A stretch of 64,000 bases of DNA from a phage. The translations under genes and the position numbers were made by a program. Positions 1 through 64,000 of the stretch are shown here, piece after piece (position 1 is the stretch's first letter; the number at the start of each line of letters is the position of its first letter). The notes under the pieces were generated by a model, which was given only the letters and a program-made list of their open reading frames with translations, searched no databases and was not told the origin of the DNA. The stretch is from the sequence record PZ171032.1; one strand, 5' to 3'.

Positions 1-450
1 GATACCCTGATCCAAGAACAATAGATATGTGCTTTCAACACCATTGTGTACACTGATCACATCGAAAGTGTCCACCATGCTGAACGGGGCCTTTGAACCA
101 ACACCTTTATTACCCACCAGAGCGTTGCTGTTGCGCTTGGTTGACTCTCCGAGGTTCATGAAAGTGTTGCGGACCATCTCTTCTGACATGCCTAATCCAA
201 CGTCCTGCACAAAGAAGTATGGTTCAAGGTCTGTAGGAGAGTGAATGATGATCGGTACATCGCCCCGTCCAGACTCAACATGAGAGTCCACAGCATTGAA
301 GATTGGTTCACGGCAGCTTGCCAGCACCTTATCTTCGTAAATCCCTTTAATGATTAGCCCAAAAGTCTCTTTGTTCAGAGAAATTGAGCCCCTGGTGACC
401 TCCATATTTCCAGTTAGCACTGCTTTAGTTTCATTACTGTTTACAATCAT
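1..450 (-). CDS. hypothetical protein, partial (C-terminus lies beyond window start)
   Basis: Hand translation: ATG at 450-448 with AAGGAG RBS, ATGA overlap with stop of upstream gene; frame open for all 150 codons to position 1. Absent from ORF track because no stop in window. Confidence 0.5.
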   Translation of the reverse strand, partial: MIVNSNETKAVLTGNMEVTRGSISLNKETFGLIIKGIYEDKVLASCREPIFNAVDSHVESGRGDVPIIIHSPTDLEPYFFVQDVGLGMSEEMVRNTFMNLGESTKRNSNALVGNKGVGSKAPFSMVDTFDVISVHNGVESTYLLFLDQGI

Positions 451-947
451 TTATTGCGCTCCTTGTAGTAGATATGACTCCCGAATTGAGCTGTCCTCTG
501 CATCTTTTTTGCCCATTTCGGTCGTACTTTGGTCGTATGGTAGTGTGTTGCTCCACCTGTTATATCCATAGCCATGTATGCAACATGGTTGTTATTATAG
601 ACCTTTAGAAGCATCTTTGCAAGACTTTTAGCGTGATCCCATGAATCTTTTTCTGTCACCTTAAAAGTTTTGCCGTAGTTTGTCCACGAAAACTGATTAG
701 GTTGGTAGACAATCTTTCTTATAGTGTCCGGGTATTTGGGATGAGATTTCCTGTTTAGGGTGGCAAACCCAGATGCCAGCATACCCATCGTGCCATCCCC
801 TCTAGCTTCCCTGTAGATATTGCATGCTAGAATGTTTTCCTTAGTATCTGATGGCTTGCAAGTATGGTATACTTTTTGTTTTGGTGCTGCAACAACAGGC
901 AGCGATAAAAATGCGCTCAAAATAATAGCAAAGATCTTAATTTTCAC
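447..947 (-). CDS. SleB/CwlJ-like cell wall hydrolase with N-terminal signal peptide (endolysin candidate)
   Basis: 166 aa; hydrophobic N-terminus MKIKIFAIILSAFLSLPVVAAP; motifs YREARGD, TLNR, VYQPNQFS resemble the SleB (Hydrolase_2) family; GTG start with GGAG RBS. Confidence 0.65.
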   Translation of the reverse strand: MKIKIFAIILSAFLSLPVVAAPKQKVYHTCKPSDTKENILACNIYREARGDGTMGMLASGFATLNRKSHPKYPDTIRKIVYQPNQFSWTNYGKTFKVTEKDSWDHAKSLAKMLLKVYNNNHVAYMAMDITGGATHYHTTKVRPKWAKKMQRTAQFGSHIYYKERNK

Positions 948-960
948 AATGACTCCAAAT

Positions 961-983
961 AGAAAATCCCCGCCGAAGCGGGG
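961..983 (-). terminator. rho-independent terminator (hairpin CCCCGC-CGAA-GCGGGG followed by U-run on minus strand)
   Basis: Perfect 6-bp GC stem with CGAA tetraloop just downstream of stop of gene 997..1377; AUUUUCU on transcribed strand. Confidence 0.55.
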
Positions 984-996
984 GAGGTCTTAGAAA

Positions 997-1377
997 TTAA
1001 TCGTAGTGTGCCAAAATCTCTCCATCGTTGCAAGTTCCCTCTACAAAGTTATGAAGATTCATGCACTCATCTTGATAGAAGAATTTACCGCTTTTCAGCC
1101 GTAGGCCAAACAACTCCGCATCTCCACGATGGCAAGCCTCTACAAGTTCATAGATTTCATACGGCAACTCTCCGTCGTCATGGAAGAATCCAGCCTTATC
1201 GTTGACATAAATGAAGAAATAATCACTGCTATCGCAAGCGTCCAATATTTTAAACCAGATTTCATCTACATCTTTTTCTCGGATATCGATCACGCAAGTG
1301 GAGCTGCATTCGTACTCCTTCTCCGGCTCCTCGGTCAATACCACCAGGTAGTTTCCCCGCTTACCTACTTTAGCCAT
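997..1377 (-). CDS. hypothetical protein
   Basis: 126-aa ORF in codirectional operon; acidic; no recognised motif. Confidence 0.5.
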   Translation of the reverse strand: MAKVGKRGNYLVVLTEEPEKEYECSSTCVIDIREKDVDEIWFKILDACDSSDYFFIYVNDKAGFFHDDGELPYEIYELVEACHRGDAELFGLRLKSGKFFYQDECMNLHNFVEGTCNDGEILAHYD

Positions 1378-1386
1378 ACAACCCCC

Positions 1387-2571
1387 TTAAGCTTTAGCCA
1401 AAATGGCGCTAAACTCTTCACCAAACTCTTTTACAATCTTCATCAGGTTTGGGTATGCTTTGATCAACTGAGCAACAATCTTGTCACGCCCTTTACCGAT
1501 AAGCAAGGCATTTCCTAAGGCGTTAGGTTTCATCATCGCCATAAAGACTGAGAATACAAAATCTCGGTTCTCGTCCTTGAAATTTTCCCAAAGGAAATCG
1601 AGGAAGTTTGCCACACAGCTAACAAGATCTTCGTCGGAGATACTTGCATTTTCCATCATATTGCGAATAGCGATACAACCTTCAGATCCAAGAATCCACA
1701 AAATGTCTGGCTGCTTAGGACCTACGTATTCTTTGCAGCCACCTGCCATAATCCGACCGATTTCCGGTAAATTACGTTTCTTGGTGTGGTAAGTCCAGAT
1801 CTCTACCGCTGCAGTGTGACCAATAGCACCTTGTAGAAGAACACGGGCCATAGCGTCAGAAATAATACCGCTGTCAAAATCGTGCAAGATGTCAGATGCA
1901 GCAACCCAAGATCGCGGTGTGGCAAAAGATGGACAATTAATCTCAGCCATAGCCTCATAATTATCAATAGCTGAGGGAACTCTTTTCAAATATCCAATTA
2001 CAGAGGAATGCACCCCATTAAGGAATGCGTAGTCCTCAATAAACACCTCTGCATTGCTTGTAACCTCTACAATGATAAAACGGTTAGCCAGAGGGGCTTC
2101 GAGCGCCGAAAGAACCGCACCATCTGTAGAACGGTTACCCGCAGCCACAAAAACAGAACCCTTAGGGAATGCATAGGTGCCGCACTTGTGGTCAAGCATA
2201 ATTTGCATTGCAACCTTTTGCAGGTAGTTATCTGCATGAGTGAGCTCATCCAGAAAGATAATTCCGCTCCAGTCAGGATCCGCAGGCCAAAATTCTGGAA
2301 TTGCAAACACTGTACGTGTAGTTCCATCCGCTTCTACAGGGATAGGTAGCCCAGATAAGTCGGCAGGATCTTTATCTGACAGTCGCACGTCAACAAGGTT
2401 GTCATCTCGCTCACCGAACATATTATCAGCGATCTGCTTCATCACCTGGCTTTTACCCACACCCATTGGTCCCAAAATTAGGACAGATCGGCTATGACGT
2501 TGGGCAAACTGAATAATAGCTGGCAACTCACGGACAGTGATTTGACCACTTTCGAATACGTTTCTTGACAT
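1387..2571 (-). CDS. MoxR-like AAA+ ATPase
   Basis: 394 aa; Walker A LILGPMGVGKSQ, Walker B-like IIFLDELTHA, size and layout typical of AAA_5/MoxR (CobS-like) ATPases. Confidence 0.7.
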   Translation of the reverse strand: MSRNVFESGQITVRELPAIIQFAQRHSRSVLILGPMGVGKSQVMKQIADNMFGERDDNLVDVRLSDKDPADLSGLPIPVEADGTTRTVFAIPEFWPADPDWSGIIFLDELTHADNYLQKVAMQIMLDHKCGTYAFPKGSVFVAAGNRSTDGAVLSALEAPLANRFIIVEVTSNAEVFIEDYAFLNGVHSSVIGYLKRVPSAIDNYEAMAEINCPSFATPRSWVAASDILHDFDSGIISDAMARVLLQGAIGHTAAVEIWTYHTKKRNLPEIGRIMAGGCKEYVGPKQPDILWILGSEGCIAIRNMMENASISDEDLVSCVANFLDFLWENFKDENRDFVFSVFMAMMKPNALGNALLIGKGRDKIVAQLIKAYPNLMKIVKEFGEEFSAILAKA

Positions 2572-2840
2572 TAGTAAAAGTCCTCTACTTGTGTGTAAGT
2601 GTTTTCAAAGTTTTCCAAAACAGATATCACATCGAATCTGTCAATATCATACGTGACTCTCCAGTTGTACGCAACCCTTTCTGCTGTTGCCTCTTCTGGC
2701 GCTAGTCGTCTGCTGGCATAAAAGAGTGTTGGAGTACACTTTCTTGCTTGCCCTCTAACTTTCCCATAATAATATCTGTGAATATCTTTGTCAAAATTTA
2801 ACTCTTTTTCTGCACGAAGTTCATATTGCTGGTATAACAT
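2571..2840 (-). CDS. hypothetical protein
   Basis: 89-aa ORF, start overlaps stop of downstream ATPase gene (translational coupling). Confidence 0.45.
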   Translation of the reverse strand: MLYQQYELRAEKELNFDKDIHRYYYGKVRGQARKCTPTLFYASRRLAPEEATAERVAYNWRVTYDIDRFDVISVLENFENTYTQVEDFY

Positions 2841-2884
2841 CTCTACTACTCCTTAAGCAGCATCCTTGCCGCCATTCCTGCCCA

Positions 2885-3265
2885 CTAAAATGCAGTCCGA
2901 ATCCAGACAAGGTTCTTATCTGCCCAATCATAGAGGCAAGTCATTGCACTATTGAATTGCTCACACGGAGGATAATCTTCTTCCATCTGGCGCATAGCAG
3001 AGCCTTGTGGGTAAAGCTCCCGTGCTGCAAACCACGCGTCGTAGTCATCAACGGTGTCGAAGTAGTATACAACATCCTCTAACTCAGGATCGAACTTTGA
3101 ACTATCAGGATCCAGTTGTTCAGGGAACTTGGAGCGTAACTTGCCAGCTACAATACTTGCCAACTCGCTAACATGCTTATTGTCCCACTCCACTAGCTTC
3201 CCGTCTTCAGTGATGCGTCCTAACCACTGATCATGAAGGTCAACTGTTGTCTTCCACTGGGCCAT
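2885..3265 (-). CDS. hypothetical protein
   Basis: 126-aa ORF in same operon; acidic. Confidence 0.5.
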   Translation of the reverse strand: MAQWKTTVDLHDQWLGRITEDGKLVEWDNKHVSELASIVAGKLRSKFPEQLDPDSSKFDPELEDVVYYFDTVDDYDAWFAARELYPQGSAMRQMEEDYPPCEQFNSAMTCLYDWADKNLVWIRTAF

Positions 3266-3267
3266 TA

Positions 3268-3525
3268 TCAGTCCACCTCTTCTTCTCGTTGTAGTTCAAG
3301 ATACCCGTAGGTCTGGACATCTTCAAGGGTGTGGAACTCCCCATCTGCCGCTAATGCACGAACAACTTGGCACAAAACCTTATGAGGAACTTCATCCAGA
3401 CCAAGATTCAGTGCAGGGAACACCTTATCTAAGTCAACAAAATAAATGAACTGTAGCTCACCAGCTTCAAAAGGTGTATCTTCAATAAACATCTTCTCGG
3501 CATTAGTCAAGATCTGCACTTTCAT
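3268..3525 (-). CDS. hypothetical protein
   Basis: 85-aa ORF, tightly packed with neighbours. Confidence 0.45.
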   Translation of the reverse strand: MKVQILTNAEKMFIEDTPFEAGELQFIYFVDLDKVFPALNLGLDEVPHKVLCQVVRALAADGEFHTLEDVQTYGYLELQREEEVD

Positions 3526-3881
3526 TATTCTACCTCCTCTTCTTTTTCTTCGGCATTAGTTTCATGGCTACCCCACTCCGGAGTTTCCACCTCGATAGTA
3601 AACTCACGCACTACACGGTAATTGCCCATGAAGCGCTCTACTTCGTCAAGGCTTATGGAGAGGCCATTGGCAACCAGGTCTGCAGCACCCTCTTCTACCA
3701 GGTAGTCCAGATTGGCTTCCAGAGCCTCAGGTTCAAACCCTGTCAATGCAATCAGATAACCTTCCCCTTCATCAGGGAGGACAATACAGCCCAATTGATT
3801 TTCTTTAAAAAGGCAGTGACCATCATTATTGATTGGGTGTTCATTGCAGTAAATAGCTGCACGATAAGTAACTTTAGACAT
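3525..3881 (-). CDS. hypothetical acidic protein (start refined to MSKVTYRAA)
   Basis: ORF track 3525..3902; the internal ATG at 3881 is preceded by AAGGAGACC RBS, and the 29-bp initiation segment is repeated in gene 5212..6189. Confidence 0.5.
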   Translation of the reverse strand: MSKVTYRAAIYCNEHPINNDGHCLFKENQLGCIVLPDEGEGYLIALTGFEPEALEANLDYLVEEGAADLVANGLSISLDEVERFMGNYRVVREFTIEVETPEWGSHETNAEEKEEEVE

Positions 3882-3894
3882 CGGTAAGGTCTCC

Positions 3895-4173
3895 TTAGGC
3901 AATTGTCATTTTACATTCTTGAAATTTTAACACAAGACGGTGATTGTGTCTAGTGTCTAAAAAGATTTTTTCAACCATCAGGCACACGGTATAACCGTCC
4001 ATCTTGTTGACAACAAAATCTCCAGGATGAGGGAGGATGTCTCCCGGATTGGGGAAACATAGTCCACTCAGAAAGGCATCGTCAGTGGTGGACTTAATAG
4101 ATTTCCACACACTGTCTGCCTGAACATGTTCACCGACGTAATATACATTACCACATGCCTTCATCATAGTCAA
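3895..4173 (-). CDS. hypothetical protein
   Basis: 92-aa ORF. Confidence 0.45.
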   Translation of the reverse strand: MTMMKACGNVYYVGEHVQADSVWKSIKSTTDDAFLSGLCFPNPGDILPHPGDFVVNKMDGYTVCLMVEKIFLDTRHNHRLVLKFQECKMTIA

Positions 4174-5069
4174 ACCCTCGCATAAATTAAACTTGTATCA
4201 GTATACTTCTTTAATGGGTAAATATCCTGTCCATAGATGCAATCATTAAACACCTCATCTACCCAAAGGCTACACTTATATCCCATCATTTCTAAAACAC
4301 CCATCTCTTCTTCGGTAAACTTATCACCGCTCTTGCAAGATGTCAATACCTCATTCTGAACTCTTGCTACCTCGAAGCGGTTATTGGCAATATCGCTATT
4401 GGCGATCAAATACTCACCTAGAGGGTGTGCGGCATTAAAGATGCACAGTGGACGGCTGACGTAATAGTCTCCGGGTGTATAAAAATTGTTGAGGTCTTTC
4501 ACTAGAACATTCTTATCAGTCACTTCATTTATAACATCATGCATATCGCACATCTTTATATGTTTGAGGATTCCATCCCCCATCACAAAATAAAAACTTG
4601 CTGAGACACTTTCGGCATAGATCTTACTAGATCCGTTGTAGTTGTATTTTACTCGGATGCTAACGGGGGTTTTTCCTGTCGCGTTAGCCATCATCCAAAG
4701 AAATGGCAGCTCATACTTCTCCTCTGAGGAAACAAAAGGTGAGGTAGCCAGAGATCGAAAACCTCCAGAGAAGTTGAAAGTTACAGAACCGCTCCGGCGG
4801 TATGATACCGCGTATTCTACTTTTATATCGACATACCCATTGGAATAGGTGTGTCCTTCATTATCTAAATATGTCCACTTATCAGACCCAGATACCAATC
4901 TACGCTCAATAACCTTCATCACTATAGGAATTAATGGGTTGGTACAAACCGCTTTTGAAGTAGCTTTATCATCTAAAGCCTCGTAAATTGCAGAAAGGAT
5001 GTCCCCAGCTGAAAGATTGGTTGTTATGTCCTGTTTCCACCGCGTACTAAAACTGTTAAGATTTGCCAT
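4170..5069 (-). CDS. hypothetical protein (first gene of leftward early operon)
   Basis: 299-aa ORF; AGGAG RBS; lies immediately downstream of leftward promoter. Confidence 0.55.
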   Translation of the reverse strand: MANLNSFSTRWKQDITTNLSAGDILSAIYEALDDKATSKAVCTNPLIPIVMKVIERRLVSGSDKWTYLDNEGHTYSNGYVDIKVEYAVSYRRSGSVTFNFSGGFRSLATSPFVSSEEKYELPFLWMMANATGKTPVSIRVKYNYNGSSKIYAESVSASFYFVMGDGILKHIKMCDMHDVINEVTDKNVLVKDLNNFYTPGDYYVSRPLCIFNAAHPLGEYLIANSDIANNRFEVARVQNEVLTSCKSGDKFTEEEMGVLEMMGYKCSLWVDEVFNDCIYGQDIYPLKKYTDTSLIYARV

Positions 5070-5109
5070 AAGTAAGTGCTCCTATGTTAGTTTTCTTTCG
5101 AATGGGTGC

Positions 5110-5138
5110 ACTATATTGTGGAGTTAGAGTAAAGTCAA
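5110..5138 (-). promoter_or_regulatory. sigma70-like promoter, leftward (TTGACT-17 bp-TATAGT)
   Basis: On minus strand: -35 TTGACT (plus 5133-5138), 17-bp spacer, -10 TATAGT (plus 5110-5115); upstream of gene 4170..5069. Confidence 0.55.
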
Positions 5139-5151
5139 CACGTTTTTGATG

Positions 5152-5180
5152 TTGACATCTGTTGAGACAATTGATACGAT
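5152..5180 (+). promoter_or_regulatory. sigma70-like promoter, rightward (TTGACA-17 bp-TACGAT)
   Basis: Consensus -35 TTGACA at 5152-5157, 17-bp spacer, -10 TACGAT at 5175-5180. Lies inside the 5' extension of ORF 5146..6189, so the gene more likely starts at 5212. Confidence 0.55.
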
Positions 5181-5211
5181 TTCTTCACTTACAGAGCACG
5201 AGAGACGACTC

Positions 5212-6189
5212 ATGAATCTTGAAAAATATTATACACCAGAAGAGTTAGAGCGCTTGCTCAAAAAATATAGACGCAAACAGAATAACGCACGGAAACGAGA
5301 TATAGAGTTCGACCTGTCATGGGAAGAATACCTCCTATTTGGTAAAAAACTTTTAGGAGATGGAGTATGCGACTATACCCTTATACCTTTTGACATGCAC
5401 ACAGATGAAAACGGGCTGGGGAATCCTTTCTACCCATCTCTGGAGCGGATAGATGATGAAGGTCCTTATGCGGTTGATAACTGTTGTGTGGTGGGATTGA
5501 GATGCAACTCTCTAAAGGACTGTCTGGTAGATAAAAAGACTGCAGTCTTGATTAAAGACGAAACTGATCGAAAAATTGTCCAGCAGATGATGCTCCACCT
5601 GAGCGAAGAGCGTATGGAGAAATTGAAAGGTGATTATACTTTTGAAGATTTCATCTTGCAATATGGAACGGAAGAGGATAAACTAGCACTCTTTGACGAA
5701 GAAGAGGAGGAAGATATGCTACCGATGTCTAAAGTTACTTATCGTGCACCCAAGAAGCACATTTCCGACATTGTAAACGAGCCTATCACAGAAGAGATTG
5801 AAGAAATGACGCAACAGGTGCATGAAGAGGAAAAAGAGACTCAGGAGGTCGAAGAGGAGATTACAGAAGAGGTTCCTGCACTACCTGATGATGTTGAGAT
5901 TGCCAAAGCTTACACTTTCTATTGTCAAACGTTCTACGATGTAGGTATGAAAGTTGATCTGTCGTTCAGCCAATTTAAGAGTTCGTATATTCGCAAATGC
6001 TGTGCTTTAACTGGTGAACGTCTTGGAGCTGGACTTAAACCCCTGTTGGTGACCGACTGGAATAAAGGTTTCACTAAAGGAAACTTTATGGTAGTATCTC
6101 CAATTATGGAGAAAGCTATGACAGATCTTATGAAGACCACCCGCATGACAATGACCGAGTTGGCAGGTATTTTCAAACACGTTAAATAA
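5212..6189 (+). CDS. hypothetical protein with two homologous half-domains; possible internal start at 5716
   Basis: ORF track 5146..6189; start moved to ATG 5212 downstream of promoter. N- and C-halves share a DLSW/DLSF..C..T...VTD/ERID..G...N..VV pattern; acidic linker; internal GAGGAGG RBS + ATG at 5716. Confidence 0.5.
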   Translation: MNLEKYYTPEELERLLKKYRRKQNNARKRDIEFDLSWEEYLLFGKKLLGDGVCDYTLIPFDMHTDENGLGNPFYPSLERIDDEGPYAVDNCCVVGLRCNSLKDCLVDKKTAVLIKDETDRKIVQQMMLHLSEERMEKLKGDYTFEDFILQYGTEEDKLALFDEEEEEDMLPMSKVTYRAPKKHISDIVNEPITEEIEEMTQQVHEEEKETQEVEEEITEEVPALPDDVEIAKAYTFYCQTFYDVGMKVDLSFSQFKSSYIRKCCALTGERLGAGLKPLLVTDWNKGFTKGNFMVVSPIMEKAMTDLMKTTRMTMTELAGIFKHVK

Positions 6190-6201
6190 TGACAGGGGCC
6201 A

Positions 6202-7683
6202 ATGGCCCCTTCTGGAGTTTTAATGGATAGCAGAAGTTCAGAAATCATTGCCTCGCAGAAAGATGATGCCCTGAGAATGTTGCAGGCTGCACGTATGTAT
6301 CTCCTTGAAAAGCTGCCGTTTTATGGCACACTACTGTCAGGGTTGCAGTTCGTAGAAAACCACACATGGTGCTCCACCATGGCAACCGACCATAAACGCA
6401 TCTATTACAGTCCTGAGTTCATTATGGGATTGGCTGATGAGCGCAAGGCTATTCTTAAGGCTTCTCTAACTGACGAGCAGTTTGAGATGGCTGAAGTTTT
6501 CTATTCCCCAAAATCTGTGAAAGAGGTGGCCTTCCTTCTGTCACATGAGGTGGGGCATATTATCTGTGATCATCTAGTCCGTGGTAAAAGCTTTGAGCCG
6601 GAACTGTTCAATATTGCTTGTGATCACGTTATCAACACAGGCCTTGTGGTTGACTTTAGCAAACCTCCTTGTGTTTTCTTCCCGAAGGGGAAAAGCACTA
6701 CGTTCATGAAAGGTAAGCCTTTTGGCTTCTTAGCCAGCTGCTACTGTGACATGAGGTTTCATGGATGGATTGCTGAGAACGTTTATGCAGTTCTTGATAA
6801 GCAAAGAGATCAGAATAACGGTAAAAGTAAGAACGGTAAAGGTGAGAACTCTCAAAGTGATAAGCGACAAACCGATGATCACATGAGTGGGAACGGTGGC
6901 ACCAGTGATAATCTTGGAAAGGCTATGGGGTATGATCAGCCACAACCTGTAATCAGCCAATCTGATAAAGATCAGGCCATGCAGGACTCTGGTGATATGC
7001 TGGAGGCAGCAATGCAAGCTTCCGGAGGTCGTTGCCCTGAGGCGGTGCGTGAGTTTGTCAAGAACAGGGGTAAGCCTGTAATCAACTATATAGACATCAT
7101 TAAGCAACGCATGTTGTCTAAACGAAAGGCTGAACTGACCTACAGAAAACCTGGTCGCCGATCTGGGTCTTTGACCAGCACAATGCGAAAAGTTGGGGCT
7201 ATAAACAAGAACCAGCACGTTATTGTTCCCGGTCGTAATCCGGAAAACACCATAGATATTGTTGTAGCTTTAGACGTTTCTGGCTCGATCTCTCAAAGAA
7301 CTTTAAAGAAAATGTTCAATGAAATCACCGGATTGTGCAATCTGTATAAAGAGTTTAAGGTTACAATGTTCTGTTGGTCAACTGAGGTTGGAGAGGTTAA
7401 AGTATACACTCGCGGTAACATAGATGAGATGATCAACTATGAGGTCCACTCAACATGGGGCACAACAGCTGCTTGCGTGTTCGAGTATCTAGATGCCAAC
7501 ATACCAAATGCAAAAGATGTCATCGTATTGACCGACCTATACTTTGAGCATAACTTTGAACAAAAGGCTGTTGACAACAAGTGGAAAAAGTACGATACTT
7601 TATGGGTTCTCACCGAAGGGTATAATAAAAATTATATCCCTAGCTTTGGGAAAACTGTGGAATTAATCGAGTACGCTAAGTAA
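6202..7683 (+). CDS. VWA-domain protein with N-terminal HExxH metallopeptidase-like domain (DUF2201-like)
   Basis: 493 aa; HEVGHIICDH zinc-peptidase-like motif near N-terminus; C-terminal IDIVVALDVSGSIS (DxSxS MIDAS motif of von Willebrand A domains). Confidence 0.65.
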   Translation: MAPSGVLMDSRSSEIIASQKDDALRMLQAARMYLLEKLPFYGTLLSGLQFVENHTWCSTMATDHKRIYYSPEFIMGLADERKAILKASLTDEQFEMAEVFYSPKSVKEVAFLLSHEVGHIICDHLVRGKSFEPELFNIACDHVINTGLVVDFSKPPCVFFPKGKSTTFMKGKPFGFLASCYCDMRFHGWIAENVYAVLDKQRDQNNGKSKNGKGENSQSDKRQTDDHMSGNGGTSDNLGKAMGYDQPQPVISQSDKDQAMQDSGDMLEAAMQASGGRCPEAVREFVKNRGKPVINYIDIIKQRMLSKRKAELTYRKPGRRSGSLTSTMRKVGAINKNQHVIVPGRNPENTIDIVVALDVSGSISQRTLKKMFNEITGLCNLYKEFKVTMFCWSTEVGEVKVYTRGNIDEMINYEVHSTWGTTAACVFEYLDANIPNAKDVIVLTDLYFEHNFEQKAVDNKWKKYDTLWVLTEGYNKNYIPSFGKTVELIEYAK

Positions 7684-7698
7684 GAGAGGAGGTTATTT

Positions 7699-7962
7699 AT
7701 GGCAACAGAGTTAAAATTTGCATCAAACCGTAAAACTAAGAAGTATCTGTCCTCAGTAGCTCCAGGCACTGTGGTGATGTTTGTTGATGAACTTGGGGAT
7801 GTGAATACAGCACTTGTTGTAAAATCACATCCTGCAAACATATATGTTGGGGTATTTGACCTGTTCAGAAAGGTGTTTGTAGAACTGCCTCACAGTTTGG
7901 TTGTTACAGAAATGGATGCCTGCATAGAAATTCTTGGCGAAGTTATGGTGGAGGAACAATAA
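7699..7962 (+). CDS. small protein, tandem paralog family member 1 of 4
   Basis: 87 aa; strong GAGGAGG RBS; shares K..GTVV...ILGE pattern with next genes. Confidence 0.6.
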   Translation: MATELKFASNRKTKKYLSSVAPGTVVMFVDELGDVNTALVVKSHPANIYVGVFDLFRKVFVELPHSLVVTEMDACIEILGEVMVEEQ

Positions 7963-8225
7963 TGGCTACCAGCATTGTATTCAATTCTAAGGTGAAGAAC
8001 AAAAAGCGTGCAGACAGTTTTCCGTGTGGGACCGTGGTAAGTTGCGACGGAGACGGCATTCAAAACATAGTTATGATTGTCAAAACAGGAGAACATTGTG
8101 TGTGGGGGTTCGATTTAGAAAATAATGAGTTGTACGATCTGCCGCCAAACATGAAAGTTACAGAGCTTGACACCAAAATTACCATCCTTGGAGAGACAAG
8201 CTATTCAAAAGAAGGAGGAGAATAA
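7962..8225 (+). CDS. small protein, tandem paralog family member 2 of 4
   Basis: 87 aa; ATGA start/stop overlap with member 1; GGAGG RBS; conserved CGTVV and ITILGE motifs. Confidence 0.6.
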   Translation: MATSIVFNSKVKNKKRADSFPCGTVVSCDGDGIQNIVMIVKTGEHCVWGFDLENNELYDLPPNMKVTELDTKITILGETSYSKEGGE

Positions 8226-8488
8226 TGACCACAAAAATCACTATCGCAGAACCGAAAGCTAACACTCAGCCTATCGAAAAGTTTAAGTGCGGTGAGGTGG
8301 TAACATTCACACCAGATAATGAAGATGCTAAGATTTTCGCAATGGTCACAGCTGAGTGGATGTGTGACAACACCACACAGGTTCTGCGTTTTGACACCTA
8401 TCTTACCGATGAAATCAGGAACGACAAGATTGTGACTGGTGTGGATACTGAGATTGTTTTCTACAAGAGCTTTTTAGAGGGTTTCTGA
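8225..8488 (+). CDS. small protein, tandem paralog family member 3 of 4
   Basis: 87 aa; ATGA overlap; AAGGAGG RBS; KCGEVVTF motif. Confidence 0.55.
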   Translation: MTTKITIAEPKANTQPIEKFKCGEVVTFTPDNEDAKIFAMVTAEWMCDNTTQVLRFDTYLTDEIRNDKIVTGVDTEIVFYKSFLEGF

Positions 8489-8489
8489 T

Positions 8490-8723
8490 ATGGCAAAAAT
8501 TAGAAAATTATCTAGCAATCAGGTTGTGAAAGACTTCGAATCTGGAGAGATTCTTTATGTTCGTGATGCAGATGACGAAGGTGAAGATCTCGTTATGTTG
8601 GTGGGGCACGCTGAGGACGGATGCATCCAAGCTGTTTTTCTTGAAACAGCTATGGTGCACTGGATAGAGCTGGACCTGAAAGCACGAAAACCTAAAGCAG
8701 AAATCCTGATTTACGAAGATTAA
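8490..8723 (+). CDS. small protein, tandem paralog family member 4 of 4 (divergent)
   Basis: 77 aa; GAGGG RBS; same size class, weaker similarity. Confidence 0.5.
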   Translation: MAKIRKLSSNQVVKDFESGEILYVRDADDEGEDLVMLVGHAEDGCIQAVFLETAMVHWIELDLKARKPKAEILIYED

Positions 8724-8739
8724 CAAAAAGGAGATAGCC

Positions 8740-9189
8740 GTGTTGAGCAAACGTGAATGCGACAGCATTAGCCTGAATTCTTATAAGAAACAATGGTTTG
8801 GGGTGGAAGTTTGCCGACTGCGGCTAGGCTCCTACCTGAACTTCGTTTATTATGAGAGTGACAGTCGTATCGTTTCTTATGAAGTGTTCTACACTAAGAA
8901 CACATTCGAACTGCGCCGTAAAGTAGATGGCGGGAGAACTACCCCCCAGAATAATTGGGAAACTATTCTGCCTCCAGATGTTATAGGAAGTCCCCTGAAT
9001 GTATCTGAAGATGAAAATCTTATGGTTCATGCTATGATGGGACTTGACAGCTTAGAGCTGGCAATCTATGATATGTCCATCGAAGCAGTTAAGCTGGACT
9101 ACATCGAAAACACTTTAGAGGAAGGTATCAAGAAGTTTCTCAGTGAGAAATTAAAAGACCACTTTCATAAGGAGCTATATCTGTTATGA
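8740..9189 (+). CDS. hypothetical protein
   Basis: 149 aa; GTG start preceded by AAGGAG. Confidence 0.5.
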   Translation: MLSKRECDSISLNSYKKQWFGVEVCRLRLGSYLNFVYYESDSRIVSYEVFYTKNTFELRRKVDGGRTTPQNNWETILPPDVIGSPLNVSEDENLMVHAMMGLDSLELAIYDMSIEAVKLDYIENTLEEGIKKFLSEKLKDHFHKELYLL

Positions 9190-9431
9190 AGACCCGTAAA
9201 GAACGTAACAAAATTTTACCTGGAGCTCTCGAACACCTGATGAAGTGCAGATCTATTTGGCACTCTGCCAAGGAAGGGCAGAAGGTGGTTGTGGTTAGTG
9301 ACAATACCAACCCGTTTGGAGATTATACCACCATGATGGCCCCATATGTCCGTGATGGCGTTGTAGAAGTGGTCCCTTACAACGGTTTGCATGAACGGCA
9401 CTTTGAAAGCACTTTGCTAGTGGAGCTATAG
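9186..9431 (+). CDS. hypothetical protein
   Basis: 81 aa; start overlaps upstream stop. Confidence 0.45.
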   Translation: MKTRKERNKILPGALEHLMKCRSIWHSAKEGQKVVVVSDNTNPFGDYTTMMAPYVRDGVVEVVPYNGLHERHFESTLLVEL

Positions 9432-9433
9432 TC

Positions 9434-10000
9434 ATGGCGGTCAATGTGGCTTACAACACAGGAAAGCTTGACAGAGACATTGGGTGTCTTGTCCTTTCAG
9501 ATACAGAAGAGTATTGGGGTTATGGGTTGCTGTCAGACCCACACCCGAGCAACCTTGTATCAACAGTGCTATACCGCTACGACCCTGTGCCAACGGTACA
9601 CGACAAAGACATTCACGACCTTCGGATCAAGTGTCTGGAAGATCTGCTGAACAATGGTTGCAACGATCTGCGGGTAGCCAAGGAGAAGCTTACAAACATT
9701 CACAAAGAGGAAGTGATGAGTACCCTCAGTAAAAGATCAGTGCACAAAAAGATGATGCTGAACTTTGCAATGGGTATCTACATGGATGGGTATAAGGGAG
9801 GGGATCCGATCCTCAAGCTTCGCTGCCCGACACTGTGGGAAAGAGTGGTTGACAGTAAGGACGGTACTGCCCTGCTCGAACTCCACACTGCAGGTTGGAT
9901 TTGGCGGTATGTAGACGGATACCCTCTGTGGGCATGTGGACCTGGGGAATTTGTTGACAGACCTAGCGCGGTGGTGGACTTACTATTGCAGTTTGAATAA
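9434..10000 (+). CDS. hypothetical protein
   Basis: 188-aa ORF; the two overlapping plus ORFs in other frames (9444..9650, 9484..9732) are treated as spurious. Confidence 0.5.
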   Translation: MAVNVAYNTGKLDRDIGCLVLSDTEEYWGYGLLSDPHPSNLVSTVLYRYDPVPTVHDKDIHDLRIKCLEDLLNNGCNDLRVAKEKLTNIHKEEVMSTLSKRSVHKKMMLNFAMGIYMDGYKGGDPILKLRCPTLWERVVDSKDGTALLELHTAGWIWRYVDGYPLWACGPGEFVDRPSAVVDLLLQFE

Positions 10001-10057
10001 AAAGGTGAGTTATAAGGTATTCATACACCTACCAACAATACAACAGGAGAGACTAAG

Positions 10058-10333
10058 ATGACGAAAGAAGAGGCCGACGTATTAGATTTTGCACTAGAGG
10101 CTACGCAGGAGGCTTTGGTGTTAGCTTGGAAAATGAACCAGCGTGCTGCAGAATGCAACCGCCGCATCAATGAGATCTTGGGCATGTCTATGTATGATTT
10201 CACCATGCATGCCGGAGAGATTCCTGAATTAACTGCCGAGATGAATGATCTTGACGATAAAATTAATATCATTCTGAAGACAGCAGAAACAACTCACCAA
10301 ACCGCCCGTAAATTTATCAACGAGAAGGTGTGA
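10058..10333 (+). CDS. hypothetical coiled-coil protein
   Basis: 91 aa; CAGGAGAG RBS. Confidence 0.5.
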   Translation: MTKEEADVLDFALEATQEALVLAWKMNQRAAECNRRINEILGMSMYDFTMHAGEIPELTAEMNDLDDKINIILKTAETTHQTARKFINEKV

Positions 10334-10800
10334 ATATGGACTACAGCTACTGCGGGGAAGAAGTCCCTTTTAATTACAGCAATCTTACCACGAGCAATCC
10401 ATATGAGACTCGCCACGGCACGCACATCATTGCCATCGACTTTGATGGAACGTTTAATGCGAGCCCTTTCATCTTCTCCCGCCTGATCAGGGATCTGAAG
10501 AAGGAGGGGTGGACAGTCTACCTTGTGACTTTCCGATTCATTACTCAAGACAATGTAGACATTGAGTATTGGCGCAAGGAGCTCGATGTTGGTGTGTTCT
10601 ACACAGGTGGTGTTCAGAAGGCAGCCTACCTGGCGCAGTTTGATATCTACCCAGATATCTGGATTGATGATTCTCCGGCATGTATTCCGGCTAAGAATCA
10701 GTTAGAGTTTGCAATGAAGGAGATTGAGTATAAGTCTGAGGCTAAGCGGAACGGATGGCCCTTTATTATTGAAGATTACCCAGATCCTGAACCGGAGTAA
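10330..10800 (+). CDS. HAD-superfamily hydrolase (putative nucleotidase/phosphatase)
   Basis: 156 aa; motif I IIAIDFDGT (hhhhDxDGT), LVTFR (motif II-like), WIDDSP (acidic motif IV-like). Confidence 0.5.
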   Translation: MNMDYSYCGEEVPFNYSNLTTSNPYETRHGTHIIAIDFDGTFNASPFIFSRLIRDLKKEGWTVYLVTFRFITQDNVDIEYWRKELDVGVFYTGGVQKAAYLAQFDIYPDIWIDDSPACIPAKNQLEFAMKEIEYKSEAKRNGWPFIIEDYPDPEPE

Positions 10801-10805
10801 GAGCC

Positions 10806-10976
10806 ATGAGGCGAAGATATCATTACCTGATGTGGAAGTTATATCAAAATGCTGCCAAAGCCTATCATACCATGTTTGGCAATGACGATCACTACATCAT
10901 GTTACATCTCACCGCTATTGAGCATCACAATGAGTGGATTCATGCAATCGTGGCAGGTGATAAAGACTTTAAGTAA
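10806..10976 (+). CDS. small hypothetical protein (56 aa)
   Basis: Hand-found ORF below track threshold; GGAG ~9 nt upstream of ATG; fills intergenic gap. Confidence 0.3.
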   Translation: MRRRYHYLMWKLYQNAAKAYHTMFGNDDHYIMLHLTAIEHHNEWIHAIVAGDKDFK

Positions 10977-11026
10977 AGTATACCTCAAAAACGTATAGTG
11001 CGGCTTTCTAGACGGAGACTGATTAA

Positions 11027-11407
11027 ATGTGCAAGTGTAAATCCTATAATTGGAAAGTGAAAGGTGCCAATCATCCAAATGTTATCGTTGATGTGCCTAA
11101 AAATCTTCGTGACGGCAAAAAACGTGTGTGCCTTGATAAGTGTATGGCTAAGCCTATCATGAGTTTGTGGGCAGCAGGTTTGAAAACGCTAAACTGCTGC
11201 TGTGGTCATAACAAAGATATTCCAAGCATCATTATCCCAGAAGATGCAGATCCTAAAGCTTATGCCAAAATACTGACCCGCTATCCCAGCACCTTCCTGA
11301 TCGGAAAATGGTGTCACGATGAACTCCAATGGTGGATAGCCTATGGTAGTATAGGCACTACTTTTGGCTTCCCAGCTTTGTCAGAGCGCTATGTCAAAGT
11401 GTCATAA
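11027..11407 (+). CDS. hypothetical cysteine-rich protein
   Basis: 126 aa; CKCK, CLDKC, CCCGH cysteine clusters; GGAG RBS. Confidence 0.5.
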   Translation: MCKCKSYNWKVKGANHPNVIVDVPKNLRDGKKRVCLDKCMAKPIMSLWAAGLKTLNCCCGHNKDIPSIIIPEDADPKAYAKILTRYPSTFLIGKWCHDELQWWIAYGSIGTTFGFPALSERYVKVS

Positions 11408-11416
11408 TAGAATTTA

Positions 11417-11434
11417 AGGCCTCAAACGAGGCCT
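11417..11434 (+). terminator. hairpin AGGCCTC-AAAC-GAGGCCT (possible weak terminator)
   Basis: Perfect 7-bp stem right after stop of 11027..11407; only a weak U tract follows. Confidence 0.35.
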
Positions 11435-11511
11435 GTGCCTTCATAAATTTCCCCACCCTGTGCGATTGCCTTCCTGAATAAAATACCCTCTCAGATCTCT
11501 TAAAATTAAGC

Positions 11512-11540
11512 TTGACACCACCACCAGATCTATATATAAT
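11512..11540 (+). promoter_or_regulatory. consensus sigma70 promoter (TTGACA-17 bp-TATAAT)
   Basis: Exact -35 TTGACA at 11512-11517, 17-bp spacer, exact -10 TATAAT at 11535-11540; about 33 nt upstream of ATG 11573. Confidence 0.6.
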
Positions 11541-11572
11541 TCTCACCAACCAACCAAACAGAGGAGATCGTC

Positions 11573-11980
11573 ATGGATAATCTTGCAGATGTAAATGTCG
11601 AAATTGTTAAACTAAAGTTCTTGGGCTTTCGGGACCCTTATTCTTTAACAGCCATACTAATGGATACTCACTTCACACCAGGTAAAGAGTACACTGCCTT
11701 CCGTTATATTTGCGGAGATCACGAATCAGCTTACAGTGTGAATACAAACCTCGGCGAGGGATATTTCATCAGAGATATCACAGATCACTTGTGGGGCATG
11801 TGGGAGTTGGTGGAGGAAGAGAATAAATCCCTTCCTAAAGAGATTTGGGTGCACACCTTCCACACAGGTAAGTTTGGAGGTACGGAACATAAGTCTATCC
11901 ACTATGATGAAGAAAGTGCCATCAAACAACAAGCTGTGCTTGGTGGATCTATAGAAAAATTTGTTAAATGCGAGGACTGA
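11573..11980 (+). CDS. hypothetical protein
   Basis: 135 aa; GAGGAG RBS. Confidence 0.5.
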   Translation: MDNLADVNVEIVKLKFLGFRDPYSLTAILMDTHFTPGKEYTAFRYICGDHESAYSVNTNLGEGYFIRDITDHLWGMWELVEEENKSLPKEIWVHTFHTGKFGGTEHKSIHYDEESAIKQQAVLGGSIEKFVKCED

Positions 11981-11983
11981 GAA

Positions 11984-12184
11984 ATGGCTGATTTTTGTAA
12001 AGATTGCTCTGAAGAGTTGTTTGGCTTTGACTGCAAAGATTTGGAAGGTCTGATCACTGAGGATCAGTGGAAGGAAGGCTATGCAGCACCTGTTATTTGT
12101 GAAGGTTGTGGCTATACCTATGTTGACCATAAAGGTAAGCGCGTCAAGCCGTCTGAAGATGGGGCATGTTGGGAGTATTACTAA
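11984..12184 (+). CDS. small zinc-ribbon-like protein
   Basis: 66 aa; CKDC...CEGCG cysteine pairs. Confidence 0.45.
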   Translation: MADFCKDCSEELFGFDCKDLEGLITEDQWKEGYAAPVICEGCGYTYVDHKGKRVKPSEDGACWEYY

Positions 12185-12190
12185 CTATAA

Positions 12191-12218
12191 AAAGAAAGGG
12201 GCCGTTTGGCCCCTTTTT
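12191..12218. terminator. bidirectional rho-independent terminator between convergent blocks
   Basis: GGGGCC-GTTT-GGCCCC hairpin (12198-12213) flanked by A-run upstream and T-run downstream; sits between plus gene ending 12184 and minus gene ending 12232. Confidence 0.7.
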
Positions 12219-12231
12219 ATTTACCCCCTTG

Positions 12232-15200
12232 TTAACGAGAAAAGGTTGCGTAGGCTTCTAGACGATACTGCTGGTCACCAGGGAACATAACACCTATAGA
12301 GGCTGTCCCTAGAATCCTGCCTTCCTTTCCAGACTCCATTCTGAACCCTACCCATCCTGAACTCCTTGCAGCCTCGATGTTGTCGCTATACCCGAAAGTG
12401 GCAAGATCGTCAACACCAGCCCCAAACAGCAACTGAAGCTGACTTCTCGGAAGCCCTATAATTTCAGGAATATACGCACCAAAGTACACCATCTGCCCTA
12501 CCTTAGGACCGCTGCCGTACTCCATCGGTTTGCTTGTAGAGAAAGTCTTCATACCAGAAGTACCTGCCGGATTAGGGTATGCCCCGTTTGTTGCTGTACC
12601 TATCCACATTCTCCACTGTGGTGCCATCTGTTTGACAGTAAAAGATGTTGAAGACGTTTTGCGCCCTGCATCATCTGTAACTACAAACTTTATGGTGACA
12701 TTCCCAGTAGCTTTAAATGTTACCAGTCCTGTGGTGGCATCCACTGTTGCAATGTTGGTATTACTACTTTCCCAAGTCTTTCTAATCCCGGATACGTTGG
12801 AAGGGGTAATAGAAGGTTCCTGCATCTGCAGTTTACCGCCCACAATCCCTATGCCGTTGCCAGGATTATACAGTGCACCAACCTCGTCTATAATGTTCCC
12901 TGCTTTGAGACTATACTTCCTTGAGAAATTGTAGGTTCCGTTATAAGTGTGTGTCCCTGAGAAGGTGACATCTGCCTTCCCGTAAGAGATGCAAACCAAC
13001 GCATACTTCCTGTCAGGCAACGTTTCTCCAGTCTCTGGGTGAGTTTTACCTACCTGGAACACACTCGGGTCAGTAGAGTCGTGACTATCACTAACGGAGC
13101 TTGGACCGCCCATCAACTGTGACAAACAATTCCTTACCCATGTCCAGTTATTATCGCTGGAGAAGTCCACAGTCAAATCAAACACAACCCACTCATTTGG
13201 CTTCCACACAGGTGTTGTAATGGACTTGCCTACACCACCTCCTTGGAGTGTTGCCGACTGTTCAGTGATCAGGGCCGCATAGGCCAGAGTTCCTAAACTC
13301 AGAGTCTGGCTTGCTGTCCTCACTACCTTAGAATCAGCATCTGTGAAGTTGTTGATGATTTGGAATGTGCCATAAGTGTTTTTACAGGTAATTCTGGCGT
13401 TCAGTGTGTCAATCTTCCTCACATCTGCCATAGCAGTGTTAGACACAGAGAAGTCAGAAGCTTTAGCTGAGTTTGCCGCAACAGCAGGATCAACGTTAAG
13501 AGTTGCGTTGAACTGACAAGCAGGAGTAACCAGTAGCTTGTTATCACCTATTTGCTTCCATGAAACACTTTGAACAGGGAGATTCCATTTAATACCTGAG
13601 AAAACCTTAGCAACCCTTGGCCCCAAAGCTCCAGTCCTGTTGTCTTTACAGCACATAGACATGGTGATCGTTGACGGAGTGGCCTGACCAAATAATTGCT
13701 GTGCTTTTGCAGAGGACATAGTGTAGAAATTGTCCTTAACAAACTCATCAGCAGCTAAAGATCCATCAGCTCTCCACCACTGAACCTGATACCCTGTTTT
13801 GTCCCAACCACCGACCTGCTTCAAGTCCTCCCAGGAGATTTCCAGATCCCCGGTGGTAGGATTGATTGCAGCAGTTCCTGGTGTTCCAGATGACCATATT
13901 GGAATATCGAACCACGCTGGTTTAACCGACTGCACTGCGCTGGGACCTATTGCGGCAGCAAGTTGCTGGCCCATCAATACGCGAGCATCTTTCACCAGAC
14001 CCCACTCAATCATAGACCCAGAGTAACCTTCTTTCTTGTAGGCTGAGGATCCGTTCAAATGGATGAGTCGGCTTGTGCCAAAGTTATGTGCTCCACCACC
14101 GTTGTCGTCTGCAAAATTGGTTATGATTCTGTCCCTGATATTTTTCCATGCCCTGCCTCCAATCTCGTAGTCATGGTCATAACATCTTTGCAGTGTTGTC
14201 CAGCAAATGATCGCCATCCTTCTACCATTGCTGAAGCCAAAGGCCTGATCGTTAAGCTCTCTCCACAAGTAGCAGTTGGTGGTCCACATGGCCCTATGAA
14301 TGTTAAACCAGTTTATAGATTTGGCTGAGTTGTTCCACTGAGTCCCAGGTAATTCAGGCCATACTGCATTAACCAGCATGTCTTCTGTTCCTGCATCAAC
14401 CAGGAACCCTCTCACCTTCTTACCCATGCCTACCCTATCTTTTGCAATCCAACTGCCAAACAATCTCAGTTTTGGACCGTAGACAACATCTTCCGGATGC
14501 TCAAAAGAAATATATTTTAGGTATATTGTAGGGTCACCATAGGTGCCATCACAAACAGCTTTGTGCATGTTCTCACCAAGGTCTAGACGAAGTCCTGTTA
14601 CAACTCTAGACGTGTCGGTGAATTTGTCTGTTAAATCAAACTCATACCACCACCAACCTGCACCCAACAATACTTTCTTACAACGCTGTGCATCTGTATC
14701 AGATATTCTCTTATCGCCTGCAAAAGGTGAGTCAGCAAACTGATAGTGCAGAGCAACCTCAAAAGGATGTGTGGATGTCCCGTTTTCTGCAAGAACTTGT
14801 TTACCTATCAGGTCGCACTTAATGATCATCACAACACGTTTGTATCCGTTTGTTACCGGAATTTGCATGGACATGGATGTCCCATCCATGTTTGATCTCA
14901 GTGCAGTCATGATGATATAAGGGTCAACGGCATTGCCCAAAGTCTCAGGACCGGGGATTATCTTATACTTCTTGACCTGCCCCATGATGTAGTCACTTGC
15001 GTAAGTTGCCTCATTCAAGCAAGATCCTCCACCAGGTAACTCACCAGGTCCCCAGAAAAATGCGCCGTAACAGTTGTAGAACCACTTGTTAGGATCGTAT
15101 TTATTCTTGAAGGTCTGAACCTCGTTGGCCTGTTTTGTCAAGAAAACCTGCGTGTCTGTGAAGATTGCAGGGTTTACTCTCGCCTGTCTTGGAGGGTAAC

Positions 15201-17868
15201 CTGTAGTTTGGTTAAACCACAAATTACAAGAGTAATCCCTCATATAGTCATAATCAGAGTATTTGTTTACATCTTCGTTCCAACACATGTTTAGGTTGGT
15301 ACCGCCCATGCATACAATATATTCTGCGACATACTTATCACTTCTGGTAGGAATACCTATGAACCATCTGTTAACAGGCTCATCCCAAGCTGTGCGCTCA
15401 TCTTTAACGCAGATAGCAATCCAGTCATGTGTTCCTGTTTTCTTGCACACATCTCGCTTCATACCATAGTAGAACTCTTTAGTATTCGGCTCAGGTGCAT
15501 TTATCAGGTAACTCCATGCCTGATTTGCATAAGTTCCATTGGTGCGTGGATCATGATCAAAGGCATACATGATGATCCTTTCCCCACCAAGATGTTCGCC
15601 AAGAGTAACTTTGACATTCACATCGCCGTAACCATTGCGAACAACATCCATATTGTCAATAGAGATGCCTCTGGGAGTGTAGGCAATCTTCAGCGAGTTA
15701 TCCTCACTAGTGCCACCAAGTGTAATCCCTATGTTGTTTGTTGTCCCGTCGGCATATCTTACTGTGGCTTCCCAGCGTATTCCGAAATATCCTGCATCAT
15801 GGCTAACAATTTTCAGTGTACGAGCACCAGAGTTAGGTTTTCCAGGATCAGGCCAAGGATTTGGATGTTCATGGACAGTCAACGATGTCCCGTTTTGCTC
15901 GTTGACCTGCAACATTTTACCGCCTCTGCCGTTAGGGTTGAACTCCCACAAGGCTTGTGTTTTCACAATATTGTCATACGTGGTACGTCTCTGATCGTAG
16001 ATCTCCTGAGTCACATCGTAGGTTACAGACCCGGCATCCATTCTATGGAGTCGTACTATATACGATGTATCGCCTTCTACAGCAGGTTGAGCTGCGTTAA
16101 GCCCGAAGTATACAGTATCGTTGACATGGAACTGTTTGTTTCTACCGACAGTATGCCACTTGCCGTTGGACGGGTACGCTGGGACGATAGTGTTCCAGTT
16201 CAAAGTCCTTGTTGTGTGGGTTCTGCCTGTGCCATGTTTGTCATGATAGGTTATTTTTACAGAGTACAGTCCACGTCTGTTAACATTTCTGTTATATTGG
16301 GTAACAACAACTTCGTTGGCCCCGCCGTGGTTCCAGTTGGTGGAGAATTGGTAATTTGCATCTGTAACAACCGTGCCTGCAGCATTTACCAGTTCAATCT
16401 TGTCAATAATGAACGTAGCCCCCTCTGGCTGAGGCTTCAATTTCATCTTGACCGTGTCACCAATGTAAATATTGCTAACGCTGCTAACACCGTTAACTTC
16501 GAAAATATAATCAACACCCCAACTGTCTACTGGGACATTTTTATACCAATTCTCAGGAACCTCTGTGAACCCCTGGCTATTAAGTCTGCCGCCAAACAGG
16601 TTGTTAGATCCTGCAAAACTTCCCCTTGGGATGCCTGACCACCAAAGTTTACCATTAACAACAGTAAAGGTTCCTAAGAAACCTTCTCTGTGGATGCCTT
16701 GGAAATAAACACTCTCTGTCCAGCTAACTGGCAGGCGTTGCTCAACATATTTAGCTGTAGCAAGAGCTTGATAGTGGATAAAATTAGCCCTAGGGCTATT
16801 GTTTGCAGATTGTGCACCAATATCATTACACAAGTTGCGAGAGAATCCACGATACTGTTTAGTGCCATTATTGAAGAAAATGCCACTTGTGCCATATCCA
16901 CGAGCCATTATCACCTCATGGGTGTAGGTGATATTTAAGGAACGCCATGTGTCATCTCCCCAGACGTCTTGCCCGTAGAATACGTTAACAAGCTGCTGGT
17001 CATTGGGTTTGTGCATCCTCTGTGTGGCAATTATTGCCCCGTTAGGGCCACACATAAACCCTTTCCACTCCTCATCTGCAGGAATGCCCCTCAAATCGTT
17101 ACGAGTAATCTGCACAGGGGGCCAAACAAGGTCGTTTCTACTGTTATTTCTCAGAAAGTCGTATCCAGCAATCCAGAAACCCCTAGGACCACCGAAAATA
17201 ACAGAGTTGTCATGCACCTCACAGTTGATGCTTGGGTTTTTCCAAGGGCCTGTTTCAGGATTTTCCGATGTCTCACCAATCTTTACAGGGGTTGCATGCT
17301 GATTTTTATCTACATGCAAAGATCCGTAGGTGTTGTTACCAGATCCATACAGGTTAAGTATGCCAGTACCTTCTGCCTCTGCAATAACCCAGACAGTGTT
17401 GTTAATACCGCCCATCACCTCAATAAGGCGTTCTGGGTGGGTGTCAAGGTGCAATCCTTTAACAATCTGCTCTGGGAGTGGTGTCCACTCGTTTACGCAA
17501 ACATCATTACCGCCTGCCGCAGTGGATCCGATAAGACCTGCAGTGCAGCCGATGTAGAAAAACTGGTTATCAAAAGTCCGGATCACAAACGCGCGGTCTG
17601 CTCTCCACACATGATCAACATTCCAGGCTGTTTCGCTCGGATAGTTTATAGGGCTACGATCCCCAGTGCGGCACTCTCCGAACTTGTTATAGCCAGTAAT
17701 ATTAAGCTGACCATCATCAAAAAGTATAGCTAAGCTATTTACATAGGATACTGTGTTGCTTGTACCATCACTGTTGTCTATTGGGTATGACAGAACAGCA
17801 AGTTCCTTAATTCCACCCCTCTTATCGAGGAAATGACGACCAAGTTTTAGCAAAGGGATTGGAAGCAT
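12232..17868 (-). CDS. giant virion protein (1878 aa), putative tail fibre/tailspike with C-terminal Ig-like (Big_2-like) domain
   Basis: Uninterrupted 5.6-kb ORF at distal end of tail-fibre cluster; C-terminal segment ATVDATTGLVTFKATGNVTIKFVVTD resembles bacterial Ig-like group 2 domains; function not resolved. Confidence 0.55.
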   Translation of the reverse strand: MLPIPLLKLGRHFLDKRGGIKELAVLSYPIDNSDGTSNTVSYVNSLAILFDDGQLNITGYNKFGECRTGDRSPINYPSETAWNVDHVWRADRAFVIRTFDNQFFYIGCTAGLIGSTAAGGNDVCVNEWTPLPEQIVKGLHLDTHPERLIEVMGGINNTVWVIAEAEGTGILNLYGSGNNTYGSLHVDKNQHATPVKIGETSENPETGPWKNPSINCEVHDNSVIFGGPRGFWIAGYDFLRNNSRNDLVWPPVQITRNDLRGIPADEEWKGFMCGPNGAIIATQRMHKPNDQQLVNVFYGQDVWGDDTWRSLNITYTHEVIMARGYGTSGIFFNNGTKQYRGFSRNLCNDIGAQSANNSPRANFIHYQALATAKYVEQRLPVSWTESVYFQGIHREGFLGTFTVVNGKLWWSGIPRGSFAGSNNLFGGRLNSQGFTEVPENWYKNVPVDSWGVDYIFEVNGVSSVSNIYIGDTVKMKLKPQPEGATFIIDKIELVNAAGTVVTDANYQFSTNWNHGGANEVVVTQYNRNVNRRGLYSVKITYHDKHGTGRTHTTRTLNWNTIVPAYPSNGKWHTVGRNKQFHVNDTVYFGLNAAQPAVEGDTSYIVRLHRMDAGSVTYDVTQEIYDQRRTTYDNIVKTQALWEFNPNGRGGKMLQVNEQNGTSLTVHEHPNPWPDPGKPNSGARTLKIVSHDAGYFGIRWEATVRYADGTTNNIGITLGGTSEDNSLKIAYTPRGISIDNMDVVRNGYGDVNVKVTLGEHLGGERIIMYAFDHDPRTNGTYANQAWSYLINAPEPNTKEFYYGMKRDVCKKTGTHDWIAICVKDERTAWDEPVNRWFIGIPTRSDKYVAEYIVCMGGTNLNMCWNEDVNKYSDYDYMRDYSCNLWFNQTTGYPPRQARVNPAIFTDTQVFLTKQANEVQTFKNKYDPNKWFYNCYGAFFWGPGELPGGGSCLNEATYASDYIMGQVKKYKIIPGPETLGNAVDPYIIMTALRSNMDGTSMSMQIPVTNGYKRVVMIIKCDLIGKQVLAENGTSTHPFEVALHYQFADSPFAGDKRISDTDAQRCKKVLLGAGWWWYEFDLTDKFTDTSRVVTGLRLDLGENMHKAVCDGTYGDPTIYLKYISFEHPEDVVYGPKLRLFGSWIAKDRVGMGKKVRGFLVDAGTEDMLVNAVWPELPGTQWNNSAKSINWFNIHRAMWTTNCYLWRELNDQAFGFSNGRRMAIICWTTLQRCYDHDYEIGGRAWKNIRDRIITNFADDNGGGAHNFGTSRLIHLNGSSAYKKEGYSGSMIEWGLVKDARVLMGQQLAAAIGPSAVQSVKPAWFDIPIWSSGTPGTAAINPTTGDLEISWEDLKQVGGWDKTGYQVQWWRADGSLAADEFVKDNFYTMSSAKAQQLFGQATPSTITMSMCCKDNRTGALGPRVAKVFSGIKWNLPVQSVSWKQIGDNKLLVTPACQFNATLNVDPAVAANSAKASDFSVSNTAMADVRKIDTLNARITCKNTYGTFQIINNFTDADSKVVRTASQTLSLGTLAYAALITEQSATLQGGGVGKSITTPVWKPNEWVVFDLTVDFSSDNNWTWVRNCLSQLMGGPSSVSDSHDSTDPSVFQVGKTHPETGETLPDRKYALVCISYGKADVTFSGTHTYNGTYNFSRKYSLKAGNIIDEVGALYNPGNGIGIVGGKLQMQEPSITPSNVSGIRKTWESSNTNIATVDATTGLVTFKATGNVTIKFVVTDDAGRKTSSTSFTVKQMAPQWRMWIGTATNGAYPNPAGTSGMKTFSTSKPMEYGSGPKVGQMVYFGAYIPEIIGLPRSQLQLLFGAGVDDLATFGYSDNIEAARSSGWVGFRMESGKEGRILGTASIGVMFPGDQQYRLEAYATFSR

Positions 17869-17885
17869 TGTGTTCTCCAGATAAG

Positions 17886-17910
17886 AAAACCGCCCCGTCA
17901 GGAGCGGTTA
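17886..17910 (-). terminator. possible terminator hairpin (AACCGC...GCGGTT + U-rich)
   Basis: Hairpin then UUUUCUUAU on minus strand between genes 17917..19662 and 12232..17868. Confidence 0.35.
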
Positions 17911-17916
17911 GATATA

Positions 17917-19662
17917 TTAACGTTGTGCAATTACTACGTCTACAATATCACCAACACCACAATATGTTAATTGCAGCAGGGTAACACTGTTAGCCTTGTT
18001 GTTAATAACAGGTGTTGCCGACAGGATAGCATACTTATCGTGCAAAGTCACGTTGTGACCTACAGCATCCTGAATGACATAGATAACTGCAGTGAATGGA
18101 TAAGGTTTATCTTCCGCTGATGTCCCAGGCCACTGCCCTATTGTAAAATCCCCTTTAGCGTGGACAACATACATACTGGCCTGCCCGTTAGGTGTCCATG
18201 TCCCACTAGATGCGTCAACCTCCTCTAAGTCAAAGTCTACTTTTCCTGCATGGAAAGAAGGGGCGGTGATAGTTTTACCTGCCTCGATCTCTTGTGAGGT
18301 GGTTATCTTGCCACTAGAGTTGATACCATTACAGACAAAGTTAACATTAGAGAAATCTGGCAACCACCCTGTCACTGTGCCAGAAATCTCAAGGTTATGC
18401 AGGCGTGTTGTTCCTGTGCCGTTGTCATTTAAGCTAACATCACCATTTACCTGCAAGTTTCTGGTAACGTTGCAGTTTTCAGAGTTTGCAGTTGTTGCAG
18501 TTAAAGTGGTTGTTGTCAGCTCGGTAATTATGCCTTTGTTGGCTGTAAGACCTTCCCCTTCAAAAGTTGCACGCTCATTGACTCTCAGGGTATTCAGAGC
18601 TATGTTTTGGATAGAGGCTGTACCTCGAATAACTACAGACCCGCCAACCTCTAAATCGCCATTTACCAATGCATCGCCCGTGCTTTCAATGTAGCTAGGG
18701 TAGATCATGGTGCCATCGACAGAGTAGGTTATCCCTGTAACGGTGCCTGTCACCTCAAGGTTCTTAACCCTAGCGGTCCCATCGACCTGCAATGTCGGTT
18801 CGGTTGCTGCCTTCATGGCATTGCCACGAATGTACACGTAGTCAAAAAAGTTATTACCCAGACCATCAAAATGCACATCGTTATTATTAGCCACTGGTTT
18901 CCCAGAAGTTATAGTGTCAGCTATAATCCTGTGGGTGGACACTTCATGAGGTTGCAGCTCTGTGCTTCTCCAGTCTGCATGCTTAGGATCGCTCCACGCA
19001 AAAGTAAGTGTAGAAGTATTTGCCGTGAGGATCAGGTTCCTGAAGCGTGCATTGGAATCTGCTCCATTAACAGGCCCATGTAAGGTAAGTGTGCCCCCAA
19101 CTATGGTGTTGGCAAGTTCTGTAAGACCTTTTACCACCAAAGACCCTACAGTAACTTTCATCCCCTCCATGGCTTTAAATATACTATCTACATAGTCAAC
19201 AACAAACTCTGTGTTTGCTATAGACTCAGACTTATCGTCCATTGGAGGAGTAGGTACTCGCGGGTCACCTTCGAACCTTGGGCTGTTAAGTTTTGCGTAG
19301 TATTTTGCCATTACTGCAGAGTCGGTGTATAATCTCCAGTTTGGAGATTGTGAAGGATCTGCTGGCATTCTAACCGGGTTAGATTTTGATGCTGCGGGAG
19401 CGTACCACCACTGAGGGCCTGTGTCCCCTTTAAACTCATACAACTGGTTAAAAACTGTTGTGGATGCACCATACGCCCAAGGGATTGGTGGCGTTTTAAA
19501 ATAAAGGGTGTCAAGCATGGCTTTTCGTACCGTAGGGATAGTGGTCCCATCCTCTACGACAACTTCATCCACAGCGTTACCGTTGACAATCAAGTGCAAA
19601 CGTTCAGAATCAACAATTACTTGATCTACCGCCTGCTCGAAGCTTGTCATGTCTTGCGCCAT
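17917..19662 (-). CDS. tail fibre / tailspike-like protein
   Basis: 581 aa; Gly/Thr/Asn-rich beta-structure-like repeats; position in fibre cluster. Confidence 0.5.
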   Translation of the reverse strand: MAQDMTSFEQAVDQVIVDSERLHLIVNGNAVDEVVVEDGTTIPTVRKAMLDTLYFKTPPIPWAYGASTTVFNQLYEFKGDTGPQWWYAPAASKSNPVRMPADPSQSPNWRLYTDSAVMAKYYAKLNSPRFEGDPRVPTPPMDDKSESIANTEFVVDYVDSIFKAMEGMKVTVGSLVVKGLTELANTIVGGTLTLHGPVNGADSNARFRNLILTANTSTLTFAWSDPKHADWRSTELQPHEVSTHRIIADTITSGKPVANNNDVHFDGLGNNFFDYVYIRGNAMKAATEPTLQVDGTARVKNLEVTGTVTGITYSVDGTMIYPSYIESTGDALVNGDLEVGGSVVIRGTASIQNIALNTLRVNERATFEGEGLTANKGIITELTTTTLTATTANSENCNVTRNLQVNGDVSLNDNGTGTTRLHNLEISGTVTGWLPDFSNVNFVCNGINSSGKITTSQEIEAGKTITAPSFHAGKVDFDLEEVDASSGTWTPNGQASMYVVHAKGDFTIGQWPGTSAEDKPYPFTAVIYVIQDAVGHNVTLHDKYAILSATPVINNKANSVTLLQLTYCGVGDIVDVVIAQR

Positions 19663-19671
19663 GATTTCTCC

Positions 19672-19938
19672 TTAAGCTTTTTGCTCTTCGTTTTTAACGT
19701 GGTCAGGGTGCTGGCAACCCCACCGGAGCGAGATGAATTTGCTAATAAGCTGGGGGCAGGCTACTGAAGGTGCATATATCCACGCATACCATTCAGGAAG
19801 CGTATCATTATACCCCATATGAATAAACACCCCAGTCATCACCGCCATGCCTATGTTCGACCATAGCTTAGATTGGGATACTTTCGTAGGGTCATCAGAT
19901 GCCGCAACCAGTCCCCATAAAAACTGAGTTAGTTTCAT
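19672..19938 (-). CDS. small putative membrane protein (holin-like topology)
   Basis: 88 aa; hydrophobic segments NIGMAVMTGVFIHMG and WYAWIYAPSVA; charged C-terminus. Confidence 0.4.
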   Translation of the reverse strand: MKLTQFLWGLVAASDDPTKVSQSKLWSNIGMAVMTGVFIHMGYNDTLPEWYAWIYAPSVACPQLISKFISLRWGCQHPDHVKNEEQKA

Positions 19939-19949
19939 TTACCCTCTTT

Positions 19950-20996
19950 TTAAGCATAAGATATAGTGATCCATTGACCGTTTACAAGTTTTTGGATAGC
20001 ACCTGTCCAGTAATCACCTTGATAAGGGTGTTTATAAGCGTAGTTACCAGAGCACATCACATGTCCAGGGTAGACTCTTGACTCTCTGTAGGTGGTTTTG
20101 AAACGGTTCGCTATCCTTACATCGTCAACCCCTCTACTGGGCATAGGGACAGTAAGGTTACCACTACCGTCTGCGCTGTTACCGTTTACCCTGCGGACCA
20201 CGTTTCTTCCACCAACGGTTGCATATTGGCCTCTAACGGTTTCATCGTTACAATCAACTCTTCCACCTATTTGAGCGCTTCCGCAGGATTGTTGTCCGTT
20301 AACAGTGGCTCTTGGTATCGTGACCGCATTGGCATTTGCAGAGGAACTTTTTGCATCGTTGCATTCAAGATTTCCTTGGATAGCCAGTCTTGCACGGTTG
20401 GCAGTTATAGCATTGAGCTTCATAGCCGAAAACACAGTCTGCCCACCAGAAGGTTGAAATCTCCAACGGAACCCGTCTATTTGGTGAGAAGGATCATCAA
20501 GGTCTGTGCCGTCAGCACCACCGATGTTGTCCATAATCCAGAAGTCCATCGTCGTCTTGTCTGGAGTTATGGTGGTATATATTGCCGCATTGTCTGTTGA
20601 CGCAGATGCAAACTCGATTCTTTGAAGGCCTAAAGTTTGAGTCTGAGTCATTATGTCTCCAGACTTGTCAACATACAGATCGTCCATTTCTTCAGGCGAG
20701 TATACATTGAGAACTTGACGTGCAGCAGCTTTGTCTGGAACGTCTGCTAGATTATTAGTGACCCTTAAGAATCTATTATCCCATCCTGGGACAACATCTT
20801 CTGTTAAATGCTTTAACCACGCAGAAAGCATGTGAAGTTCAAAGTTAACAACTTCACATGCCACTCTTTGTGTCATATCCCAACCTTTCAATCTCTCTTC
20901 TTTTTTTGGTTGAGACTTATTCAACTCTCCCGTATTTTCAAGCACAACATCCTGATTGGCCCAAATATCAAGAGGGATAACTGGTTTAGTCATCAC
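19950..20996 (-). CDS. tail fibre protein (Stf-like), paralog 2
   Basis: 348 aa; N-terminus PLDIWANQDVVLENT and C-terminus LVNGQWITISYA near-identical to those of gene 22008..23048; centre diverged. Confidence 0.6.
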   Translation of the reverse strand: MMTKPVIPLDIWANQDVVLENTGELNKSQPKKEERLKGWDMTQRVACEVVNFELHMLSAWLKHLTEDVVPGWDNRFLRVTNNLADVPDKAAARQVLNVYSPEEMDDLYVDKSGDIMTQTQTLGLQRIEFASASTDNAAIYTTITPDKTTMDFWIMDNIGGADGTDLDDPSHQIDGFRWRFQPSGGQTVFSAMKLNAITANRARLAIQGNLECNDAKSSSANANAVTIPRATVNGQQSCGSAQIGGRVDCNDETVRGQYATVGGRNVVRRVNGNSADGSGNLTVPMPSRGVDDVRIANRFKTTYRESRVYPGHVMCSGNYAYKHPYQGDYWTGAIQKLVNGQWITISYA

Positions 20997-21052
20997 GTTC
21001 TCCTGAGAAAATTCCTTAGGACTATTTTAACACTTTAGGGAACAAAATGCAA

Positions 21053-21072
21053 GAACGGAGTCCTTTCCGTTC
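21053..21072 (-). terminator. terminator-like hairpin (GAACGGA-loop-TCCGTTC + U-rich)
   Basis: 7-bp stem directly downstream of stop of 21083..21397. Confidence 0.4.
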
Positions 21073-21082
21073 TGACCTTTGT

Positions 21083-21397
21083 TTACCTTTTACTATGCTC
21101 TACGAGCATGTGCAAAATCTTTTGTACATCGGCTCTGATGCCGGAGACATCTGTCCTGACATCCTGCTTAAGGTCGTTAATATCGGCCTCTAGCTTGCTT
21201 AACCGGGTCTCTATAACGGAATCAAGTTTATCTTTTGTAACCATACTGTTTTTCACTAAGATGAGGTCTTTCTCCAGCTCATCCAACCTCTTGGAAATGC
21301 CTTTCCATTTGGTGTGCCACTGGTTGAAAGCCCATACACAGATCGGGACAACGGTACCCATGCAGATACCGTACAATGCCGCCAAATCCAACTCCAC
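21083..21397 (-). CDS. membrane-anchored coiled-coil protein
   Basis: 104 aa; N-terminal hydrophobic helix ALYGICMGTVVPICVWAF then heptad-like charged region. Confidence 0.45.
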   Translation of the reverse strand: MELDLAALYGICMGTVVPICVWAFNQWHTKWKGISKRLDELEKDLILVKNSMVTKDKLDSVIETRLSKLEADINDLKQDVRTDVSGIRADVQKILHMLVEHSKR

Positions 21398-21408
21398 AAC
21401 ACCTCCTC

Positions 21409-21993
21409 TTAGAGGGTAGGTCGCTCCGGGAAGAAAATGTCAGGGGCTTTAGATGTATCTATTTCAAGAAGTTTTACCCTGTACATTTTCAAATCTCTGA
21501 TGTTACGTTTCTGGTCATCAGTAAGATCATATTCAAGGTCAATCATGTCTTGATAGGCACCAATTCTAGCAGTAGCCCAAGCAAGTTCTGTCTCTATGAC
21601 ACCCTCTGCCTGTTGAACAAAGAATTCATTATCTGTGACAAATTCATCACCAACTAAACGCAAAGCGTCGTGGTGAAGCATAATGTTTTCTGGTACCTCT
21701 TCTTTTTTGGCGATAACCACACGAAGACCTGGAGCAGGCCATAAGGCATCAGGTTCTTCTGTAGATGTCTTAAGAATTCCCTTCTCGTCAACAAGTAGGA
21801 AGATACAACCCGGATTTTCTTGTCGCAATGTTCGTGACTGCACATACCAATCGCCATCATCATTACGTAAAAAATACCCAGTGTATGCGGTGTAATCCTC
21901 AACCTCTTGAGGGGTCAGCTCCTTGGTTTCCTTGTTGGCGTGGTATTCGCCAGATCCCGGTTGGTAAAGTTTAAACTCTTTAAGTATTTTCAT
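21409..21993 (-). CDS. tail fibre assembly protein (Tfa-like chaperone)
   Basis: 194 aa; C-terminal motif ELAWATARIGAYQDMIDLEYDLTDDQKRNIRDLKMYRVKLLEIDTSKAPDIFFPERP resembles the conserved Tfa/gpG C-terminus; directly downstream of a fibre gene. Confidence 0.65.
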   Translation of the reverse strand: MKILKEFKLYQPGSGEYHANKETKELTPQEVEDYTAYTGYFLRNDDGDWYVQSRTLRQENPGCIFLLVDEKGILKTSTEEPDALWPAPGLRVVIAKKEEVPENIMLHHDALRLVGDEFVTDNEFFVQQAEGVIETELAWATARIGAYQDMIDLEYDLTDDQKRNIRDLKMYRVKLLEIDTSKAPDIFFPERPTL

Positions 21994-22007
21994 GCTAGTC
22001 CTCCGAT

Positions 22008-23048
22008 CTATGCATAATTAACAGTGATCCATTGACCATTTACAAGTTTTTGTAAAGGTCCTGCCCAGTAAGTTGAACCACGCATCTCTTTTTTGTCACC
22101 GAAATGCCAGCCTGTGACAACGTAGCCGTTGCGGATTGGAGATTCAGAAACGCCGTCCACAAGTCTTGCACCGATTCTGATGTCTTGCACACCCGTCTGC
22201 GGGATAGTGATCGTTACATCACCGTTACCGTTAGCCGTCACTCCGTTCACAGAGCGAACCACATTTCTGTTACCTACAACACAGTGCTGGCTTCTTACAA
22301 CCATACTGTCACAACTTGCACCACCATTAACATATACTGACCCAGCCGTCAACTGACTAGCCACATTACAGTTGGTGAATGTTGCGGTATTGCTGATAGT
22401 AAGGTTATTGCACCTCATGTTATCGACAACTTCAACATTGCCTACCACTTTCAACAGCGCACGGTTAGCCGTGATCGCGTTAAGGTACATCAAAGTGAAC
22501 TCTGGATTAATATCCGGCTGAGTTGGCTGGAATCTCCAACGAAACGCATCTATTGTAGATGTGCCACCATCATCAAACGACCCAAAATTATCACTTAACC
22601 CAAAGTCGAGAGTTGTCTTATCTGGGCCAATAGTTGTCTCTATCCAAGCCTTATCTGTCTCGGCAGCTTTAAAGTTGATACGTTGCAAACCCAATGGGCC
22701 TGTCATTGTATCACCTGTAACTTTTACATACCTAGCGTCTGCCTCTTCCTTAGTAATAATCCCAAGGTTTCTACGGGCAACAGGAATGTTCAAAAGATCA
22801 CTCAAGTTATTATCACGTACCAGATAACGGCCTTCTTGAGCGGGGATCTGCTCGTCAGCAATGTATTTTGCCCAAGTCCCGAGCATATTGAAAATATAGT
22901 TAAGCTCTTCGCATGAGGGCTTTTGACCAAGATCCCAACCTTTTCTCCACAAATCATCAATCGGGCGTAGCCTGTTCTGTCTGTGGGTGTTAGGCAGAAC
23001 CTGATCCTCCTCTGCCCAAATCTCTAATGGAAAACTAGGTTTTGACAT
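22008..23048 (-). CDS. tail fibre protein (Stf-like), paralog 1
   Basis: 346 aa; conserved termini shared with 19950..20996; followed by Tfa-like gene. Confidence 0.6.
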   Translation of the reverse strand: MSKPSFPLEIWAEEDQVLPNTHRQNRLRPIDDLWRKGWDLGQKPSCEELNYIFNMLGTWAKYIADEQIPAQEGRYLVRDNNLSDLLNIPVARRNLGIITKEEADARYVKVTGDTMTGPLGLQRINFKAAETDKAWIETTIGPDKTTLDFGLSDNFGSFDDGGTSTIDAFRWRFQPTQPDINPEFTLMYLNAITANRALLKVVGNVEVVDNMRCNNLTISNTATFTNCNVASQLTAGSVYVNGGASCDSMVVRSQHCVVGNRNVVRSVNGVTANGNGDVTITIPQTGVQDIRIGARLVDGVSESPIRNGYVVTGWHFGDKKEMRGSTYWAGPLQKLVNGQWITVNYA

Positions 23049-23060
23049 TTTATCTCCTGA

Positions 23061-25133
23061 TTATGAGAAGTCTGGCGGGACAACATCTTCTACATACCCT
23101 TTCAGAGCAACCTGCCCCATATGAAGCACGGTAGAATCTCTAGCGGTAACAGTGATGCTGTCAGACATTACTTGCGGGTATGCCCACACATACTGTTTTA
23201 CCTCAGGGTATCTATACTCTATAGTTGCCATGTTTCCGCAAATACATCTCCATAAAAATTCTTGGTAATTCCTAGTTGGGTCGTAGCCATATACCGGAGC
23301 AAGCTCTTTACTAGGAACGAACCCTGCAAGGTATTGTATTTCAGACGGTTGCCAACCTAACTTAACGATAGGTATGTTTACAGACTCTTTTGCCTTTTCA
23401 ATACCTCCCTGCATCACCCAATCGTAGCACTCAGTGCAGAAGAAATCAAGAGCACCTGCTTCCTTTTTATATTGGTCAGCAAGGTTCAGCTTTTGCGTAA
23501 GCTCGGTTTCCATAATGGTTGGGAAAAACAGCAAAGCTGTCATCTGAGCTGATGCAGCGTGTGCTTTTATTGCCTTTGAAATAGCCGCAATACGAGCGCC
23601 AAGCTTACCACGACAAAATGCTACATACTTGTCGTAAACACCGCCAGTTTTAGGATCGTCAATAGTCCCAATATCTAATGCATACTCGCCTGTCTCATCA
23701 TAAAACGCCTGTTTTGTAGGGTAATCATAAATACAAGGTCTACGAGTATCGGTATTGTACCACCACCACGGTTCACCAACCTGCATAATCACTGGCAGGT
23801 TGTTTCTCATAGCGGCTGATGCAAAATTCTTAAATACTGCAGTAAGGAAATTCATACCCTCTTCAATGGTTGGAGACAGGAGGTAGCTACAAGGTGTATA
23901 CCCTGTTTTAGCGTAGTTATCGTTCCAGTCTCTTTGGGTCCATTCCAACGGGCAGGCGTCGCTGAAAAGCTCAAAACTTACAGATTGCATAACGTCGAAG
24001 TTATGTCGTTTGGCATTGTACATAAAATCATCATGCCATTTATAAGCTGCAGCGTTTAGCGCTCCTGTTCTGTTTATAGACCATTGGGTTCCTGACCATG
24101 TGTAGTCATAATAATGACTCATACCAACATAATGGTTTATGGTTCCGGTATAGCCCAGACGCTTGATATTGTTCAACACCCTTAAAGGAGACACGTTCCA
24201 CATATCGTCATATGCGGTGCAGATCCCAACATCGTGCTCTTTAACCTGAATATTGTTAAGTTGCATCATTTTCCAGCCTGTGTCTGGCTGGAGCAGATCT
24301 AGGCGCAACTCACACTCTACATTTTCCGTTCTCGGGTCTGTGCTATTACTTACCCAGTCTTTAGGCATGAGCGGTATTAAAATCCTTCTCACCTGCCGAG
24401 GATCAACACCCATCATGTTGTTGTTCTGGTCCATCCCGACGCAGTCCTCAAAATCAATATGAATTTCTGCAACATTCTTATCCTCTGAGATGCTGACAGC
24501 ATATTGAGCTAAAGGAACATAGATGATTGTGCCATCAACAAGGTCTACAGTCATAATCATCTTTTCAGGAGTGGAGAAGTTGCTGGCGTTGGTTATTGAC
24601 ATTCTGAACCAAAGCTTGGTGTTTCTCATCTCATAGTGATCATCAAACCCAATACCGAAATGGTCATACTTGTCAACTGTTTCCCAAATGCACCCAGCCA
24701 TACCCCCATATGTTCTTGACACTAAACGGTTAATACAACAGTTGTTATCTGCAACAATACAGGTACTTTCAGTCTGCTGAGTAGTTGTAACCCAATACCT
24801 TGGGTGAAACATTCTCTCCTCAACAGTATCCCAAGATATCCTGTCAAGATTCTCATCTGAAACTATTGTACATTTCGCCCTTTGTGTTCCAATCATCACC
24901 CCTTGAGATTTTGATGAAAACTCCATAAAGAAGCTTCTTGGCAACCTGTTGGGTAATTTGTCAACAATTTCCACAGGGATCTCAATACTGGTTGCCCCAA
25001 TTGGGATAGTTACATCGCCCTCAACATGATTATAATCCCTACCAGGAACGGCAGTATCCTGAACTGTTCGGTAATGAAACTGTGCAGCCATTGTAGAGTA
25101 ATCACGGTAAGGTTTAAAAACAGCTGTTGCCAT
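23061..25133 (-). CDS. tail-associated protein with N-terminal Calx-beta-like motif (possible enzymatic fibre)
   Basis: 690 aa; N-terminal VPGRDYNHVEGDVTIPIGATSIEIPVEIVDK resembles Calx-beta; Trp/Tyr-rich remainder suggests carbohydrate-active fold (speculative). Confidence 0.4.
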   Translation of the reverse strand: MATAVFKPYRDYSTMAAQFHYRTVQDTAVPGRDYNHVEGDVTIPIGATSIEIPVEIVDKLPNRLPRSFFMEFSSKSQGVMIGTQRAKCTIVSDENLDRISWDTVEERMFHPRYWVTTTQQTESTCIVADNNCCINRLVSRTYGGMAGCIWETVDKYDHFGIGFDDHYEMRNTKLWFRMSITNASNFSTPEKMIMTVDLVDGTIIYVPLAQYAVSISEDKNVAEIHIDFEDCVGMDQNNNMMGVDPRQVRRILIPLMPKDWVSNSTDPRTENVECELRLDLLQPDTGWKMMQLNNIQVKEHDVGICTAYDDMWNVSPLRVLNNIKRLGYTGTINHYVGMSHYYDYTWSGTQWSINRTGALNAAAYKWHDDFMYNAKRHNFDVMQSVSFELFSDACPLEWTQRDWNDNYAKTGYTPCSYLLSPTIEEGMNFLTAVFKNFASAAMRNNLPVIMQVGEPWWWYNTDTRRPCIYDYPTKQAFYDETGEYALDIGTIDDPKTGGVYDKYVAFCRGKLGARIAAISKAIKAHAASAQMTALLFFPTIMETELTQKLNLADQYKKEAGALDFFCTECYDWVMQGGIEKAKESVNIPIVKLGWQPSEIQYLAGFVPSKELAPVYGYDPTRNYQEFLWRCICGNMATIEYRYPEVKQYVWAYPQVMSDSITVTARDSTVLHMGQVALKGYVEDVVPPDFS

Positions 25134-25819
25134 TAACCCTCCTGTCTAGTTGCGTTTACTGTAATACTTTCACAATAAATGGTTGTGGTGTCCCAATCAG
25201 GTCTTACGTCAGGAACATATAGCAAAGTAGCCAGCCCACCAACTCCGAATTGGTTTTCTTCCCACACTGATCCGAAGCCAAGAGCTGTGGAGTCCCCTTC
25301 AAAACCAAAAGCTTGCCCTTGCGATTCTGTAAGACGCAAATGACAAGGCAATGGTAGCATATCTAAGATCTGGTCGATAGACTGCAGTATGTCAAAGCAG
25401 GTTTTTCTAATGTTTATGTCAAACCTGAAGTTGTCTCCTTTCCACGTATCGAAATTGTCTCTTCCGAACAATTGTCGCAAGGTAGAGATGACATCTTCGC
25501 GAGTCCCGCCCCTTGATGCTGCGGCCTGCTGAATAATTAGTGTGGCACGAAAATCAGCATCTGAAAGTCCATTTCTAAGAATACCAAGTTGATTACCAAC
25601 TTCGTCAAGGTATCTTCCGCTGGCATTGTTAAGCAATCTTCCTTCAGCCAAACCTACCAGCATCTTATCAACATCCTCCAACCTTTTAAGGTACACGGTT
25701 AAGAATGTGACTAAATTAACCTTCTCAGCCAGAAAATCTCCAGGCAGGTAGTCAAGACCTCCCTGAACAAAATCTGGCAGAGTGTGGATGTGGTTAACAT
25801 CCGACTTAATCTCTGCCAT
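25133..25819 (-). CDS. tail/baseplate structural protein (putative)
   Basis: 228 aa; coupled (start/stop overlap) to flanking structural genes. Confidence 0.4.
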   Translation of the reverse strand: MAEIKSDVNHIHTLPDFVQGGLDYLPGDFLAEKVNLVTFLTVYLKRLEDVDKMLVGLAEGRLLNNASGRYLDEVGNQLGILRNGLSDADFRATLIIQQAAASRGGTREDVISTLRQLFGRDNFDTWKGDNFRFDINIRKTCFDILQSIDQILDMLPLPCHLRLTESQGQAFGFEGDSTALGFGSVWEENQFGVGGLATLLYVPDVRPDWDTTTIYCESITVNATRQEG

Positions 25820-25830
25820 ATCTCGCCGCC

Positions 25831-27321
25831 TTAAATAGTTTGTTGGAAAGTTATATTACTTTCGTCGAGGTCAAACACCTCGGTCATGTTCGCAACAATA
25901 TCGTTTGTAGTGTAAGCTTCATCAGAAGCTCCTACTGGTTTAACTTGAATTACCAGTCTATTAAATCTGCCTATTGACACAGCAGCAGATGCAGCACCGA
26001 CCAATTGGATATTATACAACGTATCTGCAACATCCAGTCCGTTAACAACCTGCAAAAGAGCCTCTACAATGGCATCTTTTTCGGTTGTGGAAAGCGCAGC
26101 ACCGGAGTAGGTAATTCTTACATCCAGTCGGTAGGTATTTGCCTTGGAATAATAAATTCTTTCAGTTTGACCGTCAGATGTAGTGACATCGTAGAAAATA
26201 TTACCATAAGTCCTGTTCGTACAGGCGATAGTTTGGTAAAGCGCTTGGCAAATGTCCTCCGTTGCACCACCAAACACAACCACTTGGAACTTGTAAGGAG
26301 GTATACCTTTAGCATCAGTTTTATCGGTGTTGTTGGAGAACACTCTCACTTTCTCAACACCTTTCACCTCGCTTACAGCGCTAAGGATTGCAGGACGAGT
26401 GGCCTTAGATGTTAACTGTTTTGTGCTGGAAGCTCTTAAGCGATACTCGGAGTCTTTCTCAACATCCCTGCCCTCATTGAATCTTTCTCGGTTGGTAAGT
26501 TTGATAAATCCACTGGGCGTAGGCGACATTGTTGTTACGGTTTCTGCCTCTCTTGACAGCTCACCAGCCTCGTTGGCGATAACATCCAGGGTGATAGTTC
26601 TTTCCCCTACAATCGGGGATACTCTGAAATCTACTCTACTATTAAGTCCAACTTGATCAAGATTCGAATTGTACCCTATCCACAACGTCCCTGTCAACAT
26701 ATCGATCTGAATCAAATCGTCGTTCAACAGGGTTGTATTATCGACAATGAATTGCTTAATCTCTCCGTAAAAGCTTGGCAAATCAGAAGAGTCCAGAGAC
26801 TTATCTGTTAAAACCAGGCTTTTTGTTTTGATACTTCCATCTGTCTGGTTGGTAATTTGGAAGTTGTATTTCCCAATCCTTAGGTCTGGAGCATTTATTC
26901 TGTGAGCAATAAGATTCCCTGCTACTTGCACATCGTTGCTAAGAACAAAGTTGCCACTGTCCAGCGTATAAGTTTTGGAATCATAAATCATATTGTACGG
27001 CACAGTTGTGTTGATTGTCAACTGGCAGGTACCTGATGATTTAGAACGGCCTCTTCGGTAAATACCCTGTCTTCCAAGAAGCTCATCTAGGTAAATACCT
27101 TCTGCCCCATACAGCGTCTGTGATGCGTATACAGATGCTGCCATAAGAATAAGTTGATACTCTCTCTCGTTGAAGATAGTGGTCAGCTTATCTGCAACGG
27201 AGTTACTCTGTACGTTGAAGTTTTCGCCAAAAGCACGGATCAGGCTTTGCTTAGTTTCAACGATTAGGTCATTTAGGGTTGGTATAACGAAACCAGCCTC
27301 TGTCAATCCATACTTAGCCAC
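25831..27321 (-). CDS. tail/baseplate structural protein (possible baseplate wedge J/gp6-like)
   Basis: 496 aa; position after central fibre gene; assignment by context only. Confidence 0.35.
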   Translation of the reverse strand: MAKYGLTEAGFVIPTLNDLIVETKQSLIRAFGENFNVQSNSVADKLTTIFNEREYQLILMAASVYASQTLYGAEGIYLDELLGRQGIYRRGRSKSSGTCQLTINTTVPYNMIYDSKTYTLDSGNFVLSNDVQVAGNLIAHRINAPDLRIGKYNFQITNQTDGSIKTKSLVLTDKSLDSSDLPSFYGEIKQFIVDNTTLLNDDLIQIDMLTGTLWIGYNSNLDQVGLNSRVDFRVSPIVGERTITLDVIANEAGELSREAETVTTMSPTPSGFIKLTNRERFNEGRDVEKDSEYRLRASSTKQLTSKATRPAILSAVSEVKGVEKVRVFSNNTDKTDAKGIPPYKFQVVVFGGATEDICQALYQTIACTNRTYGNIFYDVTTSDGQTERIYYSKANTYRLDVRITYSGAALSTTEKDAIVEALLQVVNGLDVADTLYNIQLVGAASAAVSIGRFNRLVIQVKPVGASDEAYTTNDIVANMTEVFDLDESNITFQQTI

Positions 27322-27390
27322 GTCACTCCTCCGGTATGAAAATCTCTACAAGGTATTTTACCAAATTTTGTAACAATAGTCAATCTGAGC

Positions 27391-27417
27391 ATAAAAATAA
27401 ACCCCGCCGAAGCGGGG
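27391..27417 (-). terminator. rho-independent terminator (CCCCGC-CGAA-GCGGGG + U-run)
   Basis: Same hairpin sequence as at 968-983; UUUAUUUUUAU follows on minus strand directly downstream of the J-like gene stop. Confidence 0.6.
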
Positions 27418-27426
27418 CTTTAAAGG

Positions 27427-30400
27427 TTAGTCGTGAGACTCGTTCCAAGGTCCCTGGAAGCTTGAGTTAGAACGGCTTACTACAACAGTAGGACAGGATA
27501 TTGCGACCCCTGTTACAGAAGACGTTGACCATGGTGTGTAGATTTCAACAACAATATCTATGGTTTGTTCACCAAGACCTGTTATCCCTACCGCACACAT
27601 GCCGTTGTTGTCGTTTCCGTACTTCTTACCTGCAAGGATTTGATGTCCGGCTATCCAAACGTTGAGCTGGGAGCTGGCAAGAGTACCATTCAGTTTAAAG
27701 AAGAATGTTACGTTCTTACCCTGACCTGAAACGTTATCTACGTATCTCCACCTCCAACGGCAAACCCTTTGCTGGGAGTTATATACTGGAGCACAATCCC
27801 CATAAGTCCTGTGTGCAACAATTGCACCTTCGAACTGGTTAGCGCGGATAACAGAAGCTTCTACACGACCACGGAAGGTACCTCCGGTTGCGTCTATGGT
27901 GCCTCTAAAGCTACCATTATTGGCATAAACATCCCCACGGAAGGTACCACTAGTGGCGTTAACTGCCCCTGTGAAGTTACCAGAACTGGCGTTGATGTTG
28001 CCTTTCACCCACACATCCATAAATTGGGCGTGCCCGTTCTTGTTAATATACCAACCGTATTTATGGTACCCGTTGCCATCGTAGTTGTTTGACGAAATTT
28101 CTTGTGCGATCTTGGCAGAGGAGATCGTGCCATTCTCTATAAAAGCGTCTTTCAAGAATGCTTGGTTGTTCTTGATTGCGAAAGCAAGGGTTGCTGTTCC
28201 ATTGCCTGGGTTGTATACCGCAAAATTGTTTGCACTAACCATGAAGTAGGATTGAACTTGGCCCCCAGACCCTTCCATCCCCAACTGGATACCTGCAACA
28301 TATTTATTCCCTGCGGAGTCTACCTGTATTTTTGTGCCCCACTGAGCATTTACTTTACCCTCTAAGTCGGTTACAGCCTTAGATGTTGTAGCTACTGCAG
28401 CCCTGATCTCGGACACATCCCCAACACCATCAATGATCTCCTGCTTAGCAACGGCAAGTTCTTGACGAATAGCTGACGCTGTGCCGTTAATCAGATCAAC
28501 AGTGGCGTTATTAGTTTCAGAAATATTCGCAGACAAGTCTTTCTTCGTCTGAGTCAGCTTATTGTCCAACCCAGTAATATTATTGGTGTTGGTTGTAATC
28601 TGCCCTTTAGCAGTGGTTAACTGCTCAGTCAAAGCTGCCGTTTTCTGATTCAACAGGTCAGTTGTGGCCTTGTTGGTGGTAGAAATCAACGTATTAAGAT
28701 CAGACTTGGCGGTGTTTATCTTACCATCAAGCGTGGTGTAGTTTTTGGACACTGTGGCGTTGGTCTGGCTAATCTTCTGGTCAAGAGTCTCAGAAGTTCT
28801 GTTCAGCAAGTCCACAGTGGCCTGGTTAGTGCTCAGAATGCTCGCATCCAACTCAGATCTTTGAGTATTCAACTTGCCCTCTAGGCTCTTATCACCAGCC
28901 AGATAGCCTTTTTCAACATCTCCGATCTGCTCAGTCAACTCGCCCTGTGCAGCAACCAGTTTTTCATCCAACGCCTCTGTTTTCTTATTAAGAAGATCAG
29001 TGGTGGATTTGTTGGTTGACTCAATCAAGGATGATAGTTTAGCACTCTCATTCTGCAGGTTGTTGGTCAACTCACCTTTCGTTGCTGTCAGCTTGCTGTC
29101 TAAAGCCTCGGTTTTCCGATTAAGGAGATCTGTAGTCGTTTTATTGGTTGATACAATCAGAGAGTTCAGCTCAGAGCTTTCCTGTGCTAAAGCATCTTCC
29201 AATTCACCCCTTGTTGAAACAATCTTCTCGTCCAAAGCTTCAGTTTTCTGATTTAACAGATCGGTTGTAGCTTTGTTAGTGGTCTGGATTAGAGAAGTCA
29301 ACTTGCCACTTTCTTTAGAAAGATCATTTGCAAACTTATTCTGAGTGGCTACCAGTTTCTGGTCTAGAGTGGTAAGCGTTCCATTAACGTCCTGGAAGTT
29401 GTCGTGGGTTTCTTGGATGAATATTCCAACCCTATCCCCCAACTGAGCATACAGCTTGTCTACTCTAGAGAACTCACCTTCCATGTGGTCAAAAGCCTCG
29501 TCAACTCTACCATCCATGTACCTGTTAAGTTCTGTGACACGATTTTCAACCTCTTCAATAGAGGAATCCAAAGTGCTCATCAACTCTTTATAAGTTTCTG
29601 TCTTTTTGAATTCAGCATCTATCTGAGGCATCAAATCCTCGATAGAGGTGTAGCAGCGTGCAGCGCATTCTACAAACTGAGAGCTACCAAAAGCGTTTGT
29701 GGTTCTAATATACCAATAATAAACCTTATCGTTCTGCAGGCCTTCAGATGTCCAAGTTGAACCAACACCCATACGGGTGGCGTTTGAAGTAACGGTTGCA
29801 TCACTGGTGTCGGGCAACCTTGTCATACCAGATGTCCAAAAGTCATACTGGGTGCTTACACTTGCTAAATCCCTGCTGTGTGGAATCAAGGTGATAGCAA
29901 AGTATCCCTGCTTAACCTCTACAGAAACAGGAGCTTCAGGTGCCTGAATGTTAAACTCGCAGTACGCTTCTGGAGATACACCACCTTTATAAGATGTTGC
30001 AACCACGGTTGCTGTGTATGATCCTTTGGTCAAGCCTTCTACTCGGACAAACTGCTCAACTGTCTGTGCTGTCCAAACAATCTCTCCGTTCTTTCTTACC
30101 TGTACAATATTTTGAGCGTAAGTTCCAACGTTGTCCCAAGCCAAAACACCGTGAGTTACTTCTCCGGCTTGGAGAACGGAATATCTGAAGTTTTGCGGTT
30201 GAGCTACACCAGATGGAGATATCGGAATATCTACATTGCCAGAATCCGGAAGTTGCCCTGTGGCATCATTCCACTCTTTAGCATCTTGACGAAGTTTTAC
30301 CTTGACACCACCCTTTTTGGTAAACTCCCATTCAAGAACCCTCATTTCTTGGCCCACTATACCAATACTTGGAAGGTTCATTGTAACGTAACGACCAGGT

Positions 30401-31572
30401 TTAAATTTAAAACCTCGCATATTGCAGGTGACTTCAATAATCCTGCCAGCTCTAGCGCGTCTTAAGAAGATTGCAGAAACACGCTGAGCTTGATAAGGAC
30501 TGGTAACAAAGCGATAGTCTATATCGATTATCTTTCTTTCTCCATCCTTCTCTATCCACTCTGGGACAAACACTGATGGAAAATCTGTTTCAGAATACCC
30601 TTTGGTCGGACTAGTGAATCTGCCAGTTATTGTGTTGGATCTTTTGTCAAATGAGGCTTCCGGATAGATCTTGACCTCACCACAGACACAATCCTCACTC
30701 AGCGTCATTGTTGCCGGGCCATAGTATGCACCAACCAGCAAACCATACTTACCAGCTACATAGCTGAGATCTGCGCCACAAGCTTTCAGCATTTCTGCCA
30801 TAATGCTTGCCGGAGCCTCGTCCATGTCAAACTCGCCATTAATGGTGTATCGGCGCTCACTGGTTCCGTCTGCGTTTTTTACCGCCTCGTCGCATATGTT
30901 AGCAGCCTCCTTGAAGGACTCCCAGTTGATGGTTTCGTCAGGACATTTAAGGTACGTTCTTAAATAGTCTAGAATCACCAAGGACGCGTTATTGGTATAC
31001 ACCTCTTTACTGATGCGAGGATCATAGCATTTTTTACCAACCTTGACGAGTGTAACGTTTGGCAACCCAAAAGGAAACTTGTTAGGGTCGAACTTGAAGC
31101 TGGCACGTAGCCAACTGATCCCTCTACCTATCATGTCTGGTGACCACGATGGGCAGTGTGTCCCCATGAAAGGATCAGCCGTTTTTCTGTCGTTATGTAA
31201 CTCCCACGATACCAAATCTCCATACGAGGAAATAGGATTACCATCGACAAGTATATCTTCTATACCTTCCAGAGGGTGATTGGCAAGAACAATAGCACAA
31301 TGGAGGGTTTTGTCTCTATCCTGCTCCAAAAACGCAAGCAATCCAGATGTGCGTGTCTTTCCATACACTACAGAGCAAGGTGCAGCAGAAGATCTGAGAA
31401 GCTTTTGTCTATCTTGCTGACTTCTGTAAGATTTGTTGCCCTCAAAAATCTTATCCAGAGTTCTGGTGGTAACAGTGTTCAGGCTGTCAGCCAGAGCTGC
31501 CTTGGATGCGTTCCAGTCATAACTTGAAGATCTTGCAGAAGCAACGATGTTATCAATCATTGCAATTGGCAT
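27427..31572 (-). CDS. lambda J-like host specificity / central tail fibre protein with coiled-coil repeat insertion
   Basis: 1381 aa; segments GYFAITLIPH, YYWYIRTTNAFGSSQFVE and WGTKIQVDSAGNKYVAGIQLGMEG match recalled lambda J motifs ([52 protein letters not shown]); about 330 aa of ~41-aa tandem repeats inserted. Confidence 0.75.
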   Translation of the reverse strand: MPIAMIDNIVASARSSSYDWNASKAALADSLNTVTTRTLDKIFEGNKSYRSQQDRQKLLRSSAAPCSVVYGKTRTSGLLAFLEQDRDKTLHCAIVLANHPLEGIEDILVDGNPISSYGDLVSWELHNDRKTADPFMGTHCPSWSPDMIGRGISWLRASFKFDPNKFPFGLPNVTLVKVGKKCYDPRISKEVYTNNASLVILDYLRTYLKCPDETINWESFKEAANICDEAVKNADGTSERRYTINGEFDMDEAPASIMAEMLKACGADLSYVAGKYGLLVGAYYGPATMTLSEDCVCGEVKIYPEASFDKRSNTITGRFTSPTKGYSETDFPSVFVPEWIEKDGERKIIDIDYRFVTSPYQAQRVSAIFLRRARAGRIIEVTCNMRGFKFKPGRYVTMNLPSIGIVGQEMRVLEWEFTKKGGVKVKLRQDAKEWNDATGQLPDSGNVDIPISPSGVAQPQNFRYSVLQAGEVTHGVLAWDNVGTYAQNIVQVRKNGEIVWTAQTVEQFVRVEGLTKGSYTATVVATSYKGGVSPEAYCEFNIQAPEAPVSVEVKQGYFAITLIPHSRDLASVSTQYDFWTSGMTRLPDTSDATVTSNATRMGVGSTWTSEGLQNDKVYYWYIRTTNAFGSSQFVECAARCYTSIEDLMPQIDAEFKKTETYKELMSTLDSSIEEVENRVTELNRYMDGRVDEAFDHMEGEFSRVDKLYAQLGDRVGIFIQETHDNFQDVNGTLTTLDQKLVATQNKFANDLSKESGKLTSLIQTTNKATTDLLNQKTEALDEKIVSTRGELEDALAQESSELNSLIVSTNKTTTDLLNRKTEALDSKLTATKGELTNNLQNESAKLSSLIESTNKSTTDLLNKKTEALDEKLVAAQGELTEQIGDVEKGYLAGDKSLEGKLNTQRSELDASILSTNQATVDLLNRTSETLDQKISQTNATVSKNYTTLDGKINTAKSDLNTLISTTNKATTDLLNQKTAALTEQLTTAKGQITTNTNNITGLDNKLTQTKKDLSANISETNNATVDLINGTASAIRQELAVAKQEIIDGVGDVSEIRAAVATTSKAVTDLEGKVNAQWGTKIQVDSAGNKYVAGIQLGMEGSGGQVQSYFMVSANNFAVYNPGNGTATLAFAIKNNQAFLKDAFIENGTISSAKIAQEISSNNYDGNGYHKYGWYINKNGHAQFMDVWVKGNINASSGNFTGAVNATSGTFRGDVYANNGSFRGTIDATGGTFRGRVEASVIRANQFEGAIVAHRTYGDCAPVYNSQQRVCRWRWRYVDNVSGQGKNVTFFFKLNGTLASSQLNVWIAGHQILAGKKYGNDNNGMCAVGITGLGEQTIDIVVEIYTPWSTSSVTGVAISCPTVVVSRSNSSFQGPWNESHD
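28450..29480 (-). repeat. in-frame tandem ~123-nt (41-aa) coiled-coil repeats inside J-like gene (7-8 units, approximate bounds)
   Basis: Protein repeats of the form LxSLIxSTNKxTTDLLNxKTEALDxKLxxAxGEL between about aa 700 and 1040. Confidence 0.6.
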
Positions 31573-32009
31573 TAATACCTCCAGACATCAACAACGATAG
31601 AATCTTTCATATCGAACATAAAGACCCCTTTATCACCTTTCGCCCAAATCTGGTTGTTCCAGAACACACCAGCGGTGAGCCCGTTCAGACCCTCGAAGAT
31701 AACAATATCGCCACGCTGAACCTGTTTAGGAGTATCTAGTCGAGTCATAAAGAGATCAAAAATAGTAGGCAGGTGTGTGGTTTTGAAACGGAGCATGCAC
31801 CATCTTTTGCTTTCCAACTCTGTTTTATACGTTCCTTCGAAGTTAGAAAGAAAATCTGTTCCGTATTGGGCATCAACACACTTAGCTGCAAAGGTGCAGC
31901 AATCGTGGAATCCCCATTCAAAAGGTATGGTGGCCTCTTCGTCAAACACTTTCCACAATCTTTCTTGCCAATCCACTAAACGAGGGTGTGTGCTCATTAA
32001 ACCTCCCAA
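31572..32009 (-). CDS. tail tip assembly protein, possible NlpC/P60-like (lambda K C-terminal-like)
   Basis: 145 aa; GFHDCCTF candidate catalytic Cys motif; immediately upstream of and coupled to J-like gene. Confidence 0.4.
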   Translation of the reverse strand: MGGLMSTHPRLVDWQERLWKVFDEEATIPFEWGFHDCCTFAAKCVDAQYGTDFLSNFEGTYKTELESKRWCMLRFKTTHLPTIFDLFMTRLDTPKQVQRGDIVIFEGLNGLTAGVFWNNQIWAKGDKGVFMFDMKDSIVVDVWRY

Positions 32010-32563
32010 ATGATCGGGCGGCTCGCCACCTGATCCACATATTTAAAAAATCTGTCATTATCGTTTCTTGAGCTGTGGCTTTCCTCCGTGTACCGATAAG
32101 GAAAACCTCTTAACCAGCTGTTGAAGATGGAAGAGATGGATATGGACAAAGCACTATTCTCACCTGTCTGAATAGCCATATCTGTTATAAGTCCGTCAAA
32201 CAAGCCATTAGTTGTAACAGGTAGACCATTCTCCATAGCGGTAATGTACAACGTGGCACGACAACCAGAATACTCCGTCTTCAGCAGATCACCCACATAC
32301 TTAGGATCAAACCCGTTTAATGTTGCTACCACAGATCCGAAGTTGGTGGCATCTTTCTCAGACACAGCAGTTAATGTTGCTGATCCCCCTATCCCTATAA
32401 AATGTTGCCCCTCAATTACTACAACACCAGTGCCTGAGCACACTCTGACAGTTCCTGTCGGTAGCTCCAGCTTTGCAGCAATTAAGATCTCAACACCATC
32501 AAGCTCCAGCTTTTCAAGAAATAAATTATCTAATGGCGCTCTGATCATCTTAGAAATCCTCAA
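31997..32563 (-). CDS. minor tail protein (tail tip complex, putative)
   Basis: 188 aa; overlaps neighbours by a few codons, consistent with coupled tail-tip operon. Confidence 0.4.
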   Translation of the reverse strand: MRISKMIRAPLDNLFLEKLELDGVEILIAAKLELPTGTVRVCSGTGVVVIEGQHFIGIGGSATLTAVSEKDATNFGSVVATLNGFDPKYVGDLLKTEYSGCRATLYITAMENGLPVTTNGLFDGLITDMAIQTGENSALSISISSIFNSWLRGFPYRYTEESHSSRNDNDRFFKYVDQVASRPIIWEV

Positions 32564-33140
32564 AGAAGTTGATAACTATATTATCACCTTTTTGCATAGC
32601 ATCGACTTTTTGCTTAATTTTATAAATATCTCTGATATGAAACCTACCCTTCGGGGATTGAGTTATTATCTTCATAGTGTCCCCTGCGGCAATAGGTTTT
32701 CTAAGTCTTGGAGATATGCTTATAACAGCAGACCCAACACCATCGCTACGCACTGGAGCTGTTACCACTTTCAATTCATCATTGACAGATATTTTATCCC
32801 CAGCTCTGGCTATGTCTCTGTTTGGCTCCCACCCAACCGTCTTCAAAAAATCGTCGTTACCAGTAGGCCCAAGGGCGATTGGCTCATTAGCTGTTACCGA
32901 GTGACCGTAAGTTTTAATAAGAAAGATGTTCCCATCTTTATACACCTGATCAACAAAGCTCTTAAGCTCTAGCAACTGTGACTCGCTGATATTGGAAACC
33001 GTCAAAGTGCCTTTCCAGTTGGGTGTGGCATAGGTTACTTTTTGCGTTTTACCTGTAAACGGACTTTTAAACGTAACAATATCTGCCAGCAGCTCCAATC
33101 TAATATCTGGAAGGTATCTAGGCCTTTCCCATAAAAACAT
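32550..33140 (-). CDS. minor tail protein (lambda L-like position, putative)
   Basis: 196 aa; third gene upstream of J-like gene. Confidence 0.4.
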   Translation of the reverse strand: MFLWERPRYLPDIRLELLADIVTFKSPFTGKTQKVTYATPNWKGTLTVSNISESQLLELKSFVDQVYKDGNIFLIKTYGHSVTANEPIALGPTGNDDFLKTVGWEPNRDIARAGDKISVNDELKVVTAPVRSDGVGSAVISISPRLRKPIAAGDTMKIITQSPKGRFHIRDIYKIKQKVDAMQKGDNIVINFFEDF

Positions 33141-33212
33141 TGTGCCTCCAGGTTAAACAATCATGATAATTATTTTACCAGATTTTGAGTTAATACGCAA
33201 TACAAACAAAAA

Positions 33213-33232
33213 GCCCCCGCCGAAGCGAGGGC
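33213..33232 (-). terminator. terminator hairpin (GCCCCCGC-CGAA-GCGAGGGC, one mismatch) + U-run
   Basis: Third copy of the CGAA-loop GC hairpin, directly downstream of 1270-aa fibre gene stop. Confidence 0.5.
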
Positions 33233-33239
33233 AAAACAG

Positions 33240-36200
33240 TTACTTCAGTTTCTCTTGCAACCCAGCAACAACCTCTGTCAATTTTTTAACCTGCTCCTCA
33301 AGGGCAGTTATTTTATCGTCCTGTTCCCTGCAAACCTGGACAAGCAAGCCTGTTACAGCTGCGTAATCCACGCTGTAGAATCTTTCCTCTGTTATTAAAG
33401 GAGTTCCATCCTGATCAGGGTTTGGGATTTCCTTGCTTTGCACGAAAGAGCTAACTGCTTCCGGCAGCGCTTCAAGCACTTCTTGTGCTATAACACCTGC
33501 ATAAGGCATACCATTCTCTTTTAAAGTGTAGGTATAGCCCTTCATCTTCCTGATAGCTTCTAACGCGTTAGGAATAACCTCTATGTTATCCTTCAGGTCG
33601 CGGTCAGAGTTTTGGTTCACAGATACACAGTTCACTGCACCGTTTACAGAAAGGTATCTTGATTTATCTGGCAAGGTACCACAATGCCATACCCAATTTG
33701 ATTGAGAATCGTCAAGAACCTTAAACTCCAACACGTTTGGACGATTTCCTGTACTGCCGTTGCCCCAATAGTGCATATGAGCGCTATTCGCAGGCATGTT
33801 GCCACCGTTATTAGTAACATGGCTTCCAGAAATATATACCTTTAACTCTGAGGTCGGTATTTCCCCTTCGGGAGTTGTTCCTCCATATCTGAAGCTAACA
33901 CCATTGCCACCTGTTTGGGTCCACGGGCCCCAAGTGAAGGTTTGTCTCACCATATTACCATAACGTATAAATCTATCGCCGTGATAGGTAATATACTCTT
34001 GAACACACCCATTACCGTTATTGGCGTTATTCTGCAACACAATAAGTGTTCCAGCTTCATTTACCGGATAATGACGATCATATGTTGCATCATTATTTGC
34101 CGATTGATGGTAAATGCCTTCCCACAACCCATTATAGGTGTCAAGGTCTGAGGTACCGAGACCCTGACCCCTGTGCTGCATAGCTTTATTCCAGGGGTGG
34201 TGATTACCGCCTTCTATAGACCTGGTGTATAAGTTACTTTGTCTGCCAGCAATCTGGAAAGCGTAGTTTCCCGAGAATCCTACAGATAAACCTCCTACAA
34301 CCATGGTGTCTTGTGGACCGTTAACATTACCAGCCATTATTTTTGACGGGTTATTAGGCCCGAACTGGTTGTTCCAGTCTCCACCAGTATGACATACAAA
34401 ACCACCTGGGGCTGAAAAAGTACCATCCTTATTGAAGTTGTAGAATCTATGAGCTGTGCCCACAACATCTCGAACAATAACTTGACCAGCCTCTGGAGTA
34501 GACCTGAACTCTGCTTGACCTTTAAGGCCAGCACCATTACCGCATTTAGAGGTAAACGTGCCGTTAGTTAGATCCTCTGTTCCATCTGATGCACACTGGA
34601 ATCCTGCGTTAGAGAATAGCGCCTTTCTAGGACCACTGTAGCACAAATAGTCAAAACCGTCAGCCCATAGCTCTACTTTAGGCATGTTCATTTTGCTCAT
34701 TATCGCATAGCGTTCAGCAGTGCCTATATAGTGCCACTGTGTGCCGCCGCCAGTGTAGAACCCTGAAGTCCCTTTGAAGTCAACAATAGGTCTAGTGTTG
34801 GTATTGTTATCTCCAAGAACAGCCAGATTTAAATCTGCTGACTGGAGAGGTGCAACGAACTTAACACCGTCCTGATTGTTTGTTACAGAGCCGACTTGAT
34901 AATCTTGCTCTCTGGTAAACACTTCGACAACATTTCTACTTGCGTATATGCTGACAGGGAAAGCACGAGCCTCTGCATAGAAAGCAACATACTCTTGTTT
35001 ACCCCTTGTTGGAGCAACCATCCCAAGAAGTGCTTTTTCATTTTGATAGAAATTCACTACCCCGTAGAAAGAGTCCCCTCTATCTGTCCAACCACCAGTT
35101 CTATAGTGACACTGTAAGGTGGCGCAGTTCATAGGGTCACCGCCGGATGACGATCTGGTGACTAGGGTAATATCAGTGCCAGTTGCTGGAGCATAATACG
35201 GATCTGTTCTAACGATGATTGGGTAGTATTTCCCATCTTCCATCCCTGCAGTTCTTGGCAGTGTTAAGAAATCTTTGACACCCGCAGCTATAGGAACTTT
35301 GAACAGATTCTGAGCATCTGCCAGGGTTGTAGCCCCTGTACCACCTGCTGCATGAGGTAAAGGTTCCCACTTAGCCTTCCGGTTGTTATAAACACCCCAC
35401 TCCAGACTTCCGTTACCGGATTCGTCCATCCCACCATCCCAGATAACCATCTTGGCGGCTTTCTTGGACCCCCAGAAGCCTCTTTCTGCTCCTGAACTAC
35501 GGATCCACTCTCCAAGTCCCCAGTTTGTCAGCTGACCAGTAAGATCCCCAACCTGCATGTATTTAGGGCAGTCTAATACACCGTCTTCGCGGAAACCTAG
35601 ATATCTATGAGTTTCAGATCCTTTTGCACCTTTGTGCAGGTGGATTGTCAACCAAGCTTTATTGTCGTTTCTTACCTCAGAGTAGATCCTATATCCATGC
35701 TCAAGGACACCGTCAGCGCTATATTTGTCCCCGTTAACAATACCGGATGCTGACTTAACATCAGCAGAACTTTGAGACAGGTAAAGGTGCCCGAAGGTAG
35801 GGGAGTTTCTAGACCCGAGACCGATGTGCGATCTAAAGGTATCATCGTTACGAGGTCTGACCATCGGCTGCCATGAAGTCCACTGGTTTGTGTTGGCCTG
35901 ATAGGTTCTCAAATACCAAACATCTACGTTAGAGAATGGATAGTATTCCTGACGACAGCCTGTACCGCCGTTAGCATTGTTCTGCCAAACAATCAAGTGA
36001 CCAGCACCAGAACCTGCAGGGTAACCATTTGCCTCGGTTGCATAAGCAGTCATCGGCTGATAGTATACACCATCCTGATTACCAGTCAAGTTATTGATAT
36101 TGAAATTTGGCTCAAGGGCTGCACGTTGCTTATAGAAAGCCCCTAAGTTAATGCGTGCACCTGCGGCATCTCTGGCCCCAGTACCGCCTTGCTCTATAGC

Positions 36201-37052
36201 AAGAGGTTGCCACGAAGCTGTTTGTTGGTTCCACATGCCCCAACGGCCTGTTGCATCAAGCTGCAAGTACCCTGCTGTGTTTAAATCATCTCCAGCACGG
36301 ATAACTGTTCTTGTTGGGTTGTTTGCCTCTAGGCGTTTAAATTCATCACGAAGTGCTATTCTTTTTGTTGTTGCTACACCGTTGGTTACTGCAATGGTAT
36401 ACATGGCTCCGGTGGTAGCGCCACGGAAAATACCATCAACAGTTGTAGTATCACGACGAGATACCACACCATTCAGAAATTTTTCACCAGCTGCTACAGA
36501 AGGGTAGTTGGTAGTTCTTCCCTCTTCAATAACTGCAGGACCAACAAAGTTATCAAGGTGAATAACATCACCTACAGTGTGCACTGTACCAAAATCTACA
36601 CGCTGTGCAAGTGCTTTAGCATCGTTAGCTGTCTGAACAGTAACATCCATTACATCCTGGACAGACTGCCCTTCGGCTGTCATAATCATAGATGCACCAA
36701 TGGTAGATTCCAGCTCCTCCCTTAGGGACGGGTCAGTATATACCATCCATGCAGCGTCAGTAATCCCACCATCTGAGTACGGTGAAGACAATGCAGGAAC
36801 AGTGTGTGGAAATTCGCCTTTCCAACGCAGGTAGAGGTCTTCCTCTTCGAAGTAGGCAAAATCCATTGGGCCGTTTAACTTACCACCTTCCTTAAAGGAG
36901 ATTACATGAGAAACAGTCCCATCAACATGGACAACATCGCCAATTTTTACACGACGGGTCAGGTCTGGTTGTTGAACAACCAGGTAATCATCCTCTGTCA
37001 CTGCGGTAGTGGCAGGAAGAGATTCAATTCTGACAACTTTAATATCAGCCAT
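33240..37052 (-). CDS. long tail fibre protein (1270 aa)
   Basis: N-terminal ~100 aa homologous to N-terminus of gene 39687..40355 (DDYLVVQQPDLTRRVKIGDVV vs DDFLVVNQTDGTRKAKIDDVV); Gly/Asn/Thr/Tyr-rich; C-terminal coiled-coil KITALEEQVKKLTEVVAGLQEKLK. Confidence 0.6.
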   Translation of the reverse strand: MADIKVVRIESLPATTAVTEDDYLVVQQPDLTRRVKIGDVVHVDGTVSHVISFKEGGKLNGPMDFAYFEEEDLYLRWKGEFPHTVPALSSPYSDGGITDAAWMVYTDPSLREELESTIGASMIMTAEGQSVQDVMDVTVQTANDAKALAQRVDFGTVHTVGDVIHLDNFVGPAVIEEGRTTNYPSVAAGEKFLNGVVSRRDTTTVDGIFRGATTGAMYTIAVTNGVATTKRIALRDEFKRLEANNPTRTVIRAGDDLNTAGYLQLDATGRWGMWNQQTASWQPLAIEQGGTGARDAAGARINLGAFYKQRAALEPNFNINNLTGNQDGVYYQPMTAYATEANGYPAGSGAGHLIVWQNNANGGTGCRQEYYPFSNVDVWYLRTYQANTNQWTSWQPMVRPRNDDTFRSHIGLGSRNSPTFGHLYLSQSSADVKSASGIVNGDKYSADGVLEHGYRIYSEVRNDNKAWLTIHLHKGAKGSETHRYLGFREDGVLDCPKYMQVGDLTGQLTNWGLGEWIRSSGAERGFWGSKKAAKMVIWDGGMDESGNGSLEWGVYNNRKAKWEPLPHAAGGTGATTLADAQNLFKVPIAAGVKDFLTLPRTAGMEDGKYYPIIVRTDPYYAPATGTDITLVTRSSSGGDPMNCATLQCHYRTGGWTDRGDSFYGVVNFYQNEKALLGMVAPTRGKQEYVAFYAEARAFPVSIYASRNVVEVFTREQDYQVGSVTNNQDGVKFVAPLQSADLNLAVLGDNNTNTRPIVDFKGTSGFYTGGGTQWHYIGTAERYAIMSKMNMPKVELWADGFDYLCYSGPRKALFSNAGFQCASDGTEDLTNGTFTSKCGNGAGLKGQAEFRSTPEAGQVIVRDVVGTAHRFYNFNKDGTFSAPGGFVCHTGGDWNNQFGPNNPSKIMAGNVNGPQDTMVVGGLSVGFSGNYAFQIAGRQSNLYTRSIEGGNHHPWNKAMQHRGQGLGTSDLDTYNGLWEGIYHQSANNDATYDRHYPVNEAGTLIVLQNNANNGNGCVQEYITYHGDRFIRYGNMVRQTFTWGPWTQTGGNGVSFRYGGTTPEGEIPTSELKVYISGSHVTNNGGNMPANSAHMHYWGNGSTGNRPNVLEFKVLDDSQSNWVWHCGTLPDKSRYLSVNGAVNCVSVNQNSDRDLKDNIEVIPNALEAIRKMKGYTYTLKENGMPYAGVIAQEVLEALPEAVSSFVQSKEIPNPDQDGTPLITEERFYSVDYAAVTGLLVQVCREQDDKITALEEQVKKLTEVVAGLQEKLK

Positions 37053-37087
37053 TCTTTCTCCTGAAAGGGGGCAAACAGCCCCCTATG

Positions 37088-39685
37088 TTAAAGGTACAAT
37101 CCACGGTATTGAGCATAGAGGCCCAGACCGCGAAGGATTTCGCCAGAGTGATAGCCTACCGGATCAGAAACTGCCCAGCAGCCGTTTAAAACATTATCCC
37201 CATTAATGAAGTGGTGCTTTTGCAGTAGCTTCACACAGGCTTCTACAACAATGTCTATTTGAGGTATTGTCTCTGAATACCCGCACAGACCTAGCCAGCA
37301 GCAACCTGCAAGCCATTCACCTACCACCCACATCCTGTCTCCTCTGTCTTGATAAGAATATCCCCCAGAGGTGTTAAAGTCTGTAGGCAGATTTCCTGAA
37401 TGAGATGACTGGAATCTGTTGAGGAACCATGCCCATTTCTGGCAGAACAGGAATAGTCTTTCATCAACAGGTTCTTTATGTTTCTTGAGCTCATATATTG
37501 TGCGGCACGCAGCAACAAAAGATCTTGACTGGAGCTTAGAGTTATCTACCATCTCCCACCAACCAGCCAACCCTTCATTACCTCTTTGCCATACATAACG
37601 TGAGGCAACTGGACCCTCTGTCTTAAATGTATTGTTATACCAGACTTGAGCGTCATACAGAAAGCCTATTGTATTTGACAATCTATGGCGATCTATGTTT
37701 TCTGCACCCATGCAGTAGACTGCTGGGTATTGCATGCCAGGATAGGGCCAATTTGGCCTTTCCTCTAAAAGATAGTTTTCCTTATCTATTACCTTTCCGG
37801 CAGGGAACACACCTGGTGTGTGCCTGTATGCACCTTGCTTGTAGTTTCTGACATAGCAATCGCCAACCTTAGCGGTTGATTCTGTCTTGCTTGCCATCCA
37901 CACGCTAAACCAGATTAGATAAGCATCTCTATCTGCAATATAGAATTGCGGCAGCGTGTTGACGCAATACAGATCAAACAAGCCATTACCTATCTGCCTG
38001 TCGCTTAGGCTGAAATCTACAGAGGTGAGCCCCTTAGGATTAGCAAAGAAAGGTTTAATCTCTTCTTCGGTGTGATGAGGTTGTGTCGGATCTAGTTTGA
38101 AATCTCCTAGAGTAAGAGTTTCTGTTATCCATTGTCCATTAGTGGCATATAGATCAGCATACCATAACCACCTGTCTTTGTCAAGAAATTTGACCCTTAC
38201 CATCTCATCATCTGATCGATAAGTTACTGAGTTTAAAGAAATCTCTCTCCCAAAATTGAAAGTTACTTTACCTCTTGCTATATTACAACGGGTGAAGTTG
38301 TCAGAGTGGTTGTAAATGTCTGTATCATACTGCATACTAACACTAGCGCCACCGCTTACGGCAATGTTTTCCTCTTTAGGTAAGAGATACGGATTACCGT
38401 CTTTACCAACTACCTCTACGAAATCAGTAACCTTGGCAACTATTTCTGTTACCTCTGCCCCTCCAAAAGGAACCCCTATCCTGTACTGTTTTTTGTTATT
38501 GTTGCCATCATTAAGGATGAAATGTGGCTGGAACAGAACCCCTTCTCCTCCGAAATTCATAACAATTTCAGCATCTCTGCCTATTTTGTATGTAGTCCCT
38601 TTTTGAATTATTTCGCAAGGCTGGCGTGCGTTCATTCTAAAATTGATATACCCGTCACTGTCCCTGCTCATGACAGGAACTGTTCCTGCAACAAGACAAG
38701 CACCATCTGTAAACGGTGCCTTAACCAACGTGGTCTTTCTAAACAGTTTGTCGTAGGCGTTTATGTCACTGAAATTAAGCAACTTGTTGTAAGACTGTTT
38801 AAACGCGGTGTAATACTTTTCCTCACCTGTCAAGGTGTAGAGTTGATAACAAGCGTCACACCACATTTCTTCCCCGTCCAACTCTGGGGCCTGATTATCT
38901 GCAACCACGTTTATAGGATTTACAATTACAGGGGATCCTGCAGGTATCACCGATCCACCCTGCTCTTGAGGTAATCTCACACAATAGGTTACCTTGTGGC
39001 TGCCTGTAACACCCTTATCTTGTAATTGGATTGTGCCGAACTCTACAGACGTATGACCACTATCGGCTATGCTACCGTTAGCCCAATAGCGGTTACCATC
39101 CCATGCTATATACCACTCAACCCACCAACTTAATCCGGATGTTGTCCAATCCGGGTTAGCATCTGTGCCGCCGTAAACATCAGAGTCTACAGTGTTTCTT
39201 CCTAACACACCGTTATACGCTTGGAATGCCTTGTCCAGGTATTCCCCCCATGTCGGAGATCCAGCTGGGATTTTTCCTCTACCATTGGTAAAAGACACCA
39301 CCACATCTTTAAACCCACCATGTGATGGAACCCCATCTGTGGATAGAGGGTAGTGGGACAATCTTTGCATTTTACTTTCTACTGCATATGCACCCAGAAG
39401 ATGGCTATTGTAAGCTTCCCAAGCATCTTTTGCCCTATCCAAGTAGAAATCGCTTTTCGATGCCCTGTATGCTTCAATGTACCCCAGAATCAACACAGCT
39501 TGGGACTCATGCATTGCCCAATCATTATTTATCTTATTACCTGACCACCCTGCAGCTATAAGACCATCAGGGTTTACTAGCTTATTTTGTGTAGGGGTGT
39601 TGGTAATACCTGTGTTGTTATCGAGGCACTTCCTGTGCCCCTCAATCATCTGAAATACGTTATCAATGTTGTGTTGAATACGCAT
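37088..39685 (-). CDS. tail-associated protein, possible glycoside hydrolase/depolymerase-like
   Basis: 865 aa; Trp/Tyr/Asp-rich; segment ILGYIEAYRASKSDFYLDRAKDAWEAY reminiscent of alpha/alpha-toroid glycosidases (weak, from memory). Confidence 0.35.
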   Translation of the reverse strand: MRIQHNIDNVFQMIEGHRKCLDNNTGITNTPTQNKLVNPDGLIAAGWSGNKINNDWAMHESQAVLILGYIEAYRASKSDFYLDRAKDAWEAYNSHLLGAYAVESKMQRLSHYPLSTDGVPSHGGFKDVVVSFTNGRGKIPAGSPTWGEYLDKAFQAYNGVLGRNTVDSDVYGGTDANPDWTTSGLSWWVEWYIAWDGNRYWANGSIADSGHTSVEFGTIQLQDKGVTGSHKVTYCVRLPQEQGGSVIPAGSPVIVNPINVVADNQAPELDGEEMWCDACYQLYTLTGEEKYYTAFKQSYNKLLNFSDINAYDKLFRKTTLVKAPFTDGACLVAGTVPVMSRDSDGYINFRMNARQPCEIIQKGTTYKIGRDAEIVMNFGGEGVLFQPHFILNDGNNNKKQYRIGVPFGGAEVTEIVAKVTDFVEVVGKDGNPYLLPKEENIAVSGGASVSMQYDTDIYNHSDNFTRCNIARGKVTFNFGREISLNSVTYRSDDEMVRVKFLDKDRWLWYADLYATNGQWITETLTLGDFKLDPTQPHHTEEEIKPFFANPKGLTSVDFSLSDRQIGNGLFDLYCVNTLPQFYIADRDAYLIWFSVWMASKTESTAKVGDCYVRNYKQGAYRHTPGVFPAGKVIDKENYLLEERPNWPYPGMQYPAVYCMGAENIDRHRLSNTIGFLYDAQVWYNNTFKTEGPVASRYVWQRGNEGLAGWWEMVDNSKLQSRSFVAACRTIYELKKHKEPVDERLFLFCQKWAWFLNRFQSSHSGNLPTDFNTSGGYSYQDRGDRMWVVGEWLAGCCWLGLCGYSETIPQIDIVVEACVKLLQKHHFINGDNVLNGCWAVSDPVGYHSGEILRGLGLYAQYRGLYL

Positions 39686-39686
39686 C

Positions 39687-40355
39687 TTAGATAGCTCCTG
39701 CGATAATCAGTGCCCCGTACCAAGTTAACCCGTTGTCGTAGGTTTCCAACTTGAAAATATCTGTTGCACCAGCTGTAAATGTTAGGATAGGATCTCTTCC
39801 GTAGGACCATTTAACATTACCAGGCCAATAGACTTTGTTGCCGCCAGAGGTCTGAGTAATGCATACGGTTATAGTTCTCGCCACTCCTTCAAGACCTTCT
39901 GTTTGATTTTCAAAAGAGATTGTGGTATTTGAAGTTAGTCGAACCTTAAAGGTATCCGCAACTTCAAGATCCATATCAAGCTGACCACCGATAGATCCGT
40001 AATCAACTATTCTGCCAGAAGAAGTTGCAGCAAGCTCACCAAAAACAGACCAGGCATTTGCAGACACACCCCCAGCACCCTCTACAGTGGAGTCTGGGAG
40101 GATTATTTTAGGATAATCCCCGTTCCACGTGTAGTAGCGCTTAGTTTCTGGGTCATAAGCAAAGTCCTTCTTGCTCTTAAGATAACCACCCTCTGTGAAA
40201 TAGACTATCTTAGTAATGCTAAGATCGTTGACAACATCGTCAATCTTAGCCTTTCTTGTCCCATCAGTCTGGTTGACAACCAAGAAGTCATCACTCAGGA
40301 CTGTTTCTGCATCTTCAAGATCTGGAATTGGTATTGTAGGATAAGCTACAGCCAT
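39687..40355 (-). CDS. tail fibre N-terminal anchor module protein (222 aa)
   Basis: Shares N-terminal module with 1270-aa fibre; coupled to downstream 865-aa gene. Confidence 0.45.
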   Translation of the reverse strand: MAVAYPTIPIPDLEDAETVLSDDFLVVNQTDGTRKAKIDDVVNDLSITKIVYFTEGGYLKSKKDFAYDPETKRYYTWNGDYPKIILPDSTVEGAGGVSANAWSVFGELAATSSGRIVDYGSIGGQLDMDLEVADTFKVRLTSNTTISFENQTEGLEGVARTITVCITQTSGGNKVYWPGNVKWSYGRDPILTFTAGATDIFKLETYDNGLTWYGALIIAGAI

Positions 40356-40364
40356 GATTTCTCC

Positions 40365-41081
40365 TTAGTTAACATCAATAGCACGACCAGACTGGTTGGC
40401 AATAGCCTCATCATTGGAGGTAGCAATAACACCAGAGTATTCGCGCTCATCTGGAGCAAGCGTCCAGGTATTGCGGTTAATGGTTTGTTCTGCCTCAGTC
40501 ATCAGCAGATCTTTATCCTGAGTCAACAGAGAGCCTACAGGGATCGGGTTTTCCATCTCAGGACCAGCATACTGGTTCCACCATGTGGCATCTCCGGTTC
40601 TAGGTAATCTGAAGTTGATCAGGTAGTACAGTTTATTAGCCCACTTAATCCAACCCTCATCATCACAGAGAGAGGTTGTCCCAGAATCAGGTTGTGGGTA
40701 GGTGAACTGATCAAGACCTACGAAAGCCAGCCTTACAATCTCGTTCTCTTTGGTAACAACCTCGAAGAACGCTTGGTATGTTCTCGATCTTCGGTCCATG
40801 GTAGACTGGAAGTTTATGATGTTTAGCACATCCGGCTCTTGTCTTGCCACTTCCATGATCTTGTTATCAAGAACAGTCTTCATGACCTTCTTGCTGAGAA
40901 AGTCCATATAAGGGAAGCCAAACAGCTCGTCAAAGTACCAGCTCCCCTTCCACGTATTAAACCTCATCCACAAGCGCTGGCGCAGACTTACCTGGTTTGA
41001 ATCTATCAACTCAAGACCTTTGTCTATCGCCAAATCGCCTGTCTGCGGGTCCATCAATATATCACTATAAAGCGTAGCCAT
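40365..41081 (-). CDS. baseplate protein, possibly gp25/W-like wedge
   Basis: 238 aa; N-terminal DILMDPQTGDLAIDKGLELIDSNQVSLRQRLWMRFNT...FGFPY resembles gp25/GPW-family pattern (moderate). Confidence 0.4.
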   Translation of the reverse strand: MATLYSDILMDPQTGDLAIDKGLELIDSNQVSLRQRLWMRFNTWKGSWYFDELFGFPYMDFLSKKVMKTVLDNKIMEVARQEPDVLNIINFQSTMDRRSRTYQAFFEVVTKENEIVRLAFVGLDQFTYPQPDSGTTSLCDDEGWIKWANKLYYLINFRLPRTGDATWWNQYAGPEMENPIPVGSLLTQDKDLLMTEAEQTINRNTWTLAPDEREYSGVIATSNDEAIANQSGRAIDVN

Positions 41082-41093
41082 GAAAGCCCTCTA

Positions 41094-41771
41094 TTAGTGC
41101 GGTCCACTTGTCTCGCCATCAGGGCAAGAGTGGGTATGACCTTTATATTCTGCATAGAATGAATCCAAATCCACACCTGCAGCAGTTATAATTCTACCAG
41201 ATGGGTCTATTGTAGCACCATTCATTCTGATATTCCCATCCACAGCAGCTCGCAAATTGGCAGCCCCGTTAGTGAAAGAAAACTCCCCGCTGCTGTCGCA
41301 CCGTAATGTCCCACCAGGTGTTTGAAGCTCAAAATCGCCAGAAGGTGTCAGTTTAAAATAAACTCTATCATTCCATAACTCTACGTTATCAGGATCGATC
41401 TGTAAGGCGTTTGAGTCTGAATGAACAGAGGTGATTGCCCACCCTGGAAACAGGCCGTGAGTTTGTTGATCGTCATTATTGTTTTCATTCCTCTCTGAAA
41501 ACTGCAATCCTACAACATCTCCAGCCTTAATAGGAAGTGTTAACCTTGCCTTTCCGCTGTTTGCAGACATCACCTGAATTGGAACGTCATAGATAAGAGG
41601 GTATCTCTCCACATCTCCGTCATCAAACGTGGTTTCAGCTATTGGCTGCACGGCTGCAGAAGGTATACTGTAGTCAACACTGACAACTCTGGCCCTGATA
41701 CTTGTGTGGTAATCCCTCATTATTTTTTCTATGAAGGATCTTACAGCAGCATCTTTCCTATTTATTGCCAT
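41094..41771 (-). CDS. baseplate central spike, gpV/Mu gp45-like (OB-fold with C-terminal HxH tip motif)
   Basis: 225 aa; C-terminus YKGHTHSCPDGETSGPH resembles the metal-binding apex of phage and T6SS spikes. Confidence 0.5.
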   Translation of the reverse strand: MAINRKDAAVRSFIEKIMRDYHTSIRARVVSVDYSIPSAAVQPIAETTFDDGDVERYPLIYDVPIQVMSANSGKARLTLPIKAGDVVGLQFSERNENNNDDQQTHGLFPGWAITSVHSDSNALQIDPDNVELWNDRVYFKLTPSGDFELQTPGGTLRCDSSGEFSFTNGAANLRAAVDGNIRMNGATIDPSGRIITAAGVDLDSFYAEYKGHTHSCPDGETSGPH

Positions 41772-42775
41772 TATACCTCCTCAGTTTTGTCAACAACTCC
41801 ACCCACTGTTTCCCCAAGGCCAAGCTCTGTAGTGTAATCACCTCCTTCTATGGTGCCCTTATGATGCACCGTGATCACCTTATAGAATCCTGTATATTGC
41901 TTGCTTTTAAGATAAATAGTGGACTCTGGGAGGATAGCTCCGTTAAGGCATGTGGTTACAGTAAGGCCAACATCCTCTCTCGGGTTTTTCTTTTTCTTTT
42001 TAGATGTCGAACCACCTTTGGCAGCAGCTTTAGCTTTTCGTTTTTTAGCAGGTTCTGGGTTTTTAGGGGTAGGCGATCCGTGCATCCCAGACTCTGCACT
42101 TATTTCAAACACAGAGTCTTTGAACCTTTTTCCAACCTTGGTCCAATACAAAGCTCCATCCTGAACGCTAAACGTGGAGTTGGTCAGCCTTGCAAACCTG
42201 CGTAGGTTCTCTGCAGTGTTTCCAGAGAAAGCCATAGAGTATTGCAAAGTCTGGTTTCCAAAACCAACAACCCTACCTTTTGGCAAGTTCATATCCTTCA
42301 GCAGGTCATTAAGCACAGAATTCAGAGGTGTTCCTTTCTGATAAGATCTTGTGCTTTGGCACTTAATGATGTTCTCAGTACCATCCCCAAAGATGAACTT
42401 AGTTTTTCTGGTCGGACCTTCCCACCTGTCTTCAACAAACTCTACAGTTCCGGAGAATATCAACTGGTTCTCATCATCATAGCCAGCCTCAAACATGACT
42501 GCAAGGGCATCAGCCTGATGCATATCCAGATAGTTAACTGTATCGTCAGACAGGTTGTAAACTGTCACATAACCTTTGTTTGGCTCTTTGGTATTGTCCT
42601 TTTGTATGTCAAACTCTATATTGGCAGCACCAGTGTCTGAGCTAACTTCATAAACTCCGGAATCACTATCCCCTTTCTTTTCAACAGATTTTGGGATATT
42701 GGTTTTTGATTTACCGCCATGTTCTACCGGACGACCAAACAATAATCGCCATGTTCTACGTCTGTACTCTGCCAT
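41771..42775 (-). CDS. baseplate hub-like protein with Lys-rich low-complexity insert
   Basis: 334 aa; located between TMP-proximal genes and spike; KKRKAKAAAKGGSTSKKKKKNPRE insert encoded by A/T homopolymer tracts. Confidence 0.4.
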   Translation of the reverse strand: MAEYRRRTWRLLFGRPVEHGGKSKTNIPKSVEKKGDSDSGVYEVSSDTGAANIEFDIQKDNTKEPNKGYVTVYNLSDDTVNYLDMHQADALAVMFEAGYDDENQLIFSGTVEFVEDRWEGPTRKTKFIFGDGTENIIKCQSTRSYQKGTPLNSVLNDLLKDMNLPKGRVVGFGNQTLQYSMAFSGNTAENLRRFARLTNSTFSVQDGALYWTKVGKRFKDSVFEISAESGMHGSPTPKNPEPAKKRKAKAAAKGGSTSKKKKKNPREDVGLTVTTCLNGAILPESTIYLKSKQYTGFYKVITVHHKGTIEGGDYTTELGLGETVGGVVDKTEEV

Positions 42776-43155
42776 TATTCTAACCCTTGCTGTTCCTTGT
42801 AAAGATCAACCGGAGTGCCGTATACAAGTTGTAGCTCAGATCTCGCCCCAAGGTTATATCTTCCAACCCTACCCCAATATTGATCGTCTTTAAACGACAG
42901 CACCATCAGTCTACCTTTCGGTAAATCATCTCTGTAATGCAGTCCGTCTAAAATATCTTGACAAGCTGTTACTTTTCTGGTTACTAAAGGGCTGTCACCT
43001 ACTGGACCAAGAGATAACCACCAGGACTCATCCCTCTCATTCCATTGCATACGCATTTCATACGTTTCGTTGTCTAAAACAACACGCATGGTTTGATCAG
43101 GAAAGCCGTCAATGTCCCACACAAAGGTGATTATGCACCAATCTTTAAGCTCCAT
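42775..43155 (-). CDS. tail/baseplate protein (hypothetical)
   Basis: 126 aa; coupled to flanking genes. Confidence 0.4.
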   Translation of the reverse strand: MELKDWCIITFVWDIDGFPDQTMRVVLDNETYEMRMQWNERDESWWLSLGPVGDSPLVTRKVTACQDILDGLHYRDDLPKGRLMVLSFKDDQYWGRVGRYNLGARSELQLVYGTPVDLYKEQQGLE

Positions 43156-43167
43156 TATACGCTCCCC

Positions 43168-44079
43168 TTATTTCCCGTTAACTCTGTTGTAGTTTCCCTG
43201 CTCAGATGGGACTATGGTAGAGGGTCTTCCATATTCCTGATAATACCAATCAGCAGCTGATTGGGTAACACCGTTTTCATCTGTCCACATCATGGATTTA
43301 TATGGCTGCCACTCCTCTGCAGCATTTGTGGATGCAGTGTCTGCAAATGCCCCTGTGTCCCTCTTGTTACCTACGTTACTACCATTCTTACAGTCGTTGA
43401 CAGCACCTTTTTGTTGGGTCTTGCCTACTTTCTTGGGATTGCTGTATACAGTTGCATTAACAACCTTGTTCAAGTAGAATGTGCGGAACTCTGTAAGTTC
43501 TACATCAAAAACCATTGCAGCACCTTCGCCAACAGACTTGCTGGCAGAAAGACTGGTTATGATATAGTTCTCAAGAAGTCTCTCCTCGGTAACCAAAGAA
43601 ACCAACTGTCGCTTATTAATGATCTCAGTCAAAGCCTCCAGTGCAGCACTTGGTCGCATAGATGCTGCGGGGTTTTTAGAGTCAGTATTCCTATCGATGT
43701 AGTTTTGCTCATAGATTATATGTGGAGATGTATTTACCCTACCAGTAAAAGAAAATACACCATCTTTAATTACAGCGTGGTCTGACAGGGTAGATTTATC
43801 TTCCACCGCAAACCCAGTCTTATCAACAGAATGTTTGAAAGAGTAATTCTCAACCTGATCGAAGATAATGGCAAGATCGTTAGTAAAGTTTTTACCCTTC
43901 ATCTCTATGTTGCGACCGCCATAGTTAAGACCGCTGACAAACATGGTGTACTTTACATCGCTTTCGGTTTGCTGCTCTGCCTTTTCAGCCTTTGGAGATT
44001 TAACCTCTCGAGGCTTGTACAGGTCTTTTTCATCAACTATATTACTTTGCATAACCTCTCCAGGACACTCCGATACCAT
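43168..44079 (-). CDS. distal tail / baseplate-associated protein (hypothetical)
   Basis: 303 aa; first gene after tape measure. Confidence 0.4.
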   Translation of the reverse strand: MVSECPGEVMQSNIVDEKDLYKPREVKSPKAEKAEQQTESDVKYTMFVSGLNYGGRNIEMKGKNFTNDLAIIFDQVENYSFKHSVDKTGFAVEDKSTLSDHAVIKDGVFSFTGRVNTSPHIIYEQNYIDRNTDSKNPAASMRPSAALEALTEIINKRQLVSLVTEERLLENYIITSLSASKSVGEGAAMVFDVELTEFRTFYLNKVVNATVYSNPKKVGKTQQKGAVNDCKNGSNVGNKRDTGAFADTASTNAAEEWQPYKSMMWTDENGVTQSAADWYYQEYGRPSTIVPSEQGNYNRVNGK

Positions 44080-44129
44080 CTAAATATTGTATCATAAAAT
44101 AGCCGTTTTTACAACACTGATAGAATAAA

Positions 44130-44145
44130 GGGGGCCAGAGCCCCC
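44130..44145 (-). terminator. hairpin GGGGGC-CAGA-GCCCCC + U-rich (terminator/attenuator after tape measure gene)
   Basis: Perfect 6-bp GC stem immediately downstream of TMP stop; UUUAUUCUA follows on minus strand. Confidence 0.45.
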
Positions 44146-44156
44146 TGCACAGTTTA

Positions 44157-46493
44157 TTACCAAAGGTCGGTAGACATGAAGTTGATATCTTTATTGTTCT
44201 CCCACTCCAGTTTTGCATCAAATATTTTGTTAAACTCACCCTCATCTATTGAAATCGTGATTTTCCCATCACTGATTTCTAAAGGTAACATTTCCATAGT
44301 TCTTAATTGAGAAGCAAAACCAGGGCCACCTGGTAACGGAAGAGTCCCGCCCGGCAAGGTGTCCAAAGGATTAACAAACCCGTTACCTCCTGATATGATA
44401 TCTTTGCGAATCATATCGCTGATAGTATCCAGCTGCTGATTTCTTTCACTCAACGGGTTGTAACGGTCATTAAACAATTCCCCGGCGCTTAGTATTGTAC
44501 CGATAATGCCTAACTTACCGAGCAGACCAACTTTGCCACCAGGTGTCTTGAGGCCACCTCCCCCCTTTCCTGCCGGAGCGCCACCACCAGATCCTTCTGT
44601 AGTAGCGGCACCCGCTGCTCCAGCTGCACCCCTTAGAGAGTTAAGGAATTTAAAGGTTTTTACAAGCATGGATGCCATGACAAAACCTTTTGTAAGGGCG
44701 TTCACTACCAGCATGATGGCAGCAGCAAACCCTGCCCATTTAGCATAGCTAAAGGTGTCATGAAGCTCTTCAGAATATTCCTTCGTCTTGGCTGTTATGA
44801 ATCCCCATTTAATCCCCCATTCAAGGAAAAACATGCGGATCTTGACTATAGTGTTGTTTAGTTCACCAACTACCCAGTTAAGGCCTCTCACAAATCCACT
44901 AACAAAATCACCAGAGGCATCCCACACAAATTGCAGAGTCTCGCCAGTGCGGATTAGTGTATAATAGAACTCTGTCAGTTCGTCAGACCAACGGGTGAAC
45001 AGTTTCTGACGAGTCAGTTCGATGAAGGTTTTCAGTCTGTTTTCTGCCAGCACGTTAGACTTCTGCATTCTTTCATAGCCAGCTGCAGATGCCTCGTTCA
45101 TGTACTTAGCCACATACTTCATGATCTTGGCTGTTTTAACCTCACCTTTCTTCATCATGTCCATGAACTGATCCATGGATAGTTCAGAAAGACCAAAAGC
45201 CTCTTTAGTGGCCTTGATAAAAGGTTCGTATGCACCCGGCAATGCTTCAGCAAGTTGTTGCTTCAGTTCTTCGGACATTACTTGTCCTTTCCCAAGCATC
45301 TGTTGGATTGCCATAATACCGCGCTGGTATTTTACCTCATCAGCACCATAAGCAGCAGCATACTGGGAGTATGCAGAAAACAGCTCATGCACTTCCTGAT
45401 TTGTCATCTGGTTTTTGGCGTTTACCGACATCTGGGCGTAACCTTGAAGACCAGATTTGAGATCAAAACCAAGACGCATAGCCTCTTGCTGGACAAACGC
45501 AACCTCACTGTTGGCTTTGTTTGGATCTCCAGTAACAGCAGTAAGAGCAGCACTTGCGCCCTCCATCATGTGACCGGATCTGTTAACCGCAGCAAATCCA
45601 GAAAAAGCTGTATACGCAGCTGTTGCATTAATAACAGATCTACGTAAGTCTCTCATGGCATCGCCTAGTGTAAGCGTTTGGCTGGTGGCACTTTTAAATC
45701 CAGACTGCAGCGCTGACAGGTGGGCGTTAAAGGTTGACTTTTTCATTTCCCCGCGAGCAAACCTGGACTCTAACTCTGAGTATCCTGGCAAGCTTCCACG
45801 GAATCCTGCCCCATACTTGGCAGAGAGTCTTATCGCAGAGTTGTAGAGGTGGGTTCTTCTTGCCTCACGATCCGACATAAGCCTATTATCCATACCAGCT
45901 TTACTGTCTCTTCTTAGCTGTCTATGATAACGATTCATAGCGGCTGTCTGGGCTTTCACAAGATTAGGATCTGAAGCCACCCCACCCATGTTCGGGTTGC
46001 CTGGAATATATCTGAAAGACTTGGCGTTAGCAAGAACTCTTGCCTTAGGTGCCTTATAACCCCCATAGGATACTGGTGCAGATTTGGCAGCTTTTTTAGC
46101 CTCTTTAGCTTGCTGCTGGTAGAACTTACGCATCCTAGCCATCTCTGGGTTTTTGGCGGTAAGATTGCCTACAGCTTGCCTACGTCTTGCATTCTCCCTA
46201 CGCTCTATTGCAGCCTTTACTGCAGCCTCTTTCTTGGCCTGAGCAACGCTCTCCCTGTGCAGTTTAGCATTTGCCTGAGATTGCTGTCTGGCAACCCTCT
46301 GCATTGTCTGCTGGGTTTTAACAGCTACCGCCTGCCATCTACTCATGGGGTTGGCTGAGTTAAAATCCTCGCCCAGTTTCCTGAACTCCCTCCCAATACT
46401 GCGAATTTTCTCTACAGCTTTTTTGTAGGAGGAGTTCTCTATCTCAAAGCCAATCTTGTTGACTGTTGTGGCAACTATTTTGTTTGTAGCCAT
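44157..46493 (-). CDS. tail tape measure protein
   Basis: 778 aa; Ala/Gln/Lys-rich helical N-terminal region, Gly-rich hydrophobic C-terminal region (GAAGAAGAATTEGSGGGAPAGKGGGG); lies downstream of chaperone pair with frameshift site. Confidence 0.8.
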   Translation of the reverse strand: MATNKIVATTVNKIGFEIENSSYKKAVEKIRSIGREFRKLGEDFNSANPMSRWQAVAVKTQQTMQRVARQQSQANAKLHRESVAQAKKEAAVKAAIERRENARRRQAVGNLTAKNPEMARMRKFYQQQAKEAKKAAKSAPVSYGGYKAPKARVLANAKSFRYIPGNPNMGGVASDPNLVKAQTAAMNRYHRQLRRDSKAGMDNRLMSDREARRTHLYNSAIRLSAKYGAGFRGSLPGYSELESRFARGEMKKSTFNAHLSALQSGFKSATSQTLTLGDAMRDLRRSVINATAAYTAFSGFAAVNRSGHMMEGASAALTAVTGDPNKANSEVAFVQQEAMRLGFDLKSGLQGYAQMSVNAKNQMTNQEVHELFSAYSQYAAAYGADEVKYQRGIMAIQQMLGKGQVMSEELKQQLAEALPGAYEPFIKATKEAFGLSELSMDQFMDMMKKGEVKTAKIMKYVAKYMNEASAAGYERMQKSNVLAENRLKTFIELTRQKLFTRWSDELTEFYYTLIRTGETLQFVWDASGDFVSGFVRGLNWVVGELNNTIVKIRMFFLEWGIKWGFITAKTKEYSEELHDTFSYAKWAGFAAAIMLVVNALTKGFVMASMLVKTFKFLNSLRGAAGAAGAATTEGSGGGAPAGKGGGGLKTPGGKVGLLGKLGIIGTILSAGELFNDRYNPLSERNQQLDTISDMIRKDIISGGNGFVNPLDTLPGGTLPLPGGPGFASQLRTMEMLPLEISDGKITISIDEGEFNKIFDAKLEWENNKDINFMSTDLW

Positions 46494-46547
46494 GGTTTCC
46501 TCATAATAAAAAGGGCCAGATCCCAGAAAAGGAATCCGGCCCTTAGA

Positions 46548-46913
46548 TTATCCTCTCCTGCGCTTAGCTTTCGCAGCAGCTGCGGCAGCCTTCTGCTCCC
46601 GCTCCATTTCCCTGTTTTGGACGGTATCTAGGAATTCTTCGATATCAAGATACTCACAGAGCTTCAGGAAATACGCCATATCTGCAAGATTTAGCGATTC
46701 AAAATTTTCCCCTTTGAAATTCTTGAGCACCCTGCACCAAAGAAAGTCGAACCAGTTGAGTGAACTATTCTTAGCTGCCCACTCACTGGCCCTCACAACA
46801 ACCTTGCTTATTCCTGCTCTTCCGGAGTCTGATCCAGGTTGTTCACCTGCTGAATCATACCCATCTGCTGTAACATCTCCAGAAGGCTTCCTAAACCGTC
46901 TTGTGTGAAAAAA
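46548..46913 (-). CDS. tail assembly chaperone, -1 frameshift extension (GT-like C-terminal part)
   Basis: The -1 frame relative to 46808..47281 is open from slippery site 46907-46913 through ORF 46548..46796; classic G/GT arrangement upstream of TMP. Confidence 0.55.
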   Translation of the reverse strand, partial: FFHTRRFRKPSGDVTADGYDSAGEQPGSDSGRAGISKVVVRASEWAAKNSSLNWFDFLWCRVLKNFKGENFESLNLADMAYFLKLCEYLDIEEFLDTVQNREMEREQKAAAAAAKAKRRRG

Positions 46914-47281
46914 CAGCCGTAGTTAACCTCCAGAACCTTACCTGCCAGCTTAATCATCTCCAGCAGATGCCCTGCAAACACAACATCAGGGTTAAGCTTA
47001 TCCACACCATCTACGGTAATATCTTCGAACAAGATTTTAAATAACTCTTCAATAGAGCTATCATCGAGTTCTTGGAACAGGTAAGCCAGAGCAGTAGGAA
47101 GGACCTCTGCCATATTCTGACCACCAGAGATAATAGATCCACCGATAGCACCTAGCGGGACAGCCACAATCTTACCGATTTTAGGCATGTTTTTCATTGC
47201 TTTCATCGGTCCCCAGTGGGTGATCACGAAGTTGTGCCCTGCTAAATCAATCTCTGTTGTAGGTCTAAAGTTTATAGCCAT
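46808..47281 (-). CDS. tail assembly chaperone (G-like)
   Basis: 157 aa, acidic C-terminus (TPEEQE); slippery heptamer T_TTT_TTC inside its 3' part. Confidence 0.6.
   Translation of the reverse strand: MAINFRPTTEIDLAGHNFVITHWGPMKAMKNMPKIGKIVAVPLGAIGGSIISGGQNMAEVLPTALAYLFQELDDSSIEELFKILFEDITVDGVDKLNPDVVFAGHLLEMIKLAGKVLEVNYGCFFTQDGLGSLLEMLQQMGMIQQVNNLDQTPEEQE
46907..46913 (-). promoter_or_regulatory. programmed -1 ribosomal frameshift slippery heptamer T_TTT_TTC
   Basis: Minus-strand codons TGT TTT TTC (Cys-Phe-Phe of GCFFTQDG) form X_XXY_YYZ; -1 frame downstream has no stop until 46548. Confidence 0.55.
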
Positions 47282-47443
47282 TTTATAGCATCCTTATTAG
47301 TCATGTTGTGCACCATATTTGTGTATTTTACCATGATTATGGTGCATTGTCAATTTAACCTTTCAAGCAATTCAAGAACGTGTGTCAAAACCATAAAAGC
47401 AAAAAGCCCCACCCGAAGGTGAGGCTTATGCTAAAGTGTGCCC

Positions 47444-47917
47444 TTAGATAATACCTGCAAGACCTGCGAGGCCAGTAAGAGCACCAGTGATGTTATCACG
47501 GTTGAGCCATGCATCCAGAATACCGATATCCCAGTCCAGTTGGCCTACTTCGGTTCCGTAAGTCAGGTCAGGCTGTTTCTGGATCCAACCGATTGTGGAA
47601 ATACCAGGACCCTGGCTACCTTCCAGCAGAACCGGGAAGAATACCAGACCAGTAATCGATGCCTGTTTCTGCCAGTCAGAAAGGTAAGCGTTCCATACAG
47701 AAGTGTTCTGCAAAGACACGGTCATAACACCAGATTGGTTACGGGACAGAGCTGCAGACATTTCACCATCCACACCAACGTGAGGATAAATGTTGTCTTC
47801 GTTTCTTGAAACAACAATCTTGGTGTCAGCAGCGAAGCCAGTGACACGCTGCTGCATCAGATACAGTTTGACCTTTTTAGGGTCATACGCATAAGGAGTT
47901 AAAATTTGAGTTTCCAT
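47444..47917 (-). CDS. tail tube protein (putative)
   Basis: 157 aa; immediately upstream of chaperone pair and downstream of 458-aa gene. Confidence 0.45.
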   Translation of the reverse strand: METQILTPYAYDPKKVKLYLMQQRVTGFAADTKIVVSRNEDNIYPHVGVDGEMSAALSRNQSGVMTVSLQNTSVWNAYLSDWQKQASITGLVFFPVLLEGSQGPGISTIGWIQKQPDLTYGTEVGQLDWDIGILDAWLNRDNITGALTGLAGLAGII

Positions 47918-47927
47918 CTAGGCTTCC

Positions 47928-49304
47928 TTATTCAGTCATTGCAACAGCATTGGTGGATTTAGAACCAACTTTGTCCAGAAGGACGTTGATCCGGATACGA
48001 ACGAAGTGCAGGGCGTTGTTATACACCAGTTCTACTTTCACACCTTCCAGAACACGAGCAGCCAACTGATTGGTTGGGATTTCTGCACGTTTAGGAACTG
48101 TGATGATCGGGTCGTAGAATACATTATTGTCTTCGTCGAAACCCGTCAGGATCGCACCATTCTTAATGCCAGTGTTGATTGGGTTGTTCATCAAGACAGA
48201 TTTGATAACCGGAAGATCATCATCAGACATCTTCATGCTTAAACCCATATTGGAGCGACGATGCATGTACCCAAACATGGATTCTTCAGATCTGAACTTG
48301 ATCCAGTGTGCAAAACGAATAGCGTCTGCATACTGACCTGAAGCACACTTGCCTTCCCAGAAAGCACCAACACCATTAATCATTCTGTAGAAGTTAACGT
48401 GGTTTTCCCAAATCGCCATACGCTGAGTTAAAGTCAGAGATGGGGCAATCACACCCGGCATCTGTTTTAAGTGCAAGCTGTCACCGTAAGACGGATCGTT
48501 GGATGCCATAGCGCCTACGATACCACCCTCTGGAAAATCTTTATCAGCACGAGGATCGTACATGCCAACACTGTCATACTGTGCAGCCATTAGCTTGGTG
48601 GCGATGTTATTATCTTTACCAGTCACATCTTCTGCAGTAGAGTAGACATGCAGCTTGTAGTTAGCCTGAGCCCACTTAGCACATGCTTCAATGTCGGTGT
48701 GGTCTTCATGGCACAGGAAGTACCAATTGTCACGCTCAGCATTGATCTTATCAACTACTGTCGAAGGTTTTTCAGCATTGGCGATATTTTTGATTGTATA
48801 GTTACCGGTATGATAACCAACAGTGCAGTCACCAGTGATGGTGAGAACACCTTCATCAGCCTCTACAGTGATATCGTTCAAGCTATCATCTGCTTCAATT
48901 TTAGTCTTCATTGACTCTGCAATCTGAGTTGCACCTGTTCCACCAGAGATAGGCACTATCAAAGAAGTATTGTAGCTACCTTTTGCAATAGTCATTACGA
49001 CATCGGTATCAGCTGCGGCAGCAATACCTTTAAAATCTACAGTGGTCTTTTCTTTGGCCTGTCTGCCGATCATAACATATTGTGGAGGGAATACACCACC
49101 AAAAGCTTTTGCTGCAAACTCATACGCTGCAGAGCCTTGTGCGAAACCATCTTCCACCATCTGGTCCAGCTCAGCATATACGCGAGCTCGCTCAGTAAAG
49201 TTATTGTGGATAGCGATGAACAGGGGAGTTTCGAAACCTACAGTGTCAATAGGCTGGGTTCCGAGGTTAACTGTAACATCTACCACTTTATCTAAATATG
49301 GCAT
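47928..49304 (-). CDS. tail sheath protein (putative; alternatively large major tail protein)
   Basis: 458 aa; order sheath-tube-chaperone-TMP, baseplate spike/hub-like genes downstream, strong AAGAGGAAACA RBS; no motif-level proof. Confidence 0.4.
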   Translation of the reverse strand: MPYLDKVVDVTVNLGTQPIDTVGFETPLFIAIHNNFTERARVYAELDQMVEDGFAQGSAAYEFAAKAFGGVFPPQYVMIGRQAKEKTTVDFKGIAAAADTDVVMTIAKGSYNTSLIVPISGGTGATQIAESMKTKIEADDSLNDITVEADEGVLTITGDCTVGYHTGNYTIKNIANAEKPSTVVDKINAERDNWYFLCHEDHTDIEACAKWAQANYKLHVYSTAEDVTGKDNNIATKLMAAQYDSVGMYDPRADKDFPEGGIVGAMASNDPSYGDSLHLKQMPGVIAPSLTLTQRMAIWENHVNFYRMINGVGAFWEGKCASGQYADAIRFAHWIKFRSEESMFGYMHRRSNMGLSMKMSDDDLPVIKSVLMNNPINTGIKNGAILTGFDEDNNVFYDPIITVPKRAEIPTNQLAARVLEGVKVELVYNNALHFVRIRINVLLDKVGSKSTNAVAMTE

Positions 49305-49344
49305 TTGTTTCCTCTTAATATCTGTGCACGGATATCAAACACGC

Positions 49345-49373
49345 AGTGTAATCATTACACTACACAATTATAA
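49345..49373 (-). promoter_or_regulatory. possible late promoter region: -10 TATAAT plus 8-bp perfect palindrome AGTGTAAT-c-ATTACACT in 5' leader
   Basis: Minus strand reads cgTTATAATtgtgtAGTGTAATgATTACACTgcg between neck gene stop and 458-aa gene start; no clear -35. Confidence 0.35.
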
Positions 49374-49376
49374 CGA

Positions 49377-49928
49377 TTACTGACCGCTGTCTGTAACCGC
49401 TTGACCAGCATCGGGTGAAGGGAAATGTGTGGTTACTTCAGCCTTGATTCCCTGGAGATCTTCAAAAGCCCCAATGTCTGTCTCAACAAACCTTACGTTA
49501 AATGTCAGCATTACTGTGGCTCTATTTTCATACGTCTGCTTATTCAACGGCACCCTTTGAGGTGAGATTGTTGAATTGTTGGAGTAGGCAAAGCACGACC
49601 CCAGAGGGAAATACTTGTCATAAAACATTGGAAGATTTATTGCTTGCAATACTCTACTCAGTGCAGCATATGCCCTGCCACGATAAGCTGTTAACAGATA
49701 AGTAACAGTGTAACTGTGGGTGACGTAAGCATTACCCTCCGCATCTTGAAACTCATTGTCTTCCCAAGTGGTGGGGTTGATCGCCAAAGTTTGTAAAAGT
49801 ACAAACTCACCTTCCGGCTTCGGTATAGTAGAACTTTCTGCCAGAACCACAGTTCTTCCTGTAGCAACCTTGACGAGTTTAGCAATAGTGGTTTCAAGAT
49901 CAGAAAAAACTTTTTCGAAAGCTTCCAT
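49377..49928 (-). CDS. neck / tail completion protein (putative)
   Basis: 183 aa; between head module and tail sheath/tube genes. Confidence 0.4.
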   Translation of the reverse strand: MEAFEKVFSDLETTIAKLVKVATGRTVVLAESSTIPKPEGEFVLLQTLAINPTTWEDNEFQDAEGNAYVTHSYTVTYLLTAYRGRAYAALSRVLQAINLPMFYDKYFPLGSCFAYSNNSTISPQRVPLNKQTYENRATVMLTFNVRFVETDIGAFEDLQGIKAEVTTHFPSPDAGQAVTDSGQ

Positions 49929-50353
49929 TAGTTTTCTCCTTCAGGCTCTTCTACCACAAAAAATCTATATCTCCCCCCGCCAGACGTGACATATGCATCA
50001 CACTTTAAAACGGTAAACCATTTCAAGTCACCACGGATGTCAGGCAGTTGAATTTGATCAGCCATTGCATACGTTCCTTCATCTGGACTATACAACTTGG
50101 TTGATGAGTAAACTGTAAAAGCCTCATACTGTCTGTCACCTTCAGGGTTTATTTGAGAGGAGTAATCTTTAGCTGCCCTTCCTGTCAACGGCTGCACAAC
50201 ACACTCTAAGACATCAAACTCTTCATACTCAAGTTCTAACCCCTCGTTGACAAAAGGCCCACCAGTTGTTTTGTTATACACTCTGTGGCGACCTTTGAAT
50301 GTTTTACGAGGTATTAGCCTGTTCTTTCCTATCAGCCTATAACCTGCTGCCAC
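49928..50353 (-). CDS. head-tail joining protein (putative)
   Basis: 141 aa; coupled to downstream gene. Confidence 0.4.
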   Translation of the reverse strand: MAAGYRLIGKNRLIPRKTFKGRHRVYNKTTGGPFVNEGLELEYEEFDVLECVVQPLTGRAAKDYSSQINPEGDRQYEAFTVYSSTKLYSPDEGTYAMADQIQLPDIRGDLKWFTVLKCDAYVTSGGGRYRFFVVEEPEGEN

Positions 50354-50362
50354 TCAACCCCC

Positions 50363-50827
50363 TTATTTTTGCTGTCCGATTTTAAAGGTTGCAGATTCAA
50401 GCAGCACATCGTAATGCCGCATAGCTTCGTTGAAGCCCTTCTCTTGTGCCCACTGCTCACTAACCGTAGGATTACTAAACTGCCCAGCCTCAATAACAAA
50501 CTGGATAGCTTTGGCCCCTGTATCCCCCATCTGCCTGAGAATGGCCTCTGCACTTGACCCTCTAGCCATAGCTCTCAACAATTTTTCTGTTAAGGTCTGC
50601 AGTTGAGTGCTGTGAAATGCAAAGGCTGTCTCCATAAAATTGCGAACAGGCAGCCCGTTCCAACCGAAGTTGTGAATAGCTGCCAATGTCGCCATATTTA
50701 AGCCCGAAGGGTGAGGTTCGTCATAAAAGCCGTAGGTTATTGTTTTGCTCTCAAGTTTCACAAGTTCTTTGTAAAAGCGATCTAAACGCTTTAGGTTGAA
50801 CCTTGTTTGACATTTAACCTTTAGCAT
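50363..50827 (-). CDS. head-tail connector/adaptor protein (putative)
   Basis: 154 aa; position. Confidence 0.4.
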   Translation of the reverse strand: MLKVKCQTRFNLKRLDRFYKELVKLESKTITYGFYDEPHPSGLNMATLAAIHNFGWNGLPVRNFMETAFAFHSTQLQTLTEKLLRAMARGSSAEAILRQMGDTGAKAIQFVIEAGQFSNPTVSEQWAQEKGFNEAMRHYDVLLESATFKIGQQK

Positions 50828-50881
50828 TATTATTCCTCACTAATGTATTTTACCACAAAGATGAATCAAAAGCAACAATTT

Positions 50882-51502
50882 TTAAAAGCTGCGTTTGCGT
50901 CTCGGGTGGCGAGGAGGTTGGTTATTTAGACCACTGATAGGTGTAATCCCCTGGACATCGAACGGTCCGTTGCTGTTTTCATTAAATTTAACCCGAATTC
51001 CTTCATCTACACGAACACCACCAATGATAATCATTCTGCTGTAAGCATCTAGCTCAGAGTCTACATAGTCTGGGTGTGCCAGCAGCCAATCAAGGAAATC
51101 TTTCCATTGGGCGTAGGAAGATCCACCACGAATCTCTATGGTCTCATCCCCTATTTTTTCCAGACGGGAAGTTATACTTGCATTACCGCTGGACACTTCC
51201 TGCATCATCAGCCACCGCACAAGCTGCACAAGCACATTGTACTTAAGCAGAGGTAGCTTATCAGGATCTGCCGGATAATTTAGTTTCAGCTTCTCCATGT
51301 CAAGGAATGTTTTAATTACCTCGTCAGAGAGGGTTTCCTCATCAACATTGCCAAGCAACAACCTAATAATATTAATAAGAGGTTGGTCTGGATCAGGTTC
51401 CGGAGGTACAGGATCTTCTTTTGGTGGTTCTTCTGGGGTATCAACTACACCATCATGGTTAGGCGGGGACGGGATAATCTCTTCATCTTCATACCATGCC
51501 AT
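50882..51502 (-). CDS. head completion protein (hypothetical), start refined
   Basis: ORF track 50882..51559; internal Met (MAWYEDEE) chosen; Pro/Glu-rich linker. Confidence 0.4.
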   Translation of the reverse strand: MAWYEDEEIIPSPPNHDGVVDTPEEPPKEDPVPPEPDPDQPLINIIRLLLGNVDEETLSDEVIKTFLDMEKLKLNYPADPDKLPLLKYNVLVQLVRWLMMQEVSSGNASITSRLEKIGDETIEIRGGSSYAQWKDFLDWLLAHPDYVDSELDAYSRMIIIGGVRVDEGIRVKFNENSNGPFDVQGITPISGLNNQPPRHPRRKRSF

Positions 51503-51561
51503 TTGAAAATACCTCGTAAAAATAAAGCCCCATTCCTGATTTGGAAGGGGCCTTAACAAAA

Positions 51562-52407
51562 TTATGCCAGTGCAGCCTCAAAATCTTTCATCATATTTTG
51601 GAAAGTTTTTGCCTTACTTAAGGTAACACCGTACTCTTTGGCGAAGGTTTGGAGTGCATCTTTTGAACCACTTTTGTCATCTTCGTTGTTAAGAGCTGCT
51701 GCCTGCTGTAGTATGGCATCAACATCACTACGAGAAGATCTTGATTCTTGTGCCTGTTCAGGATCCTGCTCAGTGCCTTCCTCAGGTACAGTCGGGCCTT
51801 GGGATTCTTCACCACCACCAGGTTCAGTAGGACCTACAGGCGGCTCCGGCTCTGGTTCAGGCGGTGGAGCTATCGTAGAGACCAGTCCAAGATTTACAAC
51901 CTGAGAACGTTTCTTAGGCCACTCAATGGTGAAAGTTTGGGTATCTTCTTCATAAACAATGTTGCATTCCTCATCGTTTATGGTCACTTTTTTAGGCATC
52001 CCTACAGGGTCCCATAGATGGCCCTCTGCCACGGAAACTTGGAAAGCCGCATCTACCTCTTTAAACACTGACGGGGTGAGTGTGATATTGACATCCCCGC
52101 TTTGCAGTGTTAAAGTGCTTTCATCAAGGTTCTCTGTGAAGAACAGAAGAATAACACCCATACGGATAGTTGAAATACCAGTATCAATTGGCAGGCCTGT
52201 GTGTTTTGCAATCTTCTCGAAGAAGTCTACAATCGTTCTACATGGATAGTGAACACTGCCGATAACGAATTCTGTTGGTGGCAGCAGGGCTGATAAACCA
52301 ACATTGATTTCTGGGTTATATTGTGCTAAAAATTGATAAAAACTTAACTGATTGTTGAAAACTCTTAATAGAGGATCATACTCAACTGGATATACGGCTC
52401 TCTTCAC
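51562..52407 (-). CDS. virion structural protein with Pro/Glu-rich linker (hypothetical)
   Basis: 281 aa; PPPEPEPEPPVGPTEPGGGEESQG linker; directly after capsid terminator. Confidence 0.45.
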   Translation of the reverse strand: MKRAVYPVEYDPLLRVFNNQLSFYQFLAQYNPEINVGLSALLPPTEFVIGSVHYPCRTIVDFFEKIAKHTGLPIDTGISTIRMGVILLFFTENLDESTLTLQSGDVNITLTPSVFKEVDAAFQVSVAEGHLWDPVGMPKKVTINDEECNIVYEEDTQTFTIEWPKKRSQVVNLGLVSTIAPPPEPEPEPPVGPTEPGGGEESQGPTVPEEGTEQDPEQAQESRSSRSDVDAILQQAAALNNEDDKSGSKDALQTFAKEYGVTLSKAKTFQNMMKDFEAALA

Positions 52408-52427
52408 GGGACACTCCTGTTAAACCC

Positions 52428-52465
52428 TAATAAATAAAAAGGGGAGGGGAGAACCCCCTCCCCAT
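52428..52465 (-). terminator. strong rho-independent terminator after major capsid gene
   Basis: Perfect 9-bp stem GGGGAGGGG/CCCCTCCCC with 5-nt loop, followed on minus strand by UUUUUAUUUAUU; A-run on other side. Confidence 0.7.
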
Positions 52466-52487
52466 ATGGGATGAATCACCTTAGTGA

Positions 52488-53498
52488 TTAGCCACCGTTT
52501 TTCAGAGTTACTTTAACAACCAGCTCTGGGCGGGTGTTAACTGCCAGCATAGAAGTTTCAGATTCAATCTTCTCTTCACGCAGGTATGCAGAGTGTTTGT
52601 ACCACATGTACAGTTCCTGTGCTGGAGTGTTTGCTTCGTTAACATCGTCTGCCGGAGCAAAGTGCAGCTGGAACATCTGATCAATACCCATCGGCAGGAT
52701 GCGAGCCTCTTTCTTAGGAATATTGCCAGAGATATCTTCGATAAAGGTGATACCTTTATGCTCAAACACACGGTATACGCTGTCTTGACCGCCAGCACCC
52801 AGACGGCGACGCAGAGGTTCCTGAGCAGAGCCGTAATAGGTGTATGCCAGTTCTACCAGAGGATGATGGGTAATAGCACTGAAGAACTCTGGTGAGCACA
52901 GGGCTACAATACGATAGCCAGCTGCGTTATCGCCAGCTTGCAGCGCGATGTGCAGACGAGCTTCTTCCAGAACCTCCATCGGATCCTGATCTGCTTTTGC
53001 AGGGTCAATCTCAACAGACTTCTGAGAAACACCCCACAGAGTGTAGTAGTCATACTGACAGGTTGTGTCGCCAGGTGCATAGGATTTACCCAGAATAGCC
53101 TGGAACAGCGCCTTCTCACGCAGTGCTTCATGAGAAACACGGATACGGCGAACAACGCGGGTTACTACATCCTGAACAGTTTTCGGAGCATCAGGGGTGA
53201 AGTAACGACGGAAGTTCTGAACATCTGCTGCGGTGATGCCTTTGTCCAGAGGGAAGAACGGGATGTTCAGGTTTTTAACCTGAGCACGTTCACTACCAAC
53301 GTAGTTACGCTCACCGCCACGACGGCGTGCCGGAATGTCGGTTACAACTTCATCAACACGCTCAATCTGGGCAATTGTTGAGGTGCCGAGACGGGTTTCG
53401 AACAGATCCATACCAGTAATCAGGCGGAATTGACGCGGAACAAGGTCCAGAGTAGCACCTAAATCAACAATGCCAAATTCATCTTTACGAGTAATCAT
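52488..53498 (-). CDS. major capsid protein (lambda gpE-like family)
   Basis: 336 aa (lambda E is 341); follows D-like decoration gene; strong terminator downstream; sequence resemblance to E family is recalled, not computed. Confidence 0.65.
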   Translation of the reverse strand: MITRKDEFGIVDLGATLDLVPRQFRLITGMDLFETRLGTSTIAQIERVDEVVTDIPARRRGGERNYVGSERAQVKNLNIPFFPLDKGITAADVQNFRRYFTPDAPKTVQDVVTRVVRRIRVSHEALREKALFQAILGKSYAPGDTTCQYDYYTLWGVSQKSVEIDPAKADQDPMEVLEEARLHIALQAGDNAAGYRIVALCSPEFFSAITHHPLVELAYTYYGSAQEPLRRRLGAGGQDSVYRVFEHKGITFIEDISGNIPKKEARILPMGIDQMFQLHFAPADDVNEANTPAQELYMWYKHSAYLREEKIESETSMLAVNTRPELVVKVTLKNGG

Positions 53499-53546
53499 TT
53501 ATTTCTCCAAAGTAAAACTTAAATATTTTCCCGAACAATTTAGGGC

Positions 53547-53936
53547 TTACTCTTCACCAAGAGTCTGGACGTGAACTTTGTTACCCAGAGCTTCCAGCTT
53601 TTCAAGAACAGCCTGCTTAGCTGCTTCACCGTTAGACCCCAGCAGCTTATCTTTTGCAAAGGTAACACCGTGAACTGCAACAACCAGTTTATATTTCTGA
53701 CCTGTTTGCAGAGGCTCAGCGAGATGAACTTTTCCTGCATCTTTTACCAGAGCTCGGTCTACGAGAACGCCATAAACGTCTGAGCCATCATCGTTAGCGA
53801 TAGTGCCAGTTTTTGTTACAACAGTACCAGCATGATGGTGCTCTGTCAGTGTAATTTCCATCTCTTTAAAATTGTAGCCAGCATCGCTAGAATCAACTTT
53901 GCCGAGCACGATATCAGAATATTGAGCGGTAATCAT
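53547..53936 (-). CDS. head decoration protein (lambda gpD-like)
   Basis: 129 aa, small beta-rich protein immediately upstream of capsid gene. Confidence 0.6.
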   Translation of the reverse strand: MITAQYSDIVLGKVDSSDAGYNFKEMEITLTEHHHAGTVVTKTGTIANDDGSDVYGVLVDRALVKDAGKVHLAEPLQTGQKYKLVVAVHGVTFAKDKLLGSNGEAAKQAVLEKLEALGNKVHVQTLGEE

Positions 53937-53956
53937 TTATTTCCCCCGTTAATGTC

Positions 53957-54934
53957 TTATTTGTTAGATTCTGCACGTGCACGAGCAAGTGCTTTTGCAA
54001 CGTTTTCAGCAAGAATTTCTTCTGCGGATTTTGCAATATCATCCACAACAGGTTCGCCATCATTACCATGTTCAGTGGTGGCAAACTCTTCTTTGGTTTT
54101 ATGCACCTCTGCTTCCAGCTCTTCAATTTTTGCTTGAGCTTTCTCCAGCATAGCTACGATAGGTTCGTTAGCTTTTTCCAGCATGAAGTCAACCAGGGTT
54201 GCATGATCTTCTTCACCAACAAAGCTTAAAGCTTGAGCCTTAGTCAGCATTTTAGCTTTTTCAACTTCAACCTGGGCCTTGATGATTTCTTCAGCTTTAC
54301 TCTGGGTTGCTTTCAGCTCTTCTACTTGCTTCAGCAGATCCAGATACTCTTTAGTTTTGGTTACGTCCACCGGATTCTCCTCGGTATTTGCGGATTTTGC
54401 AACATCATCCACCTCGGTAGTTTTATCCACCTCAGCAGGTTCCTGTACCGCCTTGATCAGGTTCCCTTCTTTATCGAAGAGATCAGCGGTTACTTGTTCA
54501 AAAATCTGTTGTGTTTTTAACAGGCTGTACTGATCTACCACACTAAGCTGCTTGCCTTCTTTTGCAGCCTTATGAATGGTCACGTTATCACAACGCTCTT
54601 CCAGCCATGCAATACAAGACTCTGCGTCAGCTTGCGCCCATTCCCAATCAGGATGCTCTTTAGCCCAAGCCTCCTCTTCAATCTCAAAACCAAGCATGTG
54701 TGCAAGTGCTTTAGCATCATCATACCACATATCGAAGAAACGACGCAGGTATTCTTCAAAACTAAGCTCCACAGTAACTTGGCGAAGTGCCTTAACAATA
54801 TCGTCTGTTAACTGCTCAGGCTTAAGATCACTCTTCATCAAAAGAGATACAGGTCTGTTGTTAGCGCTATAGCCTTGCGCCTTATGGCACAGGGCAATCC
54901 CCTTCTCTTTAATAGTAATCGTTTTTTCAGACAT
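53957..54934 (-). CDS. scaffolding protein (putative)
   Basis: 325 aa; long acidic Glu/Lys/Ala-rich C-terminal coiled-coil; between portal-proximal gene and decoration/capsid. Confidence 0.5.
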   Translation of the reverse strand: MSEKTITIKEKGIALCHKAQGYSANNRPVSLLMKSDLKPEQLTDDIVKALRQVTVELSFEEYLRRFFDMWYDDAKALAHMLGFEIEEEAWAKEHPDWEWAQADAESCIAWLEERCDNVTIHKAAKEGKQLSVVDQYSLLKTQQIFEQVTADLFDKEGNLIKAVQEPAEVDKTTEVDDVAKSANTEENPVDVTKTKEYLDLLKQVEELKATQSKAEEIIKAQVEVEKAKMLTKAQALSFVGEEDHATLVDFMLEKANEPIVAMLEKAQAKIEELEAEVHKTKEEFATTEHGNDGEPVVDDIAKSAEEILAENVAKALARARAESNK

Positions 54935-55365
54935 TATTCATTGCCCTCTTCTACAACACTGATCCCGAAGTTTACGTTGGTAATTTCACCAGTTTCTTCA
55001 TCAACATTACCTGTTGCCTGAATGCTTAGGCCACCAACAATGCCAGCCTTCTTAGCTTCCCATAATTCAGGATTATTGTATTTAACTTTAGCAACCCAAG
55101 AGCCAGCCTTGATGACCTGCTCAGTGCCAATTACTACAACATCAAACTCTTCTTGAATCCACGTCTTTTCAATAGTGAAAGCATCTGTAGAGGTCAAGTG
55201 AAAAAGGTTTTCAGAAACTAGGCCTGCGGCGTATGCTGCGTCCCAGTTATCTTTAGCCTTTTTGATGGTGTCTTTACTCATCCACTCACCGTGAGCATCT
55301 TTAGTGTCAGGCTCGTAGATGATTTCGTAGGAAATCATTTCTTCCTGTGGCATCTTATTCCCCAT
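54934..55365 (-). CDS. head morphogenesis protein (possible prohead protease), start refined
   Basis: ORF track 54934..55509 would overlap portal by 88 nt; internal Met at about 55365 chosen. Confidence 0.35.
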   Translation of the reverse strand: MGNKMPQEEMISYEIIYEPDTKDAHGEWMSKDTIKKAKDNWDAAYAAGLVSENLFHLTSTDAFTIEKTWIQEEFDVVVIGTEQVIKAGSWVAKVKYNNPELWEAKKAGIVGGLSIQATGNVDEETGEITNVNFGISVVEEGNE

Positions 55366-55420
55366 GTGGATTATTTTATCACGCCAAAGGAGGTTTTGCA
55401 ACCCCCTGTGTTGATAATTT

Positions 55421-56977
55421 TTAATTTTCCATGTTGGATATGGAATTATCTCTGGTTGATGACATCTTAGAAGTGCCGTTGCCAGTGGATCCTGCAGCCA
55501 TTCCATCACCAGCCCTACTGATGTCCTGGCCCAAGAGCTTCATCAGCTCTTCCTGATCCATGTCCTCGTCAAATCTTTCATCAAACCCGCCTACTTCAAG
55601 AATCTTATTAATTACTGCAGGAGTTTTTGGCAAGTAACCTACAGCACCGATCCTCTGGACAAACTTGGAGAAGCTCTCCATATCCACTTCTTCAATCAGA
55701 CCAGGTTTCAGTTTAGGCATATCATCATCTTCAAGGATGATACCATTCAATGCCAGAAGCTGCGGAATAAGATCTTTATTGAAGGCCTCAGTGATAATAT
55801 CTATATCACGCTGAACAAAATGACCATGGATAGACTGTTTTGACTCAGACAGAGAGAAGGACCCAACGTTATCGTTACCGAGGTTAATAAAGCCAGCACC
55901 GAAACGGTCAAGAATCGCCTTCTTACGGGCATCAATCAAATCTTTAGTGGAATACTGCTTACCCATACCGTCAACCCCCTTCAGGGTCATGGAGTAAAGC
56001 TCTTTACCAGACTTATCTCTATCAGACGGAAGTATAAAGAAACTTTGCTCACCACTATGGGCGTTTGCTGCGTCAAGCATAAGGTCTGCAACCATTCTCC
56101 CTTCCATTGAATTCGGGTCAATGCTGGCCTTGTTCAAAATATTGGAAGGAATTTTCAGCTCAAGCACACCACCAAGGTCTTTGGAACAGCCAACAACCTC
56201 AAGGTTTTCAATCAGAACTTTCTCACGGAAAGATCTGTAGCAACCTATCATCGGTGACACACCTGCAGGGTTAGATTCTGTTCCTGACAGGGTCATGAGC
56301 ATAAGCTTTTTAGCAGGGATGAAAATTTCAGGCTCATTAAAGCCTTTTGAAGGCATTGCAGCAAGAGGTCCAGCCCAGCGTGCATTCTGAGTGTTTAGAA
56401 ATGCATTAGGTGATTGATAAATACCTGTCAGTGTTCTACTATTCTTGTCAAAGACAAACGGCTCTGATCTGGACAAACTGGCCTGAGGTCGGAATGCAAT
56501 TTTATCAATAAGAAGCATCCCGGCATATTTACCTTCTTTCTCTCTGCGGTATACTTTCTCAAACAGTGAAAAACCATACTCGTTAAAGGTAGCTGCACTT
56601 CTTGCAATATCTCGAAGAGTTTGTTGGTTTGCCAAATTACGCAAAGAATACTCTATAAGCTCGGCAGCTTTCTTAGAGTCTTCACTTTTAACATTATAAA
56701 GGATCTTAAAATCATTAAATGCTTTCGTGATGAAAACATATTTTGTATCTAAGGCAGTAGCAACTGTGGAATCACATTTCATAGTCTCCACTGTAGCAAT
56801 CAGCTGAGGCCAACGCAATTCCTCAACCATCATAGATTGCGATTCTGCCATAATTTGGGAAAGTGCGCCAGAACCGATCTCACTCATACGAACATTATGA
56901 GTTGGTGCGCCTGCGTTCCCAGATTTATTCACAGTTTTGGCTGTGGCGTTGTGTTTCCTGCGGTTCTTTTTGGACAC
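55421..56977 (-). CDS. portal protein
   Basis: 518 aa; immediately downstream of terminase large subunit; basic N-terminus, acidic C-terminus. Confidence 0.7.
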   Translation of the reverse strand: MSKKNRRKHNATAKTVNKSGNAGAPTHNVRMSEIGSGALSQIMAESQSMMVEELRWPQLIATVETMKCDSTVATALDTKYVFITKAFNDFKILYNVKSEDSKKAAELIEYSLRNLANQQTLRDIARSAATFNEYGFSLFEKVYRREKEGKYAGMLLIDKIAFRPQASLSRSEPFVFDKNSRTLTGIYQSPNAFLNTQNARWAGPLAAMPSKGFNEPEIFIPAKKLMLMTLSGTESNPAGVSPMIGCYRSFREKVLIENLEVVGCSKDLGGVLELKIPSNILNKASIDPNSMEGRMVADLMLDAANAHSGEQSFFILPSDRDKSGKELYSMTLKGVDGMGKQYSTKDLIDARKKAILDRFGAGFINLGNDNVGSFSLSESKQSIHGHFVQRDIDIITEAFNKDLIPQLLALNGIILEDDDMPKLKPGLIEEVDMESFSKFVQRIGAVGYLPKTPAVINKILEVGGFDERFDEDMDQEELMKLLGQDISRAGDGMAAGSTGNGTSKMSSTRDNSISNMEN

Positions 56978-57077
56978 AAGCTTTACCCCTCAAAACAGTA
57001 TAACAAAATAGCCCTCGTCAGAGGGCTAGTATCTCCAATTACTTTATTGTACCACATCTAATTAAGATTGGCAACAC

Positions 57078-58166
57078 TTAGATAAAACGCTTGAACATAG
57101 AAGGTGATGAGATTGATGGAATCACACAAGGAAGTGCTACCTCCTCTTTCTCCAGGAAATTAATCGCAGAAGCTACACAGTCGGCCCAGTCGTCTTTTCT
57201 GTTAAATGTTGATCTTTCCCCGTTGAATTTTTCAAGTTCAGTCAGAAATGCTTCCAGAGTATCAGGATGGAAACTGGATTTTACAATCCTCACCATCCCT
57301 TGTTGGGCAAGATTGGCAAAAGGTGAGAACCTTGTCAGTTTAGATTTGTTGGAAGGCATTGGGTCTTCTTCAACCCTAAACCCTTCGGCGAGCAAGGATC
57401 TGGAGGAGGTTAAGAACTCACTCTTACCTGCCTGACCGGGGTCCACAGAGAATACGATTATACAATCATCACCATCAAACTGCGCCTGTTTCCTGATGAT
57501 CACATCTCGTTCACCAGCCTTTTTACAGAACTTACCTTCCAGACCTGTGGAATACCTCCCGTCATCCACGTTCTCAGGACAATAATCACCGGACAGGTAA
57601 TAAAAGCCGTCGCTATCTTTACTTACCTTAACACTGGCGGTAAAGTCAGGAAATTTATTACCGGAAGTTCTCTCGGTTCCTGCCTTATCCCATGCCCTAC
57701 AAGATACTGATCCAAGGGGTACTCTATCGGCATCACGAAGGAAAGATCTTTGAAAATAGTTTGCACCCTCAGGCTTTGCAAACCAGTTACCATGGAGAAG
57801 CTGAGCTTTTTCCAGCTCTGGTAGACCTTCGAGGAAAGCAAGGTATTCTGGGTTGTCTCTCAAACAGACAGGATTATCGAATATTGTTGCGCCTATGAAC
57901 GAGAATGACAACGGTCTTGGCTTGATCTCTACGCCAAGTCCGTTAACCGTGGTGTATTTCTCTATCAACTCTTCTTTAGAATCTCCCCAGATAAATTCAC
58001 CGTCGCGTCGGATAAAATATCTTTTCTTACCGCATTTCTCCGGGTCTGGATACCCTTCATCGTCCAACCACCATCTAACCAGTTTGGCAAGCATGTGCTC
58101 TGAATCGGGGTTACAGCTGATAACCATTCTTGATGGATACTTTGACTGAGATCGCAGACGAGACAT
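57078..58166 (-). CDS. terL: terminase large subunit, exon 2 (C-terminal nuclease domain)
   Basis: Begins RMVISCNP (coupling-motif-like) and has Asp-rich RNase H-like nuclease region; frame open upstream of first Met back to about 58195, so the true exon boundary precedes the annotated Met. Confidence 0.7.
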   Translation of the reverse strand: MSRLRSQSKYPSRMVISCNPDSEHMLAKLVRWWLDDEGYPDPEKCGKKRYFIRRDGEFIWGDSKEELIEKYTTVNGLGVEIKPRPLSFSFIGATIFDNPVCLRDNPEYLAFLEGLPELEKAQLLHGNWFAKPEGANYFQRSFLRDADRVPLGSVSCRAWDKAGTERTSGNKFPDFTASVKVSKDSDGFYYLSGDYCPENVDDGRYSTGLEGKFCKKAGERDVIIRKQAQFDGDDCIIVFSVDPGQAGKSEFLTSSRSLLAEGFRVEEDPMPSNKSKLTRFSPFANLAQQGMVRIVKSSFHPDTLEAFLTELEKFNGERSTFNRKDDWADCVASAINFLEKEEVALPCVIPSISSPSMFKRFI

Positions 58167-58169
58167 CAG

Positions 58170-59084
58170 GTAGTCTATCTGCTCCCATTCGAACTGTGTC
58201 GTTTATGTTCGGGCAAGGTCGCTAGTCTTGCCCCGCCATTTTCAGGCAGCTGCATGTCTCCATGCAGACCAGACTATATCTTATGAATGTGCAAATACTC
58301 TGCCGCTCTAAGAATAGTTTCCTCATCCTCTTGGAAGAAACCTAAAGCTCTGTTGCATTTATCACAAAGCAACCCTCTTACAGCACCAGTTTTATGGTCA
58401 TGATCAACACAAAAGAAATCTCTGTACCCTTGCGTCCTATACTCATCAAGAGATATTCTACAAATGGCACACTTATGATCTTGATCTGAGAGTAGACGAT
58501 AGTATTCATCTTTTGTTATGTGAAATTTCTTCTCAATCTGATAAAACTTTTCACACATCTTACACCTGTTCGTAACCAGATATACTTTACCATAGTCACG
58601 TTTTGTGTAAAAACTATCAGCGAGCATACTTTCATGACAAGATTTGCATTCAAAAAGTTCACCTTTCTTCAGCAAGTCTTGAATAAATAATGCTGCGTCA
58701 TCTCTCTTAACCATATTTTTGTTTCTACGAGATCCACCCTTCCTGTAGTACATATAGCATTCCTTGCATGTACCTGAGTATCCATCCTTGCTCTTAGATG
58801 ATAAAAAGAAATCATCAATAGGTAGAACTCTTTGGCAATCCATACATTTTTTAGTATTACACATTCACCCTCCCGTTTCGAATCGCTTGATTCTACGTCT
58901 TTCGACTAGTCGTTGAACGTTCATCCTCTCGGATGCTTCGCTGCGGATTATCTAAATTAACACACTGTTACCATACCTTCGATCTCTCTTCGAAGCCTCT
59001 GTCATGTTACCATGACAGGTTGGTGGTGTCAATAATAAAGATTTCCCCGCAATTAGGGAGGTTTTACGAGAGCTACAAATTAAC
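58170..59084 (-). mobile_element. group I intron interrupting terminase large subunit gene (approximate bounds)
   Basis: In-frame stop right after Walker B (FDEG*) at 59080; about 0.9 kb gap with free-standing HNH ORF; candidate P7 strands GACUAGUC (plus 58904-58911) and UAGUCUGG (plus 58269-58276) in transcript orientation; P9-like hairpin GCATG-GAGA-CATGC. Confidence 0.6.
58274..58864 (-). CDS. intron-encoded HNH (endonuclease VII-like) homing endonuclease
   Basis: 196 aa; C-terminal CAICRISLDEY...CVDHDHKTGAVRGLLCDKCNRALG closely parallels recalled T4 endonuclease VII core (CLICQ...DHDH...VRGLLCNLCNAAEG); N-terminal CxxC zinc-finger pairs; GGGAGGG RBS. Confidence 0.7.
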   Translation of the reverse strand: MCNTKKCMDCQRVLPIDDFFLSSKSKDGYSGTCKECYMYYRKGGSRRNKNMVKRDDAALFIQDLLKKGELFECKSCHESMLADSFYTKRDYGKVYLVTNRCKMCEKFYQIEKKFHITKDEYYRLLSDQDHKCAICRISLDEYRTQGYRDFFCVDHDHKTGAVRGLLCDKCNRALGFFQEDEETILRAAEYLHIHKI

Positions 59085-59508
59085 CCTCATCGAAGCAAAC
59101 CATGGTGTACTCAAGCCCCTGATGGTTAAGCTTATCTTGTACATACTCCATGTGGCAGTATTTTACAACAGCTCCCTTTTTGCTTCTATCCCACTTACCA
59201 GTGTTCGGATCAAACCGTGGAAAAATGAACTTATGATCCTTCTCTCTGAACTTTGGCTTAATGTTTTCAGGCAGATCACTATAAATAGCTACTGCTTTAG
59301 GCCATAGTCCACCCTCACCTTCCAACTGTGGGGTTGTTCTTCGGAACATAACCACAGAGCTGTGGGGGTCATCAATAATTTTAAGTGGCATCAACTGCAA
59401 GAGGAACGACTTGCCAGACCCTGCGGCACCGCCGATTACCAAAATATCTGCATCGTTTTCTAGGATCATCTTCTGCTTTTCAGAACACGGTCCGTAAATC
59501 TTAGACAT
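59080..59508 (-). CDS. terL: terminase large subunit, exon 1 (N-terminal ATPase domain)
   Basis: Walker A VIGGAAGSGKS, Walker B YTMVCFDEG; ends at stop inside intron. Confidence 0.7.
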   Translation of the reverse strand: MSKIYGPCSEKQKMILENDADILVIGGAAGSGKSFLLQLMPLKIIDDPHSSVVMFRRTTPQLEGEGGLWPKAVAIYSDLPENIKPKFREKDHKFIFPRFDPNTGKWDRSKKGAVVKYCHMEYVQDKLNHQGLEYTMVCFDEG

Positions 59509-59795
59509 TAACCTCTCTCCTTTGGAAACAGTGTTCTAATATAGTCTTGCAAAATGATCAATTTAGCTCTATCATTGCTACAAGACAGATTATTATCCCT
59601 CATAATGCCAGAATTCACTGCATCTGGCGCACCTTTCTTCAAAGGCATAGCTTTAGCAGGTGGTTTCATGGCACCTTCCGGGGGTTTAACAATCAACCTT
59701 CCTACATCCGGAGGGTCAATCTTGTATTCTCTCTCAACGCTGGTTGCACACCCACATAATAACAAGCACACAATAAACAGTGTAGCAACTCTCAT
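59508..59795 (-). CDS. o-spanin (Rz1-like outer-membrane lipoprotein)
   Basis: 95 aa; signal plus lipobox-like LLLCGC; Pro-rich mature region. Confidence 0.6.
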   Translation of the reverse strand: MRVATLFIVCLLLCGCATSVEREYKIDPPDVGRLIVKPPEGAMKPPAKAMPLKKGAPDAVNSGIMRDNNLSCSNDRAKLIILQDYIRTLFPKERG

Positions 59796-60190
59796 CTACC
59801 CTCCTGATTAATACTCTCATTATAAATATCTATAAGCTGATCAGGGAGTGTTGACTTCTTACCCTCAGGTGACTGGAGGTAAATAATCTGCTTTTCTTTA
59901 CCTGCCTTCTCAGCCATATTTAATTTATCCTGTAGATCAGAAAGGGATTTTTCAAGGTTTTTAACCTCCTCTGCGTGGCCCATTTTAATTTTGTCGGCCT
60001 GCTTTTGTTGCTGATCAAGGATCCGTTCCCACTTTAACTCTGTTGCTGACACACCTTCTTGGTAGGCATCATTAAGCTTAGAGTTAAACCAATACACGGC
60101 CCCAAGATAAGCTGTACCTATCGCAGCTGCAAAAACTAAACCTTTTATGATCCCTCTATACCTGCTCAGCCATGTTAAAACTGAAATCAT
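59792..60190 (-). CDS. i-spanin (Rz-like)
   Basis: 132 aa; N-terminal TM helix LVFAAAIGTAYLGAVYWF then charged coiled-coil; stop overlaps o-spanin start. Confidence 0.6.
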   Translation of the reverse strand: MISVLTWLSRYRGIIKGLVFAAAIGTAYLGAVYWFNSKLNDAYQEGVSATELKWERILDQQQKQADKIKMGHAEEVKNLEKSLSDLQDKLNMAEKAGKEKQIIYLQSPEGKKSTLPDQLIDIYNESINQEGR

Positions 60191-60206
60191 TTTAAGGCTC
60201 CAGAAA

Positions 60207-60239
60207 CGAAAAAACCCCGCAGCTATACAGCTAACGGGG
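60207..60239 (-). terminator. terminator-like hairpin (CCCCG...CGGGG then UUUUUU)
   Basis: Between gene 60296..60565 and spanin genes; large loop. Confidence 0.4.
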
Positions 60240-60295
60240 CGGGTTAAAATTGAGTAACCTAAATAGATCGAAACTAACTAAAAGGAGACTAATAC

Positions 60296-60565
60296 TTATC
60301 GAGGCACTCGGTGGATGATTCTAACAGTAACTGCATTTTCATTCATCAAGTATGCATCTACATCTCTGTAAATATAAAACTTCTGCTCACTATCAACAAC
60401 ACAAGCTACCGCCCCTTCAGAGTTGTCTTCAAAAAAGACCACCACTGCATCGCAGCTGAGTTCATGATATGACTCTCGAAGATTTACAGCCAGAGGATTG
60501 AAATCGTCACGAAAATCTACGGTATGGGTTGGATTTACACGCTCTACAATTTTAAGTGTATACAT
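60296..60565 (-). CDS. hypothetical protein (start refined to avoid tRNA overlap)
   Basis: ORF track 60296..60655 overlaps tRNA-Pro; internal Met MYTLKIV with AAGGAACC RBS. Confidence 0.45.
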   Translation of the reverse strand: MYTLKIVERVNPTHTVDFRDDFNPLAVNLRESYHELSCDAVVVFFEDNSEGAVACVVDSEQKFYIYRDVDAYLMNENAVTVRIIHRVPR

Positions 60566-60611
60566 TTTAAAGGTTCCTTTTGTTTGTATATGTTTAAAGT
60601 ATAACTGAAAG

Positions 60612-60688
60612 TGGTCTCCACGGAGTGATTCGAACACTCGACCTCCTGATCCCAAATCAGGCGCTCTACCAAGCTGAGCTACGCGGAG
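60612..60688 (-). tRNA. tRNA-Pro (anticodon UGG)
   Basis: Hand fold: acceptor CTCCGCG/CGTGGAG, D-arm TAGCTCAGCTTGGTAGAGC, anticodon stem CCTGA/TCAGG with loop UUUGGGA, T-arm GAGTG-TTCGAAT-CACTC, encoded CCA. Confidence 0.75.
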
Positions 60689-60699
60689 TATTTATTATT

Positions 60700-60774
60700 T
60701 GGTGGCCCTGGGTGGAATTGAACCACCGTCTGGCGATTATGAGTCGCTTGCTTGAACCTTCCAGCTACAGGGCC
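60700..60774 (-). tRNA. tRNA-Met (anticodon CAU; could be Ile-lysidine type)
   Basis: Acceptor GGCCCTG/CAGGGCC, anticodon loop CUCAUAA, T-arm GGTGG-TTCAATT-CCACC, encoded CCA. Confidence 0.65.
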
Positions 60775-60775
60775 A

Positions 60776-60851
60776 TGGTGCTGATGGCAGGACTTGAACC
60801 TGCAACCTATTGATTACAAATCAATTGCACTACCAATTGTGCTACATCAGC
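60776..60851 (-). tRNA. tRNA-Thr (anticodon UGU)
   Basis: Acceptor GCTGATG/CATCAGC, D-arm GCAC-AATTGGTA-GTGC, anticodon stem ATTGA/TCAAT with loop UUUGUAA, T-arm GCAGG-TTCAAGT-CCTGC, CCA encoded; 1-nt spacer to tRNA-Met. Confidence 0.75.
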
Positions 60852-60858
60852 AAAAAGG

Positions 60859-60955
60859 TGCTAGGTGATGGAATCGAACCACCTATGTATTCAACGACTA
60901 CCTCGTCTATTTTCAGGATTAAAAATCCTCGCCCTTGCCAAAGGGCTTACCTAGC
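60859..60955 (-). tRNA. atypical tRNA-like element (about 97 nt; anticodon loop UUUUUAA, so Lys-UUU if functional; possible pseudo-tRNA)
   Basis: Good acceptor (GCTAGGT/ACCTAGC) and T-arm (GGTGG-TTCGATT-CCATC) but about 30-nt variable region with internal hairpin and no encoded CCA. Confidence 0.35.
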
Positions 60956-61053
60956 TCAGTATGTTGACCATGTTGCTAGTCGGCGATGACGACTGTAACA
61001 TTTGATAATCCGGTTCTGCTTCCGGCTTTCGCTTAATTACAAGGTCAACAATA

Positions 61054-61144
61054 TGGCTGAGGGTAATGGAATCGAACCATCATCAAGTCATCCTCAACGG
61101 GACGGTTTTCAAGACCGCTTGAGCACCATTGCTCCCTACCCTCA
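61054..61144 (-). tRNA. tRNA-Ser (anticodon UGA), long variable arm
   Basis: Acceptor TGAGGGT/ACCCTCA, anticodon stem GCGGT/ACCGT with loop CUUGAAA, long variable arm, T-arm GATGG-TTCGATT-CCATT, encoded CCA. Confidence 0.6.
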
Positions 61145-61260
61145 TTTATAAACAATACTGATAATGACACTGATTTTCGAGCAGTTAGTGACTAGTATAA
61201 ACGACGATAAATATCAATGCCATTATCTGTATGATTTATGCATTTAAAAAAATATAAATT

Positions 61261-61348
61261 TGGTGGTGAGTGATGGAGTCGAACCACCCGAATCGCAATT
61301 ATAACAGATTTACAGTCTGCCCCGCTACCCCTACGGAATTAACTCACC
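61261..61348 (-). tRNA. tRNA-Tyr (anticodon GUA), long variable arm, irregular D-region
   Basis: Anticodon arm CAGACUGUAAAUCUG matches recalled E. coli tRNA-Tyr; acceptor GGTGAGT/ACTCACC, T-arm GGTGG-TTCGACT-CCATC, CCA encoded; D-arm pairing non-canonical. Confidence 0.55.
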
Positions 61349-61478
61349 TAAATACTAATATTTAAATTCTTTTTAAAATAGCTAGTGTTCTCACCACTAA
61401 CTATGAGGTATCGGTAAAGTGGTTACCGCCACTTGCCGAAGATTTACTCTGCTAAAGTAAGCTACATTAAAAAGAACT

Positions 61479-61553
61479 TGGCACCCCGTACTGGACTCGA
61501 ACCAGTGTCAACGGCTTAGAAGGCCGCTGCTTTATCCACTAAGCTAACAGGGC
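61479..61553 (-). tRNA. tRNA-Arg (anticodon UCU)
   Basis: Acceptor GCCCTGT/ACGGGGT (two G-U pairs), D-arm GCTT-AGTGGATA-AAGC, anticodon stem GCGGC/GCCGT with loop CUUCUAA, T-arm ACTGG-TTCGAGT-CCAGT, CCA encoded. Confidence 0.7.
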
Positions 61554-61649
61554 ACTGGGTGGCTTTCTTTTACACCTTAGCCGCCAGAAAAGGTGGGAGA
61601 CCATGTTTACAATATTACACTGTTAAGCAAAGTTTGTCAAGAAAATATT

Positions 61650-61990
61650 TTAGCTATTGCTAACAGGCTGTATTTCTGTAGTAAATGGCATAAAAGGTGC
61701 TGGTTTTTCAGCCTCTTCCACTACCACCTCTTCCTCTTCACCAAACATCTCATCATATTCTTCCTGCATTCGGTCTGCCTTATCAAGAACATACTCTGCA
61801 ATGCTTTGACGAATATTTTGTTTGGTTTTCGGGTCCAACATCAGCTCTCTTAAAACTTTGTGAGCTTCTGGAACCATCGCTATAAAAGATTCCTTCATAT
61901 CAAGGATGTTCTTCTCTAACTGAATGGCGTTGGACTCCTCTTTCAGAGGTCTGCCTCTACGGCGACGCTTTTTAGTTGTATCCGCCATGT
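61650..61990 (-). CDS. small basic DNA-binding-like protein (possible terminase small subunit; speculative)
   Basis: ORF track 61650..62108; start set at MADTTKKRRRRGRPLK with GGAGG RBS; basic N-terminus, acidic C-terminus; lies upstream (in transcription order) of tRNAs, spanins and terL. Confidence 0.4.
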
Positions 61991-62334
61991 TTCCTCCATT
62001 ATCACGTGATAGGTGGATTTTATCATAGCAAATACTGATTGTCAAGTTCGCCGCAGGGTGGTATTCCCTGCGACTTGTCCAGCGTCCTGGACCAGCAAGA
62101 CCCAACAAGTGGGTTACCAGAGGCCTATTACCAGCGCTTCGGCTCGACCTTGTTACAGGTTGGCTGGGGTCACATCGTCATGTGCTGGCTGCCCCTACCA
62201 TTTTAAGTGTGGTGCACTATCAAGCCCTCTAAGGGGAACTCAGTCTTCTCCGAACCCTGTTTCAAAGCATCCAGAGATAAAGCCATCAAATTCATCTTTA
62301 AATTGGATATTCATCATGATACACGAAAACAACC

Positions 62335-62577
62335 TCATTGTAAAGCACAAATAAATAAAACATACTTAATTTGTTTGTTATCAGGCTCAGGGTAGAAGTA
62401 GAAGATCTTGCTATCACCGATCTGAACACCACCATCCCAACAGCATAGCCCATAACCTGTATTCATACAAGCTAAGTCGTTGGCAAAATCTATTGCATCA
62501 TCCAGTGCACGAAATTCACCTTCATCTTCTAAATAATCCTCATTCATGGAACGAAAAACGAGCTTAACCTTAAACAT
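62335..62577 (-). CDS. hypothetical protein
   Basis: 80-aa ORF on block strand. Confidence 0.4.
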   Translation of the reverse strand: MFKVKLVFRSMNEDYLEDEGEFRALDDAIDFANDLACMNTGYGLCCWDGGVQIGDSKIFYFYPEPDNKQIKYVLFICALQ

Positions 62578-62653
62578 AGCATTACCTGTAGACCTCGTAA
62601 GTTAAAATTGCATCACATCATATTGCAGATCTTATCAGGTAACACTATTTTTG

Positions 62654-62863
62654 TCAACAGATTCCGGCCTTATCCTTCCTGTCTGCGTATTCTTTAATCG
62701 CAACCTCATCTGCATTAGTGACCAGGTCTTCAAAGTAACTCTCAAGCTCCTCGTCAATGTCAGGAGACCAGCTCTTTTTCCTGTCAGTGTGAATTGCAGA
62801 CTTGTTGAACTTATTACAGTTCTTTGCTACCGGGTTGTTCATTAAGCGCTCCTCAGCGTTCAT
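62654..62863 (-). CDS. hypothetical protein
   Basis: 69-aa ORF; start overlaps stop of upstream gene. Confidence 0.4.
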   Translation of the reverse strand: MNAEERLMNNPVAKNCNKFNKSAIHTDRKKSWSPDIDEELESYFEDLVTNADEVAIKEYADRKDKAGIC

Positions 62864-63431
62864 AGTAAATTTTATTTAACATTACCTCATCTTTTGCAGA
62901 AAGAATACCGAGATATGCATCACCGAATCTACCTGCAACAACCTCTGCATGATACATCACTTCGTTAATATCGTCAAGAGTGATAACTGGATGACCGTAT
63001 CTCTCTGAGTATTGTCTCAGAGTGCGATGTAGAGAGTCATCATCATAGGCAGACTTTTTAATATCACAAACACGACGAATAGCCTTGATGTCGAAAAACC
63101 CTGTACGATACCAACCAAGAAAAAGGTTTCGTGCAGTGTCAACATCTACATCAATACCATCAAGAACCTTATCTACAAGATAGCTGTCATCCTTTGGACC
63201 TGCTTCCTTAGTGCGAATGTAGTTGCCATCTTTTCCAGGTGACAGCTCCTTCTCATCACCAACCTGCATGCCATCATTTGGCGGTGTTAACCACTTATCC
63301 GGATGCTTACGATCACGAGCGTTAGAATGATTACGCTGGAAACCTGGCTTCCACTTGAAAGTTTTCTCCATCTGTTCTTCATTCTGATAACGTTTTGCAA
63401 TCTTTTCACGGTCATCTTTGCGTGGACTCAT
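62853..63431 (-). CDS. hypothetical protein (first gene of the leftward block)
   Basis: 192 aa; GAGGAGG RBS; preceded by ~490 bp of non-coding sequence containing GC-rich structured segment and repeats. Confidence 0.5.
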   Translation of the reverse strand: MSPRKDDREKIAKRYQNEEQMEKTFKWKPGFQRNHSNARDRKHPDKWLTPPNDGMQVGDEKELSPGKDGNYIRTKEAGPKDDSYLVDKVLDGIDVDVDTARNLFLGWYRTGFFDIKAIRRVCDIKKSAYDDDSLHRTLRQYSERYGHPVITLDDINEVMYHAEVVAGRFGDAYLGILSAKDEVMLNKIYYER

Positions 63432-63918
63432 AGCTGCCTCCTCTTCAAGTTATAGAAAAACTTACTGTATCGCTTTGTAACGAGCTTTTCTATCAAACTG
63501 GTGCGATTGCCTTACTTGGTATAGTTTATATGGCTGTGGAGCGATTTAGGGGCCTCATTGTCCGTTTCCACACATAAACTTTATCCAAACTCGCGCGGGA
63601 GGCTCTCAACCGACTCCTTACGGCGCTGGCAAGCTTTCGTCGGTGGTCCACATTAGTGCTCGGCCTTTGGCCTGCGCTATCGCTTCGCTCCCACACATGT
63701 TAACAGACCTGCATGTGTGCACTATGGAGGCCCGGCATCTCGCCCCTCGTAGGCGAGTGCCAATGAAGGGCCGACACTACCTATAGTAAGTAATAAATTT
63801 AAAACATGGTACTTAGGATCTAGTATATTCTACATAAGTTAAGTATATGTACTTTAGTACCATAAGTACTAGATCTTTTATTTTTTTATTATTTAGTTAT
63901 TTTAGTTATATTCTTTAT

Positions 63919-64000
63919 GTGTCCGTATCACGGACAGTAGTGTCCGTATCACGGACAGTAGTGTCCGTATCACGGACAGTAGTGTCCGTATCACGGACAG
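63919..64000. repeat. tandem direct repeats of a 21-bp unit GTGTCCGTATCACGGACAGTA (3.9 copies, truncated by window end)
   Basis: Exact copies at 63919-63939, 63940-63960, 63961-63981 and a partial fourth; each unit has inverted repeat GTCCGT-atc-ACGGAC. Confidence 0.9.

Follow-up and report, generated by a model that had tools for sequence, protein, structure and literature searches.

The 64,000-nt window of phage DNA analysed here encodes, on its minus strand, a large protein that resembles the lambda tail protein J and carries a long repetitive segment between its conserved parts. This raises the question of what the segment is, how its length is set and where on the virion the protein might sit. 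The reading frame proved to be real, with exactly the coordinates given in a first-pass annotation; its start ATG shares bases with the stop codon of the gene upstream (TAATG), and a ribosome-binding site, GGAGG, lies 7 nt upstream of the start. The protein is 98% identical to that of phage P0001, and its identity to rV5 gp37 (95%) and to the protein of phage BP9 (99.1%) places the source, as judged by sequence, in Vequintavirus, the contractile-tailed, rV5-type phages of E. coli. rV5 gp37 has been found in the virion by mass spectrometry, and rV5 virions occasionally show thin 70-nm fibres (PMC3606486). The gene and its neighbours are as follows:

27399..27420, minus strand: intrinsic-terminator-like hairpin adjoining the stop codon of the 1381-aa CDS on its 3' side (hairpin scan and sequence)
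27427..31572, minus strand: J-like fibre CDS, complete, 1381 aa (ORF list; rV5 gp37 orthologue)
31572..32009, minus strand: gene of a DUF6950 protein (rV5 gp38), upstream of the J-like gene (PF22262, E 2.7e-33; place of 9g gp67)
31997..32563, minus strand: 'tail protein' gene (rV5 gp39; phrog_2048, 8.9e-68; place of 9g gp66)
32550..33140, minus strand: distal tail protein-like gene (rV5 gp40; phrog_1302, 2.2e-50; place of 9g gp65)
33213..33232, minus strand: terminator-like hairpin upstream of the four-gene module (hairpin scan)

In a PHROG profile search the protein matched phrog_31, 'central tail fiber J', at 1e-159, with the alignment beginning at aa 143. From its N-terminus it runs from a pb3-like hub region through two Ig/FNIII domains and a helical shaft to the Phage_Tail_Tip beta-prism and a distal domain:

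30133..31572, minus strand: N-terminal hub-like region, aa 1-480 (9g J N-terminus and pb3 profile match)
29938..30096, minus strand: first Ig/FNIII-like domain (Ig_J, partial), aa 493-545 (PF24421)
29617..29934, minus strand: second Ig/FNIII domain (Ig_J_second), aa 547-652 (PF24489)
28348..29628, minus strand: alpha-helical shaft, aa 649-1075, 427 aa (Pro-free; extended equivalent of the lambda J alpha-helical shaft, AHS)
27976..28398, minus strand: Phage_Tail_Tip (beta-prism) domain, aa 1059-1199 (PF09327)
27430..27975, minus strand: beta-helix repeats and distal C-terminal domain, aa 1200-1381 (direct repeat D2)

The proposed membership in the J family is borne out by Ig_J_second (E 1.3e-30; 106 bits, cut-off 27) and Phage_Tail_Tip (E 3.2e-39; 134 bits, cut-off 22) as well as by the phrog_31 match. 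Ig_J matched at E 3e-5, under its gathering score, with lambda J 666-714 as the counterpart, and in the PDB the tip domain matched two C-terminal fragments of lambda J (8xcj and 9wca) and the fibre of F2 pyocin (25vf). The three motifs that had first suggested J are present and align with lambda J (GYFAITLIPH at aa 556-565, YYWYIRTTNAFGSSQFVE at aa 618-635 and WGTKIQVDSAGNKYVAGIQLG at aa 1078-1098). Within aa 1-480 there was no Pfam match, and PF13550 (Phage-tail_3) and FNIII-A_GpJ were not detected at E<=1; this region is 50% identical to the N-terminus of phage 9g J, and a profile of three sequences built on it matches residues 519-745 of the T5 baseplate hub protein pb3 (E 1.5e-7). Beyond about aa 1218 neither Pfam nor the PDB gave a match, and the distal domain is homologous to that of phage 9g. 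Ig_GpJ_C (PF12421), for which lambda J scores 4.5e-74, is absent from the 1381-aa protein in the Pfam search; this domain is specific to the lambda lineage and not family-wide.

BLASTP aligned two blocks with lambda J, aa 497-684 with J 666-850 and aa 1064-1228 with J 849-990 (both 1e-17), and the extra segment indeed lies between them. The ends of the shaft align to J 806-850 and 849-862, which places the extra segment inside a short alpha-helical shaft. The linker between the Pfam domains Ig_J_second and Phage_Tail_Tip measures 406 aa here and 26 aa in lambda, so the additional length is about 380 aa and not the 330 aa estimated earlier.

A coiled-coil shaft had been predicted for this segment, of which the helical and amphipathic character was confirmed and the classical heptad pattern was not. 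The shaft has no internal proline in 426 aa, and its hydrophobic period is 3.64 (power 257, with no shuffle above 92; about 19 SD over shuffles), a value that indicates hendecads (11/3) rather than heptads. Hendecad columns 4 and 11 are hydrophobic (L/I/F) over 400 residues and column 8 is polar; the stability of a coiled coil is uncertain because its core would be rich in polar residues (N, T, S or Q in column 8). AF2, run on the single sequence as a monomer only (mean pLDDT 48.5), modelled helices at aa 690-891, 897-1049 and 1053-1078, with pLDDT of 60-73 over aa 690-1078. The weak Pfam matches of the shaft are likewise to families of amphipathic helices, Apolipoprotein among them.

The shaft is built of repeats, for which 7-8 tandem copies of about 41 aa had been proposed. 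According to our analysis the period is 44 aa (132 nt), the offset of best BLOSUM self-similarity (0.56, against -0.01 for the best shuffle), and the 1381-aa allele holds six recognisable units, only three of which are strictly tandem:

28963..29358, minus strand: three exact tandem 44-aa units of four hendecads each, aa 739-870 (repeat HMM)
28465..28908, minus strand: three diverged units with spacers, aa about 889-1036 (repeat HMM)

The tandem units (aa 739-782, 783-826 and 827-870) scored i-E 1e-25 to 1e-27 with the iterated repeat HMM and coincide with a DNA repeat family, D1, of 132-nt spacing. The diverged units (about aa 890-932, 941-983 and 993-1036) scored 1.8e-20, 4.1e-19 and 6.4e-8, with start-to-start distances of about 62, 51 and 54 aa. 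The repeat is far above chance in the protein and weak in the DNA: Tandem Repeats Finder called no repeat at the shaft DNA, unit-to-unit identity is about 60% and the longest exact word in common is 8 nt. The DNA repeats of this genome are thus too diverged to make a good substrate for the recombination that had been envisaged.

Copy number does differ among relatives, as had been anticipated. This phage, rV5, JES2013 and O157 typing phage 14 (TP14) carry six, four, three and two units, respectively, in shafts of 427, 325, 245 and 220 aa and proteins of 1381, 1279, 1199 and 1174 aa. The variation among alleles is confined to the shaft, and the distal C-terminal region is 97-100% identical among all shaft alleles compared. 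Relative to the 1381-aa allele, rV5 is missing an in-register stretch of exactly 88 aa (2 x 44). TP14 equals rV5 less exactly 315 nt, between two copies of AAGCCACTGTGGA, a deletion that could in principle be an assembly error, the TP14 record being a partial short-read assembly. When records were assigned by three identity bands, roughly 13, 58 and 43 of 114 phage records carried 1381-aa, rV5-type and JES2013-type shafts, respectively. Since dS in the shaft is above 2, compared with 0.07-0.36 in the flanks, and dN/dS is 0.05-0.14, the sequences indicate that the shafts are old cassettes under purifying selection.

Whether such a shaft is unusual can be judged from the J family at large, where the linker at this position ranges from 21 aa to over 2400 aa, with proline-free helical runs of more than 1000 aa. 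Helical shafts of about 50 to over 1000 aa are widespread at the same position, and other lineages carry units of 29, 32 and 33 aa. A variable, often tandemly repetitive helical shaft is thus normal in the family, with lambda as its short extreme, and the suggestion that the repeats set this protein apart largely falls.

We consider it probable that the ORF is a Vequintavirus member of the trimeric hub-and-fibre family of lambda J and T5 pb3, and that its shaft is a duplication-built helical spacer setting the reach of the fibre. The 427-residue segment would be the alpha-helical shaft of the family, expanded by duplication of the 44-residue unit of four hendecads, and would most likely form a parallel, three-stranded, nearly straight coiled coil. 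Lambda J is trimeric, with a three-helix bundle as its helical shaft (PMC11101478), and a parallel trimer at this position is suggested by analogy with the solved J-family trimers (PMC11101478, PMC12874032) and with published AF2-multimer models (PMC12143355). At about 0.15 nm per residue the rod would be about 60 nm long in the 1381-aa allele. As a static spacer it would set the distance of the conserved beta-prism, beta-helix and C-terminal domain from the attachment end, and its length changes both by loss or gain of repeat units in register and by exchange of whole shaft cassettes between phages. The segment might instead be helical without being a parallel coiled coil, folded back into hairpins or bundles of the apolipoprotein or spectrin kind or standing as a single stable helix, and would then be a compact or flexible linker and not a 60-nm rod. 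This agrees with weak Pfam matches of the shaft to Apolipoprotein (3e-7, far under threshold), Spectrin_7 and DUF7217, with AF2 helix breaks at aa 892-896 and 1050-1052 and with the partly polar hendecad core. We regard it as highly unlikely, given that the solved family structures are parallel trimers at the shaft segment (PMC11101478, PMC12874032), that a Vequintavirinae fibre homologue shows large coiled-coil domains in AF2-multimer models (PMC12143355), that the hydrophobic positions 4 and 11 persist along the shaft, and that its composition is not E/K/R-rich, unlike that of single alpha-helix domains. A further possibility is a loaded spring, in which receptor binding flips the shaft from trimeric coiled coil to beta-prism. 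In the F7 pyocin central fibre a shaft of 163 residues has been shown to switch fold in this way, 21 of 24 central fibres from siphophages are predicted to do the same (PMC12874032), and lambda J residues 841-861 do so on a small scale (PMC11101478). The shaft studied here occupies the homologous place, immediately before the beta-prism 'seed' domain; SxSxxMxxLxS, the strand motif given in the literature, spans 11 residues, which is the period of the shaft, and four perfect matches of alternating orientation fall in the final 55 residues of the shaft (aa 1023-1075), a stretch that all alleles conserve. Over the whole shaft, however, perfect matches to the motif are no more frequent than chance would give (7, compared with 5.3 +/- 2.2 in shuffles, with loose residue classes in the scan), and no register of the 44-aa repeat puts small residues at the S positions, where the columns are mostly T, N, K, E, D and Q. 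The contractile tail already supplies the energy for penetration and the phage has its own hub and spike, and a spring therefore seems unlikely to us.

That hub and spike also bear on the place of the protein, which had been called a central fibre and tail-tip protein. It would be a true central tip as in lambda if, together with the Dit-like and gp39-like proteins, it closed the tail tube and bore the central fibre. The hub region is pb3-like, several database records name the protein 'central tail fiber J', and gp65-gp68 of siphovirus 9g have the same gene order (Dit-like, tail protein, DUF6950, J-like), there following the tape-measure gene. Yet the genome has canonical myovirus genes for a hub (41771-42775) and a spike (41094-41771), the latter matching PDB 9cuy_Y at 5e-62 and phi92 gp138 at 2.5e-18, and because these occupy the central position the label 'central fibre' is doubtful for this protein and its place in the tail tip is putative. 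The lambda-type context, a non-contractile tail operon in which the tape-measure gene is followed by Dit (gpM), gpL, gpK/gpI and J, was not found at this locus: the module lies inside a myovirus baseplate/fibre cluster, about 11 kb of baseplate and fibre genes separate it from the tape-measure gene, and terminator-like hairpins flank it on both sides. It is also absent from phi92 at the equivalent site, where the baseplate is complete without such a module (PMC13450770), and the J-like protein lacks the hydrophobic N-terminus that its 9g and PSTCR4 homologues have. A central tip hence appears rather improbable to us. In two Vequintavirinae phages studied by cryo-EM, no baseplate fibres beyond three proximal ones were resolved (PMC12143355). 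A more far-reaching scenario, to which we give little credence, is that a contractile-tailed phage took over the whole of a siphovirus-type tip module (Dit-like, gp39-like, DUF6950, J-like) from a Nonagvirus-like siphovirus and now uses it as an extra fibre at the periphery. Swapping or resizing of the hendecad shaft cassette would tune the reach of this fibre, and the conserved junction of shaft and beta-prism (aa about 1023-1078) might still switch from alpha to beta and signal receptor binding to the baseplate.

With the helical spacer as the preferred reading, the finding is real but ordinary, long repeat-built shafts being common in the J family. The gene and the 1381-aa allele are already in public databases and annotated as J-like (BP9, 13 phage records and a protein cluster of 129 members), and both a J/pb3-like fibre with a long coiled coil and allelic variation of the gp37 gene in Vequintavirinae have been reported. 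What is added here is that the variation spares the distal, presumed receptor-binding end, and that the shaft consists of 44-residue hendecad units by whole numbers of which alleles differ, through in-register events and old cassettes. This is relevant to fibre-length engineering and to assigning the fibres of rV5-type virions to their genes.

Among known systems, the RBPseg atlas (Sci Adv 2025) contains AF2-multimer models of J-type fibres whose coiled coils vary in length, and the architecture of its J/pb3-like 'tail needle fibre' classes (TC3, TC4, TC9 and the TC5 pair) matches that of the present protein; RBP_55 or RBP_22 may be the gp37 orthologue (PMC12143355). The available part of that work gives no account of a 44-aa hendecad unit, of unit counts per allele or of in-register indels (PMC12143355). 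The F7/F2 pyocin central fibre (PDB 25vf) is a J-family protein whose beta-prism is immediately preceded by a long coiled coil, and the F2 match spans aa 968-1180 (E 3e-17). The F7 shaft of 163 residues is Ala-rich, follows SxSxxMxxLxS and switches fold, a motif that the 44-aa repeat region does not fit. With lambda J (PDB 8IYK, 8XCG) the protein has in common two FNIII/Ig domains, an alpha-helical shaft, a beta-prism and beta-helix repeats, at 30-31% identity in the two conserved blocks. It differs in the length of the shaft (about 427 aa, against about 52 aa in lambda J, AHS 809-861), in its contractile-tailed carrier and in that no Phage-tail_3 or FNIII-A domain is recognisable in it and the receptor-binding domain Ig_GpJ_C is absent.

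The J-like protein of PSTCR4, a siphovirus of Providencia (QPB12057, 1347 aa), has the same hub, its N-terminus being 40% identical. Its shaft, Pro-poor, helical and repetitive, is longer still at about 550 aa and has repeats of other types, e.g., short DSQGKLI-like ones. Nonagvirus 9g gp68, the closest relative outside Vequintavirus, is 50% identical over hub, Ig, tip and distal domains; its shaft is only about 110 aa, without a recognisable 44-aa unit, its N-terminus is hydrophobic and its module comes after a siphovirus tape-measure gene. rV5 gp37 (YP_002003539, 'central tail fiber J') occupies the same genomic position and is 99-100% identical outside the shaft, within which the two proteins differ by one 14-aa indel and the one in-register 88-aa indel; the synonymous sites of the two shafts have diverged to saturation.

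The J-like protein of this phage belongs to the family of lambda J and has a long, repeat-bearing helical shaft between two conserved domains. The ATG of its gene shares bases with the stop codon of the preceding gene (TAATG), and GGAGG lies ahead of it. The gene, its domains and its terminator are as follows:

27427-31572, minus strand: J-like coding sequence, 1381 aa (ORF list)
aa 493-545: Ig_J, partial (Pfam)
aa 547-652: Ig_J_second (Pfam, 1.3e-30)
aa 1059-1199: Phage_Tail_Tip (Pfam, 3.2e-39)
27420-27399, minus strand: terminator-like hairpin directly after the J-like stop codon (sequence and scan)

A sigma-70-like promoter (27355-27383, minus strand; TTGACT, 17-nt spacer, TAAAAT, TG extension) sits between this terminator and the baseplate wedge gene, which starts with GTG at 27321.

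Family membership is supported by a PHROGs match to phrog_31 'central tail fiber J' (1e-159) and by PDB sequence matches to lambda J (8iyk), J C-terminal fragments, the F2 pyocin fibre and other J-like fibres. BLASTP aligned residues 497-684 with J 666-850 and residues 1064-1228 with J 849-990, both at about 1e-17, and all three lambda J motifs quoted in the first-pass annotation were recovered in the blocks conserved with lambda J. As the two blocks flank an unaligned stretch, about 380 residues are without a lambda counterpart; the Pfam linker between the flanking domains measures 406 aa, versus 26 aa in lambda. Lambda J carries the receptor-binding domain Ig_GpJ_C, which Pfam did not find in our protein. 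No Pfam match was obtained with the N-terminal 480 aa or so; with the J-like protein of siphovirus 9g they share 50% identity, and a small N-terminal profile matched residues 519-745 of the T5 hub protein pb3 (1.5e-7). In siphoviruses 9g and PSTCR4, the J-like protein opens with a hydrophobic sequence rich in Ala, Gly and Ile, MPPAIIGAVVA.GA...AALVIG.AA (L004:3848-3990 and L005:1363-1500 in the respective loci), whereas in the Vequintavirus protein a shorter, polar sequence takes its place (31480-31572, aa 1-30). This difference may mean that a membrane- or tube-associated function has been lost. Short beta-helix repeats (SGNFTGAVNATSGTFRGDVYANNGSFRGTIDATGGTFRG) occur at 27869-27990 (aa about 1195-1235; DNA repeat D2, 66-nt spacing), and this stretch was matched 14-19 times in some metagenomic proteins (P0123-P0126, P0163), in which this second type of repeat has undergone huge expansion.

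In lambda J, the segment between FNIII-2 and the beta-prism is an alpha-helical shaft (AHS, 809-861) that forms a three-helix bundle (PMC11101478). Both edges of our alignment fall inside the AHS, so that what looks like an insertion is the shaft itself, expanded. Proline is absent from residues 650-1075, and shaft hydrophobicity has a single dominant period of 3.64 (power 257, versus a shuffle mean of 54.5, SD 10.4, maximum 92); control regions of the protein showed no comparable periodicity. Arranged in rows of 11, the shaft nearly always has L/I/F in columns 4 and 11, and column 8 is polar; together with the period, this points to a hendecad (11/3 = 3.67) and not a heptad. A single-sequence AF2 monomer of aa 640-1381 placed helix at aa 690-891, 897-1049 and 1053-1078 with pLDDT 60-73; outside these helices the model is unreliable, with the beta-prism and distal domains at pLDDT <50.

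The best self-similarity offset of the shaft is 44 aa, equal to four hendecads, and an iterated HMM resolved six units:

aa 739-782, 783-826 and 827-870: three exact tandem 44-aa units
about aa 890-932, 941-983 and 993-1036: three diverged units

The repeats described in the first-pass annotation are present, but as six units of 44 aa in place of seven to eight of about 41 aa. The repeat is seen at the protein level, and in DNA only as a 60-80% family: the DNA of the units is only about 60% identical, the longest exact word in common is 8 nt, and Tandem Repeats Finder, run on 27000-32000, reported no array in the repeat zone.

According to megablast and tblastn, the window belongs to Vequintavirus, a genus of rV5-like E. 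coli phages with contractile tails. The J-like gene shares 97% DNA identity with phages VB-EcoM-WM, BP9 and ECML-10; at the protein level, identity is 99.1% with BP9 and 95% with rV5 gp37; the matches listed in a full-length homologue search were all near-identical Vequintavirus proteins. An assembly artefact as origin of the repeats was ruled out, since the 1381-aa allele is present in about 13 independent phage records and is represented in the protein collection by a 129-member cluster. Within the genus, four shaft alleles were distinguished:

Window-type: 1381 aa, 6 units, shaft 427 aa
rV5-type: 1279 aa, 4 units, shaft 325 aa
JES2013-type: 1199 aa, 3 units, shaft 245 aa
TP14: 1174 aa, 2 units, shaft 220 aa

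By identity band, about 13/114 shaft-matching phage records were window-type, 58/114 rV5-type and 43/114 JES2013-type. Outside the shaft the alleles are 97-100% identical in protein, the distal C-terminal domain included. The rV5 protein differs from ours by a 14-aa gap and an exactly in-register gap of 88 aa (2 x 44). The gene of TP14, E. coli O157 typing phage 14 (L006:684-4208), equals that of rV5 (L002:14001-17840) minus exactly 315 nt and is otherwise identical. Repeat units 2 and 4 each carry a copy of the 13-mer AAGCCACTGTGGA, and the deletion, provisional because the TP14 record is a partial assembly, lies between the two. With TP14 as the rV5-type proxy, dS was 0.07-0.36 in the flanks and saturated (>2) in the shaft, with dN/dS of 0.05-0.14. 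These values indicate that the shaft alleles are old cassettes under purifying selection within otherwise close genes. Recent slippage between the window and rV5 types is ruled out by this saturation and by the DNA identity of only about 78% between rV5's single junction unit and window unit 3. The predicted length variation through the repeats is found within the genus, with 6, 4, 3 or 2 units, but in the window genome the repeats are now poor recombination substrates.

We posit, with fair confidence, that the shaft is a trimeric hendecad coiled coil serving as a static spacer, and that its length determines how far a conserved distal binding end reaches; loss or gain of units and the exchange of cassettes would alter this length. 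The main rival is a fold switch that turns the coiled coil of the shaft into a beta-prism, as in the F7 pyocin (PMC12874032), which we regard as improbable. The published 11-residue strand motif matched the shaft 7 times, compared with 5.3 +/- 2.2 in shuffles, and the 44-aa unit does not follow it; given this lack of enrichment, a spring was set aside as primary explanation. The motif does match four times, in alternation, within the conserved last 55 shaft residues, where a lambda-like local switch at the junction is possible.

Four genes form a module in the order of siphovirus 9g gp65-68, with the J-like gene in last place. Its companions, together with the spike and hub genes of the phage, are:

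32550-33140, minus strand: Dit-like protein
31997-32563, minus strand: 'tail protein' (gp39-like)
31572-32009, minus strand: DUF6950 protein
41094-41771, minus strand: central spike (phiTE baseplate chain 9cuy_Y, 5e-62; phi92 gp138 spike, 2.5e-18)
41771-42775, minus strand: baseplate hub of normal myovirus type

For the Dit-like and gp39-like proteins Pfam gave no match and PDB sequence searches only noise; the spike gene had no PHROG match. Two similar terminator-like hairpins, at 33232-33213 and 27420-27399, enclose the module (27399-33232, minus strand), which has a large fibre gene on one side and baseplate wedge genes on the other. It is a complete siphovirus-type tail-tip module within a myovirus baseplate/fibre cluster. 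The equivalent site of phi92 holds nothing but a small membrane-protein gene, and the phi92 baseplate is complete without a J-like protein (PMC13450770). As the phage has its own hub and spike, the central position is probably not that of the J-like protein; with the phi92 baseplate and the missing hydrophobic N-terminus also considered, the name 'central fibre' given to it at first is doubtful here. In the BASEL annotation, the protein is listed as a lateral tail fibre. The gp37 protein of rV5 is part of the virion, and thin fibres, about 70 nm long, have occasionally been seen on this phage (PMC3606486). A shaft of about 48 nm together with the distal domains would be compatible with that length, and gp37 may form these fibres.

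Database labels of the gene vary. Several records (H16, H21, H39; P0017/P0035) and UniRef name the protein 'outer membrane protein alpha (omp-alpha) precursor', probably an annotation artefact from coiled-coil similarity. Eighteen 'Campylobacter phage' records within MG065644-MG065690 (H4-H9, H91-H94; host C. jejuni) carry the gene at 92-97% DNA identity; apart from two shorter records, their genomes are of rV5-like size, about 128-143 kb, and C. jejuni as host is probably an error or a result of co-isolation.

Although the repeat-bearing shaft stands out against lambda J, a wider survey shows that it is not unusual for the family. A search with the tip domain (aa 1055-1240) against 1.84 billion cluster representatives gave 1203 matches, the longest of the proteins reaching about 4800 aa. 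Where both flanking domains were located, the linker measured 21 aa in lambda, 84 in 9g, 299-401 in Vequintavirus and up to 970-2458 aa; the shaft of the siphovirus PSTCR4 homologue is about 550 aa. Directly upstream of the tip domain there is often a Pro-free run of hundreds of residues (for example 331, 349, 390, 431, 749 and 1060 aa), amphipathic with a period of 3.5-3.66. Many of these shafts are likewise tandemly repetitive, with units of 32, 33 or 29 aa (P0240, P0160, P0137, P0195, P0239) that are sums of heptads and hendecads, and their unit/turn ratios (32/9 = 3.56, 33/9 = 3.67, 29/8 = 3.63) match the measured hydrophobic periods. Since the units differ, elongation by unit duplication has apparently occurred repeatedly in the family.

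Published work points the same way. According to the RBPseg atlas, the coiled coils of J/pb3-type fibres are 'of varying lengths', and large coiled-coil domains are present in a Vequintavirinae fibre (PMC12143355); the S5C legend of the BASEL paper (PMC8594841) mentions strong allelic variation, apparently in the J-like gene as judged by alignment position. Together with the survey, this indicates that such repeats are largely a normal part of J-family proteins. The finding is thus real yet ordinary, concerning a kind of protein already deposited and described, to which our analysis adds modest detail on shaft variation. Specific to the shaft studied here are its 44-aa hendecad unit and its period of 3.64, versus about 3.54 in most other lineages.

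Follow-up and report, generated by a model that had tools for sequence, protein, structure and literature searches.

The tail genes in PZ171032.1, of which we analysed a stretch of 64,000 nucleotides (the window), raise the question of how a contractile-type tail comes to be encoded together with a homolog of lambda J. The preliminary description, which placed both in the interval 41094-49304, left the choice between a true mosaic and wrong calls of sheath and spike. We find that the mosaic is real at the gene level and that the tail is not thereby a morphological hybrid; a miscall of sheath or spike is refuted by phi92 homology, PDB matches and electron microscopy of rV5. The window belongs to a Vequintavirus, an rV5-like E. 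coli myovirus whose DNA is ~97% identical to rV5 and more than 100 sequenced phages. All tail features that had been described are present in it, every one on the minus strand (Table 1). Since a hub and a spike native to the phage fill the tail axis, we infer that this rV5-like contractile phage has most likely co-opted a siphovirus tail-tip cassette as an accessory fibre, one among several off-axis ones for receptor binding, a reading to which we give a probability of roughly 0.6.

Table 1. Coordinates of the tail, cassette and boundary features in the window
Feature	Position	Strand	Evidence
Tail sheath, 458 aa, DUF3383 type	47928..49304	-	Pfam DUF3383; phrog_205 'tail sheath' E 5e-118
Tail tube, 157 aa	47444..47917	-	Pfam KPP10_Orf10; phrog_280
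Tail assembly chaperone with -1 frame extension	46548..47281	-	Phage_TAC_15 E 3e-23; frame analysis
Tape measure protein, 778 aa	44157..46493	-	Pfam TMP_3; phrog_5255
Tube initiator, 303 aa, Dit_like	43168..44079	-	Pfam Dit_like E 4e-22; phi92 gp135 homolog
Baseplate plug, 126 aa	42775..43155	-	Pfam Pam3_gp18 E 8e-19; 42% identity with phi92 plug gp136
Central hub, 334 aa, gp27-like	41771..42775	-	phrog_196 'baseplate hub' E 9e-84; 39% identity with phi92 gp137
Central spike, 225 aa, HxH apex	41094..41771	-	Pfam PF18352 (phage spike N-terminal domain)
Sheath initiator, 238 aa, gp25-like	40365..41081	-	phrog_4233; phrog_120 'baseplate wedge subunit' E 1e-20; phi92 gp139 homolog
Three fibre/adaptor genes	33240..40355	-	222 aa (Tail_spike_N); 865 aa (phi92 gp141 homolog); 1270 aa
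Upstream boundary of cassette: terminator and promoter	33172..33232	-	Terminator/promoter sequence
Siphophage distal tail protein (Dit), 196 aa, T5 pb9 type	32550..33140	-	phrog_1302 'distal tail protein'
Siphophage-cassette tail-tip protein, 188 aa	31997..32563	-	phrog_2048 'tail protein'
DUF6950 protein, 145 aa, at lambda K position	31572..32009	-	Pfam DUF6950 E 3e-33
J/pb3-type hub-plus-fibre protein, 1381 aa	27427..31572	-	phrog_31 'central tail fiber J' E 1e-159; Pfam Phage_Tail_Tip, Ig_J_second, Ig_J
Downstream boundary of cassette: terminator and wedge-gene promoter	27355..27420	-	Terminator/promoter sequence
Baseplate wedge genes, 496 aa (Baseplate_J) and 228 aa	25133..27321	-	Pfam Baseplate_J; phrog_6; phrog_4056

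Each tail and baseplate part of phi92 assigned by cryo-EM has a homolog in the window, in identical order, which bears out the earlier view that the gene order is typical of contractile tails. The 458-aa protein, previously called sheath-like, is a sheath by its Pfam and PHROG families and by its PDB matches to a tail sheath (9cb9, 7e-143) and to phi92 gp130 (6e-49; 29% identity). The calls of tube, frameshifted chaperone, tape measure and hub are likewise upheld by Pfam or PHROG families and by phi92 homologs. The tube protein is 44% identical to phi92 gp131, and the chaperone (base ORF of 157 aa, 46808-47281; extension frame open from ~46920 to 46548) contains the slippery heptamer T_TTT_TTC (46913-46907), found in phi92 gp132/133 at the same position and in the same sequence context. 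A terminator scan located a terminator after the tape measure gene (44146-44129). The phi92 homologs of the two initiators are a hexameric tube initiator (gp135) and a sheath initiator (gp139); the gp25/W-like gene of the preliminary description is thus a sheath initiator gene, although at 40365-41081 it lies outside the interval given for it. Direct reading of the sequence confirmed that the spike ends in GHTHSCPDGETSGPH with an HxH apex, and the protein matches 9cuy_Y (5e-62) and phi92 gp138 (3pqi, 2.5e-18), a spike in which Fe is bound via three HxH motifs. The 1270-aa ORF (33240-37052) encodes a fibre with Tail_spike_N and Peptidase_S74 domains, none of the three fibre/adaptor genes is lambda J-like, and the wedge genes are homologs of those for phi92 gp145 and gp146. 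By electron microscopy, rV5 has a contractile tail, its sheath measuring 44 x 20 nm when contracted. The tail of the window phage is proven to be contractile, of the ordinary phi92/phiTE type.

The reported homolog of lambda J likewise exists, but its gene begins ~9.5 kb beyond the interval in which it had been placed, and the three small tip genes said to precede it, which exist and are counterparts of T5/9g type, occupy 31572-33140, again outside that interval. The four genes, encoding Dit, the 188-aa protein, the DUF6950 protein and the J/pb3-type hub-fibre, form a cassette between the fibre and wedge genes. It is shown to be a self-contained late transcription unit with its own promoter and with terminators on both sides: upstream, an intrinsic terminator (33232-33213) is followed by a promoter (TTGCGT-N17-TAAAAT, 33200-33172) with an extended -10 (TGGTAAAAT), an element that also precedes three other late units, and downstream, a second intrinsic terminator (27420-27399) precedes the wedge-gene promoter (TTGACT-N17-TAAAAT, 27383-27355). 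Foldseek with the AF2 model of Dit (pLDDT 88.8) returned T5/DT57C pb9 (TM 0.67-0.73, E 1e-9), the family profile matches DT57C Dit (E 2e-4), and identity with the Dit of Nonagvirus ESCO3 is 31%. The 188-aa protein shares 38% identity with the 'minor tail component' of ESCO3 and is 99.5% conserved within Vequintavirus, all its other matches being siphoviruses of 30-83 kb; PDB and Pfam searches with it gave no match. In the DUF6950 protein (43% identity with its ESCO3 counterpart) the motifs WG..DCC and QRGD are invariant and there is no invariant His; peptidase activity is doubtful. A structural assignment was sought for the 188-aa and 145-aa proteins and none was obtained, nor was homology of the small cassette genes to lambda M and L detected.

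The 1381-aa protein, matched by the lambda J family searches that had been proposed as a check (phrog_31 and Pfam Phage_Tail_Tip, Ig_J and Ig_J_second), comprises a hub (residues 64-460), an Ig/FN3 region (461-650), a Pro-free repeat coil (~651-1060), Phage_Tail_Tip (1059-1199) and a C-terminal domain. It matches lambda J in the PDB (2e-28), its family profile matches T5 pb3 (6e-13), and it is 52% identical to its ESCO3 counterpart. The best matches with AF2 and Foldseek were the tip proteins of lambda, T5, DT57C, T1, JBD30 and Chi, with E values of 8e-36 for the lambda tip and 3e-30 for T5/DT57C pb3. The N-terminus keeps the full siphophage hub fold, beyond fibre domains alone. The shaft has a 472-residue Pro-free repeat region, including a coil segment of 410 residues that would measure ~61 nm if fully helical; the shaft is variable and the C-terminal domain conserved.

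What the cassette is, its synteny and its origin are shown. The four genes (31/38/43/52% identity) stand in the same order in ESCO3, after the tape-measure gene, and phiPSA1 and one Vibrio siphovirus share this layout. In IMG/VR, 78 of 80 loci have all four genes together, and the nearest upstream ORF is of tape-measure size in 67 of these 78, a count that includes two Vequintavirus contigs in which that ORF is a fibre gene. Among the myoviruses searched, the cassette is limited to the genus Vequintavirus; 122 phage records contain the J-like gene at essentially its full length. Comparison of the window with phage DrSchubert gave 19 synonymous and 0 non-synonymous differences over the three small genes, and the hub domain of the J-like protein has a dN/dS of 0.05; at the codon level, strong purifying selection is shown on the cassette, hub domain included. 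Its G+C content has fully converged to the genome average. The cassette was acquired from a Queuovirinae-like siphovirus, and long ago. We found no description of it in the literature as a co-opted tail tip, while the genes themselves are already annotated in databases.

Evidence from virions comes from rV5. Its gp37, the ortholog of the J-like protein, was weakly detected by mass spectrometry in a shallow data set (5 spectra, one clearly good), and the good tryptic peptide, GYSETDFPSVFVPEWIEK, is also encoded in the window. Proteins gp38-40, encoded by the three small genes, are absent from the 19 proteins listed for rV5 virions; the tube protein itself was barely detected (4 spectra), so this absence means little. 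Electron microscopy of rV5 shows thin fibres of ~70 nm, in line with the shaft length calculated for the J-like protein, although the 1270-aa fibre could explain them equally well. In cryo-EM of two Vequintaviruses, several annotated fibres were left unplaced and one density on a fibre head was left unassigned, which likewise speaks for an off-axis fibre role.

Several other readings deserve consideration. That the sheath, spike and gp25 calls are artefacts of context, and the real tail lambda-like and non-contractile with J at its tip, might be argued from the searches named in the preliminary description, as Phage_sheath_1, Phage_base_V and GPW_gp25 gave no match at E<=0.01. The three proteins, however, fall in the sister families DUF3383, Gp138_N and phrog_120/4233, and the matches to solved sheath and spike structures, the complete phi92 baseplate set and the contractile tail of rV5 leave this reading virtually no chance. 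It is also very improbable that the 1381-aa protein is a lateral fibre that acquired only the distal domains of lambda J by shuffling, beside three unrelated small genes. A single-sequence search does align only residues 497-679 and 1060-1218 to lambda J, and the protein itself has no Pfam Phage-tail_3 match, but PF13550 is present in homologs at 45-50% identity, the hub is retained whole, and the small genes are homologous to and syntenic with siphovirus tip genes; shuffling of distal fibre domains alone is refuted by the ESCO3 synteny, by Foldseek and by hhalign, which spans lambda J 192-841 (probability 99.65%). Nor do we favour a cassette that is expressed yet dispensable, or a relic in decay, with no part in the virion. 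Terminators bracket the cassette like an inserted unit, phi92-like relatives manage without it and its mass spectrometry support is thin, yet more than 100 genomes carry the genes intact, with dN/dS of ~0-0.05, the promoter is of late structural type, the G+C content is that of the genome and one virion peptide is confident, which makes such a fate improbable.

The remaining readings concern where and in what form the cassette products act. Dit and J/pb3 proteins lie on the tail axis in every known context, and a tube-like fold is also found in the Dit_like tube initiator of the myovirus; both points favour an axial structure, whether an alternative tip (giving two kinds of tail) or a central fibre of J type surrounding the spike or lying beneath it. 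Such a structure seems quite improbable: the window phage has the complete initiator, hub and spike in common with phi92, whose axis they fill, and genes for tube, tape measure and chaperone are all missing from the cassette. The rV5 electron microscopy description and the Vequintavirus cryo-EM text consulted mention neither a central fibre nor sheath-less tails. A possible, though still unlikely, arrangement is a J-like trimer present alone in the virion as a fibre, with the Dit-like, 188-aa and DUF6950 proteins as assembly factors. The absence of gp38-40 from the rV5 list fits this, and lambda K is an assembly factor that is not known to remain in the finished tail. Against it stand the shallowness of that data set, the presence of Dit as a structural ring in every solved siphophage tip and the lack of non-synonymous changes in the three genes, which points to tight structural constraints. 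With its own initiator, hub and spike already on the axis, the phage carries the cassette as an add-on, and phi92, which lacks the cassette, has the same central hub and spike, in support of the off-axis fibre. In such a fibre the J-like hub domains would form the proximal knob of a trimer, which the 188-aa protein and a Dit ring would probably join as an attachment adaptor to the wedge/fibre network, and a helical shaft of ~60 nm and variable length would expose the conserved C-terminal domain for binding at the cell surface. Counting against an off-axis fibre, we know of no precedent for a Dit and hub complex in such a position, no new adaptor domain is visible in the four cassette proteins, and a conserved C-terminal domain on a variable shaft is unusual for a determinant of host range.

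Comparison with known systems places the two parts of the tail separately. The phi92/phiTE-type tail shares with the window everything from sheath through sheath initiator, the gp141- and gp142-like fibres, the wedge proteins gp145/146, a short fibre with its assembly protein and the chaperone slippery site. In contrast, phi92 has no Dit/188-aa/DUF6950/J-like cassette, and at its place before the wedge genes stand only gp143, an endosialidase gene, and the 88-aa gp144; in Septuagintavirus, the gp25-like gene adjoins the wedge genes. The tip of lambda (M-L-K-I-J) resembles the cassette in that small tip genes precede a large protein with homologous hub, Ig_J/Ig_J_second and Phage_Tail_Tip regions. 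The window protein nevertheless has a long inserted coil, scores 148 bits against NCBIfam lambda_TipJ (cut-off 1950 bits) and does not resemble the C-terminal ~140 residues of lambda J, the LamB-binding domain; an I-like gene is missing. T5 and DT57C share the pb9 fold, with a weak Dit profile match, and the pb3 profile match, although sequence identity is only 11-14%. In T5, whose tail is non-contractile, pb9 and pb3 close off the tube, and separate proteins serve as central fibre and as receptor-binding protein. Outside Vequintavirus, the nearest relative by sequence is the cassette of the Queuovirinae (9g-like, including Nonagvirus ESCO3), where Dit, a minor tail component, a DUF6950 'lipoprotein' and a tail fibre protein follow in the same order and, in ESCO3, with the same gene sizes (196/194/144 aa and a large protein). 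In these siphoviruses the cassette comes directly after the tape-measure gene and its products make up the tail tip, whereas in the window it lies 11 kb from that gene with its own promoter and terminators, its J-like fibre has ~340 additional coil residues, and the tail axis holds another hub and spike.

Phages of the rV5 type are among the most commonly isolated myoviruses of E. coli and are used in typing and biocontrol. Across all 8.2 kb, the interval 41094-49304 of the window shares 97% identity with upwards of 100 Vequintavirus genomes, rV5 (V5), APECc02, V18, Murica, and DrSchubert (BASEL) among them. rV5 is a myovirus by electron microscopy, with an extended tail of 121 x 17 nm and a contracted sheath of 44 x 20 nm. 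Eighteen GenBank records of the MG0656xx series, labelled "Campylobacter phage" and mostly unannotated, were also matched; most are 135-141 kb and one is 87.5 kb, and those listed encode proteins 77-99.5% identical to those of our phage. These genomes are probably mislabelled or contaminant. The features discussed below are collected in the table, and every gene discussed lies on the minus strand.

Tail and cassette features of the window, with the evidence for each assignment
Feature	Size (aa)	Coordinates	Strand	Evidence
Sheath	458	47928-49304	-	DUF3383; phrog_205 'tail sheath', E 5e-118
Tube	157	47444-47917	-	KPP10_Orf10 tube family
Chaperone	157	46808-47281	-	Phage_TAC_15
Tape measure protein	778	44157-46493	-	Pfam and PHROG scans
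Tube initiator	303	43168-44079	-	Dit_like
Plug	126	42775-43155	-	Pam3_gp18
Baseplate hub	334	41771-42775	-	phrog_196
Spike	225	41094-41771	-	PF18352 spike N-terminal domain
gp25-like wedge family	238	40365-41081	-	phrog_120
Dit-like protein	196	32550-33140	-	phrog_1302 'distal tail protein'
188-aa protein	188	31997-32563	-	phrog_2048 'tail protein'
145-aa protein	145	31572-32009	-	DUF6950
J-like hub and fibre	1381	27427-31572	-	phrog_31 'central tail fiber J', E 1e-159
Wedge Baseplate_J		25831-27321	-	Directly 3' of J-like gene (Pfam, PHROG)
Wedge partner		25133-25819	-	Pfam, PHROG
TGGTAAAAT extended -10		27355-27363, 33172-33180, 47325-47333, 50847-50855	-	Exact matches

The preliminary description read the 8.2-kb interval as a contractile-type gene order that also encodes a lambda J homolog, and allowed that either the tail is a true mosaic or the sheath and spike calls are wrong. 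The latter is contradicted by matches to solved structures: in the PDB, the 458-aa protein matched 9cb9, annotated as a tail sheath protein (7e-143), and phi92 gp130 (6e-49), and the 225-aa protein matched 9cuy_Y (5e-62) and phi92 gp138 (3pqi, 2.5e-18). The identity of the spike is based on accession PF18352 and PDB entry 3pqi. Its C-terminus reads ...KGHTHSCPDGETSGPH, exactly as first described, and the sequence fits a central spike whose parts are an OB fold, a beta-helix, and an apex with HxH that is predicted to bind metal; Fe coordination by an HxH spike has been described for phi92 (PMC13450770). The HMM families proposed as a check (Phage_sheath_1, Phage_base_V, and GPW_gp25) gave no Pfam match at E<=0.01 to the 458-, 225-, or 238-aa protein. 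Pfam instead assigned DUF3383 to the 458-aa protein, PF18352 to the 225-aa protein, and nothing to the 238-aa protein, for which the gp25/W-like call is upheld by PHROG. These misses mean only that the proteins belong to sister families, which affects the label and not the function.

The tail parts of phi92, a contractile-tailed relative, were placed by cryo-EM in 2026 as gp130 sheath, gp131 tube, gp134 tape measure, gp135 tube initiator, gp136 plug, gp137 hub, Fe-binding HxH spike, gp139 sheath initiator, and gp145/146 wedge (PMC13450770). Except for gp134, with which tblastn gave no match in the window, all have homologs here in conserved order at 24-44% identity; the 157-aa tube protein is the gp131 homolog. 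The suspected chaperone frameshift was also borne out. An 82-aa ORF in the -1 frame is open back across the last ~35 codons of the chaperone gene, with a canonical T_TTT_TTC slippery heptamer at 46913-46907 that is shared with phi92, down to the surrounding sequence (EVNY..FF). Our analysis shows, by homology, a contractile (myovirus) tail of the phi92/phiTE type, and a non-contractile tail is refuted. The gp25-like sheath-initiator gene and the wedge genes (25133-41081, minus strand) are separated by 13 kb holding three fibre genes and the cassette described below, whereas in Septuagintavirus W70 the gp25-like gene adjoins the wedge genes. A 690-aa homolog of phi92 gp142, an N4 gp65-like "non-contractile tail sheath" TIM barrel, is located downstream of the wedge genes, in contrast to phi92, where it lies upstream of them. 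Elsewhere in the window the large terminase gene is split (57078-59508, minus strand): its two parts, N-terminal (59080-59508; Terminase_6N positions 2-104) and C-terminal (57078-58166), flank a gap of ~0.9 kb that holds an Endonuclease_7-type ORF (58274-58864). DrSchubert, a close relative, is annotated with a joined terminase CDS with a homing endonuclease inside, and the rV5 paper describes introns in the large terminase gene.

The lambda J homolog is real, but it lies outside 41094-49304, in a cassette of four genes (rV5 gp37-40) that starts 11 kb past the tape-measure gene, behind three fibre genes and a terminator. The original observation is thus genuine and its coordinates incomplete. 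The two large ORFs nearest the interval were ruled out as J homologs, since the 1270-aa ORF is a fibre with Tail_spike_N and Peptidase_S74 and the 865-aa ORF is a phi92 gp141 homolog. In the 1381-aa protein, Pfam detected Phage_Tail_Tip (DUF1983; 3e-39) and Ig_J_second (1e-30), with Ig_J at 24.5 bits, below its 29-bit cut-off, and the top PDB match was lambda J itself (2e-28). Homologs of residues 1-462 (45-50% identical) contain PF13550 (Phage-tail_3) and bear the name "phage tail tip protein J-related." A family profile matched pb3, the baseplate hub of T5, at 6e-13 and aligned by hhalign with lambda J 192-841 at 99.65% probability. When residues 1-643 were modelled with AlphaFold2 (pLDDT 77), the best PDB matches by Foldseek were siphophage tip proteins, with the lambda J chain of 8iyk at E 8e-36 and DT57C/T5 pb3 at 3e-30, along with T1, JBD30, Chi, and the RcGTA particle. 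By profile and fold comparison, the protein retains the N-terminal hub domains of the lambda J type, which make up the trimeric cone, and is not merely a borrowed fibre domain; that shuffling of fibre domains alone produced it is refuted. Its resemblance to lambda J has limits. The protein scores 147.6 bits against a curated lambda_TipJ cut-off of 1950, the alignment stops at J residue 991 of 1132 without reaching the C-terminal receptor-binding domain of J, and the gene, unlike J, does not directly follow the tape-measure gene. Even to ESCO3, a Queuovirinae siphovirus with a homologous cassette, the C-terminal 141 aa are 24% identical. The papers that we found contain no structure of the J-like protein from a Vequintavirus.

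The three small genes said to precede J are present and of the tail-tip type, and their families had no detectable match to lambda M or L by hhalign; we therefore do not call them M or L orthologs. NCBIfam provided no name for any of the three, and single-sequence PDB searches returned chance matches only. For the 196-aa protein, a word-indexed search found almost only Vequintavirus copies, and the alignment was built from an exhaustive HMMER search; the resulting profile matched DT57C Dit at E 2e-4. Its AlphaFold2 model (pLDDT 88.8) superposed on the T5/DT57C distal tail protein pb9 with TM 0.67-0.73 (Foldseek E 1e-9 to 7e-9), so the model has a Dit fold of the T5 pb9 type. In siphophage tips, a Dit of this type makes a hexameric ring that lies between the end of the tube and the hub trimer. 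PDB searches with family profiles of the 145- and 188-aa proteins gave nothing. The 188-aa family (16 members) had a single weak Pfam match, PF09931 "baseplate hub N-terminal attachment domain" (E 0.065), which we regard as a lead and not as evidence. The 145-aa protein matched DUF6950 alone in Pfam, and no NlpC/P60 model, the peptidase type that lambda K represents in its tip block. One GenBank record labels a DUF6950 protein "cell wall hydrolase," and this label may be wrong, because 17 homologs share the invariant motifs W-G-x-x-D-C-C and Q-R-G-D and no invariant histidine.

Another feature of the J-like protein is its variable shaft. Compared with DrSchubert, residues 1-650 are 98-100% and residues 1061-1381 are 95-96% identical, whereas identity falls to 24-50% in residues 651-1060 (28395-29622, minus strand), a part whose length differs by 182 residues. 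Alleles of 1199, 1279, and 1381 aa are known among otherwise near-identical Vequintaviruses. Residues 651-1060 fall within a proline-free stretch of 472 residues (650-1121) and contain repeats of 44-62 aa starting at 764, 808, 852, 914, and 965; these were seen at the protein level only, as Tandem Repeats Finder detected no tandem repeats in the DNA that encodes the coil. Were its 410 residues helical throughout, the coil segment would reach about 61 nm in length, which is compatible with the 70-nm thin fibres described for rV5, for which the 1270-aa fibre is another candidate. The dS was 0.33-0.49 in the Ig and C-terminal parts of the gene vs. 0.04-0.16 in neighbouring genes, which suggests that recombination may have taken place inside it. 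Among the other fibre genes are two short-tail-fibre paralogs of 348 and 346 aa, ~43% identical (19950-20996 and 22008-23048, minus strand), with a Caudo_TAP fibre-assembly gene between them (21409-21993); phi92, in contrast, has one short tail fibre only. In addition, a 1878-aa Big_2-domain protein (rV5 gp27, weakly detected in virions) adjoins a 581-aa protein (12232-19662, minus strand) that is a chimeric fibre, since its N-terminus resembles phi92 gp150 and its C-terminus gp151.

Strong terminator hairpins flank the cassette (33232-33213 before it and 27420-27399 after it), and a TTGCGT-N17-TAAAAT sequence with an extended -10 is found between the first terminator and the Dit gene. The window's coding strand has four exact copies of the TGGTAAAAT element, each 20-44 nt ahead of a late gene (those for Dit, wedge, chaperone, and neck) and itself preceded at 17 nt by a TTGACA-like hexamer; the portal gene and one short-fibre gene have versions with one mismatch upstream. 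Judged from sequence, the element with its hexamer looks like the promoter type of structural operons. With its own promoter and flanking terminators, the cassette would thus be its own unit in the late structural programme. The three small genes differ from those of DrSchubert by 19 synonymous and no non-synonymous substitutions, and dN/dS in the J-like gene is 0.05 in the hub domain, 0.04 in the Ig domains, and 0.10 in the C-terminal 321 residues. Virions of rV5 yielded 4 peptides and 5 spectra of the ortholog gp37 (1279 aa; noted as COG4733 in 2013), including one good tryptic peptide, GYSETDFPSVFVPEWIEK, that is encoded in the window as well. Those data are shallow, since even the tube protein gave only 4 spectra, and their protein list lacks gp38-40. 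We found nothing usable in the literature on virion proteomes or host-range mutants that places gp37-40.

Taken together, our results show that the cassette is a siphophage tip module that is conserved and, by its sequence signals, transcribed as a separate unit, and the phage is a true mosaic in its genes and not in its morphology. By inference from phi92, the initiator, hub, and spike of the phage itself occupy the tail axis, and the J-type trimer would therefore most likely sit off-axis, with or without the Dit ring and the 188-aa partner, as a receptor-binding fibre, one among the multiple such fibres of a "Swiss-army-knife" baseplate. We give a probability of roughly 0.25 to the reading that whole siphophage tip complexes (a Dit ring, the 188-aa protein, and a J-type hub trimer with its long fibre) are carried on the periphery of the contractile baseplate and reused as side fibres. 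The hub cone might still open in this position; receptor-triggered opening of this cone is known from lambda and T5. Alternatively, only J is structural and the small proteins are assembly factors. The detection of gp37 without gp38-40 in rV5 virions would fit, but those data are shallow, and the predicted Dit fold of the 196-aa protein argues for a structural part; we consider this alternative unlikely. It is quite improbable that the cassette is a dispensable passenger: although phi92 has a contractile tail without it, the purifying pattern of substitutions, the putative late promoter, and the one good virion peptide speak for use. It is also quite improbable that the cassette builds an axial structure or an alternative tip. 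Dit and J/pb3 proteins are axial in every known context, yet a J-like protein closing the tube on the axis is unlikely here, where a separate hub and spike already take that place. A pair of separate contractile and flexible particles like the R- and F-pyocins was rejected, as genes for a tube, tape measure, or chaperone are absent from the cassette.

A fibre-atlas study could place only three of nine annotated fibres in cryo-EM maps of two Vequintaviruses (baseplate maps EMD-51868 and EMD-51869 are deposited) and saw unassigned density on a fibre head, that of the TC8 fibre, and the BASEL authors consider it unclear which genes build which rV5-like fibres. A whole tip complex on the periphery offers a testable candidate for this density. 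If true, it would clearly exemplify how a tail module of several proteins can cross between tail morphotypes and find new use at another position, with a bearing on the modularity of phage tails and on host-range engineering via cassette swaps; if the cassette is dispensable, the finding shrinks to a curiosity in a well-known phage genus. We found no papers treating the four genes as a co-opted tail tip. In database records, the labels "tip attachment protein J" and "distal tail protein" are already in use for them, and, the phage and genes being known, the reading of a whole siphophage tip reused in a contractile phage is modestly novel.

The four cassette genes travel together in 78 of 80 IMG/VR loci. 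The nearest upstream ORF is of tape-measure size (581-1491 aa) in 67 of the 78 loci with enough upstream sequence, a count that takes in two Vequintavirus contigs whose upstream ORF is a fibre gene, and myovirus wedge genes are carried by the three Vequintavirus contigs only. Of the GenBank phage records, 118 encode the 188-aa protein at 95% identity or more, all of them Vequintavirus-sized genomes; its other GenBank matches are below 60% identity and, among those listed in the sample, all in genomes of 30-83 kb. The cassette has the G+C content of the rest of the window. In Nonagvirus ESCO3, the genes that come after the tape-measure gene encode a distal tail protein of 196 aa, a minor tail component of 194 aa, a "lipoprotein" of 144 aa, and a tail fibre protein of 1042 aa, to which our four proteins are 31, 38, 43, and 52% identical with the order kept. 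Pseudomonas phage phiPSA1 and an 82-kb Vibrio siphovirus share this layout, and in all these relatives, in contrast to our phage, the tip block comes directly after the tape-measure gene. In phi92 there is no cassette, and the wedge genes come straight after gp143 and gp144 (88 aa). Synteny, distribution, the arrangement in phi92 and W70, and G+C content point to what would be a single, old transfer of the cassette from this siphovirus-type setting into the Vequintavirus lineage.

Follow-up and report, generated by a model that had tools for sequence, protein, structure and literature searches.

The gene for the large terminase subunit, terL, of an rV5-like coliphage (genus Vequintavirus) is almost certainly interrupted by a mobile group I intron, which resembles the td intron of phage T4, is inserted one codon after the Asp-Glu of Walker B and carries an endonuclease of the Endonuclease VII type. 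The intron would be spliced from the terL transcript and would spread by endonuclease cleavage and homing. The anatomy of the insert, the reading frame restored exactly upon its removal and its presence or absence in related phages are evident from the comparisons reported here. The window, i.e. the whole stretch of DNA analysed (64,000 nucleotides, sequence record PZ171032.1), is 99% identical to phage DrSchubert. In the 2.6 kb around the terL insertion, identity is 99.3% to Escherichia phage DrSchubert and 95-99% to many other Vequintavirus coliphages.

Interruption of terL and the rejoined protein

Three open reading frames (ORFs) are found on the minus strand at the terL locus (59508..59080, 58864..58274 and 58166..57078). 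The first encodes 142 amino acids (aa), contains the motif GGAAGSGKS and ends right after Walker B in ...MVCFDEG, followed by TAA. The third encodes 362 aa including the ISCNP motif, and its frame is open upstream of the first Met as far as 58202. Both had been described in these terms in the original prediction. In Pfam, the two ORFs each match one half of Terminase_6N (profile positions 2-104 for the first ORF, 111-211 for the third), and the C-terminal ORF matches Terminase_6C in addition. The locus is organised as follows, all features being on the minus strand:

59083..59508, minus strand: terL exon 1; 142 codons with Walker A (GGAAGSGKS) and Walker B (...MVCFDE), last codon GGT
58200..59082, minus strand: td-like group I intron; 883 nt, match to RF00028, subgroup IA features
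58274..58864, minus strand: putative homing-endonuclease gene; 196 aa, PF02945 at E 2.1e-21
58285..58866, minus strand: P8 cassette; 582 nt with its own stem GAAUGUG...CACAUUC, replacing the 18-nt P8 hairpin AAGCGGUUGUUGUCGCUU of the ORF-less allele
57078..58199, minus strand: terL exon 2; 373 codons and stop, beginning ACA CAG (TQFEWEQ...)

In phage nom, terL is uninterrupted and 1548 nt long. The window matches this gene in two blocks, nt 1-425 (99.1%) and nt 427-1548 (98.1%). The first block corresponds to exon 1 (99% match; Terminase_6N profile positions 2-104), whose final U (GGU) is the 5' splice-site U. Exon 2 encodes what is left of the ATPase domain, followed by the RNaseH-like nuclease domain. 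Excision of 59082-58200 yields a TerL of 515 aa, which is collinear with the intronless TerL of nom and differs from it in a single residue (V vs I). The junction of the rejoined protein, ...MVCFDEG|TQFEWEQIDYL..., is identical in nom. Upon excision, the two partial Terminase_6N matches of 25.6 and 31.7 bits become a single match of 72.2 bits (residues 25-294), followed by Terminase_6C at residues 394-489 (27.9 bits). The rejoined protein hereby has a continuous ATPase domain with Walker A and Walker B, and then the RNaseH-like nuclease domain. A sequence search of this protein against the PDB gave no match at E <= 0.01. Judged by sequence, the N- and C-terminal ORFs are one gene.

About 120 Vequintavirus records match the terL junction region, with exon identities of 92-99%. 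With the ORF-less intron as query, 30 public records were found to carry the 883-nt intron with the endonuclease ORF and 23 to carry a 319-nt form without it, which leaves about 66 intronless records. In these near-identical phages, terL runs through without a break, and the two ORFs meet precisely where the splice junction is predicted, as would be expected from the original prediction. With a synthetic rejoined junction of 600 nt as query, 89 records showed one matching place each, made up of one or two blast pieces, with identities of 92-99%. The ORF-containing and the ORF-less form differ only in P8; in the ribozyme parts, the ORF-less allele is 98-99% identical to the window. A second terL intron, at about codon 247, occurs in rV5, HdK5 and RudolfGeigy with or without a different HNH gene and is absent from the window. 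An Rfam E-value scan of the window found no further group I intron at E <= 0.001.

It is very improbable that terL is naturally split, i.e. that fragments of 142 and 362 aa are translated apart and assemble without splicing, with the insert representing a free-standing endonuclease gene. Such a reading agrees with the many GenBank records which list the terL pieces as separate genes, and the C-terminal ORF does have an in-frame ATG at 58166. However, a start at 58166 loses TQFEWEQIDYL, which is kept in the uninterrupted TerL of nom and has a similar counterpart (TQFDWGQLEYM) in phage CB7, and there is no Shine-Dalgarno sequence at a usable distance before this ATG. Moreover, the endonuclease ORF is enclosed by a complete group I ribozyme, and the ORF-less 319-nt allele interrupts terL likewise without any endonuclease gene.

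The case for an intron spliced from the terL transcript is built on the anatomy of the insert and on the viability of phage isolates with this allele. The phages carrying the ORF-containing intron are plaque-forming isolates, and terL is essential for packaging; therefore, it is from the RNA that the intron has to be removed. In the transcript, it would fold as a standard ribozyme, with a U.G pair in P1 at the 5' splice site, a P3-P9 core and P7.1/P7.2. Guanosine-initiated self-excision would then join GGU|ACA, giving one mRNA for the 515-aa TerL. The proposal that terL is split by a group I intron with an endonuclease VII-like endonuclease is hereby supported, and we infer splicing itself from the sequence.

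Fold of the ribozyme and its relation to the td intron

The boundaries of the intron were taken from the intronless alleles and from an alignment to the 3' end of the T4 td intron. The intron begins with UAAUUUG, the UAA of which is the stop codon of the exon 1 ORF, and ends in ...GAACAUAAACG with the terminal G at 58200. An insert had originally been placed at 58170-59084. The insert is real, and its true bounds are 59082..58200 (883 nt).

Scanned as a whole at the Rfam gathering threshold, the window yielded tRNAs but no intron. When 57900-59300 was scanned by E-value instead, Intron_gpI was placed on the minus strand at 59092-58250, where it spans the full model (1-253), with a very long insertion in the loop of P8. 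This covers the minus-strand covariance match that had been anticipated, with 48.2 bits and E 7.5e-11. The score is 1.8 bits under the curated cut-off of 50, a shortfall which we attribute to the 568-nt loop of P8. The ORF-less allele at the same site scores 84.0 bits in RudolfGeigy and 84.9 bits in rV5 against the same cut-off of 50. The following elements were assigned on the minus strand:

59068..59088, minus strand: P1; exon GAGGGU and intron UA (59088-59081) paired with the internal guide UAGCUCUC (59075-59068)
59061-59056 / 58874-58869, minus strand: P3; CCUCCC / GGGAGG
59051-59046 / 58947-58942, minus strand: P4; UGCGGG / UCCGCA
59042-58950, minus strand: P5 and extension hairpins
58935-58922, minus strand: P6a
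58911-58907 / 58276-58272, minus strand: P7; GACUA / UAGUC, 5' strand joined by J6/7
58906-58897, minus strand: P7.1; GUC-GAAA-GAC
58893-58880, minus strand: P7.2; GAAUC-AAGC-GAUUC
58866-58860 / 58291-58285, minus strand: P8 stem; GAAUGUG / CACAUUC, 568-nt loop holding the endonuclease ORF
58200..58282, minus strand: ribozyme 3' domain; J8/7 AAGAUA, P7 3' strand, P9, P9.1, P9.2 and terminal G
58267-58250, minus strand: P9; CUGCAUG-GAGA-CAUGCAG
58247-58235, minus strand: P9.1
58233-58211, minus strand: P9.2

The full group I core is recovered on the minus strand. P7 falls within both of the strings named earlier as candidate P7 strands, and the P9-like hairpin noted with them is real, being P9 itself. 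In P1, the U.G wobble lies exactly on the exon-intron boundary. A P10 of 3 bp is possible between UGU at 59077-59075 and the first bases of exon 2 (ACA, 58199-58197). The Rfam full-model alignment of the window intron contains no P2 helix.

Thermodynamic folding of the ORF-less allele recovers P1, P3, P4, P5, P6a, P7.2, P9, P9.1 and P9.2, with -114 kcal/mol as compared to -86 +/- 4.7 in shuffles (z = -6.1). In P9, P9.1 and P9.2, inspection by eye showed changes in both strands which preserve pairing among the introns of td, CB7, phiAGATE and PA7 and those of the second terL site, for example GGCAAG/CUUGCC vs GGUAAG/CUUAUC.

The closest well-known relative is the T4 td intron (subgroup IA2, encoding I-TevI). 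In the 3' domain from P7 to P9.2 (last 80 nt), the two introns are 82% identical and align base for base through the 3' splice site, ...GAACAUAAACG|ACA in the window and ...GAACAUAAUG|CUA in td, so that the intron end ...AUAAACG|ACA is homologous to ...AUAAUG|CUA. Both have P7.1 and P7.2, and the presence of P7.1 and P7.2 between P7 and P3 is a hallmark of subgroup IA. By its sequence, the intron is td-like with subgroup IA features; we do not assert IA2 specifically because P2 is absent. Both are phage introns which reside in an essential gene or a gene of nucleotide or DNA metabolism and carry a homing endonuclease. They differ in their host genes and in the lack of P2 in the window intron. 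Moreover, the td ORF lies upstream of P7 and encodes a GIY-YIG enzyme, whereas the ORF of the window is located in P8 and is of the Endonuclease VII type.

That the insert is some other intervening element, such as an intein, a group II intron or a gene-inactivating transposon, is hardly conceivable, and nothing speaks for it beyond the interruption of the gene itself. An intein is contradicted by the stop codon directly after exon 1 and by the separate frame context of the endonuclease. Among Rfam matches to the insert, Intron_gpI alone reaches a significant E-value. An inactivating insertion is contradicted by the plaque-forming carriers, in which the essential gene still works. The Rfam match, the comparison with nom and the ORF-less allele effectively refute these elements.

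The endonuclease, its overlap with the ribozyme and proposed homing

A free-standing ORF with an endonuclease VII/HNH core had been predicted within the insert and is indeed present; it includes ...CVDHDHKTGAVRGLLCDKCN... and encodes 196 aa. Pfam identifies Endonuclease_7 (PF02945) with 76 bits (cut-off 23.6, E 2.1e-21). Two N-terminal CxxC...CxxC zinc ribbons precede a C-terminal Endonuclease VII core consisting of CxxC, DHDH and CxxCN. In total, there are three Cys4 sites (C7/C10/C33/C36, C73/C76/C101/C104 and C132/C135/C167/C170). C132-x2-C135, D154-H-D-H157, C167-x2-C170 and N171 align with residues 8-68 of T4 Endonuclease VII, the DHDH and the N aligning with its catalytic residues. The best PHROG matches are all families termed "endonuclease VII". 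From these sequence motifs, the product is assigned to the Endonuclease VII / His-Me-finger nucleases.

The best sequence match of solved structure is Hpy99I (PDB 3fc3; E 9.6e-6, residues 57-192), followed by T4 endonuclease VII (E 5.6e-4); the DHDH and CxxCN motifs align with both. Hpy99I (PMC2699513) and the enzyme of the window have in common a Cys4 zinc-ribbon repeat and an Endonuclease VII-like beta-beta-alpha-metal core. Hpy99I, a type II restriction enzyme of bacteria with a methylase partner, is not intron-encoded, in contrast to the enzyme studied here. F-CphI of cyanophage S-PM2, for which homing endonuclease activity has been demonstrated experimentally (PMC6083498), belongs to the same catalytic motif family (tblastn 30.6% identity, residues 73-191). 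F-CphI is free-standing beside the intron-containing psbA ('collaborative homing'), whereas the window enzyme is intron-encoded and has two extra N-terminal zinc ribbons. Copies of the endonuclease with at least 95% aa identity are found in 30 Vequintavirus records only, the same number as that of ORF-containing introns. Other relatives show less than 60% identity and are mostly free-standing endonuclease VII genes, F-CphI among them.

A scan for promoters and terminators in 57000-59900 returned 10 promoter-like sites, compared to 5.2 +/- 2.5 expected. One promoter-like site at 59032-59004 is located inside the intron, upstream of the endonuclease gene. It also occurs in the ORF-less allele and was set aside as evidence.

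The gene had further been credited with a strong ribosome binding site of its own. A GGGAGG does stand 4 nt before the ATG; the same bases (58874-58869) are also the 3' strand of P3, which hereby doubles as Shine-Dalgarno sequence. Furthermore, the start codon lies inside the 5' strand of P8 and the stop codon UAG inside the 3' strand of P7. Given a ribosome binding site in P3, an AUG in P8 and a stop in P7, an RNA molecule on which the endonuclease is being translated should be unable to fold as a ribozyme, and vice versa. One may speculate that this overlap is a real switch. Translating ribosomes would open up P8, J8/7 and P7 and so prevent splicing, while the folded ribozyme would hide the ribosome binding site; the intron would thus control when or how much TerL is made, and hence DNA packaging, and the P8 cassette, set against the ORF-less allele, would represent the recent invasion of an older intron by an endonuclease gene. 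We regard this extended scenario as possible, though unlikely.

As to mobility, other intron-encoded enzymes suggest by analogy that the endonuclease would cut the intronless terL of a co-infecting relative close to where the intron inserts; the break would be repaired from the intron-bearing copy, whereby the intron would spread together with two flanking synonymous bases. Twelve alleles were inspected at the splice-site flanks, which read GGT|ACA in 6/6 intron-bearing and GGC|ACG in 6/6 intronless alleles. This pattern fits co-conversion during homing, twelve alleles being a small sample. Alternatively, the association could stem from splicing requirements, a U at position -1 being needed for the P1 wobble, or from shared ancestry of the alleles.

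A distinctly improbable variant is that the intron splices while its endonuclease no longer homes. The enzyme would then be an inert passenger or have another role, such as aiding splicing or cutting competitor DNA, and the patchy distribution would result from ordinary recombination and loss. Persistence of the ORF-less intron in 23 records indicates that the endonuclease is dispensable for splicing and for retention of the intron, and the inspected intronless alleles differ at both bases flanking the insertion, which could mark resistant targets. Loss of homing is, however, difficult to reconcile with an endonuclease ORF that is intact in 30/30 carriers at protein identities of at least 95%, or with the conservation of the catalytic DHDH...N and of all three Cys4 sites. 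Moreover, Endonuclease VII-motif proteins are an experimentally established family of homing endonucleases (F-CphI, PMC6083498).

Related terL introns and significance

The original prediction held that the insertion site and the type of endonuclease deserve documentation. Both have been documented before, in the rV5 paper, in the BASEL records and in PMC6083498; an Endonuclease VII-type endonuclease in a terL intron is already known, described and annotated in near-identical phages. In the rV5 genome paper (Kropinski et al. 2013, PMC3606486), the section "Introns in terminase" describes terL in three segments, one of which holds a homing endonuclease, and D. Shub is thanked for having defined the intron. 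In the rV5 record DQ832317, terL is annotated as a three-part join. The rV5/V5 intron is found in the same genus, in the same gene and at the same insertion site (after codon 142, GGT|ACA), and its ribozyme is 98% identical to the window across the 319-nt ORF-less form. At this site, the rV5 intron is ORF-less with a short P8 hairpin, whereas that of the window carries the ORF. The homing endonuclease of rV5, ORF65, is of an unrelated HNH type and resides in the additional intron (about codon 247) that is missing from the window.

Thirty records, including JES2013, DrSchubert, MaxBurger, nomo and APECc02, contain an 883-nt intron 98.3-99.9% identical to that of the window with the same 196-aa endonuclease and without any substantive difference. 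The BASEL records among them (DrSchubert, MaxBurger, WalterGehring, HeinrichReichert) give a joined terL coding sequence and a "putative homing endonuclease", the intron boundaries having been derived by comparative annotation (PMC8594841). In most of the other carrier records, the exons are mis-annotated as separate genes and the endonuclease is named "recombination endonuclease VII". The F-CphI paper of 2018 (PMC6083498), which established the Endonuclease VII-motif family of homing endonucleases, includes the "Escherichia phage 2 JES-2013" protein in its list as an enzyme encoded in an intron. This phage is JES2013 (KC690136), whose intron lies between the same terL pieces and is 99.0% identical to the window in the ribozyme parts.

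Splicing of a related terL intron has been demonstrated by RT-PCR for Pectobacterium phage CB7 (Certrevirus, Vequintavirinae; PMC7344957). CB7 belongs to the same subfamily and has an orthologous TerL and a related td-like ribozyme with similar P9-P9.2. Its intron lies within Walker B, two codons upstream of the site in the window (VD|EGTQF vs DEG|TQF), and has its endonuclease gene upstream of P7, whereas that of the window is in P8. Comparison of the CB7 intron endonuclease with that of the window revealed no similarity; the enzymes of these two terL introns of the subfamily are thus unrelated. Introns in terL have also been documented in Bastillevirinae (PMC11878797).

The terL intron is a textbook mobile group I intron in an essential phage gene and has little import beyond correct annotation. 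The coordinates and the junction given here permit terL to be annotated properly as a joined gene, where most of the 30 carrier records list two or three genes. With three natural alleles at one site (ORF-containing, ORF-less and intronless) in easily grown E. coli phages, the locus would provide a convenient system in which to study homing by the little-studied family of Endonuclease VII-motif enzymes.

Group I introns in terL of relatives and in other phages

A second group I intron is located within terL of relatives of the window, at about codon 247 (nt 740/744 of terL of phage nom, whose gene is uninterrupted). This second intron is absent from the window.

Second terL intron, by phage locus
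HdK5 (L002), 2716-3697
rV5 (L010), about 3150-4110
RudolfGeigy (L004), 1742-2012

It occurs as an ORF-less form of about 271 nt, which scores 95.6 bits with Rfam, and as a longer form of about 982 nt encoding a 228-aa HNH endonuclease. The latter enzyme belongs to PHROG 59, a family other than that of the window's endonuclease. Furthermore, td-like ribozyme 3' domains closely similar to that of the window's intron (77-83% identity) were found in two other places.

td-like ribozyme 3' domains
Pseudomonas phage PA7 (L015), 1503-1586, between two RNA polymerase beta-subunit ORFs
Bacillus phage phiAGATE (L012), 2337-2577, within terL

The match between the RNA polymerase beta-subunit ORFs lies in phiKZ-like Pseudomonas phages and carries no annotation.

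tRNA cluster and labels in public records

Two genes of the window's tRNA cluster deserve mention.

tRNA genes
60857-60955, minus strand, tRNA-like gene of 99 nt, called by ARAGORN and Rfam
61264-61348, minus strand, tRNA, 39 bits with Rfam, not called by ARAGORN

The 99-nt gene is labelled 'tRNA-???' by ARAGORN, with an anticodon of four bases, and reaches only 35.5 bits with the Rfam tRNA model. It folds into a cloverleaf whose variable arm is long and whose anticodon stem-loop is unusual (GGAUUUUUAAUCC). In phage nom a 'tRNA-OTHER' of 98 nt is annotated beside trnT, and this is probably the same gene; the rV5 record holds no annotation for it. Judged from cluster order, the tRNA at 61264-61348 appears to be the counterpart of trnY in the rV5 record.

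Concerning terL itself, the o-spanin gene upstream is labelled 'putative large terminase subunit' in the record of phage nomo (L003, 806-1093) and in similar records. There, each terL exon is entered as a gene of its own, and the enzyme encoded in the intron as 'recombination endonuclease VII'. These labels are annotation slips. At least 18 GenBank records of the MG0656xx series (e.g. MG065654, MG065674) are named 'Campylobacter phage' with Campylobacter jejuni as host. Over terL, they share 95-99% identity with Vequintaviruses of E. coli. This host label looks doubtful.

Alleles of the codon 142 intron

Two exon bases flanking the insertion site, -1 (window 59083) and +3 (58197), both synonymous, sort perfectly by intron state among 12 alleles: intron-bearing alleles read GGT|ACA, intronless ones GGC|ACG. 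Co-conversion, a constraint imposed by splicing, or target sites resistant to the endonuclease could each account for this pattern.

Within the intron, a promoter scan, whose overall number of matches was not above chance, gave one site upstream of the endonuclease ORF.

Promoter-like site
59004-59032, minus strand, sigma-70-like sequence, TTGACA-17-TAACAT plus an upstream TG, in the intron's P5 extension

A transcript begun here would lack the 5' strand of P3, and the ribosome-binding site of the endonuclease would thus be left unpaired. The motif is found in an ORF-less allele of the intron, too.

ORF-less allele, 319 nt
RudolfGeigy (L004), 1109-1427
rV5 (L010), 2501-2819

This allele is present in 23 public records, including that of the type phage rV5, at a site identical to that of the window's intron. 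Because the 319-nt and 883-nt alleles differ solely in the P8 cassette (18 nt versus 582 nt), the comparison suggests that a pre-existing intron was invaded by an endonuclease gene.
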